This document shows positions 1 to 37,485 of a stretch of 37,485 nucleotides of DNA, piece after piece (within the stretch, counting starts at the first letter, position 1; each line of letters opens with the position of its first letter). Origin of the DNA: a virus (lineage: Duplodnaviria; Caudoviricetes); IMG/VR virus record IMGVR_UViG_3300046009_011433, positions 1 through 37,485 of that record. One strand, given 5' to 3'. The notes below the pieces were generated by a model. It was not told the DNA's origin. It saw nothing but the letters and a program-made list of their open reading frames with translations, and searched no databases. Both the position numbers and the translations under genes were made by a program.

Positions 1-384
1 CCTGCACGGAGAAAGAACTTCCGCGCTCGCCATAACTGCGCCAATCCAGGTCCTCGCTGGAAGGCTCGTTATTGGGCCTGCAAGACTTGGAGTTCCCAAT
101 CTGTCTCATCTATGTTGAAGGAGTCTGAGGTCTTGGAGGAAGCCAAGAACAAGCCAAAGAATCCAAAGAAATGGTCTTCATGCATTGCACAAGCAAAACA
201 AAAATTTGATGTATATCCCTCAGCCTACGCCAATGCTTGGGCTGCAAAATGCTACAAGGGCAAAGGTGGAAAGTGGAAAAAATTGACCGAAGATATTGCC
301 GAATATGCTTTGAAGAACATGAAGAACAAAATTTATAACCCAGATCTTTTTGGGTTGATCCGAAACAGAAACAGTAAAAATTAA
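1..384 (+). CDS. 5'-truncated conserved T4-like phage protein (RKNFRARHNC...KARYWAC motif plus AKQKFDVYPSAYANAW motif)
   Basis: Frame 1 is open from base 1 (PARRKNFRARHNCANPGPRWKARYWACKTW) into the 112..384 ORF. Both motifs are recalled from large myophage hypothetical proteins (DUF6321/DUF5872-like). Confidence 0.75.
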   Translation, partial: PARRKNFRARHNCANPGPRWKARYWACKTWSSQSVSSMLKESEVLEEAKNKPKNPKKWSSCIAQAKQKFDVYPSAYANAWAAKCYKGKGGKWKKLTEDIAEYALKNMKNKIYNPDLFGLIRNRNSKN

Positions 385-385
385 T

Positions 386-392
386 CTAAATA
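386..392 (+). promoter_or_regulatory. T4-late-like promoter CTAAATA
   Basis: Intergenic, 11 nt before ATG 404; the same motif precedes many plus-strand genes. Confidence 0.55.
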
Positions 393-403
393 GAAGAGAA
401 GCC

Positions 404-958
404 ATGAAATTCAAACAATTACTTTCAAAAATCAACACACTGGTAGAAAATGCTCCCGAGCACACCTTCGGTGGTGGTATATACATCGGAGATCCCCAAG
501 GAGCAGGAAAAGTTTCAGCTCTTTCGGACAAGGGAACATTTAATCTCAAACTTCCTCGGTCGATTGATGCAATAAATGCCCTTCTCCACACATTCTCAAA
601 CAGAGATTACATCGACCCAGATGGTCTAACAGGCATCGTAAAGCAAAAGTTGAATCACTTCGGTCTTGACTTCTCTTGCAGTGGACGAGTCAACGATGGT
701 GAAAATGTATATGAACTGGTTCAATACGGAAGCCCACAACTTGGTGTTTACGGGCAAAACCCATACGATGACATCAATAAGACAGGCTTCAAGCAAGGTG
801 ATGGAATCAAGGAAAAACTTGGCCACTCATTGAATCTAGTAGTATCCGTCCAAAAGATGCCCAATGGTCTTCGTAAAGTCGGAATGATGATTGTTCCAGC
901 CAATTCTTCTTCATACAACAGTGACATGGCAGATTCTGATTGTGGATGCAAACATTAA
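404..958 (+). CDS. hypothetical late protein with MKFKQLL...LVE leader (possible head protein)
   Basis: 184 aa ORF after a late box; N-terminus resembles the MKxFKQF leaders elsewhere in the window. Confidence 0.7.
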   Translation: MKFKQLLSKINTLVENAPEHTFGGGIYIGDPQGAGKVSALSDKGTFNLKLPRSIDAINALLHTFSNRDYIDPDGLTGIVKQKLNHFGLDFSCSGRVNDGENVYELVQYGSPQLGVYGQNPYDDINKTGFKQGDGIKEKLGHSLNLVVSVQKMPNGLRKVGMMIVPANSSSYNSDMADSDCGCKH

Positions 959-965
959 CTTATTG

Positions 966-1364
966 ATGCAAGAAAAAATAAACTCTCTGACAGAAGAAAA
1001 CTTTGTTGAATTCTGTCAGAGATATTATTTTAATCCAGAATGTTCTGGAAAGAATGAGTTCGTTGATGACCTTAAAAGAGTAAAATATATAAAAAGATTA
1101 TTGCAAAAGATTCACAAACACAAGACCTTAAAGTCAATTCGTGAACGGTTAATAATAAACCATCTAATAATTTTGCGAAACGTATTCGGGGACCAAAATT
1201 GTTCCCGAATTTTGTTTTTCAAGTTGGAACCTAGACTCCATTCATATCTCAAATCTTTCACCGTGTTTTTGGAATTTAACATTAAAAATTCACCGGAAGT
1301 CAAATATTCAGATTTGAACACGGATCCCAGGGTTGACAGAAAACTCTCTCAAACAGAAAACTAA
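966..1364 (+). CDS. conserved T4-like phage protein (DUF7207-like)
   Basis: LTEENF...YYFNPEC...EFVDDLKRVKYIKRLL...RLIINHLIILRNVFG pattern recalled from cyanophage-like myoviruses. ATG 966 chosen to avoid overlap with the upstream gene. Confidence 0.75.
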   Translation: MQEKINSLTEENFVEFCQRYYFNPECSGKNEFVDDLKRVKYIKRLLQKIHKHKTLKSIRERLIINHLIILRNVFGDQNCSRILFFKLEPRLHSYLKSFTVFLEFNIKNSPEVKYSDLNTDPRVDRKLSQTEN

Positions 1365-1367
1365 ATA
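1361..1367 (+). promoter_or_regulatory. late promoter CTAAATA
   Basis: 7 nt before ATG 1375. Confidence 0.6.
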
Positions 1368-1374
1368 TTTCTAG

Positions 1375-3165
1375 ATGCGTCCCGGTAATCTAGTTCCATC
1401 CTTTTATTTTTATAAGTTGGCTGATGCCCTCAGCAGCCCCTATACGTCTTTGACAGCGTATTCTGTTGGATTGATCGATGCACAGGGAAATGTTCTAAAG
1501 CCAGAGAGCAGCATTGATCCCTTTGAATATCTTGTAATAAAGTTAAAGAAAATTTTTGATCAATTGCCATATGGAATGACACGGGCAAGGCTTGGAAATT
1601 ATCTCTCAACGCTTCAAATATTTTCTGAAGAAGTAGAAAGTTTTGACATCACCCAAGAGCAGTTTCATTGCTTGGTGGAAGGATTCGTAACTCAATATTC
1701 AAACGGAGAATTGAGTTACTTGGAATTGCTTGAAGATATGTCAACAGGCGGTGGTGCTGGTGCTTTGGGTGTTCCTGCACAAGGAGGAGACATCAATCAA
1801 GGTGGCATCTCCGGATTTGATCCACCACTTGGAATGCCTCTTCAGAGAAGAAAACAACCAAGATATTTTGACAACTGCGAAGTATTTGAAGTCTGCCCAG
1901 AAGAGTTTTTGCAATTGAAAGCAGCAAGAACTTGGAAAGAAGTTCCCGAAGGCGATACCAAGAATTATCTTCAAAGATTTCAAAGAAGAAACAAGGGTGG
2001 AAAGATTGCAGTCAAGTCATTGAATCCATTGAGTGCAGAACATGAATTGCATTGGATATCATATCCTGCAAAAAACTTTATGGAGGATGTTGATTTGTCT
2101 TTTTTTTCTGAATTGTTAACTGAAACCAATGACGTTGATCCAGATAAATTTGATGGTCCGGATGCAGGATCAAAAGCTGACTCCGGTGAAGTTGCACAAG
2201 GAGTTTCTAAAGAACAAGAAAAATTAGTTACCAAAGGAAATAGAACGATGTTAACTATTTCTATTCCAAAAAAAACAGAAACAGTTGAACAAGAATCAAG
2301 AAATGCTCAAAGAATAAATTTTCCTTTGCAAATACCAAAAACCAAGCCAGAAAGAGAAAAAATGGTACTTGGTGGTATAACTGATTTATTGACAAGAAAA
2401 CAATTCAAACAAAAAATTTTACGTCGAAGAGATCATCCAGAGGGATTTGATGAAAAATTACATGTAGAAAAAGTGGAAGATTTAAAACACAAAGAATTTG
2501 CTGTAATACCCGAAGGCGATTCAGACATTGTTGTTGGGTATAAACATCCAAAAACAGGAGCCATGCATCATATTGGAATTGAATCTGGATTTATTAGTAA
2601 ACAAGTTCAAAAAGGTTATTTAATTCACAAAGAAACTAAAATTTCAATTCCAAAAACTTTATTAAGATTAACAAGAATGGCATTGGGAAAGAACAATCCA
2701 GAAACTGTTTCTGTAGAGGATATTAAGAAAACTTTATCTAAGATAGAACAAAAAGGAACTACTCAGACAGTTGATGTTGAAGAAACCATTCGAAAAGAAG
2801 GAAAAAAAAGTTCCAGCGGTAAACGTTTTGAAATATATCCAGTTATTAGAGATATAGTTTCAAAATTTATAAAAAAACCAGTATCACATACAGCATCCCG
2901 TGGAATCCCAGAATATCAAGTTTTACACAATTATTTGTCTAAATTAACACATCAAGCAATAAGAACTAAACGAGATGATGTAAGTATTCTTGGGAATGCA
3001 CAGGGTCTTAAAGTTATGCATCACCGAGAACAAGAACATGATAAAAGAGGTCATGTTGATGAACTGTTAAAAGAATTGGATTTAGAAGCCACACATACTT
3101 TAGATGAAACTCATCTTGCCAAATCACCAGCATATGGTGGTTCTACACTGCTTAAAGCAAAGTAA
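1375..3165 (+). CDS. T4-like phage protein with conserved N-terminal domain and a long Lys-rich C-terminal extension
   Basis: 596 aa; N-terminal AYSVGLIDAQGNVLK...LVIKLKKIF motif recalled from large myophages. The C-terminal part is not recognised. Confidence 0.7.
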   Translation: MRPGNLVPSFYFYKLADALSSPYTSLTAYSVGLIDAQGNVLKPESSIDPFEYLVIKLKKIFDQLPYGMTRARLGNYLSTLQIFSEEVESFDITQEQFHCLVEGFVTQYSNGELSYLELLEDMSTGGGAGALGVPAQGGDINQGGISGFDPPLGMPLQRRKQPRYFDNCEVFEVCPEEFLQLKAARTWKEVPEGDTKNYLQRFQRRNKGGKIAVKSLNPLSAEHELHWISYPAKNFMEDVDLSFFSELLTETNDVDPDKFDGPDAGSKADSGEVAQGVSKEQEKLVTKGNRTMLTISIPKKTETVEQESRNAQRINFPLQIPKTKPEREKMVLGGITDLLTRKQFKQKILRRRDHPEGFDEKLHVEKVEDLKHKEFAVIPEGDSDIVVGYKHPKTGAMHHIGIESGFISKQVQKGYLIHKETKISIPKTLLRLTRMALGKNNPETVSVEDIKKTLSKIEQKGTTQTVDVEETIRKEGKKSSSGKRFEIYPVIRDIVSKFIKKPVSHTASRGIPEYQVLHNYLSKLTHQAIRTKRDDVSILGNAQGLKVMHHREQEHDKRGHVDELLKELDLEATHTLDETHLAKSPAYGGSTLLKAK

Positions 3166-3170
3166 AATAA

Positions 3171-3193
3171 AAAAAGCCCCTTTCGGGGCTTTT
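3171..3193. terminator. bidirectional intrinsic terminator
   Basis: aaaaagcccc-tttc-ggggctttt hairpin between convergent genes. Confidence 0.85.
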
Positions 3194-3194
3194 A

Positions 3195-3416
3195 TCAATC
3201 CTGAATAAAGTTTTTCTTCTTGCAGCACTTGGGTTTTGTGCAAGAGTTTCTTTCTCTGGCTTCGTTGATGATCTTGGTATCTGCATCTTCCCAACCAGTC
3301 TTGTATTCCTTCCAATAGGGATCGATTGAAAAGACTGCTTGATTTGGAAGTTCACCACCATTCATACGACAACCAAAACCTTTGTCATAACCTTCACCTG
3401 GCTTGTATGTAGTCAT
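3195..3416 (-). CDS. hypothetical protein
   Basis: 73 aa, tightly packed in a minus-strand run ending at the terminator. Confidence 0.65.
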   Translation of the reverse strand: MTTYKPGEGYDKGFGCRMNGGELPNQAVFSIDPYWKEYKTGWEDADTKIINEARERNSCTKPKCCKKKNFIQD

Positions 3417-3418
3417 AA

Positions 3419-3835
3419 TTAATCCTTTTGTCTAGGAGGTATCGGAATCATCTGAATTTGATTGATTACTTTATCCAAAGCCTTCACATGGGCATATTGC
3501 TCAGTGATTGCCAAATATCCACGAATCTCAATCAATCTCATGTATTCATCATGAGTAAATTGCACAACAGTAGACTTTCTGTAAGTCTTTTTTGCATTCT
3601 TTCTATTCTGTTGTTTTGAATGTTCTTTCAAAGCCTCATTTAGATTGAGGTAATTTGCAAGATCATCCATACCTTCACCCTTGTTCATGTTTTCAAACAT
3701 CTTCCGAAATTGTTCGGAATATTTTGGATTGTAATTGAATTTCCAAAAATTGAATGGAAAATGATTATTTGGATTGTTTTCCTCATAATCTCCATTTTGC
3801 CATTGATCAAAGTCATTGTAGTCTGAGTTATTCAT
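3419..3835 (-). CDS. hypothetical protein, Asn-rich N-terminus
   Basis: 138 aa ORF with a 2 nt gap to the next gene and AAGGA upstream. Confidence 0.7.
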   Translation of the reverse strand: MNNSDYNDFDQWQNGDYEENNPNNHFPFNFWKFNYNPKYSEQFRKMFENMNKGEGMDDLANYLNLNEALKEHSKQQNRKNAKKTYRKSTVVQFTHDEYMRLIEIRGYLAITEQYAHVKALDKVINQIQMIPIPPRQKD

Positions 3836-3844
3836 AATTTCCTT

Positions 3845-4141
3845 TTAGTTTACATCAAAAAACTGCTCGTACAGAACTTTTCCATGATTGTCCGTCACTG
3901 AAAGGTATCGTACATGACGAGTTAGTGCATCATTGATATTTAGGGCATCCTTTGCACCAAACGAAAGGTTCTTTATCCAAGCAGGACAACCACCCAAGGA
4001 AATTCTGACTTCATAGCCATTCATGTCAGAGCCATAGAAATCAAAGGTGGCCTTTTCACCATCATAATAGGTGAAGAAACAATCAATCTTATCAAACTTT
4101 TTGCGAATGTCCTCAATGGACATCTGTGTGGAATTAGCCAT
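3845..4141 (-). CDS. hypothetical protein
   Basis: Start revised to MANSTQM at 4141, which overlaps the stop of the upstream small ORF. Confidence 0.65.
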   Translation of the reverse strand: MANSTQMSIEDIRKKFDKIDCFFTYYDGEKATFDFYGSDMNGYEVRISLGGCPAWIKNLSFGAKDALNINDALTRHVRYLSVTDNHGKVLYEQFFDVN

Positions 4142-4307
4142 TCGGCAATCTCTTTTGCTTGACAGACTTAGGAAGTTGGTCAATCCGGTCAAGCTCTCGG
4201 AGTGTTCCAACCTTTGCGTTCATCAGGCTAGCAGCCCGTTGACGCTTACGAAGTTCATGGCTTCTCTTGTGCTTACGATTAGTAATGCGTTGCTTTGAAT
4301 TAGGCAT
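4134..4307 (-). CDS. small basic protein, 57 aa (MPNSKQRITNRKHKRSHELRKRQRAASL...), absent from ORF track
   Basis: Translated by hand; ATG lies 6 nt after a consensus -10 box. Confidence 0.65.
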   Translation of the reverse strand: MPNSKQRITNRKHKRSHELRKRQRAASLMNAKVGTLRELDRIDQLPKSVKQKRLPNG

Positions 4308-4313
4308 GATAAA

Positions 4314-4342
4314 AGTATATCACTTCTTTTTGGGTTTGTCAA
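4314..4342 (-). promoter_or_regulatory. sigma70-like early promoter TTGACA-N17-TATACT
   Basis: Near-perfect consensus read on the reverse strand. Confidence 0.8.
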
Positions 4343-4466
4343 GTTTTTTCTTGAGTTCCATGTTTTCTGCTGCGAGTTTTCCAGCCGAAACTGTTATCTC
4401 ACGGTTCAATTTTTGGAGTTCTTGGATCTTTTCTTGGAGTTTTTTGATTTGGTCTTCTTTGGACAT
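4320..4466 (-). CDS. small coiled-coil protein, 48 aa (MSKEDQIKKLQEKIQELQKLNRE...), absent from ORF track
   Basis: Translated by hand; heptad pattern. Confidence 0.55.
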   Translation of the reverse strand: MSKEDQIKKLQEKIQELQKLNREITVSAGKLAAENMELKKKLDKPKKK

Positions 4467-4579
4467 CCAAAAATTTTCTCCCAATTTTCACAGTAAATTT
4501 TGTAGTTTACTGGCCGATATGAATCACCTTTTCCTGCACTCATGATATGAGTATATATCAAGCCAACAAAATGTCAAAT

Positions 4580-4586
4580 CTAAATA
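4580..4586 (+). promoter_or_regulatory. late promoter CTAAATA
   Basis: 5 nt before ATG 4592. Confidence 0.65.
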
Positions 4587-4591
4587 ATTTT

Positions 4592-5149
4592 ATGAAGAAC
4601 AATAAAGGTTATTATAGTTGGATTCACTCCTTAAAGAACGCCGCAATGCAATCTCACATCAAAGGTGCTGAGATGCTTTCTGAAGCAAGAAAAAGAGTCG
4701 AACAAGGGCCCGATCTTGATGCAAAGGCCGCAATTGATGCTGAAATTCGTGCAAGAGGTGAAAGACGGGCATTGAGCGCCAAAGAACTGGCTGCTGTTGG
4801 TGATGCAAATGATGTTGCAGCAGAGGCTCAGGAAGACGAAGATGGGGATCACATTCCTAACCTTGCAGATCCTGATTCTGTTAATACAAACTTCAATGTT
4901 CCTATGGAACCAACGACAACAGAACACCCAGAACCTTGGTATAAGACTAAAGAAGAAGCAGAGGAAGCAGCAAGAGTCATGGGTGCCCATTACAGAGGTG
5001 AAACTGCTCCCGAAGAAGAAGATTTTGTCCCACCCCACGAAGAAAAGCCTGCTGCAGCAGGTGGGGCTTGGTCAAAGCCAGCCACATTTAGAGAGAGTGT
5101 CAATAAAAAGATCAAAAAAATTATTTCCGAGATGAGAAGAGGCAGTTAA
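4592..5149 (+). CDS. acidic low-complexity late protein (possible internal head protein)
   Basis: Start revised to MKNNKGYYSW. Glu/Ala/Pro-rich, with LSE and ISE motifs. Confidence 0.7.
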   Translation: MKNNKGYYSWIHSLKNAAMQSHIKGAEMLSEARKRVEQGPDLDAKAAIDAEIRARGERRALSAKELAAVGDANDVAAEAQEDEDGDHIPNLADPDSVNTNFNVPMEPTTTEHPEPWYKTKEEAEEAARVMGAHYRGETAPEEEDFVPPHEEKPAAAGGAWSKPATFRESVNKKIKKIISEMRRGS

Positions 5150-5352
5150 TCTTCGGGGAATCCAATTTCCCTAGTCCATTCCCATTCTTCCCAGATTATT
5201 TGAGCAAAATCGTCGCCCTTATTATGGCGACGATTTTCTATTTCAGCCATTCCGGGAGCCGAAATGGGGGCTTCAAGTTCCCATGAATACCAATACCACT
5301 CTCCGGGATCTAATCTCCTGTTCGTAACCAGACACCGGACTTCGCTAGACAT
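5146..5352 (-). CDS. hypothetical Trp-rich protein
   Basis: 68 aa, packed behind 5356..5613. Confidence 0.55.
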   Translation of the reverse strand: MSSEVRCLVTNRRLDPGEWYWYSWELEAPISAPGMAEIENRRHNKGDDFAQIIWEEWEWTREIGFPED

Positions 5353-5355
5353 AAA

Positions 5356-5613
5356 TTAGTTCAAACGATATGCACAAGCACCATTTATTGAAGTTACGGC
5401 ATAGACTTCAATTGGAAGAATCTGAGGTCCTGCAGTTGTTGCAGATGCAAATGTAAATCCTACGGTAACTGTTGCGCCAAGAGAAGTATCACGAAGCCAA
5501 GTATTTAAGGTTGGAGTAGCAGATCCTTGAGGAACTACTAAAATTCCTTTGTGAGGTGGTAATTTACTTGTTCCTGCAGTTATTCCAGATACTGTATTAT
5601 ATTTGTCGTACAT
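5356..5613 (-). CDS. small beta-rich putative virion protein
   Basis: Start revised to MYDKYNTV. CTAAATA lies upstream on the minus strand; GIT/GAT/GFT motifs resemble the FN3 cluster. Confidence 0.6.
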   Translation of the reverse strand: MYDKYNTVSGITAGTSKLPPHKGILVVPQGSATPTLNTWLRDTSLGATVTVGFTFASATTAGPQILPIEVYAVTSINGACAYRLN

Positions 5614-5624
5614 GTTACAAATAT

Positions 5625-5927
5625 TTAGGTTGATTTTATAGTCACATCTTTCATTGCCAAAGAACTCCAAAACGACTGTAAATGTTCTGAACCTGTGGCA
5701 AATCCAACCATCCAAACACATCTTTGAACTCTCCCAACGATTTGGTTCACCCCTATATGATAGGCTGCACCTTCTTCGTATTGGTCAACTTTGACTTTGA
5801 AAGGTGTCTTGGATTCCACTTCCTGAATAAATTTTTCAATATATTCAGGATATACTGGCTTGACAATTTTAACAGGCTTCTTTGGCTTACGCTTTGGTTG
5901 TGTTGATTTTTTTCTATATCTTGTCAT
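5625..5927 (-). CDS. hypothetical protein with basic N-terminus
   Basis: 100 aa, starts 3 nt after tRNA-Gly. Confidence 0.65.
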   Translation of the reverse strand: MTRYRKKSTQPKRKPKKPVKIVKPVYPEYIEKFIQEVESKTPFKVKVDQYEEGAAYHIGVNQIVGRVQRCVWMVGFATGSEHLQSFWSSLAMKDVTIKST

Positions 5928-5930
5928 AAA

Positions 5931-6001
5931 TGCGTATACAGGGATTTGAACCCAGACGGCCAGAATGGAAATCTGGCATGCTACCGTTACATCATATACG
6001 C
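5931..6001 (-). tRNA. tRNA-Gly(TCC)
   Basis: Reverse complement folds as a cloverleaf: GCGTATA/TATACGC acceptor, CCAGA-TTTCCAT-TCTGG anticodon arm, GGTTCAAATCC T-arm. No encoded CCA. Confidence 0.9.
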
Positions 6002-6015
6002 TACTAAATATTTAC

Positions 6016-6210
6016 ATGAAAAAATTAAAAGAAGGCAATCTTTACAATGTTGAGCAATCCGTGACTCCCGGAACCGGAACAAATGCTACCAAAGTTGGAT
6101 TGGCTGCTTGGAACCGTGAGATGAGAAAACAGTTGATGCAAAAATTGAAGCATTATGCACCCGACCAAGTACAGAAGATAATAAAGGCTACGTTTGGGGA
6201 TAACATTTAA
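6016..6210 (+). CDS. small late hypothetical protein
   Basis: MKKLKEGNLY start is 5 nt after CTAAATA (6004-6010). The longer track ORF would overlap the tRNA. Confidence 0.6.
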   Translation: MKKLKEGNLYNVEQSVTPGTGTNATKVGLAAWNREMRKQLMQKLKHYAPDQVQKIIKATFGDNI

Positions 6211-6401
6211 ACTCCAAGCGTCTTTCTGAGTTTGATGTCTCCCTTGAAATATGAATCAAACCTTGAGACAATCTTTTCCTTCTCGGAAATCAGTTTGTTG
6301 TATTCCTTGGTGCTGGATTTGTCATTGGTTTCACAGCGCCCAATGTGCTTCATCGTCTCACCGTACTCATAAATCAAGTCTTCAAGTTCTCTGTTGTTCA
6401 T
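6207..6401 (-). CDS. hypothetical protein
   Basis: 64 aa, downstream of a sigma70-like promoter. Confidence 0.6.
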   Translation of the reverse strand: MNNRELEDLIYEYGETMKHIGRCETNDKSSTKEYNKLISEKEKIVSRFDSYFKGDIKLRKTLGV

Positions 6402-6410
6402 GGTCTAAAT

Positions 6411-6438
6411 ACTATAGCAGCGAATAGAGGTTGGTCAA
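6411..6438 (-). promoter_or_regulatory. sigma70-like promoter TTGACC-N16-TATAGT with TG extended -10
   Basis: Read on the reverse strand; abuts a plus-strand CTAAATA at 6405. Confidence 0.6.
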
Positions 6439-6445
6439 GCAATTC

Positions 6446-7030
6446 ATGAAACACCCAAATCAATCATTTATTGACAACTTTAATAGAGCAAACCGGGGAC
6501 CAGAAGGCGTTCCAACCTATCGCTATACTCAAAAATTCATAGAAAAGAAAAGAAAACAAAAGTTTGAGTATTTTGTTGAGTCTTTGAATAACCCCAAACC
6601 AAAGACCAATACTCTTGCACAAGAAATAAATCGAATCTTTTCTTATAATACTCTTTCTAAGAATACCAAAAAAACTTTGTTGGAAACCAAGCAGAGTATT
6701 GGTTCGCTGCCACAACAGTTCAATTATAATGGGTTGCTATACGCATTCAACCAAGAATTGAATATGTATGTCAATCAACATGGTCATGCAATTTCTATTG
6801 AGCAAGCCACGGCTTTCATGGAAATGGCACAACTTGAAGAAGTTGGTTCATTCTCTTCGGAATCTGATACAGATGGGGGATATCAAACGGCTCCGTCTGT
6901 GATTCCAACACCACCCGAAACACCCACAGGTCTGACAGCCTCTGATATAAATATTACAGAAGCCACCTTAACTTGGCAAGATAATTCAATAAACGAAACA
7001 GAGTTTAAGATTTATTATAGAACTGACTAA
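6446..7030 (+). CDS. putative virion anchor protein ending in a half FN3 domain (strands A-B-C)
   Basis: Shares LLE...LPQ..YNGL.Y......NQ.GH.I domain with 10619..13132; ends PTGLTASDINITEATLTWQDNSINETEFKIYYRTD*. Confidence 0.8.
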   Translation: MKHPNQSFIDNFNRANRGPEGVPTYRYTQKFIEKKRKQKFEYFVESLNNPKPKTNTLAQEINRIFSYNTLSKNTKKTLLETKQSIGSLPQQFNYNGLLYAFNQELNMYVNQHGHAISIEQATAFMEMAQLEEVGSFSSESDTDGGYQTAPSVIPTPPETPTGLTASDINITEATLTWQDNSINETEFKIYYRTD

Positions 7031-7031
7031 A

Positions 7032-9692
7032 ATGCCAGACCTAAATCCACTATTTTCAGATCAAATAATAATTGATGGTAATACTTTCATATTAGGCGCA
7101 ACTACAGCGGGATCTGTTAGCATGGGAACTACAAGTTCTGAACTTACTGGTTTGTCATCAGGAACTACTTATTATTTTGCAGTTGTGGCTTTTAGCGATA
7201 TTTCTGGTTATTCGGGTTGGGTTGGTCCAGTTGCGGTATTCACATATCCAAGATTGCCAATTTATGCATTTAGTTGGTCCTGGCCTCATAGCACCCGTGG
7301 TGTGTATGACACTCTTTATTATTCTTCTGGAATAACTCAAAATCTTTTAGCTAGTTCAAATGATTTATTGAACTCTACTGTTTGGAATCAACCAGGTTCC
7401 GGTTATTCATTGTATCATGCAGTTTCAATTACACCACCAGCGGGTATGTCGGCTTTCGGTTTGTCTTTGACTGGTCCTACTGGATATCGTTTTCAACTTC
7501 AAAATCAAGGATATGTTTCTGTTACGGCTGGTGTTACATACACTTATTCTTATTACATAAATGCAACTGAAGGAATTACTCAAAATCTAGATGCAAGAAT
7601 ATCTCATTATTTTGATGGAAATGTCACTGGCACGTTTGCTCCGTTCTTGTATCAGATTGAACCGGAACTAAGAAATAATATTAGTTCTGGAGAATCTACT
7701 TTAACTTTGGGTTTTGCTGGAGCATCTGGGTGGACGAGAGTTCTTGTAAATGTTGTACCAAAAATCAATCAAAAATTAAAAATAAGTTCTTTCCAGATAA
7801 ATGGAACTTTTAATTCTATTCCAGATAAACCATATTATTTTGCAGGATTTAATTTTAATCAAGGTTCTACTCCATCAAATTTTGTCTCTACACCCATAAT
7901 ACCAGAATTTGATTCAAATGTATATGGGAATACCGGAACAACGATTATTTACGATGGAAGTGAATCTTCTTTTTCAAATTTTGGATCTTCTTATGGTTTA
8001 ACTTATATCTATCCTTTAGTTTTTAGTTATGAGTATTTACCTGGAAATAAACATTGGCTATCACCAAATAATATCATTCAATGGCAAAATTCAAATTCCT
8101 TGAAACGATACGCAAGAATTTTAAAAGGATTTTCTCTCGGAACCAGAGCATGTTATCCATCATTTATGAGTGATCGTTGGTTGTGGAATTTGCAAAGTGA
8201 TTTGTTGTCAATGGGATCTTCTGGTGGACAAGTTGGAAATTATTTTAATCAAGATGGAGAAAGTATAAATTACAGTCAGTGCACGAATGAAAACCATTGG
8301 GGTCTATGGATTACTGGTGGTATATGTTTAGGTCAACAAATTTGGAATCAAGTAATGCTTGATTTTACAAATTTAGATTCTTATTGTGACTATTTTATTC
8401 ATAACCAAGAAAATGTAAATGACGCATTTTCTGTGTTCAGCATATATCCATGTTCTGGAAATACGGCAATCCAAAGAACTATTCTAAATGACCCAAGATA
8501 CAAAGAATCTTTCTTTGGTTTAACATCCTGGCAAGATTTTATGTCTTCGTTTGGTGGATGTGGTTATTTAATTCAAGATACGGTATATGATGAAACAGAT
8601 TCGTACATGAGTTGGGAATCGTATGGTGCTGCTTTAATAAGAAAGTCTTTGGATTTAATGGTGATGGGTTATGATTCTTATGATGGTGGAAGATTTAAAA
8701 ATGCAATACAAACAGACGCTTATAGTTATTTTGGGATTGGTGCCATCGATGAAGGATCACCTTCTACATTCGGAATGCATCCGATAAATTACAAATATGT
8801 AATGGGAAATGCTCCATCTCCAACTTTTTATGGTTGGTATTCTTTTGGATGGGAAAATTCAGTATTATATGGTTCAAATTATGATAAAATAAAATTTAAA
8901 GCTTCAGGAGATCCATTATCTGCTGGAGAAACACGACCAAACCCATTCCCAATAGCATGGCTACCATTCTTGTTTGACATGCAAACATTGAGATTGGCAA
9001 AACGAGGAAGTCCAAAACTTCCAATGGTTCCAGTCATTCCGTCACTTCGATTCTACGGTCAACCAAATGCATTACCGGGACAGGATACTTCTTCTACACA
9101 AAGAACCTTTGCTCAAGGTGTCACAGCGGAACGACCAGTTGCTTATTATGCTGATGTAAATGTTGGATACAATCCTGTTGCTGGAATTACATTTACTGTG
9201 GCTGGTGGTAATAGTGCTTATTTCTATGAATTAATAAGACACGCATGTTTATCAGGATCCAGAGCATTTAATTGGTGGAATCCATCGGCATTCTTCAATG
9301 CAGAACTTTGGGGTGCATGTTATGGAACAAACTTTAAACCGATGGACTCTTTGACTATACAATCTGGTATCAATTATGCAAGAGACTATACATTGAGTGG
9401 CGATACAACTTACATATATGACATGCAATATTTGAATAATGTTCTTTCTGATTGTAATTCAAAATTGGGCGGATATACAATAAGAACAAATGTTCTTGAC
9501 AGAATAAATTATACGACAAATTATGTTGTCAGTGGCGCTCCTGGGCCTACTGGAGGTTCGTGGTGGAGAGTTACAATTAAACCAGGAACAACATTTATAG
9601 TGCAAGGAATTACTCTTCCAACAGTAAGTGGAGAAATTGGTTCTTGGTTCTATACATCTGGAAATACTTTAACAGGAATCACACAATTATAA
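7032..9692 (+). CDS. large virion-surface protein: N-terminal half FN3, lectin-like beta-sandwich, conserved AGGNSAYFYELIRH core
   Basis: 886 aa; GLSSGTTYYFAVVAF near the N-terminus; paralogous blocks with 14014 and 17741. Confidence 0.8.
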   Translation: MPDLNPLFSDQIIIDGNTFILGATTAGSVSMGTTSSELTGLSSGTTYYFAVVAFSDISGYSGWVGPVAVFTYPRLPIYAFSWSWPHSTRGVYDTLYYSSGITQNLLASSNDLLNSTVWNQPGSGYSLYHAVSITPPAGMSAFGLSLTGPTGYRFQLQNQGYVSVTAGVTYTYSYYINATEGITQNLDARISHYFDGNVTGTFAPFLYQIEPELRNNISSGESTLTLGFAGASGWTRVLVNVVPKINQKLKISSFQINGTFNSIPDKPYYFAGFNFNQGSTPSNFVSTPIIPEFDSNVYGNTGTTIIYDGSESSFSNFGSSYGLTYIYPLVFSYEYLPGNKHWLSPNNIIQWQNSNSLKRYARILKGFSLGTRACYPSFMSDRWLWNLQSDLLSMGSSGGQVGNYFNQDGESINYSQCTNENHWGLWITGGICLGQQIWNQVMLDFTNLDSYCDYFIHNQENVNDAFSVFSIYPCSGNTAIQRTILNDPRYKESFFGLTSWQDFMSSFGGCGYLIQDTVYDETDSYMSWESYGAALIRKSLDLMVMGYDSYDGGRFKNAIQTDAYSYFGIGAIDEGSPSTFGMHPINYKYVMGNAPSPTFYGWYSFGWENSVLYGSNYDKIKFKASGDPLSAGETRPNPFPIAWLPFLFDMQTLRLAKRGSPKLPMVPVIPSLRFYGQPNALPGQDTSSTQRTFAQGVTAERPVAYYADVNVGYNPVAGITFTVAGGNSAYFYELIRHACLSGSRAFNWWNPSAFFNAELWGACYGTNFKPMDSLTIQSGINYARDYTLSGDTTYIYDMQYLNNVLSDCNSKLGGYTIRTNVLDRINYTTNYVVSGAPGPTGGSWWRVTIKPGTTFIVQGITLPTVSGEIGSWFYTSGNTLTGITQL

Positions 9693-9704
9693 AATGTATG
9701 AACA

Positions 9705-10589
9705 ATGAGTATATTCTTTTCCGGAAATACCTATAACTTTGGTGCAACAGTAGCCGCAAAAATTGGAACTGGAACCACAAGTTATGTATTTTCTGGATTA
9801 AGTTCGGGTTCAGCATATGGTTTTATAATTTGGGCTTTTAATAGTTTTGGTTCATCTCCTATTGTTGGGCCAACTATATTCTTAACCAATGAAATTCCAA
9901 CACCGGAAGATTTTTCAGTTTCTCAGTTTGGTGAAAATGCTGTAATTTTAAATTGGGTTTATGATCCAGAAACAGTAATTGATGGATTTGAAATTTTAAG
10001 AGCAAATAGTCCTCTCATGGGCTTGACATTTGTTGCAAGTGATGTCAGAGGATATATTGATTCTGGTCTTACCAAAGGAATCACATATACATATAGTATT
10101 CAAGCATCATATTCAGGTAATTCTTCAAAACCACCACCTTCGAAATCAAAAACGCTTCCACCATCTCCTGGAGTTGTAGAACCTTCTGAACCGATTGGCT
10201 TTACATTAGCAATTAGTGAAATAAATCTCAATACCGTAATATTAAATTGGAACAAGGGTGAATTGGGCCTTTATGGTGAACCAGATGGATATCAAATTTA
10301 TCGTTCATTGACAGATTCCAACTATAAATTAACTGCTAGTACAACAGGGGCTACAACATATTCGGATTCTTCTCTCATATCTGGATCTACTTACTTCTAT
10401 AAGATTCAATCATACAATTCTGGTGGCCCTTCTTCATTGACAGGTCCTAAATTCATAAGAATTATAGGATATCCACCAAATACTCCTACTGGTTTGACTA
10501 CGCAAAATATAGATGAAAATTCCACTATACTACAATGGAATGATAACTCTATAAATGAAAACTTATTCAAAATTTACTATAGAACTTGA
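9705..10589 (+). CDS. FN3 repeat protein: half FN3 + 2 complete FN3 + complementary half FN3
   Basis: Begins GNTYNFGATV...GLSSGSAYGFIIWAFN; has two LNW...Y.I.R...L..G.TY.Y.IQ units; ends PTGLTTQNIDENSTILQWNDNSINENLFKIYYRT*. Confidence 0.85.
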   Translation: MSIFFSGNTYNFGATVAAKIGTGTTSYVFSGLSSGSAYGFIIWAFNSFGSSPIVGPTIFLTNEIPTPEDFSVSQFGENAVILNWVYDPETVIDGFEILRANSPLMGLTFVASDVRGYIDSGLTKGITYTYSIQASYSGNSSKPPPSKSKTLPPSPGVVEPSEPIGFTLAISEINLNTVILNWNKGELGLYGEPDGYQIYRSLTDSNYKLTASTTGATTYSDSSLISGSTYFYKIQSYNSGGPSSLTGPKFIRIIGYPPNTPTGLTTQNIDENSTILQWNDNSINENLFKIYYRT

Positions 10590-10600
10590 TTTCGAACAAA

Positions 10601-10608
10601 TATAAATA
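10601..10608 (+). promoter_or_regulatory. canonical T4 late promoter TATAAATA
   Basis: Exact match, 10 nt before ATG 10619. Confidence 0.7.
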
Positions 10609-10618
10609 GGAATAGTCC

Positions 10619-13132
10619 ATGGATCGCAATATTCTTCGCCAATATCTTTCGGGTCTCGCAGGAGCCAATAACCGTTTTCTTTTAGAGAATTCACGGTATC
10701 TTGGAAATCTTCCGCAAAACATCGTGTACAACGGATTGGTTTATACACTAAATCTCCGTGAAAATGCATTCATGAATCAATTTGGTCACAGAATTGATCC
10801 AAGTGCTGCATCTGCATTTATTACTGAAGCAAGAGCCTTTGAACAACAGAATTTGGCTATCTTGGACATTTCTTCAAGTTCTTCTGACAATAGTTCTTCA
10901 AGACCAACTCCAGAAAGTGGAGCAGTAACACCACAGAATCTTAATGCTAATCCAGATCCTAACGACACAACTACAGGTGTTATCGTTACCTTCACAATTG
11001 ATGATCCTGAAAAAGCAGATACTTTTATACTTTTCCGTGCAACAGATCCAAAGGGACCCTTTACTCAAGAAAAAGTTGATCTCAATAAGTTTACAAGAGC
11101 CTTTATTGATGAAGGTTTAACTCCTGGAACAACATATTATTATCAGGTTGCTGCTGTATTGGACGGTAAGCAAGGACCAACATCTGAGGTTGTATCCGTT
11201 ACAACTGATACTATCAAACCACCTTCAATTGGTATTACAGCACCTAGTGGATTAACTGCCACTTCAATTGTACAAAATAGAGTTGATCTTGCTTGGACTG
11301 ATAATTCCACAAATGAACTTGGATTCTATCTATATCAATCCTTGAATGGTTCATCATTTACTTTAATCGAAGGATTGGTTGCAGGAGCCACAGAAACCTC
11401 TGTAAAGGGACTTTCTCAAGACAGCAATTACTGGTATCGTGTACAAGCCTTTGCAACAGGAAGCACATCTGCATTCTCCAATACTGTTGCTTTGAGAACT
11501 CTTCCAACTCTGCCTGCTGCTCCCAGCAATCTTTCATTGTTGGTTGGTGGAACTTCACAAATTCAAGTTTCTTGGACAGACAACTCCACAAACGAACAAT
11601 TTTTCAATCTTTTCCGATCAACAGATGGGGTTTCATATCCATTCGGAATCACGCTCCCCGCAGGATCTACAACCTACTTGAACACAGGTTTGAGCGCTGG
11701 AACCACTTATTTCTACAGAGTAAATGCTGCAAATACCGGAGGAACTTCAGGATTCGCTGGTCCAGAATCTGCAACAACTCTTGGAATAACAATTGCAGCA
11801 CCAACATTGCTTTCAGCATATTCCTCGGTACCAGCAACTAAAAACTTCTTAAGATATACTGAAGGATTTACCACAGCAGTATCTTTGGCTAATGGTGGAT
11901 GGACTGCTGCATCTGGTGGATCGTCTACCACAGTAAGCATTGATAATTCTATTCTTGCACCAAATGGAACTACAGGCGCAGCACTTTTGACAGTAAATTC
12001 ACCTGTTGTAATAGGTGGCATTCATAGTATAGTCTCTGAACCCGGTATCACCGCAAATGATTACTGGAGTGGTTCAGTATGGCTCCGTGGAAAAACTGCT
12101 ACCATTGGTGGAATAAATGTTGTTGTACGAGCTGGTACTAACCAAAATGTAATTCCATCTACACTCAAAATTTTGAGTGGTCCCGGAACTGTTGTTACAA
12201 GTTCAGTTGGTGAGTCACACTGGAATGGTGTAGTAGGACTTAGCAAGACAGAATGGACAAGAGTTGCTTGGAACAATACTTCACCATGGGGTGTTACAGG
12301 ATCGGGTGGAACATACACAGATGTTCTATTGCGTTTGACTGTAAACTTCTACGATGGATCTATTCCAAGTGCAGTTACAGGGGATTCTATCTACGCTTGG
12401 GGCGCTCAATTCGAAAGAAACCCTTATCCAACAGAATATCTTGCAGCAACAGGTGGTTCGTTCTCCGAAAGACCGTTCCAAGGTCTTACTTCTCAAATAA
12501 ATCTTTATTGGCAAGATAACAGCACAGATGAAACTGGATTCTCCGTAGAGCGTTCTACAACTCTAGGTGGTGTTTATAGTGGAATCACATTACTTCCAGC
12601 TAATACCACAGTCCACAGTGATCGTGGATTGTCTGCAGGATCAACTTACTTCTATAGAGTAAGAGCCTTCAAGCCAGGTGCAACTTCAGGATTTGCAGGA
12701 CCAACATCTGCAGTCACATATCCTACTGTTCCTGCAACCCCAGCATTTACATCAATTTTAGCAGGATCTTCCTCACAAATTAATATAAATTGGACAAATG
12801 TTGCAAATGAAACTGGATATAACCTATATCGCTCATTGAATGATGTAAGTTATACTGGAATCACAACATTGGGTTCTGATGTAACTGGCTTCACCAACAG
12901 TGGTCTATCAGCAGGAACAACTTATTTCTATAAGATTGAAGCATTCAATGTGGGTGGTACTTCTGCTCTATCGGGTGCAACAAGTACAATTACCTTGCCA
13001 GCAGGAACAACACCATCTGCTCCAACAGGATTCACTGCACTTTCAGCCACAGACAGCACAGTAACTCTGCAGTGGACAGATACATCTACCAATGAAGATG
13101 GATTCCTGATTTACTACAGAGGAATAACCTGA
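10619..13132 (+). CDS. FN3 repeat virion protein: anchor domain, about 5 FN3, inserted lectin-like domain, terminal half FN3
   Basis: Repeated APSxL...WTDNSTNE.GF...GLSAGTTYFYRV; ends WTDTSTNEDGFLIYYRGIT*. Confidence 0.9.
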   Translation: MDRNILRQYLSGLAGANNRFLLENSRYLGNLPQNIVYNGLVYTLNLRENAFMNQFGHRIDPSAASAFITEARAFEQQNLAILDISSSSSDNSSSRPTPESGAVTPQNLNANPDPNDTTTGVIVTFTIDDPEKADTFILFRATDPKGPFTQEKVDLNKFTRAFIDEGLTPGTTYYYQVAAVLDGKQGPTSEVVSVTTDTIKPPSIGITAPSGLTATSIVQNRVDLAWTDNSTNELGFYLYQSLNGSSFTLIEGLVAGATETSVKGLSQDSNYWYRVQAFATGSTSAFSNTVALRTLPTLPAAPSNLSLLVGGTSQIQVSWTDNSTNEQFFNLFRSTDGVSYPFGITLPAGSTTYLNTGLSAGTTYFYRVNAANTGGTSGFAGPESATTLGITIAAPTLLSAYSSVPATKNFLRYTEGFTTAVSLANGGWTAASGGSSTTVSIDNSILAPNGTTGAALLTVNSPVVIGGIHSIVSEPGITANDYWSGSVWLRGKTATIGGINVVVRAGTNQNVIPSTLKILSGPGTVVTSSVGESHWNGVVGLSKTEWTRVAWNNTSPWGVTGSGGTYTDVLLRLTVNFYDGSIPSAVTGDSIYAWGAQFERNPYPTEYLAATGGSFSERPFQGLTSQINLYWQDNSTDETGFSVERSTTLGGVYSGITLLPANTTVHSDRGLSAGSTYFYRVRAFKPGATSGFAGPTSAVTYPTVPATPAFTSILAGSSSQININWTNVANETGYNLYRSLNDVSYTGITTLGSDVTGFTNSGLSAGTTYFYKIEAFNVGGTSALSGATSTITLPAGTTPSAPTGFTALSATDSTVTLQWTDTSTNEDGFLIYYRGIT

Positions 13133-13133
13133 A

Positions 13134-14000
13134 ATGTCTAGTGTATTTTTTAACGGGAACACATATACCTTTGGAGCCACAGTTGCCGCAAATCCGGGAA
13201 CTGGGACGACTTCACATGTATTTGGTGGATTGAGTTCTGGGTCTACATTTGGATTTATTTTAAGAGCCTTTAATGATTTTGGGTTCTCAAATTTTGTTGG
13301 TCCTTCAATAATTAAAACTTTATCGGAAACTCCAGAAGAAATTCGTCCATTGATTTCTGCATTAGAGTGGAATTCCCCATATGAACCTATTGCAACAACA
13401 ACTGTTTATGTTGATCCATATGATTTAGAGAATCAAAATTTGTTCATGTCTAGTGAGAATTTAATTCCATTTACTATTGGTGGCCCACCAATACAATACG
13501 GCTGGGAACCCGCACCACCTACAATTACACCACCTATGAGCATAACAAGTGGATTCAGTGCTCCAGATGGCTCTACAACTGCATGGCAATTTACTAGTAG
13601 TTCTGCGACAGGATGGGGATTACTAAAGAGAATGTCCCTAGACACAGGAAAAACTTATTATCTTTCGTATTATTATGATTTGTCAAGAGGAAACACTGGA
13701 ACCTTTATAGGTTTGGGAGGAATGTATTGGGAAGGTGGAATCTTACCTTCCATAAGATTCCAACCATTCCGACAAATTCTTCCTGTTGTTGGATCTATGG
13801 TCACCGGAGGATCAAACATAACACAAATTGGTTCTGCTACAGGTTGGACACGGTTTGCTTGGGAATTTAATACAATATCTGGATATTCAGATGGATCTCG
13901 TTTAGTTATGGGTATCATGAGTGTAGTAAGAGGAGCGGATTTTGGTTTAGGTACTGCAGCTAGATATTTCTGGGGACCACAATTAGAATTAGCGGAATAA
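13134..14000 (+). CDS. half FN3 + lectin-like beta-sandwich protein
   Basis: Begins GNTYTFGATV...GLSSGSTFGFILRAFN; QNLFMSSE...APDGSTTA...WTRF...WGPQLE module. Confidence 0.8.
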   Translation: MSSVFFNGNTYTFGATVAANPGTGTTSHVFGGLSSGSTFGFILRAFNDFGFSNFVGPSIIKTLSETPEEIRPLISALEWNSPYEPIATTTVYVDPYDLENQNLFMSSENLIPFTIGGPPIQYGWEPAPPTITPPMSITSGFSAPDGSTTAWQFTSSSATGWGLLKRMSLDTGKTYYLSYYYDLSRGNTGTFIGLGGMYWEGGILPSIRFQPFRQILPVVGSMVTGGSNITQIGSATGWTRFAWEFNTISGYSDGSRLVMGIMSVVRGADFGLGTAARYFWGPQLELAE

Positions 14001-14013
14001 ATAGGACTAAATT

Positions 14014-17000
14014 ATGAGCACCGGACCAACACCATATAATCCTACTATAGATAATCCTGTTTCAAGAACAGTTTCAACAAAAACTTATTACTATGATTCA
14101 TTCGGAAATACTTTATATGATGTTTCTTATCAAAATAGATTAAATTATATTGTAAGTTCTGGAAATACGTATACTGCTCCATTTTTTAGTGCAGGTTTGA
14201 ATGGAAATTATTTTGAATTGGCTGCAAGAAGTGGAATAACTTTATCAGATCCAGCCTACACAGATATTGAAATAATGAAATTGTTGCCAAAAGAAAAACG
14301 AGCAATTCAACCGTTTGCTTATAATGGTTCTCGTTTATGGTTATTTGCTGAAGACGCAACAATACTTCTTGGAAATGGTATGACTATGTTTGGTATTACG
14401 GGTGGTGCTTTTGTAAAACCAAATAGTTATTTGGGATTTTGGCCAGATTTTGGAATTTCTTATACTAGCGAATATGTTAGACAAGTAGCTGAGAGTATGT
14501 CACAGCAGGGGGCGACTTTACAATATATTATGATTGACCAAGAAGGAGAAGAAGTATATTTTAAAGATGAAAATGGAAATATTTCTTCACCTCTCGTTAA
14601 CTGTGTAACAGGAGGAACATTTTATACAAGCGGGTGGAGAGGATTATCTTCTTGGTTAGATTATTATCTTTTTGAAGGTGGTAACACATCATATAATTTT
14701 CTTGGTGATTCTGCAGAGGCATCTACAAATCGTATTGCTTGGTTGGCTGCTTGGAATCGATATAAAAATAAAGCTTTTGAACAAGCATTTTTACCTGAAT
14801 TGTTAAATTATAATTCTGATAGCGCAGTGAGCAATTATAATGACTGGATTACACTACCAAAAACAACTTATAATTCTTTTAATTATTTGGGTGAATATGC
14901 TAGCCCAGAAAGTTTAGAAAACCGTGCAATATCTGGTAATGCACAATCTCCTGTGATATATGGTTGGTTTACCAATGGACCGTTGGTAGAACAATTAAAT
15001 TACGATTTTTCTCAGGATACACCAGCCGTATCAGCTTTAGATCCCACTGTAATTTTTAACAGAACTTTTTCATATAAAAATTCACTACTTGATAAATTTT
15101 TTACTTCAGGGCCTTGGAGTAGTTTTATTTCTGTTGTTTCAGAAATGAAAGAAGCAAAAAGAAATGCTCCAAATTCACCAATAACTCCATGGATTCCTTC
15201 CGTAATGCAAGCAGGTCAATATAATTTGAACTATGGTTCAATATATAAATATGAAGCTCCGTGGCTAAAAAGTAACACGCAAATGCCAGCTGTCGCTGCA
15301 CACAATCGATGGAGATTCAGAAACATTAGTTCAGAAACAAGCGGCTTTAGTGGTCCTTTAAGTTCAACTGGAGGAATAAGAATCGTTTCTGGTACTACAT
15401 CTGCAGTAAAGTCTCTGTATTATGTATACAATGGGTTAACAAGCGGAATTACTTATGTATTTTCTTACTATGTAAATCTAGGATGTGGTTACACTGGTTT
15501 TGCAGCAGGTTTCAATAATTATACCAAAAATAATTATGGCATACCGACTGGAATAACATATTATCAATCATTACCATCTGCCACAGGTCCATTTTATAAC
15601 ACTGGTCCAATATATTATCCACCGGGTACATCGGATTGGACAAAGGTTGAATTTAAATTTAATCTTCCTTCTCCAGATCCCAAAAATGATGATATCTTTA
15701 ATCCAACTTTAGAGGTTTCAGTTATTGATGAATCCACTACAAGTGGATTGACATTGACAATGTTTATTGCAGACCCATCATTTGAAATAGAATCTTCACC
15801 ATCAAATATTTCAGTTATATCAATGACTCCAATTGTATCTGAACAAAATAAAATACAAGTATCAAAATGGTCTCCATGTGGTTTTGCTGATGTAAAAATT
15901 GGTTATAATCCCAAACTTGCTCTATATCTAACAGATAGAGCGGGAAACAGTGCATATTTTTATGAAATGATTCGTCATTGTTGCTTATTGGGAACAAAGG
16001 CATTTGGTTGGTTTAATGCTTTTTCCTTCATAGATAATTCATATCCCGGTGCCATAAACATAGGATTTGCTGGACAAGATGCTTTGGGTGCGGCAAAACA
16101 AAATCTAACATTAACAAATGGTTTCACTGGTTTCTTGGATGAATATAAATTACTAAATGAAACTTTACATGATGTTCATCAAAAAATAGGAGGATTCACA
16201 CTTACTACTGCTGGTGCAACTGATAAATGGAATTGGTCTTTGCCATATTTTGCATCTGCTGCACCAGACACAAGAGGACAAACTTGGTGGTGGAGAATTA
16301 CTGCCCAAAATGGTTACACATTATATGTAAACGGAATGACTTTACCTGATGCAAATGGAAGTGTTGGAATGTGGTTTGGAACAACTGGACCAACCTTGGC
16401 TGGAGTTTCCATAACATCGACACAGCCAATTCCTCCATCAGAACCCACTGGAATTACTGCTGTCAGAGACTTTAATTTCCTACAAATGAATTCTTTGGCA
16501 GATTTGACCGGAAATTCTCTTTCATTCAGCAGAGGTGGAACAGCATCCTATATTGGTCCAAGTGGTTATTTGTTATTCGCTGGATCAAATGTACCAAGAT
16601 TCCATTATGATCCAGTTACTTTGACAAAGCGTGGATTATTAATAGAAGCATCTGTTGCCAATCAATTAAACTGGAGTGAGTCTTTTGCATCAACTGGTGG
16701 TATACAAAACAACTGGATTTATACAAATCTTGTAGGTGTTTCTGGAAATACATCCCCATCCTTGGATCTTAGCGCAATAAGATTTACAGCAACTGGGGCA
16801 AATGCAACTCTAATTTCTTCAAGTGCAGTTGGAAACACAACAAATCCAAAAATTTTAAGTTTCTGGTGCAAAGGTATAACAGGAACAGAAAGTCTTTCTT
16901 ATACAGTAGATGGTGGTACTTTATGGAATAGTGTTTCAAAACTAAGTGGTTCTTGGAACCGAGTTTATTTTGGACCAATTTTTAATGGAAATTGCTATTT

Positions 17001-17718
17001 TGGTCATCGGGTTGGATTTAGATTGGGGAATACAAATGATTCAGTAATGATTTGGGGTGCACAACTTGAAAATAGTAAAACGGGAACAAATCCAAATGAT
17101 TTGGTTAGAACAGAAAACCCAGACATGTATGGATTCAATCAGGAAACATCGTACATAAAAACAGAATCTACTACTGTAACAAGATCTGCAGATTCATTGG
17201 CATTTGTTGGTGCCACTACTTGGATTGGTGCTACATATGGAACTCTTTTAATTGAAGAAGAAAATATGAACTTTAATTCTGGTGGTCGGTTTACCATATT
17301 TGGATTTACTGCTGCCTCAAGTACAATACCTGGAAATCATTGGATTGGTCCAAGAACTGATTCTTTCTTATATCAATCAGGAGATGGAAGTGTTAACCGT
17401 TCAAATGGTTTTAGTTGGTGTTATAAAAATAGATATCATGCAAGGGATACACAACACAAATGGTTCTTCTCTTGGTCTCCTTATGGTTATAAATGGGGAG
17501 CAAACAGTAGAATAAAAAGTATTGCTCAAAATATAACACCTCTTACAATAATCTCATCTTTTAATTTTCCAAATGAAGGAACTATGGTTCGTGTTAGATA
17601 TTTTGATAAAGTTTTTAGTAACGATATCACCAGACAATTTGCTTTAGGTGGTGTAACACAAATTGGTTGGCTAAACAATGGTGATGGTATAGTTCCACCT
17701 TCTACTGATTATCCATGA
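14014..17718 (+). CDS. large virion-surface protein with AGNSAYFYEMIRH core and C-terminal head-spike/fibre-like domain
   Basis: 1234 aa; C-terminal FSRGGTASY...PRFHYDP...GLLIEAS..N...WGAQLE...TSYIKT...VTRSAD is a recurrent phage fibre module. Confidence 0.8.
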   Translation: MSTGPTPYNPTIDNPVSRTVSTKTYYYDSFGNTLYDVSYQNRLNYIVSSGNTYTAPFFSAGLNGNYFELAARSGITLSDPAYTDIEIMKLLPKEKRAIQPFAYNGSRLWLFAEDATILLGNGMTMFGITGGAFVKPNSYLGFWPDFGISYTSEYVRQVAESMSQQGATLQYIMIDQEGEEVYFKDENGNISSPLVNCVTGGTFYTSGWRGLSSWLDYYLFEGGNTSYNFLGDSAEASTNRIAWLAAWNRYKNKAFEQAFLPELLNYNSDSAVSNYNDWITLPKTTYNSFNYLGEYASPESLENRAISGNAQSPVIYGWFTNGPLVEQLNYDFSQDTPAVSALDPTVIFNRTFSYKNSLLDKFFTSGPWSSFISVVSEMKEAKRNAPNSPITPWIPSVMQAGQYNLNYGSIYKYEAPWLKSNTQMPAVAAHNRWRFRNISSETSGFSGPLSSTGGIRIVSGTTSAVKSLYYVYNGLTSGITYVFSYYVNLGCGYTGFAAGFNNYTKNNYGIPTGITYYQSLPSATGPFYNTGPIYYPPGTSDWTKVEFKFNLPSPDPKNDDIFNPTLEVSVIDESTTSGLTLTMFIADPSFEIESSPSNISVISMTPIVSEQNKIQVSKWSPCGFADVKIGYNPKLALYLTDRAGNSAYFYEMIRHCCLLGTKAFGWFNAFSFIDNSYPGAINIGFAGQDALGAAKQNLTLTNGFTGFLDEYKLLNETLHDVHQKIGGFTLTTAGATDKWNWSLPYFASAAPDTRGQTWWWRITAQNGYTLYVNGMTLPDANGSVGMWFGTTGPTLAGVSITSTQPIPPSEPTGITAVRDFNFLQMNSLADLTGNSLSFSRGGTASYIGPSGYLLFAGSNVPRFHYDPVTLTKRGLLIEASVANQLNWSESFASTGGIQNNWIYTNLVGVSGNTSPSLDLSAIRFTATGANATLISSSAVGNTTNPKILSFWCKGITGTESLSYTVDGGTLWNSVSKLSGSWNRVYFGPIFNGNCYFGHRVGFRLGNTNDSVMIWGAQLENSKTGTNPNDLVRTENPDMYGFNQETSYIKTESTTVTRSADSLAFVGATTWIGATYGTLLIEEENMNFNSGGRFTIFGFTAASSTIPGNHWIGPRTDSFLYQSGDGSVNRSNGFSWCYKNRYHARDTQHKWFFSWSPYGYKWGANSRIKSIAQNITPLTIISSFNFPNEGTMVRVRYFDKVFSNDITRQFALGGVTQIGWLNNGDGIVPPSTDYP

Positions 17719-17726
17719 TTTAAATT

Positions 17727-17733
17727 CTAAATA
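17727..17733 (+). promoter_or_regulatory. late promoter CTAAATA
   Basis: 7 nt before ATG 17741. Confidence 0.65.
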
Positions 17734-17740
17734 ACTTAGA

Positions 17741-20700
17741 ATGTCCTCTATAATATTTGAAGGCAACACCTACACTTTTGGAGCCACAGTCTCGGCAAAT
17801 TCGGGAACTGGGACAACTTCATATATCTTCACATCTCTAACACCCGGAAGTACATATGGATTCATAATATGGGCCTTTAATGGATTTGGATCTTCATCTA
17901 TTACAGGCCCGGTTACAAAAATAACTCTTTCAGATGAAACAAGACCAGTAATTTATATATTTTCAGAATATTGGCCCTCCACTTATGTTACTGGTGGTTC
18001 AGAAATTATTTATTCAAATTACAGCACCGAATCTTTAACAAATTTATTAATGCCTAGTCAGGCACCAATAAAATTAATTTATGATACAATTTGGGACCAA
18101 GTAAATAATTCAAGTCTTTTTGTTTCTAAGGGAATTACGAGTCCAATAGGAGATACAACCGCGTCATTACAATGGTTAAAGCCATTTACTACTGGTGTTT
18201 CCTTTCCACAAACTCTTACTGGTAGTGACACAAAAGGATATGCCAAAACACGAATTGGAGTAACTTCTGGTTCAACTTATACATTTTCATTTTACTTAAA
18301 TTATGATTTGGGTTCTGCGCCTTTAATTCTTGGTAATTGTGCTGGATGGACCAATTCTAATCATATAAAAATGGATTGGCGTGGGGCGACATCTCCAACA
18401 GCCTTTTTCGGGACAAGTATAGCAACTACACAAATCCTTCCTGTTTCTACAAATAATTCAGGATTGTCTTTAGGTGTTGGACTAACCTCTTGGCAAAGAC
18501 TAGCATATAATCTTTATTTTCCACCGGGAATCAGTTATGCGCTTGGATATTTTTTATTAAGTGATTCTAGCGCCAGTTCTCAAATAAAAGCAACTGGTCA
18601 TACTTTTGCAATATGGGGTTTACAATTAGAAATTGGAACTGGACCATCTACTTATAGTCCAAATATTTTAGATTCATATAACTATGAAACTACTCAATCC
18701 CATGATAATTTATTTTGGAATTTCACTCCTCAACAAGGCATGACTTATATTTGGCCGCAAGTATTAACGCAAGTATATAAATTTGATGGTTCTAGGCCAA
18801 CCAAAGATAATGCTGTAGAACTTGGTGGTGTTTTTTGGAATAATTATGATATAAATCAAGATCAGGTAATGTCTAATAATGTTAAATTATTAAAAGGTTT
18901 ACCCTCTAATAGAAAATCAATTCGTCCTTATGGTTATGATATATTTCCTTTTGATTCTTTTGTAGAGGATCGTTTGGGTACTGGCACAACAGGAATGAAA
19001 GGAACATGGAAATTTTATTCAAATAATTTTTCACTTACTGGCACAACTGGATATTATCCAAGTTTATGGCCTGTTGCTGGAATAAGTGCAGGATTATCTG
19101 CGTTTACTCAATTTTTTAGTTATCTTGGAAATACATTATCAGAATTAAATTATATTCTTTCAGATAGAGAAGGTGTAGTATTTGATTTCTTGCCTGTTGC
19201 ACCTTCTAATAATTTTGCAGTTGATCCAATTCATTTTCAAAATACAATAAAGTCTGATGCAAGATATTATCAATCTTGGTATGGGTTGTCTGCTATATCA
19301 GAAATGATTATTGAGAGTGGGATAACATTAGATTCCAACTTTACTGATTTATATTTTAGTAAAGTGGGATATGCTTGGCAAGCAATATCACATTCTTATG
19401 CAGCAAGAGCAGCAAATCAATTTTTAAAACCATCGTTGCAACAATATTATCCAAATGCATATTTTGCTGATTATGGTGAATTTTATAGTGATAAAAATTA
19501 TTTTGATGGACCGGGTACTGGACCATCTTTCTTGAGAAGAGAACCTGTAACCAATTCATCGGCACCAGTTTTATACGCTACAAATTCAGTAAATGGAATA
19601 AGTTTATGGGCTATAGATACAAGATATACTGATGAATATCAAAGATATATTCTAGATCCTGCCCAGACTAATAAATTATTAATTAGTGAAAATTATGATA
19701 TCACACCACCATGGTACAAAGGTGATGCAACTGGAATCACTACATTTAGATCTGGAACATCATTGCTTAATAAAGGAATTCAAGATCCTTTGGATACTTT
19801 TAGGTCTTATAATTTAATTGATGGTGCAACTACTAATTCATCTAGTATGTTGGACCATTATATTTCATATGATACTGGCTATGTAGGTAACAATTACAAT
19901 ATAGCTGGAAGTACATCACATACTTTATCGACTTATTTTAAATCTGGATTGACAAATGGTGCAACATGGGGTGTGATGACTTGGGTTCATGGTGGTGGTT
20001 CCAGACTTTTTGCTGGTACTGTTGTATTTGATATTAAAGGTGGAACGGTTGCTAATTCAAAAGTTGGTTTTAATCTTTCTGGGGGTTCTTATTCTTGGGG
20101 AATTACTTTAGCTGGAAACAGTTGGTATCGTTGTTGGATGAATATTCAAGGTTACACCGCATCATCTTATGAATTGAGTTTATACCTCGGGCATTCAAAT
20201 ACAGCATCACCAACGTATGAAACAACAGGAGCAGCATATCAAAGAGTAATGTATGGAAATTCGGGTGGAAGAGAATTATATATTTGGGGTTCTCAATTAG
20301 AAACTGGTGTTACAGAACCTACTGAATATTCAGCAAGAGGTGGATCTTTTTCAACTGATGCTTCTATAAATTTACCAAATGATGGTTGGCTTGCCTTTAG
20401 TACGGAGATTCAAAATTTAAGAGGAATAAAAAGAGCCAGTCCAACAACACCAATTATTCCTTGGATAGGAAATGTTTCTTGGCCCGGTGATAATTTAGTT
20501 GGACAAACTGTTACCAGACCCAATATTGGTTGGTCAGACACAAAACAAGGTTATAATCCAAAACAAGGATGTACATTTACAATCGCTGGTGGAAATTCTG
20601 CTTATTATTATGAATTTATAAGACATTTATTATTACACGGTATCCCATCAATTTCATTATGGCCCGGAACGGTATTTTCATATGAAAATTTAAGTAATCA

Positions 20701-21022
20701 AAGTTATTTTGATGCTGGATATACTACCTATATTCAAGAATATAAAGATTTAGATAGTGTCATTCATGATGTCAATGATAAAATTAAAGGATTCACATTA
20801 ACAACCGCAGAGACTTCAAGAATTGATTATTTGGCAAAATATGTTGCATCTGGTGCACCCGGACCAAAGGGTATAACTTGGTGGTGGAGAATCACTGTAG
20901 GAGTAAGTGGAAGCAGAGTTTTAGTAAATGGTATTACTTTAGATAGTTTAAATGGACCTTATGGAACTTGGATTTCCACCACAGGACCAACTTTGGCTCA
21001 TGTGCCGATAACAATTTTGTAA
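17741..21022 (+). CDS. large virion-surface protein: half FN3, two lectin-like modules, AGGNSAYYYEFIRH core
   Basis: 1093 aa; begins GNTYTFGATV...LTPGSTYGFIIWAFN; contains WGLQLE and WGSQLE modules. Confidence 0.8.
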   Translation: MSSIIFEGNTYTFGATVSANSGTGTTSYIFTSLTPGSTYGFIIWAFNGFGSSSITGPVTKITLSDETRPVIYIFSEYWPSTYVTGGSEIIYSNYSTESLTNLLMPSQAPIKLIYDTIWDQVNNSSLFVSKGITSPIGDTTASLQWLKPFTTGVSFPQTLTGSDTKGYAKTRIGVTSGSTYTFSFYLNYDLGSAPLILGNCAGWTNSNHIKMDWRGATSPTAFFGTSIATTQILPVSTNNSGLSLGVGLTSWQRLAYNLYFPPGISYALGYFLLSDSSASSQIKATGHTFAIWGLQLEIGTGPSTYSPNILDSYNYETTQSHDNLFWNFTPQQGMTYIWPQVLTQVYKFDGSRPTKDNAVELGGVFWNNYDINQDQVMSNNVKLLKGLPSNRKSIRPYGYDIFPFDSFVEDRLGTGTTGMKGTWKFYSNNFSLTGTTGYYPSLWPVAGISAGLSAFTQFFSYLGNTLSELNYILSDREGVVFDFLPVAPSNNFAVDPIHFQNTIKSDARYYQSWYGLSAISEMIIESGITLDSNFTDLYFSKVGYAWQAISHSYAARAANQFLKPSLQQYYPNAYFADYGEFYSDKNYFDGPGTGPSFLRREPVTNSSAPVLYATNSVNGISLWAIDTRYTDEYQRYILDPAQTNKLLISENYDITPPWYKGDATGITTFRSGTSLLNKGIQDPLDTFRSYNLIDGATTNSSSMLDHYISYDTGYVGNNYNIAGSTSHTLSTYFKSGLTNGATWGVMTWVHGGGSRLFAGTVVFDIKGGTVANSKVGFNLSGGSYSWGITLAGNSWYRCWMNIQGYTASSYELSLYLGHSNTASPTYETTGAAYQRVMYGNSGGRELYIWGSQLETGVTEPTEYSARGGSFSTDASINLPNDGWLAFSTEIQNLRGIKRASPTTPIIPWIGNVSWPGDNLVGQTVTRPNIGWSDTKQGYNPKQGCTFTIAGGNSAYYYEFIRHLLLHGIPSISLWPGTVFSYENLSNQSYFDAGYTTYIQEYKDLDSVIHDVNDKIKGFTLTTAETSRIDYLAKYVASGAPGPKGITWWWRITVGVSGSRVLVNGITLDSLNGPYGTWISTTGPTLAHVPITIL

Positions 21023-21033
21023 TAAATATCTTC

Positions 21034-21885
21034 ATGATCGTCAAAAGAGGAAATAAGTTCGTTGTAATGGATTCCGAAGGAGAAAAAGTCCTTGGAACCC
21101 ATGAAACCAAACAACAAGCAGATAAGCAACTGACTGCTATTCATATTTCTCAAAAGAAAAGAAAATCACTCAAAGAGTTTCTTGAAGAGACTTCTCAACT
21201 CACTCTTCAATATCACGACCAACTGAATCCAAATCTTTGGGAAAACAACAAACTAAAGGAAGAAGTAAAAAATAAACTTCTTCAAATAGCCGATGTATGG
21301 GCAAAGTTTGCAAAGATTCCTTCAGAAGCCATAGAGGATGTATTGGTTGTTGGAGGAAATGCAAACTTCAACTACACACCATATTCTGACATAGACCTCC
21401 ATGTTCTTGTAGACAAGTCAAAGATTGCAGACTGCCCAGAAATACTTGATGAATACCTCAAAGACAAGAAGCAACTATGGGCACATTCACACGACATAAA
21501 GATCTACACCCATGATGTTGAGATCTATGCTCAAGACATCTCAGAGCAAGTTCCAGCCAACCAAGGTTCCTACAGCCTCACACAGAACGAATGGCTCAAG
21601 GAACCCAAACAAGAAGAAGTAAATTTGGAAGATCCTGAAATTTCATTGAAAGTAAATGAACTTATTCATAAAATTGAGGGTATGATTTCTTCCAAAGCAA
21701 GTGACGAATCTTTCACAAAATTGAAGGAAAAGTTCCGTACAATGAGATCTGCGGGCCTAAAGAAAGCAGGAGAATTTTCAGTTGAAAATTTGGTATTCAA
21801 GGAACTTCGAAATCGTGGATACTTGGATAAAGTGAATGATTACATTCTCAGCACACAAGACGAAAATCTAAGCCTTAAAAATTAA
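21034..21885 (+). CDS. phage nucleotidyltransferase (pol-beta-like fold)
   Basis: GGNANFNY...SDIDLHV...VEIY motif (G[GS]..DxD..E). Start revised to ATG 21034, 5 nt after ATAAATA. Confidence 0.75.
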   Translation: MIVKRGNKFVVMDSEGEKVLGTHETKQQADKQLTAIHISQKKRKSLKEFLEETSQLTLQYHDQLNPNLWENNKLKEEVKNKLLQIADVWAKFAKIPSEAIEDVLVVGGNANFNYTPYSDIDLHVLVDKSKIADCPEILDEYLKDKKQLWAHSHDIKIYTHDVEIYAQDISEQVPANQGSYSLTQNEWLKEPKQEEVNLEDPEISLKVNELIHKIEGMISSKASDESFTKLKEKFRTMRSAGLKKAGEFSVENLVFKELRNRGYLDKVNDYILSTQDENLSLKN

Positions 21886-21896
21886 TAAATAATATT

Positions 21897-22655
21897 ATGA
21901 GCGACTTAAACAGAGATCTAATCGAACAACTACTTCAACGCATCGACCTTCTTGAGAAGGAAATGAAGCATCACAAGAAGAAGAAAATGGCCAATAAGGA
22001 TTATGACAAGGACGGAAAGGTAGAGTCTTCAGAGGACGAATACCTAGGTTCAAGAGATCGTGCCATCAAGAAGGCCAAGGGAGAGAAGATTGAAGAAGCT
22101 CTTGACAGAATCGGTGGAAATGTAAACAACAACAGCCCAAGCATTCGCTCCTTGGCAAGCAAGATTGAAAAATCAGATTTGGTTGAAAAGGTATTGAATA
22201 AACTAGAAGAAATGAATCCCATGAACAAAAAGTCATTCAGAGATCAAGGCACCCGAGTTCAACTTTCTGAAAATTTGATATTTGGTGGATTTCCACGCAC
22301 CAAGTTAAATGAAGCTCAATATATTATTCCAGCAAATTCAAAAGAAAGAGCAGAAAACGAAGATAACCCAGCAACAGTTGGCATGGATGAGATGTATAAA
22401 CTCTTATCTGGTCCTAGCCATCCTTTAATGGCTGGTCAAGATAAAGGTGGACCAAGAGGTGTTCCAGATGAAATCAGACAAGAAGCTTTACGACATTTAG
22501 AAACTTTACAAAAACATCCAAAAGGCAAAGTGGAAGGTTATGGACCAGAACACCAATTTTATAAAGAAGCAAAAGCAGCACATGAATTCTTTAAAACTCA
22601 TTTCCCAGCCTTTGGCGTAGAAGAACAAATTGCTAGTGAATATAACTTAGGCTAA
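21897..22655 (+). CDS. late hypothetical protein with DYDKDGKVES EF-hand-like loop and GGFPR motif
   Basis: 252 aa; ATAAATA 5 nt upstream. Confidence 0.7.
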   Translation: MSDLNRDLIEQLLQRIDLLEKEMKHHKKKKMANKDYDKDGKVESSEDEYLGSRDRAIKKAKGEKIEEALDRIGGNVNNNSPSIRSLASKIEKSDLVEKVLNKLEEMNPMNKKSFRDQGTRVQLSENLIFGGFPRTKLNEAQYIIPANSKERAENEDNPATVGMDEMYKLLSGPSHPLMAGQDKGGPRGVPDEIRQEALRHLETLQKHPKGKVEGYGPEHQFYKEAKAAHEFFKTHFPAFGVEEQIASEYNLG

Positions 22656-22663
22656 TTATTATT

Positions 22664-22993
22664 ATGGACCCTTACATCAAGCATCTCAACGAACTCGTCT
22701 ACACCGTTCAAGCCCTAACAGAGGAACTTGAAATCGCCTATGACATCATTGACAATCTCTTTGAAGACGAGGACTTTGACCTGAATGAAGAAGTTCTTCT
22801 TGAGAAGAAGAAGTGGATTCAAGCAGCCATTGAGAAGGAAGGATCACTCCGCAAAACTCTCAAGACCAAGGAAGGGAAGAACATTTCCACATCGAAGCTT
22901 GAGAAAGCTGCAGAGAAGAGTGGCAAGACAGGCAAGAGAGCCAGACTTGCACTCACCCTTCGCAAGTTGTCTAAGAAGAAAAAGAAAGACTAA
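22664..22993 (+). CDS. small protein: acidic leader, LLE, basic KKWIQAAI...GKRARLALTL domain
   Basis: 109 aa; the basic domain is recalled from phage hypothetical proteins. Confidence 0.7.
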   Translation: MDPYIKHLNELVYTVQALTEELEIAYDIIDNLFEDEDFDLNEEVLLEKKKWIQAAIEKEGSLRKTLKTKEGKNISTSKLEKAAEKSGKTGKRARLALTLRKLSKKKKKD

Positions 22994-23020
22994 TACCCTA
23001 GGAAGAGTATTCTTAGGCCG

Positions 23021-23052
23021 ACAACCCCGTGAAGTGCGGGGTTGTTTCTTTT
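23021..23052 (+). terminator. intrinsic terminator between convergent units
   Basis: acaaccccgt-gaagt-gcggggttgt hairpin followed by ttcttt. Confidence 0.75.
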
Positions 23053-23371
23053 AGCAATCTGAGTGACGATAATAATCCATAATTTCAACATGATCTTCAA
23101 GATCATGGAATCTCTTCATCACTTGCATCTTGATATCGTATGCACGGGCTGAGATGTCAAGATATTCTTTCTTGTCATAGTACTTGTCTGGAAACTTGGC
23201 AATGATCTTGCCAATCTCTTCACAAGCATTTGCATACTCGTTCAGAAGAATTTTGACAGGCATGAAACTAATTCTTTCTTGGAATTGTTTTTCATCCATG
23301 TCAATGAAGAATGGTGCGATCTTCCAAGGAATTGTTTTTGTGACGATTTTTTTAATTTTCTTTTTTGCCAT
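23051..23371 (-). CDS. hypothetical protein
   Basis: Start revised to MAKKKIKK, 2 nt after the GroES-like stop. Confidence 0.65.
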   Translation of the reverse strand: MAKKKIKKIVTKTIPWKIAPFFIDMDEKQFQERISFMPVKILLNEYANACEEIGKIIAKFPDKYYDKKEYLDISARAYDIKMQVMKRFHDLEDHVEIMDYYRHSDC

Positions 23372-23373
23372 AA

Positions 23374-23640
23374 TTATCTCTCTACGAATGAAACCCAATC
23401 TTGATGAACTACATGGTTACCAGCGTAACCATCCTTGATCTTGCTGACATCCCACCAGATTACATCGCCAACCTGAATGTCTTCGGTGAGTTTATTACCG
23501 ATTGACTCTACCTTTGCAGGAATGATTTTTGAGGATGACTTCTCGTTGTATATGATCCCTGCTGTAGTGGTCTTTTGACCACCAATCAAAGATTTTGCGA
23601 GTATCCATTTGCCTACTGGTTTCATTTGTTTGTCTTTCAT
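23374..23640 (-). CDS. groES: GroES/Cpn10-like co-chaperonin
   Basis: MKPVGKWIL...KTTTAGII...AKVESIG...IQVGDVI matches the Cpn10 pattern. Confidence 0.75.
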   Translation of the reverse strand: MKDKQMKPVGKWILAKSLIGGQKTTTAGIIYNEKSSSKIIPAKVESIGNKLTEDIQVGDVIWWDVSKIKDGYAGNHVVHQDWVSFVER

Positions 23641-24338
23641 ATTTGAATTCCTAAAACTTTACATCGTTTTCTTATAGCATTATCTGAAACATTAAAAAGT
23701 TTTCCAATTTGTGTAAATGGTTTATTTTTTACTAATGTTTCTAATTCTTCTTTTGTTACTTCAAATTTTTTATTTCTAATACTTGAAGAACATTTTTTAC
23801 ATAGTTTTGATTTATGATGAATACGACAATTACAAGACGGACATAGATTATATTTTTTAAATTTTTTCCCAGCGTAAGTATCGGTTTGTGAATGGCAATT
23901 TGGACACAAAAATCTTAAATTGTTTATACGATTATCAGTACCATCTCCATTTATGTGATCTAAATGAAGAGATAAAGTTTTTCCATTCCATTCATTATGT
24001 AAATTACATAAAGCACATTTTTGTTCTATTAATTTATCGATCAAAATTCTTTTTCTTATTGAATTTCTTGTAAATATTGAATTTTGACAAAACATTTGAT
24101 CAAAGGGAGTTCTTGTTTTTGTAATCCATGTTTTATTTTTATTTGCACCAATTCCCAATTGAATATGACTAAAATCTATATTATCAGCTTCCAGTCTAGA
24201 TTTTAATGTTTTATAGTTTCCACCCTTATTAGATAAACCAAAATGTAATAGTATACAAGAAACAGTTGAACAATTTTTTACAATATTTTCTAAACTATCT
24301 TTTGATATTTTCCATATTGGAGAATGTTTTTTCTTCAT
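23637..24338 (-). CDS. HNH endonuclease (free-standing, homing-like)
   Basis: CALC...LHLDHINGDGTDNRINNLRFLCPNCHSQTDT motif with C-terminal zinc finger and HTH; very AT-rich. Confidence 0.9.
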   Translation of the reverse strand: MKKKHSPIWKISKDSLENIVKNCSTVSCILLHFGLSNKGGNYKTLKSRLEADNIDFSHIQLGIGANKNKTWITKTRTPFDQMFCQNSIFTRNSIRKRILIDKLIEQKCALCNLHNEWNGKTLSLHLDHINGDGTDNRINNLRFLCPNCHSQTDTYAGKKFKKYNLCPSCNCRIHHKSKLCKKCSSSIRNKKFEVTKEELETLVKNKPFTQIGKLFNVSDNAIRKRCKVLGIQI

Positions 24339-24343
24339 GTATA

Positions 24344-24350
24344 TATTTAG
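24344..24350 (-). promoter_or_regulatory. late promoter CTAAATA for the HNH gene
   Basis: 5 nt before ATG 24338 on the minus strand. Confidence 0.6.
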
Positions 24351-24387
24351 GTAACATAAAGTTTTGACGGTGAGAAATACTACTAAA

Positions 24388-24458
24388 TTCCCTTGAAACG
24401 ATTCGAACGTTTACACTTAGAATCAAAGTCTAATAGGCTACCGTTACCTCACAAGGGA
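24388..24458 (-). tRNA. tRNA-Gln(TTG)
   Basis: TCCCTTG/CAAGGGA acceptor, TTAGA-CTTTGAT-TCTAA anticodon arm, AAACG-TTCGAAT-CGTTT T-arm. Confidence 0.85.
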
Positions 24459-25004
24459 GTGAACCTTGGCACAATAATTGTTCATTATGATGCCAGAGGC
24501 AGTACCAACATTGATACTTCTTACAGAACCATACTGAGGAATGTAAAGAAGATCATCACACATATCTAGAACATTTGCAGGAACTCCAATTTGCTCCTGC
24601 CCAAAGATCATAATATAATGCACATTTGGGTCAAAGTCAAATGCATTTATGTCTTTTGCTTCACAAACATTATCAATTCCCAATAGTTTAACCTTGCCTT
24701 CATACTGGGAAACAATTTCTTCAATGTAGGAGCCGAGATTGTCAATGCTTTTGACATGACGGAAGTTTGTGTAGTGATGAGTACCGACAGTCCCTCGCCT
24801 ATCGTATTTCTTATTCCCATAGATTACTACTTCTTTCGCCAGAAACGCATTAGCATTCCGTATAATGGTTGCAATATTAAAATCGTTACCAATGTTGCAG
24901 CAGATAACAGAAAAGTTATGGCGCTTAGTCTCAAGATCAGCTCTGATCGCGTCATCTGTCCAATATTTATAGTGATCAATAAGGTTGCGGGTTTCCATAT
25001 TCAT
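24444..25004 (-). CDS. TrmH/SpoU-family RNA 2'-O-methyltransferase
   Basis: NIATIIRNANAF, IFGQEQIGV and IPQYGSVRSINVGTASGI SPOUT motifs. Confidence 0.9.
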   Translation of the reverse strand: MNMETRNLIDHYKYWTDDAIRADLETKRHNFSVICCNIGNDFNIATIIRNANAFLAKEVVIYGNKKYDRRGTVGTHHYTNFRHVKSIDNLGSYIEEIVSQYEGKVKLLGIDNVCEAKDINAFDFDPNVHYIMIFGQEQIGVPANVLDMCDDLLYIPQYGSVRSINVGTASGIIMNNYCAKVHSLVR

Positions 25005-25396
25005 CCAATATTTCCATACCCCATACCACGAACAAAGAAATGCTCTTCGTGGCGATTAAAACCAAAGCATTCTCTTGCATAATCAAGAACAATCATCTTG
25101 TCAAATTTATTGCAGGAGTATACATCAAGAGTAATGAAACGGCTTGGTTCGATTGAATGGATTTGAATACCACTTTCAATCAGAGGAACCCAAGCACTGA
25201 CACCCAATTTATCAGGATAAAGTTCTTTTCCATCTTTTGTAGGGCCGTGAATGACAATAGGCTGACTCATGCGGGTCATACCGATCTTATCAACAACTCG
25301 TTCAAGAAAGCGGTAGTGTAGTTCTAGATCATCTGCTGCACCAACACGACAATTATACATATCCAAATAATAGGAATATCCGAATGGCTTACTCAT
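25001..25396 (-). CDS. speD: S-adenosylmethionine decarboxylase-like proenzyme
   Basis: GVSAWVPLIESGIQIHS...ITLDVYSC; the ES self-cleavage site is present. Confidence 0.8.
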   Translation of the reverse strand: MSKPFGYSYYLDMYNCRVGAADDLELHYRFLERVVDKIGMTRMSQPIVIHGPTKDGKELYPDKLGVSAWVPLIESGIQIHSIEPSRFITLDVYSCNKFDKMIVLDYARECFGFNRHEEHFFVRGMGYGNIG

Positions 25397-25538
25397 TTAT
25401 CATTACTTTCTTTTCTAGTTCCTTGACCCTATCTTCTAATCTTTCAAATATTACCAACTGCATAAAAAATGTAAAACATAAAATTGCGGATGCAAATAGA
25501 GCATCGTAATAAGTAAAATATTTTCTTTCGTTATTCAT
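25389..25538 (-). CDS. small membrane protein
   Basis: MNNERKYF start; one hydrophobic helix followed by a coiled coil. Confidence 0.5.
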   Translation of the reverse strand: MNNERKYFTYYDALFASAILCFTFFMQLVIFERLEDRVKELEKKVMINE

Positions 25539-25776
25539 CTTTTCCTTTCCCCCATCCTCCACCATTTTTATATTCCTTAAGAATTGACTGATTGGATTGA
25601 ACGTGGTCTTTATAAATTTCATTTAACCTGTGTTGCATTGGAAAATGCTTCAAGACTCTTGCTGCTCGTTCTCTAATTTCAGAGGGAACTTTGGGGGTGT
25701 GTGCGGCATTCAAGAGATCATATAAAAAGTTTTTTGTTGCTACCAAACTTTGGTATTCTTCGTGTGGTAATGTCAT
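25531..25776 (-). CDS. BPSL0761-like protein
   Basis: MTLPHEE...FLYDLL...PKVPSEIRERAARVLKHFP pattern. Confidence 0.7.
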   Translation of the reverse strand: MTLPHEEYQSLVATKNFLYDLLNAAHTPKVPSEIRERAARVLKHFPMQHRLNEIYKDHVQSNQSILKEYKNGGGWGKGKDE

Positions 25777-26072
25777 TAGTGTAACCCCAGCTCTTCATCT
25801 AGATTAGCAAACCTGTCAAGGGCTTCATTTGGCTTATTCCACCTATCTTGATATGCTTGTTCTCTTTCAAGAGTTTTAAACTTTTTCATGTGAGAACATG
25901 AACAAAAATGAAATTCATCAGAGTCAGGATGAATAAGAAGATCATCCCATTCATCACAGAAATGCCATCCTTCTTTCATCTCATCTTCAGAAAGACGAAT
26001 GCAAGGACCTGTGCCTTCCATAAGGCACTTGTAACGCTCAATGGGCATTCCATAAAAAGTTTTATCTGACAT
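25776..26072 (-). CDS. hypothetical protein (GWHFCDEWDDLLI..E...C.C motif)
   Basis: Start revised to MSDKTF, 2 nt after tRNA-Glu. Confidence 0.65.
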   Translation of the reverse strand: MSDKTFYGMPIERYKCLMEGTGPCIRLSEDEMKEGWHFCDEWDDLLIHPDSDEFHFCSCSHMKKFKTLEREQAYQDRWNKPNEALDRFANLDEELGLH

Positions 26073-26074
26073 AA

Positions 26075-26148
26075 TGATCCCTACGGGATTCGAACCCATG
26101 TTATGGCCTTGAAAGGGCCGTGTCCTAGACCAACTAGACGAAGGGACC
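26075..26148 (-). tRNA. tRNA-Glu(TTC)
   Basis: GGTCCCT/AGGGATC acceptor, GGCC-CTTTCAA-GGCC anticodon arm, GGGTTCGAATCCC T-arm. Confidence 0.9.
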
Positions 26149-26151
26149 AGT

Positions 26152-26316
26152 TCACTCGTACTTAGCCTTGATTTCAAGAGCAAGGAAAGCAACAATCATT
26201 CCAACTACGCTTCCAACCACAGCACCCTCATAGTTCTTGTGGAATACAAAACCAACGAAGTTGATGGCAAGGAGAATGAGCATAGGAACCATTAGTTTGT
26301 TTAAAAGCTGTTTCAT
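26152..26316 (-). CDS. small two-helix membrane protein
   Basis: MKQLLNK start lies 6 nt after the -10 box. Confidence 0.6.
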   Translation of the reverse strand: MKQLLNKLMVPMLILLAINFVGFVFHKNYEGAVVGSVVGMIVAFLALEIKAKYE

Positions 26317-26322
26317 AGTTAT

Positions 26323-26350
26323 AGTATACCTCACCAATGTATGTTGTCAA
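26323..26350 (-). promoter_or_regulatory. sigma70-like promoter TTGACA-N16-TATACT
   Basis: Read on the reverse strand. Confidence 0.75.
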
Positions 26351-26354
26351 GTAA

Positions 26355-26428
26355 TCGGGCATGCTGGATTTGAACCAACGACATCTTGCTCCCAAAGCAA
26401 GCACTCTACCAAGCTGAGTTAATGCCCG
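26355..26428 (-). tRNA. tRNA-Pro(TGG)
   Basis: CGGGCAT/ATGCCCG acceptor, CTTGC-TTTGGGA-GCAAG anticodon arm, GGTTCAAATCC T-arm. Confidence 0.92.
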
Positions 26429-26755
26429 TTACTCCATATCCGTAGTGCGAAAGAGTTTGTTGTTTGAGTCTGCTTCCATCTTTGCATGGTCATCGTCGCC
26501 AACAAAGAATTCCTCCTTGAAGCAATCCCAACCACGCCGATTCGCAACTTGATTTGCTGTGCATGGTGGTGATGGTGAAGGGCGATACGCTTCATCCCTG
26601 CACACCTCCCGCCTCGCCTCGTCGCGCTCACGCTCCAACTCACAGATCCTTTCATAGCCGTGAGAAATTATATTGATAACTTCGGGACTGAGACACCAGT
26701 TCTTGGAAAGTAGACGCAGTTCGCTTGCAACATCTTCAGGCTTGATCTTCTTCAT
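26429..26755 (-). CDS. hypothetical protein (ERERDEARREVC motif)
   Basis: 108 aa; ATGA overlap upstream; stop abuts tRNA-Pro. Confidence 0.6.
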   Translation of the reverse strand: MKKIKPEDVASELRLLSKNWCLSPEVINIISHGYERICELERERDEARREVCRDEAYRPSPSPPCTANQVANRRGWDCFKEEFFVGDDDHAKMEADSNNKLFRTTDME

Positions 26756-27183
26756 GGCATCATATTTCTGTTGTAGGGGATGTATTCATCCTTTGCACAC
26801 TCAGAGCAGAGAGTCTTCAGCCAGAAGCCACCCGTAGACACATGGACAACTCCGCGCTTTGCACAGACTTCACAAGTATTGGCGCTCTGAACCTCTGCAT
26901 CGTCAATATCCATCATCATCTCATCGCTTGCTGCTCCACTCACATAAAATCGCAGAGTACCAAACTTCTCCTTTATCTGATCTATGCGGAATGGAAACTC
27001 ACAGTCTACAAACTTCTCAGGATTGGCAGCAAGGTGATCTTCAAGTCTTGAAAGAAGAATAGTAATAATCTTGTTCCAACCGGGCTGGATCTCAAGCCAA
27101 TGCATACAACAGCCCTTGTGCTTGAAGCACAGAGGGTACTGCTTCTCAAGATCCTCAAGAACGAGAATATGCTTTTCCATCAC
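26752..27183 (-). CDS. conserved phage protein with QIKEKFGTLRFY motif and C-terminal CxxC..CxxC zinc site
   Basis: Motif read in the translation. Confidence 0.75.
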   Translation of the reverse strand: MMEKHILVLEDLEKQYPLCFKHKGCCMHWLEIQPGWNKIITILLSRLEDHLAANPEKFVDCEFPFRIDQIKEKFGTLRFYVSGAASDEMMMDIDDAEVQSANTCEVCAKRGVVHVSTGGFWLKTLCSECAKDEYIPYNRNMMP

Positions 27184-27380
27184 TTGCCTGCGGTGATCGT
27201 GATCTTGCCTGCCATCAGAATGGCCGATACAGCCATCATCAGAGCACCCGACATCAGAATGGCAACCATGGCAACATCAACCATTGCACCCAATACGCCC
27301 TTGTAAGGGAATACCTTGAGGATCATGGGCTGCGGGTTGGACTTGACGGCGACCTTCTTCTTTGCAATTTTTTTAGTCAT
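27180..27380 (-). CDS. small membrane protein
   Basis: Basic N-terminus followed by a long hydrophobic stretch. Confidence 0.5.
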   Translation of the reverse strand: MTKKIAKKKVAVKSNPQPMILKVFPYKGVLGAMVDVAMVAILMSGALMMAVSAILMAGKITITAGK

Positions 27381-27527
27381 AGCGATTCCTTTTTTCAATA
27401 AAGTAGATGATTAGATCCCCCACAAATATGGTTATCACAGGAAGAAACACACAAAGAGCAAACCAATAAATTTGTGGGGGATGTTGGTCCATTCGACTGT
27501 CAGAGTATACACATATACGCAGCTCAG

Positions 27528-28631
27528 TCAAGCATTGTTGGCAATAATTCTCTCGCCAATCCATTCCATGCAGTTGACTGCCATGCTGTTTCCGAGAGCC
27601 CGATAACGATGACCATCAGGGCACTCAGATTTTCCACGCCAAGGAATTAAAGTATAATCGTCGGGGAATCCCTGAAGTCTTTCACATTCACGTGGAGTCA
27701 ATTTTCTGACTCTTGTGGTCTGCGCTGTCGGAACAGAAACAAACAAACCACATTCATCACCCGATGGACCACCAGATCCCTTTGCCCACTTGCTGGTCAC
27801 GGTATCAGAACAACTAGGATCATTCCCACCATAACAGGGAACATCTACGATGGCAGCAAATGAAGCATTGTCTCTTGCCAATGTATGGCAAGGATCTCCA
27901 AAGCCACGACTCTGCTTGTTCAGAGGTTCTGTGATCTTGAACAGGTCGTAGGGGACGGGGATGTAAGTGTCTCCATCTTCTCTGAGTCTTGCGCAGCGCC
28001 TTCCTGCAAGGCACTTAGCAATATCTTTGGTAGGATCTTCCCCCGCTTTTCTGCGCGGATTAGAATGCCTTTGCAGGCTTTGGGACTCAAAAAGAACTTT
28101 TGCGGCACTGGTTGGGTTTCCAAGACATCCGACAACGAAGACACGTCGCCGTCGCTGCGGGACGGCAAAGGGATGCCCGTGTGTTCTGACCCACTGAGCG
28201 TCCAAGACTCTGTAGGCCCACCCATACCCCAAGTCTCCCAACGCCCCGAGGAAGGTACCAAAATCCCTTCCTCCGTTGCTTGACAAGACACCGGAGACAT
28301 TTTCCCAAACGATCCACTTGGGGCGATAACTCCTAGCGATCTCAAGATAGGTGAGCATGAGTCCACCACGGGGGTCGGAGAGTCCTCCTCTGAATCCTGC
28401 CAAAGAGAAGGACTGGCACGGAGTGCCCCCGACGAGGAGGTCAACTTGTTCTTTGATTTCCCATTTTTCATAATTTTTCATGTCTCCAAAGTTTGGAACA
28501 GTCGGGTAATGGTGGGCCAGTACAGCAGAAGGAAACTTATCAATCTCGCTGAACCCTACCGGAACCCAACCAAACGGATGCCAAGCAACCGTTGCGGCCT
28601 CAATACCCGAGCAGACAGAGAGATATCGCAT
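27528..28631 (-). CDS. dcm: DNA (cytosine-5) methyltransferase
   Basis: SVCSGIEA, GGTPCQSFS, WENV, PQRRRRVF, RKLTPRECERLQGFPD and ALGNS motifs; start placed at MRYLS. Confidence 0.95.
   Translation of the reverse strand: MRYLSVCSGIEAATVAWHPFGWVPVGFSEIDKFPSAVLAHHYPTVPNFGDMKNYEKWEIKEQVDLLVGGTPCQSFSLAGFRGGLSDPRGGLMLTYLEIARSYRPKWIVWENVSGVLSSNGGRDFGTFLGALGDLGYGWAYRVLDAQWVRTHGHPFAVPQRRRRVFVVGCLGNPTSAAKVLFESQSLQRHSNPRRKAGEDPTKDIAKCLAGRRCARLREDGDTYIPVPYDLFKITEPLNKQSRGFGDPCHTLARDNASFAAIVDVPCYGGNDPSCSDTVTSKWAKGSGGPSGDECGLFVSVPTAQTTRVRKLTPRECERLQGFPDDYTLIPWRGKSECPDGHRYRALGNSMAVNCMEWIGERIIANNA
27920..28471 (-). CDS. nested alternative-frame ORF, M.EcoHK31I beta-polypeptide-like
   Basis: Same strand as dcm in a different frame; SLSDVLET...FFLSPKACKGILIRAEKRGK motif. 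True start uncertain. Confidence 0.55.
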   Translation of the reverse strand: MKNGKSKNKLTSSSGALRASPSLWQDSEEDSPTPVVDSCSPILRSLGVIAPSGSFGKMSPVSCQATEEGILVPSSGRWETWGMGGPTESWTLSGSEHTGIPLPSRSDGDVSSLSDVLETQPVPQKFFLSPKACKGILIRAEKRGKILPKILLSALQEGAAQDSEKMETLTSPSPTTCSRSQNL

Positions 28632-28637
28632 GGCCAT

Positions 28638-28665
28638 ATTATAACAGCAGTCGATCTACAGTCAA
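28638..28665 (-). promoter_or_regulatory. sigma70-like promoter TTGACT-N16-TATAAT with TG extended -10
   Basis: 6 nt before ATG 28631; back-to-back with CTAAATA at 28666-28672 on the plus strand. Confidence 0.75.
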
Positions 28666-28689
28666 CTAAATATCTTTACGGGAAATACC

Positions 28690-29739
28690 ATGATCAAATT
28701 TAAACAATTCTTGAATGAAGCACTTGATGAATCGGCAATGAAATTTTACAGATATTTTGATTTCTTGACGGAAGCCAATATTTCCCTACCTCAAGTCGAT
28801 ACATCAGTCAGTTGGGGCACAATAAAAAGAGGATTTGATCAGGCAAAAGATCCCATCAACAGAAAAAAATTGGCAAAAGAAGGAAGAAAAAAGAGAGGCA
28901 TTCTTCTTGGCCAAGAAGGAAGCAACCCTAAACTTGCAAAAGAAGCAGAAAATGTTCCTACGTACATAACAAAGGGTCTTTCTCTTTCACCATCAGATGA
29001 GTCGGGCAGAATCAATACTTGTGCTTGTGCAACCCAAGAATGCAAGGCTGCTTGCTTGAACAAGGCTGGTCGTGGAGCTATGACATTCACTCAAAACGCA
29101 AGATTGAACAAAACAAATTTCATGATTGACAATCCCGGTCATTTTATGGGAATGCTTCATGATGAAATTGCTGCACACGCAAGATCTGCTGCAAAGCAGG
29201 GAAAAAGAGCAGCAGTCAGATTGAATGTTGTTTCTGACATTGCATATGAAAAATTACATCCTGAAATTTTTCATGAAAATAAAGATGTTCAATTCTATGA
29301 TTACACAAAAATTGCTGGAAGAGTTTTGAATCCAGATGGAACTCCAAAGAAACTTCCAGATAATTATCACCTTACTCTTTCATCGACCGGCATACATAAA
29401 GGTTCAAACTGGTCAGATGCAAGACAACATTTGAACAATGGTGGAGTCGTGGCAATGGTCTTTGCTGTTCCTGCTGCAAGAGGCGGGAAACCCGGTGGTG
29501 ACTTGCCAACCCATGTAGTAGATTCAAAGACGGGAAAACGTTTCAGAGTTATTGATGGTGATTTGCATGACCACAGACATTTGGATCATGTATACAACGA
29601 TGCACAACCGGGCGAAGGATTGATTGCAGGATTGAGAATCAAGGGTGGAGCAAAAATGTTGGCGAAGGCAGGAGATTTTGCCGTCAAAGTTCCCACAGGT
29701 CAAAACGAAATAGTCGTTCCAGATCACGACAAACCATAA
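28690..29739 (+). CDS. GP88-like (Cys-cluster, radical-SAM-like) protein with head-targeting-like leader
   Basis: TCACATQECKAACLNKAGRG, VRLNVVSDI, QFYDYTK, NYHLTLS and IDGDLHD motifs; N-terminus MIKFKQFLNE. Confidence 0.75.
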   Translation: MIKFKQFLNEALDESAMKFYRYFDFLTEANISLPQVDTSVSWGTIKRGFDQAKDPINRKKLAKEGRKKRGILLGQEGSNPKLAKEAENVPTYITKGLSLSPSDESGRINTCACATQECKAACLNKAGRGAMTFTQNARLNKTNFMIDNPGHFMGMLHDEIAAHARSAAKQGKRAAVRLNVVSDIAYEKLHPEIFHENKDVQFYDYTKIAGRVLNPDGTPKKLPDNYHLTLSSTGIHKGSNWSDARQHLNNGGVVAMVFAVPAARGGKPGGDLPTHVVDSKTGKRFRVIDGDLHDHRHLDHVYNDAQPGEGLIAGLRIKGGAKMLAKAGDFAVKVPTGQNEIVVPDHDKP

Positions 29740-29763
29740 AATTCAAGGAAAATAAATAATATT

Positions 29764-30498
29764 ATGCAACACTCAAACGAACACAAGCAATCAAAAATTT
29801 TGGTCGAAGGCATGATGTACGGGGGTTTTCCAAGAATTGCCAAGACAAAGCAAGAATTGCTGAACGAACTCAATGTTTATTCTCCACTTGAAACAGCAGC
29901 CGTATCTCCTGCTGAACAAGAACAAAGAGCCTACGGAGAACACACACCAGCTTCAGAGAGAGCATTGAGAAGAGGTGATTTGCTGACTCACATGAGAGCC
30001 GCACAAATACACCCAGACTCAACAATGGAAGAAATGGATGCAATCGAAAGAGTGTTGATGGATGCAAGAGTCAAAGACGGAAAGATGGCGTCTGCCGATC
30101 ATGCCAAAATTGCATTGAGAGCAGTTGAAAGATTGAGAGACAACAAGGGCTTTGACAAGATCGTCAAGCACTTGATTTCTCAGCATATGCCTTCTGCTGC
30201 AGCAACAGAAGTTTCTTCCACTCCTGCAAAATTTAATGAAGTTGGAGCACCTGCCGTTGACGAATATGATTTGGGAACAATCGAAACAAGAATTGGCAGA
30301 GAAATCGGAAGAACAAAGGCAGGCTCAGACGTAAGTTCATTCGCCGCAGATGTCGGTAGACGAGCCTACAAGACATTCAGACCACCATCGGAAAGTTGGG
30401 GTTTGATCAAGAGAATTCGTGACGCAAGAGAAATGCAGGATGTTGTTAGAAAATCTGCTGTCAGAACTGCAGATGCAATTGTTAGAGACATCAGATGA
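29764..30498 (+). CDS. late hypothetical protein with SKILVEGMMYGGFPR leader
   Basis: 244 aa; ATAAATA 5 nt upstream. Confidence 0.7.
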   Translation: MQHSNEHKQSKILVEGMMYGGFPRIAKTKQELLNELNVYSPLETAAVSPAEQEQRAYGEHTPASERALRRGDLLTHMRAAQIHPDSTMEEMDAIERVLMDARVKDGKMASADHAKIALRAVERLRDNKGFDKIVKHLISQHMPSAAATEVSSTPAKFNEVGAPAVDEYDLGTIETRIGREIGRTKAGSDVSSFAADVGRRAYKTFRPPSESWGLIKRIRDAREMQDVVRKSAVRTADAIVRDIR

Positions 30499-30644
30499 AA
30501 ACCTTCAAGGAGTTTCTAGAAAATTATGATGTTTACCTAGACAAACCTATGGGATTCAAGAAGCCCGAAGATACCGAGCCAGCGGAGGAAGAAACTGATG
30601 AATCCGTTGCCCAAGAAGAAAACGCCAACGAAGTGAAGAAATGA
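30495..30644 (+). CDS. 49 aa acidic peptide MKTFKEFLEN..., absent from ORF track
   Basis: Translated by hand; ATGA overlaps at both ends exactly fill the gap between neighbours. Confidence 0.75.
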   Translation: MKTFKEFLENYDVYLDKPMGFKKPEDTEPAEEETDESVAQEENANEVKK

Positions 30645-31186
30645 AAACTTTCAAGCAATTTTTATTCGAAGCTGCCCAAGAGTTCAGTTCTGCAGCAACC
30701 AGCATCAACAAGACCAAACTTCCTGAAGCCTATTCAACCATTCATAAGAAGATTGGTTGGCAAAGAGGCACTACCCACATAGATATCGGTGGTGGAAAGT
30801 TTGACAACGCAGTGGATTTTTTGAGAGGTCTGGGTGTCGATGCTCATGTATTTGATCCATTCAATCGAACCCCGGAACACAATCAAAGAGTAATGGAAAC
30901 CGTTGGAGAAGAAGGTGCAGACACTGCTTCTCTATTCAATGTTCTGAATGTCATCAAGGAACCCGAGTACCGGGAAGAAGCATTGAGAACAGCACACAAG
31001 TCACTCAAACCCGGTGGAAGAGTATTCGTATCAATATACGAAGGTGACAGGTCAGGAGTTGGGAAGAAAACAAAATCAGATTCTTGGCAGAACAATATGC
31101 CAACTGCAGCACATCTTTCTGAAGTACAGAAAATATTCCCAAACGCCAAAATTCAGCATGGAATAATCCATGCAACCAAAGAATGA
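30641..31186 (+). CDS. class I SAM-dependent methyltransferase with MKTFKQFLFE leader
   Basis: HIDIGGG, VFDPF, FNVLNVI and LKPGGRV motifs. Confidence 0.85.
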   Translation: MKTFKQFLFEAAQEFSSAATSINKTKLPEAYSTIHKKIGWQRGTTHIDIGGGKFDNAVDFLRGLGVDAHVFDPFNRTPEHNQRVMETVGEEGADTASLFNVLNVIKEPEYREEALRTAHKSLKPGGRVFVSIYEGDRSGVGKKTKSDSWQNNMPTAAHLSEVQKIFPNAKIQHGIIHATKE

Positions 31187-31788
31187 AAAAGTTTAAACAA
31201 TACTTGATGGAAACCAAATCTTTCTCTTTGGAAGATAAATTTCATGGATTGTTGAAAAAACAAAAACCCCTTACTCCAGACGCAAAAGAAATGATGGATG
31301 AGTGGATGGGAGGGTTTTCAATGGAAGTAAACGACCATCTTCGTGGGCGAAATACTTCCAACCCTTCTATGAATCAATTCATCAGGGACTATGATAAAAT
31401 TATTGAAGAACATGGAATTGAACTTGAAGAACCGTTGACAGTCTACAGAGCCACCCCTCATGGGAAATCAACCAAGCATACTGGATTTTTATCTACCTCT
31501 TTGGATCCAAGATTTGCAGTAGGAGTTGCGTCAGGCAAAGAAATCCCTGAATGGTCGGAAAGAGCCGCAGAACACAAAATTTTAAGAATTACCATTCCAA
31601 AAGGCCAAAGAGTAATGCCAGTAGACGCTCGCCACACAAAAGGAAGCAAACTTGCAGACTATTCGAAAGAATATGAAATTTTATTGCCACGGGGAGTAAA
31701 TTTAGAAGTACACCCCAATCCAACAAAAGTAAAAATTGGAAGTGAATTAAGAAATTTACATAATGCAACTATAAAGGAAAATCAATGA
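31183..31788 (+). CDS. ADP-ribosyltransferase (R-S-E class, VIP2/Alt-like) with MKKFKQYLME leader
   Basis: VYR, GFLSTSL and EYEILLPRG motifs. Confidence 0.85.
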   Translation: MKKFKQYLMETKSFSLEDKFHGLLKKQKPLTPDAKEMMDEWMGGFSMEVNDHLRGRNTSNPSMNQFIRDYDKIIEEHGIELEEPLTVYRATPHGKSTKHTGFLSTSLDPRFAVGVASGKEIPEWSERAAEHKILRITIPKGQRVMPVDARHTKGSKLADYSKEYEILLPRGVNLEVHPNPTKVKIGSELRNLHNATIKENQ

Positions 31789-32087
31789 CAAAATTTATTC
31801 CTTACATCTTCGCAGCAATACTTTTCTTCACCCCCAGACCAACAATGGGTGAAACTTTTATAGTCCCCATAGACGATATACTCATGGAGATTCCCTACTT
31901 CACTAATGCACCTGAATACAACTTCAACAACGGAATGCAAGGGAATCTACCAGTAGGAAATTCTACCAAGCAACCAAGAAACAAAGTATCAGAGCAGGAG
32001 ATATTAGATGTTGCATGGATGATATATCCAAACGCAGAGAATATCAAAGTTTGGAACAAAAAATTAATAATAAAATTTAAGGACTGA
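31785..32087 (+). CDS. small protein with signal-peptide-like N-terminus
   Basis: MTKFIPYIFAAILFF hydrophobic start; ATGA overlap with the upstream gene. Confidence 0.6.
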   Translation: MTKFIPYIFAAILFFTPRPTMGETFIVPIDDILMEIPYFTNAPEYNFNNGMQGNLPVGNSTKQPRNKVSEQEILDVAWMIYPNAENIKVWNKKLIIKFKD

Positions 32088-32088
32088 T

Positions 32089-32550
32089 ATGAAAACTTTC
32101 AAACAATTCATTTCAGAAGAAGAAAAAATCCTCAGTGCAGCAGACGAAGCCCGAAGAAGGGTTGCCTTTGAAAGAGAGGCAATGGGAATAAAAGACGCAG
32201 ATGTATCCAAGGGAAATACAATCAGGGACATCGGAAGGCACATGAATCAGATTGAATATGAATATTCAAAGAAGTACCCAGAGCAAGCATTGCAAAAATT
32301 CGAAGATGAAGACATAAAAGACGCTGCCTTGGACAAACAAAATCAATTGATCGGCATCGACAATACACTAAATCAATACATTGGTGGCACACCATTGAAA
32401 ACCGCGTTGGACATTCCAATAAGCTGGATGCAATCAAATTATTCCAAAGCAATTGATTCCGCAAGCCAAAGACTCCAAGTAAACCCCACATATAAGTATG
32501 CAAAGACCGAAAGATTAAATGCTGCCAATAAAGAACAGGAGACTAAATAA
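32089..32550 (+). CDS. hypothetical internal-head-like protein, MKTFKQFISEE leader
   Basis: 153 aa with the leader motif. Confidence 0.7.
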   Translation: MKTFKQFISEEEKILSAADEARRRVAFEREAMGIKDADVSKGNTIRDIGRHMNQIEYEYSKKYPEQALQKFEDEDIKDAALDKQNQLIGIDNTLNQYIGGTPLKTALDIPISWMQSNYSKAIDSASQRLQVNPTYKYAKTERLNAANKEQETK

Positions 32551-32554
32551 TCTT

Positions 32555-33187
32555 ATGAAATACTCTCAAAACAAGAATTCAAAAATTTTGATCGAAGGAA
32601 TCGTCTATGGGGGATTCCCACGAACTCAAAACAAAACATTTTTGAGAGAAGAAATTGAAGCGCCTTACAGAAAAGATCCATACACATATGAAATGGGTGC
32701 AGACATGACCCACTCAATTCACAAGGCAGCATCAGACATTCATGACGCTTGGATGAGTCGTCCAAACAATGAAAAACAGGATTACAATGCACATCTACAT
32801 GTTCCATACACAGCTCTTCCAAGAGAAGAACAAGAAAAGGACATCGATCATTTACGAATAATACAAAAAATTCATAATTCCACCCCGGTTCCTATGACTC
32901 ACCCCATTACAGGGGAACGCCTAACAACAGAGGAAGATCGCCAAGCAGCCCATTCTCATTTGGTAGCCGATGAATTTGGGAGACTTGCACATGAAAAGTG
33001 GAGAGAAGGCTTTGAAGCCAAGAGTGGAAAGGGAACACCCAGAATGAAATCAGCCATCGATGAAAATGGGGAAGAAATTTCAGTAAATATAAATGTTCCT
33101 TGGGAACAACTGCATCCACAATGGAAAGATGAAAATTATCAGGCTGGACTTGCTGCACATGAGGCATTCAAGACTCATTTAACTTAA
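32555..33187 (+). CDS. RyR-repeat-like protein with SKILIEGIVYGGFPR leader
   Basis: Two H(D/E)xW...VP(Y/W)..L....(K/E) repeats. Start revised to ATG 32555, 5 nt after CTAAATA. Confidence 0.65.
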   Translation: MKYSQNKNSKILIEGIVYGGFPRTQNKTFLREEIEAPYRKDPYTYEMGADMTHSIHKAASDIHDAWMSRPNNEKQDYNAHLHVPYTALPREEQEKDIDHLRIIQKIHNSTPVPMTHPITGERLTTEEDRQAAHSHLVADEFGRLAHEKWREGFEAKSGKGTPRMKSAIDENGEEISVNINVPWEQLHPQWKDENYQAGLAAHEAFKTHLT

Positions 33188-33193
33188 TTAAAC

Positions 33194-35359
33194 ATGAAAA
33201 CTTTTAAAAAATTTCTATCTGAAGAACTACAAATTGTTTCTCTGATTTTAGAGGGCAAAGAACAGCATCAAATTATTAGACAATTTGGTTTGAAGATATT
33301 GAAAAGAATGCAGGACGAGAATGAGAAAAGAGGTGTTCCACTCCGAACTCAAATAACAACGAATCCGGGATTATTAAATTACGATTTTTTTCATCATAAT
33401 CTTGAAAATCACAATGTAGATGAATCTGGTAAAAATGTATTAGTTGACAAACCAAATTTCAATGTAAATCAAATGCATGATTACATAATGAAGCACTTTG
33501 GTTTTGATAGAGTTCCCGACCACATAAACAAAAATGACCCAAAAGAAATGGCAGAGAGAAACAAGCATATAAACTGGATGCTAACCAGATATGCTCAAGG
33601 AGATATTGATAAAGAAGGGGCGACAACGGGAATTGGCAGGATTGAGGATGTCTTTCACCGCGCTGAACCAACTCTCATGCGATTCCATAGATTAGTAAAA
33701 GAAGGAAAAATGCAATCCGAATCTCTTGCTAAGTTTAGACATTTGGGTGATCTTGAAAAAGCGGTAAACAATTCAGATCCACTTAACGCAACAAGCATTC
33801 ATCCAAGTGAGTATACAAAAATTGCGGAAAATGAACATTGGCATGTTGTTATTCCACATACTCCCGATGCTGCATGTCACTTTGGTCATGGAACTAGTTG
33901 GTGCACCACATCAGGTGCATTTAACAGTTATAATGAAGATGGGCCATTACACATTGCTATTCCAAAGGCTCCTTCCCATAAAAATGAAAAATACCAACTT
34001 CATTTTGAATCCAAGCAATTCATGGACGAGGAAGATCAACCAGTTAGTAAAGATCAATTTGCAAAGATTCACGGGTCAAGACCCATGCCTTCCGTTTTTT
34101 CTGCCATGGCAAAAATTCATCATGGATACGGTGCTAGTGGTTTATCCGATGAAGAAGTCAACCATGTAGTCGAACATTCTCCACATGCTGCTGTAAAAAT
34201 TGGGTTAGCAAGTCGTCTCAGCAGAGAACATGTAATGAATATACTGAAAAACAAGGATCCAAATAACGAAGCTACAATTAAAGCGGTAGTTGGTGAGACT
34301 AAACATCTTCAACAGGGAGATCTAGATCATATATTCAAAAACCTAAAAGGTGTAGAGGGTGGTTCGCAAGAATATCCAATTAATGTTGCAACTGCTTTGG
34401 TTGGTATACATGGATGGGATTTTAAACCAAGTTATGATTCAAAAATCTCATATAAAGGCATGATAACACCGGAACATTTGAGAGCAGCATATCAAGCGTC
34501 AGAGACACATCTGCAAAATATTCCAGAAATGCATCGTCGTTCAGCTCAGGCTTTGCATTCTTTGCGAAGTAACATAGCTCTGCATCCAAACGCACCGGAA
34601 GACATTCTTGAACATGCCAGAAAGAATGGTGTTCCGGGTGCATTTCAAAATCCCAATACGACTGCAGAACATATCGAAGACTTTTTTGAAATGCACAAGA
34701 AAGATCCAAAAGCGACTCGCCCAGATTCTCATAGTGACATATTGCAAGGTGCTTTGAAAAATCCGAATTTCCCAACACATTTGTTCGATTCATTGATGAA
34801 ACCGGATGCTCTCCCCAAGAGAGATACGCCACGTGGAAAAGAATATAGTTGGAATGGCATGAACTTAAGTGCAGAAGATCTTAGAAGACACAGAGACACA
34901 GCACTTACAAATCCAGCAATACCCCATGAACATATTGACCAAGCCTTGGAAAATCCTCATGGAAATCCTGGACGACATTTCAGGGATTCTCTTGTCAGCA
35001 TAATTCAAAATCCTTCGTCTACCCCAGAACATGTAATAAAAGCCATGAATGCCGCACCCATAAATGAAAACGTCGGTGGTCCCAATTCAAAACAAAAACA
35101 TGATTTTACATTTGAAGTTCTTGGCAGGTACGAAAGACATGCAAATGGAGTCATTCCGGACAATGTTTTTGATACTCTAGTAGATTCTCAGGTATCACAA
35201 GCACCGGGAGCAGTGGAGAAGGTTGTCAAACACAGACAGTTCACTCAAGCTCACGCTGATCGTCTGAAACAAAACTTGAATTTAAGAAGTGATGACTATA
35301 TACACAGAATGATTGACCAAAGATTGATTCCAAGACAACCATTGCCACAAGTTTCATGA
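33194..35359 (+). CDS. large His-rich protein, MKTFKKFLSEE leader, G.GTSWCT (PcfJ-like) domain and NPN-type helical repeats
   Basis: AACHFGHGTSWCTT...FNSY...KYQLHF...QFMDEED motif; HPNAPEDIL, NPNTT and NPAIP repeats. Confidence 0.75.
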   Translation: MKTFKKFLSEELQIVSLILEGKEQHQIIRQFGLKILKRMQDENEKRGVPLRTQITTNPGLLNYDFFHHNLENHNVDESGKNVLVDKPNFNVNQMHDYIMKHFGFDRVPDHINKNDPKEMAERNKHINWMLTRYAQGDIDKEGATTGIGRIEDVFHRAEPTLMRFHRLVKEGKMQSESLAKFRHLGDLEKAVNNSDPLNATSIHPSEYTKIAENEHWHVVIPHTPDAACHFGHGTSWCTTSGAFNSYNEDGPLHIAIPKAPSHKNEKYQLHFESKQFMDEEDQPVSKDQFAKIHGSRPMPSVFSAMAKIHHGYGASGLSDEEVNHVVEHSPHAAVKIGLASRLSREHVMNILKNKDPNNEATIKAVVGETKHLQQGDLDHIFKNLKGVEGGSQEYPINVATALVGIHGWDFKPSYDSKISYKGMITPEHLRAAYQASETHLQNIPEMHRRSAQALHSLRSNIALHPNAPEDILEHARKNGVPGAFQNPNTTAEHIEDFFEMHKKDPKATRPDSHSDILQGALKNPNFPTHLFDSLMKPDALPKRDTPRGKEYSWNGMNLSAEDLRRHRDTALTNPAIPHEHIDQALENPHGNPGRHFRDSLVSIIQNPSSTPEHVIKAMNAAPINENVGGPNSKQKHDFTFEVLGRYERHANGVIPDNVFDTLVDSQVSQAPGAVEKVVKHRQFTQAHADRLKQNLNLRSDDYIHRMIDQRLIPRQPLPQVS

Positions 35360-35408
35360 AATTTAAGGACTAAATAATTTTATGCACTACCTAACACAAT
35401 ACTACAAG
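35359..35408 (+). repeat. about 50 bp direct repeat (late promoter plus first codons), second copy at about 35992-36040
   Basis: aaatttaaggactaaataattttatgcactaccta occurs before both 35382 and 36015. Confidence 0.85.
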
Positions 35409-35990
35409 AATCTCTCCGAACAACTCCAAGAAAGAATTAAAATTTTGGAGGCAAATATTCGTAGCCCAGACGAAATGATAAGAATCGGTGGGGCCGAGAT
35501 GATGAGAGAACTTGAACCAGTTGAAGGAAATGAGCCTGCAAGAATCAATTCTGGTTATTCACCATGGGCCGAAAGAGCAAGAAAAAGACAAACTTTAGTA
35601 AAAAATGCCATGGCAAAATTAGGTGATACAGCCATGACTGGAGATGTAGAAACCGCAAGAGCAATCGGTGATGTAGTAGCCGACATGACCAAAGTAAGTG
35701 GACTTGGCAAGGAAGCAGGATTGAGAAATTGGTCAGAGGAAGAAGATCCCGAATTCAAAGGGGTAGATGCTGCAATGGAACCCCAACCATCAGCCAGACA
35801 AATGGAACTTGCACGCAGAGAAAGGGAAAGACAAGAAGCCCTTGCAAAAAGACAGTCAGGAGAGGCTGTAGCAGTTCCTGCTGACATTGCTGCCATGAGA
35901 AGATTCATTCAAGCAGGAAGAGGCCAATACCAAGCCCCATTCTCACAACCATCTCAAGTCCCACCACACAGTTCAAACGCAACTTATTGA
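35382..35990 (+). CDS. late hypothetical protein with MHYLTQYYKNLSEQLQE leader
   Basis: 202 aa; CTAAATA 5 nt upstream. Confidence 0.7.
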   Translation: MHYLTQYYKNLSEQLQERIKILEANIRSPDEMIRIGGAEMMRELEPVEGNEPARINSGYSPWAERARKRQTLVKNAMAKLGDTAMTGDVETARAIGDVVADMTKVSGLGKEAGLRNWSEEEDPEFKGVDAAMEPQPSARQMELARRERERQEALAKRQSGEAVAVPADIAAMRRFIQAGRGQYQAPFSQPSQVPPHSSNATY

Positions 35991-36014
35991 AAAATTTAAG
36001 GACTAAATAATTTT

Positions 36015-36479
36015 ATGCACTACCTAGCAAACTACTACAAAAATCTTTGCGAGCAACTTCAAGAAAAAGTAAATTTTCTTGAAAAGCAATATTTGACAGA
36101 AGTAGAAAATTGGGACGAACAGATTGCCGTTAATGACGAGACAGGCAAGAAGTACCGCGTGAGGGATATCTACGCCTATGCCAAGAAGAATACAAAATTA
36201 ATAAAAGCATTGCCCATCAAGCATACAGATGCCCTAGAATGGTGGGACAAGCAATATGACATGGACAATAAGGAACACAAGGAAAGAATGTTAAATGCAG
36301 ATACTAGTGTTCCTGTATTGGGAATAAAGCAAGAGGATGGGACTATCTCCATCACGGATGGCCTGAACAGAATAAAGAAGGCACATCATGTAGAGGATAA
36401 AACTACCATACCTGCTTATGTCATAGACAAAAAGGATATGGATAATATAAAGCCAGTAGAGGAAGATTCAAAGGGGTAA
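36015..36479 (+). CDS. ParB/Sulfiredoxin-like domain protein with MHYLANYYKNLCEQLQE leader
   Basis: ADTSVPVL...ITDGLNRIKKA...IPAYV resembles the ParB-N DGxHR motif (here DGLNR). Confidence 0.65.
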   Translation: MHYLANYYKNLCEQLQEKVNFLEKQYLTEVENWDEQIAVNDETGKKYRVRDIYAYAKKNTKLIKALPIKHTDALEWWDKQYDMDNKEHKERMLNADTSVPVLGIKQEDGTISITDGLNRIKKAHHVEDKTTIPAYVIDKKDMDNIKPVEEDSKG

Positions 36480-36719
36480 ATTTAAAGAATTGTAGGAGTG
36501 AAGGGGGTAGAAGATTTTTGAGAATATTTGAGAAGATTTGAGTTAGAGACCCCTCTCAAACACCCCTTCTAAAGCATTTAAACGCCTTTACAGACACTTT
36601 AAGGCTCTCAGACACCTCTGAGGGCCTATTTCATGTCCGATGCCCTATAAACGATCCTACAAGTCAAGCAAATACTCTAAATTTCTGACAAATATTCAAG
36701 AATTTTTGACAATATCTGA

Positions 36720-37460
36720 ATCCTGTCCCCCAGTAGCTCCATCCTGTCCAGCAATACGTGTACTCTGAGCATAGGGGTTTCCAATGCCATCCCAGTCCCG
36801 TCCAAGGTCCTCACACGTCAGCCAGTCGAAGACTCTATGGAAAGTTTCATTAATTTTATTCAAACTTTTTGCTATTCTTTGAGACCTATTCATGTATATC
36901 CTGTCCGGTATTATGCACCATCTATGGATCCTGTCCAGTAATCTGCATCCTGTCCTTGTGGAGAGACCGTCTGGATCCCCCCTCTTCTCCTATAACACCC
37001 CCCTGATAGTTGTTGCCTTCAATTTTATTTGAAATTTTTGAATCCCGTCCAGCTGGATCCTGTCCGATAGCTCCAGGTCCGGGAACCATGGTCTCATAAC
37101 TGATAAAGATTATCATCCCCCAGAAGAGTCCGATAACCAGCAGGATCGGAAGTCCGATAACCATTATAGCATGGACAGTCCGATAAGCAAATGAAAGGAC
37201 CGATAACCAGTGGCTGGGGGACGTAGAGTTATCGGACCTGATCAACATGCGTCCCATAAGTATACACTACGTATGGGGGTTGTCAAGTGATCAGTCCACA
37301 AGTCCGATAACGGGATTCCAGGCTAACTGGGACCGGCTCCCAGGCTCAGTTTCGGAACCTGAGAGAGAATATTATTATTTGTTTGTTTGGTCCCGTCCAG
37401 GCTTCCCAGCTCTGGCGGGCGTCCCAGTCCATCCCGTCCCATCCGTCCCGTCCGAGCTAC
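36720..37460. repeat. repeat-rich region with GTCCGATAAC and TCCTGTCC/GTCCC motifs
   Basis: GTCCGATAA-like copies at 37128, 37152, 37178, 37198 and 37302; inverted copy at 37228; several tcctgtcc copies. Confidence 0.7.
37259..37286 (-). promoter_or_regulatory. sigma70-like promoter TTGACA-N16-TATACT
   Basis: Read on the reverse strand. Confidence 0.7.
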
Positions 37461-37485
37461 TATCAGGGAACGCGGATATTATGGG

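Follow-up and report, generated by a model that had tools for sequence, protein, structure and literature searches.

A 37,485-nt window of phage DNA, by which we mean the whole stretch analyzed, encodes FN3 domains that are cut at one fixed loop and divided over separate genes. The C-terminal part of some of the proteins (strands A-B-C, here called the plug) is complementary to the N-terminal part of others (strands C'-E-F-G, the socket), and we consider it probable from their sequences that plug and socket refold in trans into one FN3 domain. The chances are about even for the fuller reading, in which these trans-refolding connectors are displayed outside the head and hold interchangeable tips.

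Complementary halves of an FN3 domain in the window

The first-pass annotation of this DNA had described three proteins that end in strands A-B-C (6446, 9705, and 10619, named after their start positions) and four that open with the remainder of the domain (7032, 9705, 13134, and 17741). The ORFs and the respective termini were all as claimed, and the remainder corresponds to strands C'-E-F-G. The features are as follows.

6406..6411, + strand, TAAATA box, 40 nt before anchor A
6446..7030, + strand, anchor A, 194 aa: basic/acidic leader, L-L-E (aa 78-80), anchor module of ~50 aa, one plug
6677..6850, + strand, L-L-E site and anchor module of 6446, common to 10619 (40% identity)
6911..7030, + strand, plug of 6446 (strands A-B-C), running up to the stop codon
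7032..9692, + strand, full tip of 886 aa: class I socket (aa 10-73), first strand of the barrel, insert resembling a sugar-binding domain, glycosidase-like barrel
9705..10589, + strand, extender of 294 aa: class II socket (aa 1-62), a pair of intact FN3 units, and a plug at 10473-10589
10603..10608, + strand, TAAATA late box preceding anchor B
10619..13132, + strand, anchor B of 837 aa: anchor module preceded by L-L-E (aa 21-23), stalk of five intact FN3 units, NF048003-like insert
13010-13132, + strand, C-terminal plug of anchor B (10619)
13134..14000, + strand, adaptor, 288 aa: class II socket (aa 1-63), predicted barrel first strand (aa 68-86), head-spike-fibre/CBM-like domain
13998..14003, + strand, TAAATA late box preceding 14014
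14014..17718, + strand, body, 1234 aa: glycosidase-like barrel predicted to lack its first strand, further CBM-like and phrog_5939/NF048003 domains, no socket
17728..17733, + strand, TAAATA late box preceding 17741
17741..21022, + strand, full tip of 1093 aa: GH42-like TIM barrel (about aa 66-1080, with Glu477 and two inserted CBM-like domains) behind a class II socket (aa 1-63)

The plugs occupy aa 156-194 of 6446, aa 257-294 of 9705, and aa 798-837 of 10619, and the sockets aa 10-73 of 7032 and about aa 1-63 of 9705, 13134, and 17741, so that sockets outnumber plugs 4 to 3. Against a reference profile of 250 intact FN3 units, all from unrelated proteins, the window plugs map to positions 1-39 and the window sockets to positions 43-93. 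With hhalign, the plug covered positions 1-41 (probability 99.0) and the socket positions 36-94 (probability 93.2) of the profile; together they span the full domain with a small overlap and with every strand present. Aligned with FN3con (PDB 4u3h; E 1.8e-4), an intact unit shows that the cut lies in the C-C' (CD) loop. The sockets carry an extra short hydrophobic N-terminal strand, which overlaps the plug end.

Seven intact FN3 units were found in the window, two in 9705 and five in 10619, and one of the latter is apparently interrupted by a sugar-binding domain. Pfam fn3 (PF00041; cut-off 25) recognizes 9705 (62.6 bits) and 10619 (106.7 bits). No Pfam family matched 6446, 7032, or 13134 at E 0.01, which means that Pfam-based annotation overlooks such FN3 halves. 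TAAATA boxes, which we take to be T4-type late promoter motifs, lie upstream of 12 of the 23 genes on the + strand, where 0.71 were expected and at most 5 were reached in 2000 draws.

The same split in related viruses

The window comes from an uncultured lake phage, and related viruses share the split-FN3 arrangement. In a survey of related genomes, as the first-pass annotation had suggested, the split recurred in 8 of 8 viral loci, with both halves together. Among 115 homologues we found 95 strong sockets, all of them N-terminal and none fused to a plug; the intact fusions in relatives that had been named as an argument against the split are thus missing from this set, while the same cut is present in dozens of diverged proteins. 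Of 68 anchor proteins, 54 end in one to three plugs, compared with 2 of 120 intact multi-FN3 controls, which were matches reused from a plug search with longer proteins. Plugs in tandem, uninterrupted by a socket, occur in 8 of the 68 anchors (7 double, 1 triple) and also in loci L007, L025, and L026, the last of which encodes a 107-aa protein consisting of a socket and a plug. Locus L032 encodes a plug-bearing anchor and then a protein with a C-terminal socket after a proline linker and no first half in cis. In locus L004, sockets outnumber plugs 2 to 1, a surplus that, like the one in the window, counts against the proposed system. These tandem plugs, the C-terminal socket, the 107-aa protein, and the absence of a fused form lend good support to the proposed roles of anchor, extender, and tip and to the plug-and-socket logic.

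Stalks of FN3 units range from 138 to 1279 aa across the anchors. Where the plug is absent, the anchor module is fused directly to large cargo (for example, the SASA esterases P0259 and P0300 and a 1149-aa gene in L004), so the split joint takes a place that a covalent link can also fill. Plug- or socket-bearing domains of ~380 aa in L006, L007, L025, and L032 had been labeled as proteases on the sole ground of a GDS(S)G motif; the label was dropped, as Pfam, PHROGs, and the PDB gave no support. The L032 and L007 types of this domain align poorly (24%).

Searches further afield returned little. A tblastn search of 6446 and 17741 against 50,697 phage records gave no match, and a single peptide pattern found no relative of the socket among 30 candidates from genome contigs. 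The plug search with longer proteins and a socket-profile search of 1.84 billion representatives were both filled with giant intact multi-FN3 proteins and are uninformative on distant split forms. Relatives G001, G003, and G004, rather than the window itself, encode T4-type replication families (polymerase, clamp, clamp loader, SbcC/D-like, UvsX, helicase, and primase). No T4-type head or tail genes were found among 70 proteins scanned, which came from fragments 20-42% complete, and NCBIfam gave no match for a PEP-CTERM-like ending considered as a host clue.

Origin of the separate halves

A related contig (L008) has many frameshifts elsewhere, which could point to sequencing error or gene decay as the origin of the halves. 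We regard this explanation as refuted, in agreement with the first-pass annotation, since independent contigs cross the stops and purifying selection acts on dozens of diverged proteins that share this cut. The 7030/7032 junction and the 10589 stop are each bridged with 0 differences by a contig from another run (X6 and X5, respectively), and the 13132/13134 junction is bridged by X5 with 0 differences and by a diverged strain (X9) with 26 substitutions and 0 gaps. Within classes, pN/pS was 0.23-0.40 for plugs and 0.25-0.33 for sockets, indicating that both halves evolve under purifying selection.

Translational recoding can add Ig-like extensions to capsid and tail proteins of phages, and a frameshift, readthrough, or hopping event might likewise fuse plug and socket genes into one chain. 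The 1-nt spacing at 7030/7032 and 13132/13134 and the 13 open codons in the +1 frame before the start of 7032 fit such an event. Against it, the gaps at 12 adjacent junctions are -1 (3), +1 (4), +5 (2), +12, +15, and +24, covering all three frames, and three further in-frame stops lie inside the +24 gap. Moreover, the sockets of 9705 and 17741 follow plugless genes, the plug of 9705 precedes a socketless gene, and recoding cannot account for tandem plugs or for the C-terminal socket of L032. Frameshift-added Ig-like/FN3 extensions have a constant frame offset and collinear adjacent halves, and the split-FN3 genes show neither. Recoding is therefore largely refuted and retains a very small probability; the junction gaps in all three frames, together with the C-terminal socket, make error, decay, and frameshifting alike very unlikely.

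We give an equally slight chance to the joining of plug and socket exons in varying combinations by RNA splicing, protein splicing, or DNA rearrangement. The socket starts are 66-77% alike at the DNA level, which could support recombination. However, the junctions have no conserved sequence, no intein or recombinase family was detected in the 30 window proteins scanned, no plug-to-socket joint was present in the DNA contigs of 7 runs, and a fused protein is absent among the 95 strong sockets.

Pairing of plugs and sockets

In the proposed mechanism, plug and socket would bind 1:1, and 10619 and 9705 would set the reach through their intact FN3 spacers. A different possibility is that plug and socket never pair, each having its own partner or forming homo-oligomers through plug-plug or socket-socket beta sheets, with co-occurrence reflecting shared ancestry. 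In an AF2 model of a double-plug anchor with no socket present, the plug strands reached pLDDT near 80 (pTM only 0.24), and this, together with the overlap of the socket's extra strand with the plug end, could favor such an arrangement. However, the halves retain the core residues of one domain, tile that domain, and occur together at all eight loci, and the socket of L032, shifted to the opposite terminus, still follows a plug gene. Pairing in trans thus remains our preferred reading, and non-pairing appears improbable. A lone socket was modeled poorly (pLDDT 33-53 in a chain of mean 75), which we count in favor of pairing, although the low values may partly reflect the alignment.

Free combination of three plugs with four sockets had been proposed at first. 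Several plugs and several sockets do exist; free mixing is another matter, since the sockets form two well-supported clades that track the type of the upstream plug. Pairing may therefore be selective by class, or the classes may reflect linkage only. The plug tree is mostly unresolved, with 1 of 17 branches starred. By sequence class, the plug of 10619 would take 9705, 13134, or 17741, and the plugs of 6446 and 9705 would take 7032.

Cargo and a second split

In the proposed system, the tips would bind and cut a capsule or cell-surface glycan of the host. The barrel matches TIM/GH42 folds (4uoq, Z 15.9, rmsd 4.7, 380 aligned; 6y2k, Z 14.9), yet none of the glycoside hydrolase Pfam profiles matches at E up to 1. 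As modeled, the barrel would be glycosidase-like by fold, and we do not class it as GH42. Glu477, which sits just after strand 471-474, is invariant in 39 of 39 full tips; E66, D410, D933, and E958 are also conserved, and no second catalytic Glu was identified on strand 7. The curated cut-off (36) of the head-spike-fibre family NF048003 is passed by 13134 (36.8), 14014 (42.1), and 17741 (50.8); 10619 stays under it with 33.8 bits, 7032 has no match, and 43 of 68 aligned tips and adaptors match the family. The best structural match among the cargo domains was to a baseplate chain of Pa193/E217 (Z 20.0, rmsd 2.5, 184 aligned).

A second split is present in the sequence of this cargo. Sequence and model suggest that 13134 holds the first strand of the glycosidase-like barrel that 14014 lacks, and 17741 is the fused counterpart of 13134 and 14014. 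The socket of 13134 would bind a plug, and 13134 would hold 14014 by donating the first barrel strand. This link would bring a seventh gene into the system: the six genes of the first-pass annotation were confirmed, while 14014-17718, tied in through the second split, had been left out. The stop codon of 13134 directly follows its head-spike-fibre/CBM-like domain. A second split cutting the CBM was considered and dropped, because the model places the cut in the barrel.

Anchors and location in the virion

The anchors 6446 and 10619 would join the prohead through a leader that is cut at L-L-E, leaving the anchor module and its plug or plugs. In a model of the homologue P0238, the module comprises four strands plus a helix. 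Family and fold searches with it gave no match (best Z 3.2), which is not evidence of a new fold, and the ESM Atlas was uninformative, with a top score of 0.78 for 6446 and nothing usable for aa 1-95 of 10619. The window contains no head or tail structural genes. PF03420 (prohead protease, gp21 family) gave no match in any of 5 related fragments, and the controls were silent too.

The idea of an outside virion appendage could be kept in part. Cargo domains and long stalks make display outside likely rather than certain, because the prohead-protease-like site of the anchors also fits cargo packaged inside the head. The main alternative is that the same trans-refolding joint operates there: targeted core anchors of T4 style would let untagged enzymes enter the prohead by way of the plug, for ejection into the host envelope at infection. 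An [ILVF]-x-E site at a fixed place before the module is present in 60 of 61 full-length anchors. Within the first 60 aa, a CTS-like pattern, written after the sequences had been viewed, is found in 33 of 68 anchors but in none of the 95 socket proteins or the 120 controls; it lies inside the leader (aa 39-45) and not at residue 1. The cassette is also surrounded by late genes rich in E and K, and an MKTFKQFLxE-like start is seen in further genes of the window. In T4, gp21 cleaves after L/I-X-E, and beta-galactosidase can be packaged and ejected when it is fused to IPIII; a prohead-protease site is normally the mark of proteins on the shell's inner side (PMC9026906). All of this would suit packaging. 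On the other side, the cargo resembles external head-spike-fibre (13134, 14014, and 17741) and baseplate sugar-binding domains, the long FN3 stalks of variable length and the hypervariable CBM-like domains suit the outside better, and folded barrels of 100-140 kDa would probably be poor ejection cargo. We judge packaging inside the head to be rather unlikely, and we favor display on the outside.

Some cellulosome proteins, the scaffoldins, can be likened to multi-plug anchors. By this analogy, and with cargo that is glycan-active by fold, the joints might assemble enzymes into a complex, free or on the host surface, that works inside the infected cell or during lysis and does not belong to the virion. 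The late boxes, the protease-like sites, the virion-fibre domain matches, and N-termini with no obvious signal peptide (by eye) argue against such a complex, which seems quite improbable.

Should plug and socket bind, evolution in this clade would have arrived at the FN3 cut that engineers found best and put it to repeated use as a connector with branches and extenders. If the system is as proposed, phages could vary the heads that recognize glycans, either by swapping genes or by mixing proteins during assembly, with no need to re-evolve attachment; there would be many natural tag/catcher pairs of 40+63 residues, possibly orthogonal; and the split TIM barrel would exemplify, in nature, an enzyme whose missing strand is supplied by the partner that bears its specificity. 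A more far-reaching picture is speculative, and we hold it to be rather unlikely: a natural programmable tag/catcher kit with orthogonal split-FN3 classes, branching anchors of two to three plugs, chainable extenders and circularly permuted units, and a TIM-barrel strand joint. Such a "phage cellulosome" on prohead-targeted anchors might give single virions differing mixes of glycan-binding and glycan-cutting heads or piggy-back loading of enzymes into the head.

Comparison with known systems

In chaperone-usher pili, subunits are chained by completing each other's Ig-like fold through a single donor strand. The split-FN3 proteins would share the roles of base, extender, and tip. Unlike the pili, with one donor strand and a chaperone and usher, they have a near-even split of 3+4 strands, and no chaperone or usher genes were found among the 30 window proteins scanned, the window being a genome fragment.

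A split FN3 or monobody has also been engineered (PMC11666773, which cites Dutta et al. 2005). After a cut in the CD loop, its two fragments refold when mixed 1:1, with a Tm of about 45 compared with 78 C, and the authors rate this cut as the most efficient one for FN3 complementation. Fold and loop are the same as in the phage. That split is man-made from human fibronectin, whereas the phage split is natural and under selection and has a socket with an extra N-terminal strand.

The RcGTA head spike fibre Rcc01080 (NF048003) binds the host capsule polysaccharide from the head and docks through an N-terminal Leu-Gly repeat in a pentameric base (PMC7296036). The tips contain the same domain family. 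Unlike in RcGTA, the Leu-Gly repeat is absent from all seven N-termini and a glycosidase-like barrel is added. The L/I-X-E site after an N-terminal leader and the late expression resemble the T4 capsid-targeting propeptides and their processing by gp21 (PMC9026906, PMC5694885). Compared with the 10-aa CTS leader of T4, the anchor leaders have 23 or 80 aa, and recruitment of cargo would be non-covalent.

No description of a natural ABC|C'EFG split of FN3 in phages was found in the literature searched, which covered few subscription journals. The first-pass annotation knew of no phage precedent at all, and this did not hold. In the Tuc2009 baseplate tripod, a C-terminal hairpin of 25 residues in BppU completes domain 2 of the sugar-binding BppA as a titin-like composite (PMC4742702). 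Similarly, a C-terminal beta element of one virion protein would here complete the sandwich of a sugar-binding partner, an architecture that fits at the sequence level. The BppU hairpin has two strands, whereas the split-FN3 donor has three, about 40 aa. As described there, Tuc2009 has one fixed pair in a siphophage baseplate with a C-terminal acceptor, whereas the T4-like phage has several paralogous plugs and sockets, one to three plugs per anchor, extenders, and sockets at either terminus.

Halves of one FN3 domain on separate genes

FN3 halves are carried by separate genes, as the first-pass annotation had described: strands A-B-C (the plug) end 6446, 9705 and 10619, and the remainder (C'-E-F-G, the socket) opens 7032, 9705, 13134 and 17741. 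The genes are named by their start coordinates.

6446, +: anchor A
7032, +: full tip
9705, +: extender
10619, +: anchor B
13134, +: adaptor
14014, +: body
17741, +: full tip

On a reference profile of 250 intact FN3 units drawn from unrelated proteins, the window plugs occupied positions 1-39 and the sockets positions 43-93; hhalign against the intact-FN3 profile gave 1-41 for the plug (probability 99.0) and 36-94 for the socket (probability 93.2). Alignment to FN3con placed the split site in the C-C' (CD) loop. The sockets open with an extra short hydrophobic strand, which overlaps the plug's final residues. Sequencing error, already doubted as the cause of the stops, is very unlikely: all three plug stops were bridged, without indels, by contigs from other runs. 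One FN3 of 10619, otherwise intact, is apparently interrupted between strands A and B by a CBM/head-spike-like domain (aa ~394-702).

Conservation of the split

The FN3 split is real and conserved. Surveying related genomes, as the first-pass annotation had suggested, we found both halves, cut at the same place, in 8 of 8 viral loci, six of them distinct (L003 repeats L002 and L005 repeats L004). We then scored 7993 candidates of 117-2000 aa with a socket profile. Among the 115 proteins from this search, 95 had strong sockets (single domain of at least 40 bits; four are the window's own), and all 95 sockets, on a profile built from N-terminal sockets, started within 20 residues of the N-terminus, with none internal. 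The remaining 20 were multi-FN3 proteins of the intact kind, none of which scored above 27.5 bits for a single domain.

Anchors A and B have a ~50-aa module in common. Plugs terminate 54 of the 68 module proteins (one plug in 46, two in 7, three in 1), and in a control 2 of 120 intact multi-FN3 proteins ended in a first half, one of the two being labelled partial. The other 14 module proteins do not end in a plug. Where plugs are missing, the module and cargo of 700-1600 aa form a single protein, in two cases with a SASA esterase domain. Uncorrected pN/pS within classes was 0.23-0.40 for plugs (n=12) and 0.25-0.33 for sockets (n=14). In more distant phages (L035-L039, ~6154-13660), the module is the N-terminus of unannotated 1055-1259-aa proteins next to DUF7207, and no split FN3 was found in these module-carrying phages.

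Arrangement and proposed pairing of the halves

Plug and socket could instead be joined in cis by recoding or splicing, which is not expected from their arrangements. The gaps at 12 adjacent plug-socket junctions were -1 (3), +1 (4), +5 (2), +12, +15 and +24 nt, and therefore all three frames occur. In the window, two sockets come after plug-less genes and one plug comes before a socket-less gene; tandem plugs have no socket in between. In locus L032, a plug-ending anchor precedes a 447-aa protein with a C-terminal socket (31 bits) behind a proline linker and no first FN3 half in cis, and locus L026 encodes a 107-aa protein consisting of socket plus plug and nothing else. Taken together, these features are what would be expected of a protein-level connector rather than of recoding or splicing.

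With its socket before its plug, the 107-aa protein (L026:342-665) is a natural circular permutant of FN3, which could close on itself or form head-to-tail chains. Some unannotated domains of ~380 aa (L032:10360-11703, L006:8672-9979, L007:8543-9967 and L025:4032-5465), which contain a GDS(S)G motif, bear either plugs (one or two) or a socket at the C-terminus, and lack the anchor module; the L006 and L007 cassettes showed no gene of the anchor type.

The socket tree contained two starred clades, the 7032-type (class I) and the 9705/13134/17741-type (class II). Anchor B plugs clustered at 92/90 and the remaining plugs did not sort into groups. Class I sockets followed anchor A plugs in 4 of 4 tree loci where an N-terminal socket follows, class II sockets followed anchor B plugs in 3 of 3 loci, and the 9705 extender combines a class II socket with an anchor A-like plug. 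This suggests that pairing is selective; alternatively, the class match may reflect linkage only.

A second split in the cargo

The AF2 model of 17741 (68 sequences, mean pLDDT 75.4, pTM 0.72; socket pLDDT 33-53) has, beyond the socket, a GH42-like TIM barrel (~aa 66-1080) with CBM-like inserts. The barrel matched 4uoq (Z 15.9, rmsd 4.7, 380 aligned) and 6y2k (Z 14.9, chain from residue 1), and the second insert matched a Pa193/E217 baseplate chain (Z 20.0) and CBM4/16/61 (Z 10-11). We infer that the first barrel strand is aa 72-76, straight behind the socket, and that the first CBM-like domain is inserted after this strand. Glu477 is unchanged in 39 of 39 full tips.

The 95 socket proteins comprised these 39 full tips, 46 adaptors, 4 extenders and 6 others. 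Adaptors end at the last strand of the first CBM-like domain. Aligned to a profile of the 39 full tips, 13134 spans positions 1-269 and 14014 runs from 271, and such tiling held in 5 of 5 adaptor/body pairs (the window's and four in L001 and L004). With a first-strand profile, 5 of 5 adaptors scored 14-27 bits, a partly circular result since the profile included adaptors, and 6 of 6 bodies scored at most 0. Since the pairs tile and the predicted first strand is in adaptors, not bodies, 13134 probably holds on to 14014 by supplying the strand that the 14014 barrel lacks. The six genes first assigned FN3 halves stood; this second split had been missed. The barrel split has fused forms, such as 17741, and the FN3 split differs in this.

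Genomic setting

The window takes up the whole of a virus record of 37,485 bases, and its best-matching runs are lake-water metagenomes, four of them candidate source samples. In related contigs, the scanned ORFs (70 of 97) include a T4-type replication module. The completeness estimates of these contigs (88 kb = 42% for one) suggest genomes of ~150-210 kb. In the 88-kb contig L008/G001, many genes of both cassette and replication core are frameshifted, probably through assembly errors. Of the 23 plus-strand genes, 12 (0.71 expected) have a TAAATA box, the T4 late-promoter motif, no more than 60 nt upstream; 6446, 10619, 14014 and 17741 are among them. The variable cassette comprises seven genes, 6446 to 21022, and both flanks are conserved. 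Neighbouring features are as follows.

5931-6001, -: tRNA-Gly
21034-21885, +: nucleotidyltransferase (PF01909, phrog_36119), conserved right flank of the cassette
23637-24338, -: HNH endonuclease
24388-24458, -: tRNA-Gln
24444-25004, -: SpoU rRNA methylase
26074-26149, -: tRNA-Glu
26355-26428, -: tRNA-Pro
27528-28637, -: C5 DNA methyltransferase

The nucleotidyltransferase has a K-S-L-K-E-F-L-E-E motif and a late box, and is ~50% identical to freshwater cyanophage proteins, such as that of S-CRM01. A 150-aa gene in two related loci (L002:17494-17946, -; L006:19123-19575, -) ends in a VPAPG motif, a hydrophobic stretch and a basic tail, resembling PEP-CTERM sorting signals of Planctomycetes/Verrucomicrobia; it had no NCBIfam hit, and the ending is a possible host clue.

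Probable location on the virion

Trans-complementation, the mechanism first proposed, is on the whole quite probable. That the joint serves display on the outside of the virion has about an even chance, given the head-spike-fibre domain NF048003 in the cargo (above cut-off in 13134, 14014 and 17741, and matched by 43 of 68 aligned members) and anchor B stalks of 138 to 1279 aa. The RcGTA head spike fibre binds capsule from the head (PMC7296036). A link to the prohead would fit an [ILVF]-x-E site at a fixed spot ahead of the module in 60 of 61 full-length anchors; it agrees with the T4 gp21 motif, L/I-X-E (PMC9026906; PMC5694885). A CTS-like pattern, written after the data were seen, occurred in 33 of 68 anchors but in none of the 95 socket proteins and none of the 120 controls. 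Both lines of evidence favour the head, but conflict on inside versus outside; use inside the head we consider rather unlikely.

Five genes at 28690-35359 (+; 28690, 30641, 31183, 32089 and 33194) have near-identical MKTFKQFLxE-like leaders, which resemble the T4 capsid-targeting sequence. Among their products are a Pfam GP88 protein, a methyltransferase and an Alt-like ADP-ribosyltransferase, and the five are likely a cluster of head-packaged proteins.

Comparison with known systems

Judged from sequence, the FN3 split would most simply be a connector kit that snaps together; its parts would be anchors with more than one plug, extenders, a movable socket and a second joint, formed by a barrel strand. 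It belongs neither to the chaperone-usher pili nor to the frameshift extensions of phage proteins. No description of this FN3 split was found in the literature covered, mostly listings and abstracts, with most subscription journals outside coverage. In phage Tuc2009, a 25-residue BppU hairpin completes a titin-like domain in BppA, a CBM protein (PMC4742702); the type differs, being a hairpin there and a three-strand plug here. Like the window FN3, an engineered monobody has been cut in the CD loop; it refolds from the two peptides, with a Tm of ~45 C against 78 C (PMC11666773). By analogy with these two cases, the plug and socket would work like known fold complementation.

Follow-up and report, generated by a model that had tools for sequence, protein, structure and literature searches.

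Complementary fibronectin type III half-domains in a freshwater phage gene cluster, with gene C as a candidate spacer

Described joints that complete a beta-sheet in trans

In Lactococcus phage Tuc2009, the C-terminal hairpin of BppU completes the sheet of BppA domain 2, and the composite titin-like domain formed in this way hangs a carbohydrate-binding module on the virion (PMC4742702, in the excerpts available). The gene cluster described here may be like it in the mode of joint: a C-terminal piece would complete the beta-sheet of a second phage protein. The Tuc2009 excerpts describe a two-strand hairpin of ∼25 residues, one donor, and one acceptor, whereas in our cluster and its relatives three strands (A, B, and C) face four strands plus a hairpin. 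Donors and acceptors each occur as several paralogs here, donors can stand in tandem, an acceptor may lie at the N or the C terminus, and some pieces are double ended.

When a fibronectin type III (FN3) monobody is split at its CD loop, the resulting peptides refold on 1:1 mixing, with a Tm of about 45 versus 78°C (PMC11666773, in excerpt, citing Dutta et al. 2005). This engineered split FN3 has the same fold and the same cut after strand C as our locus; it is artificial, comprises one pair, and has reduced stability, whereas the natural second halves add a hairpin and the halves are under selection. Because the split monobody refolds and BppU completes the BppA sheet, folding in trans has good prior plausibility.

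Chaperone-usher pili and TasA fibers likewise use an incomplete beta-sandwich that is completed by a neighbor, and they comprise a base, an extender, and an adhesive tip; the excerpts of PMC10903470 describe one N-terminal donor strand, an Ig-like pilin, secreted subunits, and long homopolymers. Unlike these fibers, the system here would exchange half-domains of FN3 and is phage encoded, and a homopolymer is hypothetical for it. An earlier reading of this DNA from its letters alone (the sequence-only reading) had likened gene C to donor-strand complementation in chaperone-usher pili. The comparison survives as an analogy: the completion logic agrees, but three C-terminal strands are donated rather than one N-terminal strand. 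The fold is FN3 rather than that of an Ig-like pilin lacking its last strand, and we found no chaperone or usher among 26 proteins of the window (Pfam) or subsets of them (PHROGs and NCBIfam), the window being the whole virus record of 37,485 bases, a genome fragment. By analogy, the split-FN3 joint may work like donor-strand complementation and the BppU-BppA joint. Our literature search, which covered few subscription journals, returned no natural FN3 domain cut after strand C with double-ended extenders.

Gene C and the single-half genes around it

The window sequence occurs in lake and freshwater metagenomes and resembles part of the genome of a large T4-like phage, judging from DUF7207/phrog_407, TAAATA motifs, and proteins that begin MKxFKQF. 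The features of its fiber cluster are as follows; "tail" denotes the first half of an FN3 domain and "head" the second.

6446 to 7030, plus strand: gene A, 194 aa from ATG (199 aa from TTG at 6431), N-terminal module (6686 to 6877) and tail (6899 to 7027)
7032 to 9692, plus strand: gene B, 886 aa, head of the B class (7062 to 7250) and C-terminal glycoside hydrolase barrel-like region
9705 to 10589, plus strand: gene C, 294 aa, head-FN3-FN3-tail (ORF, Pfam, HMM, AlphaFold model, and full-length relatives)
9705 to 9893, plus strand: C head of the E/G class, extra hairpin plus strands C′, E, F, and G (HMM positions 43 to 88 of 92)
9894 to 10160, plus strand: intact FN3 domain a of C (Pfam and model)
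10182 to 10460, plus strand: intact FN3 domain b of C (Pfam and model)
10461 to 10586, plus strand: C tail, strands A, B, and C, ending at the stop codon (HMM)
10619 to 13132, plus strand: gene D, 837 aa, N-terminal module (10679 to 10870), FN3 stalk, head-spike-fiber-like domain, and tail (12998 to 13129)
13134 to 14000, plus strand: gene E, 288 aa, head and head-spike-fiber domain
14014 to 17718, plus strand: gene F, 1234 aa, head-spike-fiber domain and no FN3 half
17741 to 21022, plus strand: gene G, 1093 aa, orphan head and head-spike-fiber domain
21034 to 21885: nucleotidyltransferase-like gene (phrog_36119), the downstream border of the variable fiber cluster

The sequence-only reading had given gene C the order second half, FN3, FN3, first half, and this order is borne out by an FN3 HMM, Pfam, an AlphaFold model, and four full-length relatives. 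The HMM has 92 positions and was built from eight intact repeats of this locus and a relative; it includes the whole domains of C and D and is thus tuned to the family, not to the halves. The last 42 residues of C correspond to HMM positions 2 to 35 (strands A, B, and C; 26.2 bits) and the first 64 residues to positions 43 to 88 (C′, E, F, and G; 24.9 bits). Pfam fn3 (PF00041) matches C in two stretches (62.6 bits; cut-off, 25), and the model contains seven-strand domains at residues 68 to 150 and 164 to 252 with a mean pLDDT of 83.7; it was run with a 16-row alignment, and its pTM of 0.45 leaves the domain orientation uncertain. The top PDB fold matches were FN3 tandems, and fold searches gave generic FN3 tandems only. 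The C head has an extra N-terminal hairpin (residues 2 to 5 and 8 to 11 of the model) that intact repeats lack. A proline-rich linker of ∼8 residues joins the two whole domains of C, the other two linkers having only a few residues.

As a chance control, 116 ORF ends in the window were scored; seven exceeded 20 bits, and the next best reached 2.8. The seven comprise three tails, at the ends of A, C, and D, and four heads, at the starts of B, C, E, and G. The statement that the gene upstream of C does not end in a first half and that the gene downstream does not start with a second half also holds (0.1 bits for the C-terminal end of B and −2.1 bits for the N-terminal end of D), but the same reading missed the context, namely, the five neighboring genes with single halves, A, B, D, E, and G. 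The architecture of C is not an assembly artifact, because run X5 yields contigs that span both the B|C junction (9525 to 10058) and the C|D junction (10537 to 11005) with zero differences and a diverged contig of run X7 covers 9550 to 10872 with 57 substitutions and zero gaps; neither run carries a flag as a potential source. The X7 strain differences in C comprise at least 9 synonymous and at least 5 nonsynonymous codons.

A and D have in common a 64-residue N-terminal module with no match in Pfam, PHROGs, NCBIfam, Atlas, or PDB sequences. Its modularity, domain labels, and context suggest a virion (capsid) anchor; it could be a packaging signal instead. LLE/LEE motifs, which may resemble T4 prohead-protease sites, flank the module.

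The head-spike-fiber domain (NF048003) is common to D (33.8 bits, under the cut-off of 36), E (36.8), F (42.1), and G (50.8), a location on the head being hypothetical for this phage. In RcGTA, the head-spike-fiber protein binds capsular polysaccharide, and the abstract describes no split FN3 coupling (PMC10218006). As a lead only, the C-terminal region of B is glycoside hydrolase (GH)-like: its Atlas feature matches (0.91 to 0.94) include GH-named clusters, with structure rows under the naming bar. Because NF048003 domains occur in D to G, the RcGTA protein binds capsule, and B has GH-like leads, we infer an external appendage that would reach or cut the host capsule, its putative virion location being read from domain labels and context, with the head-spike-fiber domains and the TAAATA motifs as indirect pointers.

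TAAATA motifs lie just 5′ of many plus-strand genes in the window, and several window proteins begin MKxFKQF. We take TAAATA to resemble the T4 late promoter and the MKxFKQF starts to be likewise T4-like; a literature search on these two likenesses returned no match. The window total of 31 TAAATA motifs against 35.3 expected is no overrepresentation, and only their placement before gene starts stands out:

6406 to 6411, plus strand: TAAATA upstream of A
10603 to 10608, plus strand: TAAATA 16 nt upstream of D
13998 and 17728, plus strand: TAAATA before F and before G, respectively

The 40 nt before B and those before C contain no TAAATA, and C is without its own motif in all three loci checked. 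Since the motif precedes A and is absent before B and C, A-B-C is likely one late transcript; from motif placement, C thus appears to be cotranscribed with A and B and not with D.

Complementarity of the halves and the level at which they would join

Four full-length relatives (P0002 to P0004 and L023:1578-2456, the last with the same B-C-D order) keep the architecture of C at 55 to 68% identity, and their clusters hold 3, 1, 8, and 4 members. Other loci are arranged differently. L001 lacks C, and L007 has one tail and one head; in L003/L004, a record about 20% complete, A carries a pair of tails in tandem, the B type is represented by two genes, and C is truncated. Tandem tails are found in L003, L008 and L026 (two each), L027, L056, and P0029. 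Proteins of 107 to 108 aa consist of a head and a tail only (L027:342-665 and L056:8302-8628; also P0028 and P0199), a circular permutation of FN3 with ∼5 residues between strands G and A. Four protease-like proteins from three loci carry the head at the C terminus, 370 to 415 codons in, and in three of the four a proline-rich linker precedes it:

L037:10351-11694, C-terminal-head protein
L056:6826-8292, C-terminal-head protein
L056:8628-9992, C-terminal-head protein
L059:7589-8893, C-terminal-head protein

Trypsin-like motifs (LISPKH and GDSG) were recognized by eye in these proteins; Pfam Trypsin reached an E value of only 0.051, under the cut-off, and PDB sequences gave no match. Elsewhere the N-terminal module is fused straight to payloads with no halves (L005, L040, L049, L052, and L066). 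D stalks are between 391 and 1492 aa long; the 1492-aa stalk, P0198, has the two whole domains of C covalently inside it, and P0005 is likewise a D-type stalk fusion.

Across gene products, tails cover HMM positions 2 to 36 and heads 39 to 91 of 92, so that two gene products carry complementary parts of one domain, an arrangement that recurs in 12 clusters; the cut falls after strand C, at the same place throughout tails and heads. In all four full-length relatives, the halves (head, 67 to 87% identity; tail, 76 to 82%) are better conserved than the whole domains (FN3a, 53 to 66%; FN3b, 43 to 63%), and dN against L023 is 0.13 and 0.18 for the halves and 0.30 and 0.37 for the whole domains. The halves are therefore not relics.

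The sequence-only reading had proposed a homodimer structure prediction; the one complex predicted here paired the isolated halves, and C tail plus C head scored 0.45, against 0.00 for the best of three controls. Runs of this pair agree in at least 97% of contacts, the partner pLDDT is at least 69, and the tail, which has a pLDDT of 38 beside an unrelated partner, reaches 69 to 70 beside the head. In calibration, 116 of the 157 solved complexes passed the mark, as did 2 of the 215 mismatches; passing scores not above 0.60 were obtained for only 18 of the 157 solved complexes yet for both of these mismatches. The model thus lends weak support to pairing of the C tail with the C head, which may pass by likeness to solved FN3 domains. 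The predictor cannot show a self-preference of C, since near relatives of true partners pass as well (10 of 12 colicin pairs). There is no Cys in C and no invariant Cys or Lys across 26 tails and 31 heads that could form a covalent lock, and the joint would therefore be noncovalent. The proposed completion of FN3 in trans is well supported by the comparative evidence and weakly by complex prediction.

We weighed the reading that the halves do not complement each other but are separate small modules, with tandem tails packing and heads folding alone, or relics. Heads do carry an extra conserved hairpin, one control left the head at a pLDDT of 62 with an unrelated partner, and a truncated C exists in L003. 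Against this reading, all 12 clusters tallied with one half type also have the other, in equal numbers in five and, more in its favor, unequal numbers in seven (four of the 12 are cut by contig ends or poorly assembled). The constant cut site, the rise of the tail pLDDT with the head, and the finding that the halves are the most conserved parts of C likewise speak against it, and we judge it improbable.

More improbable still is that C satisfies itself, as a cis ring or a closed reciprocal dimer that would serve as a soluble unit or reservoir. Both halves do sit on one chain with the proline-rich linker between the whole domains, but the other two linkers have only a few residues. The best AlphaFold model, for all the uncertainty of its domain orientation, leaves both halves unpaired: no beta pairing is assigned to head strand E or tail strand C, and both have their partner strands in the other half.

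A further account has continuous chains arise at the DNA level (inversion or recombination), at the RNA level (splicing), or in translation (frameshift, readthrough, or hopping). The gaps at A|B and D|E are both 1 nt, and the DNA encoding the heads and the tails consists of diverged repeats of 66 to 77% identity, as such joining might have it. However, 15 tail|head gene junctions show all three frames (offset +1 in five, +2 in six, and 0 in four), the junction in L008 has several in-frame stops, the heads of C and G have no upstream tail (F, the neighbor of G, carries none), and C-terminal heads and tandem tails cannot be joined in this way. No near-identical DNA repeats lie at the junctions, and in four DNA runs no contig joins a tail to a nonadjacent head, although contigs drop rare variants. 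Given the three frames, tandem tails, orphan heads, and C-terminal heads, frameshifting or readthrough is very unlikely from the sequences, which do not have the form of a programmed fusion, and gene-level joining as a whole is extremely improbable. The spread of frames, C-terminal heads, and tandem tails instead argue for a plug-and-socket kit at the protein level, with pairing after translation.

Gene C as a probable spacer or a possible self-polymer

We consider it probable that C is an in-line spacer or adaptor in the split-FN3 kit, added as one or a few units. The C head would pair with the tail of a stalk protein that bears an anchor, and the C tail with a payload protein's head, each pairing restoring one FN3 domain; the halves would fold together in trans after translation into one noncovalent domain. 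A and D would attach to the virion through their common N-terminal module; B, E, and G would be glycan-binding or glycan-cutting payloads. Each copy of C would add two whole FN3 domains and one reconstituted domain, most likely in the order D-C-B or A-C-B, and usually only one or a few copies would be added, since single-ended partners cap the chain.

The order is suggested by the classes of halves. Heads fall into a B class and an E/G/C class (a 22-row clade with support of 99/100), and the C head is 67 to 68% identical to the E and G heads and 44% identical to the B head. The C tail is 60% identical to the A tail and 43% identical to the D tail, in a tail tree with few resolved branches (2 of 23 starred). 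Similarities among tails track those among their neighboring heads (Mantel r, 0.81 for 12 pairs and 0.74 for 15 pairs). Similarity profiles match at 0.87 for D tail plus C head and 0.80 for C tail plus B head, within the range of seven well-sampled neighbor pairs (0.75 to 0.90), and at 0.11 for C tail plus C head (0.15 to 0.27 in relatives); this class statistic fails for 8 of the 15 true neighbor pairs, those of sparsely sampled classes, which score only −0.37 to 0.70, and its rows are kin. The pattern predicts the order D-C-B, but as a test it is weak, and it can come from joint duplication of neighboring genes without binding specificity. The apparent shared transcript of C, A, and B and, in the incomplete record L003/L004, an E-class head on a truncated C without a D tail in the cluster hint at cross-class binding, by which C-C chains would also be permitted. 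Placing the tail of the 107-aa mini-protein in a class with the tails beside C-terminal heads found no support (41% identity to L037A versus 38 to 41% to others).

The sequence-only reading had described C as a self-extending filament or a length-tuning linker. The linker is favored by the comparative evidence; the filament is possible but not the best reading, since five single-ended partners would cap it and the head and tail of C belong to different neighbor-pair classes, the head to that seen next to D-type tails and the tail closer to that seen next to B-type heads. In its strongest form, C would be mainly self-polymerizing: all tails would fit all heads, and C in excess would build bead-chain fibers of variable length, with A or D at their start and B, E, or G as caps. 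Several observations agree with it besides the weak model support for the C-tail/C-head pair: core positions are common to the classes, a single type of head in L008 stands opposite two tails of just 59% identity, and the L003 cluster has its E-class head without a D tail. FN3 termini lie at opposite poles of the domain, and the ∼5-residue G-to-A linker of the 107-aa proteins is too short for self-closure. Other observations weigh against it. L056 has exactly three tails for three heads, C is without a TAAATA of its own, and the passing of close cousins by the predictor gives no proof of self-preference. A step-growth estimate with three cap types and equal expression, assuming interchangeable joints and completion, gives 0.33 C units per chain, and a mean of 10 units would need about 30 copies of C per three caps. 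We regard a mainly self-polymerizing C as unlikely. The self-pair score of 0.45 possibly reflects FN3 likeness, the class pattern argues against a homopolymer, and nothing in the comparison or the model points to a preference of C for itself. Even if the classes pair freely, capping by single-ended partners would, on this simple estimate, limit chain length except where C is in large excess. A plug-in spacer or adaptor thus remains the best reading; C alone may still oligomerize in the tube.

A wider proposal, which we hold to be rather doubtful, is a chaperone-free kit made from one halved FN3 domain, in which tandem tails would branch, heads would cap, and double-ended pieces (C and the 107-aa unit) would polymerize head to tail, with the extender/cap ratio setting fiber length and partly orthogonal classes directing the placement of enzymes and lectins. 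If the halves do snap together, phages could swap, branch, and lengthen appendages by moving a 40-residue tail and a 60-residue head from gene to gene, with no need to reengineer trimeric fibers; this would provide a mechanism for the fast turnover of host recognition modules in freshwater phages and explain why such genes look like fragments in annotation. The halves would be the natural, evolved counterpart of the CD-loop split FN3 of protein engineering, possibly with orthogonal classes and a stabilizing hairpin, and could be useful as a peptide-protein coupling set; the 107-aa head-plus-tail protein would be a minimal test object for polymerization by half-domain exchange.

Distribution and other genes of the window

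Of 30 pattern matches in GTDB genome contigs, 0 were confirmed as relatives, and 50,697 GenBank phage records contained none; in a profile search with the head alignment against 1.84 billion representatives, the best 150 were all long multi-FN3 proteins. Among 80 loci around the nucleotidyltransferase gene, 14 have a half, FN3, or anchor match and 66 have none; the gene itself is 96 to 98% identical in four relatives whose fiber clusters differ. In a scan with P0004 as the query, C in a cluster without D was returned only in truncated form. One such copy, L003:9995-10489, has a head and one FN3 domain but no tail and lies directly before the nucleotidyltransferase gene; it may be a cap or a decaying copy. 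In L009:9971-13804, homologues of B and D appear as strings of short ORFs; neighboring unrelated genes are broken up in the same way, which looks like assembly frameshifts rather than biology.

Downstream of the fiber cluster, the minus strand of the window carries an HNH endonuclease-like gene (23637 to 24338), a SpoU rRNA methylase gene (24444 to 25396) adjoining an S-adenosylmethionine decarboxylase-like gene, and a C-5 cytosine DNA methylase gene (27528 to 28637). A plus-strand gene run at 28690 to 36479, with several MKxFKQF-like starts, includes a GP88-family protein, a methyltransferase, and, at 31183 to 31788, an ADP-ribosyltransferase-domain protein; the proteins of this run are possibly packaged internal proteins.
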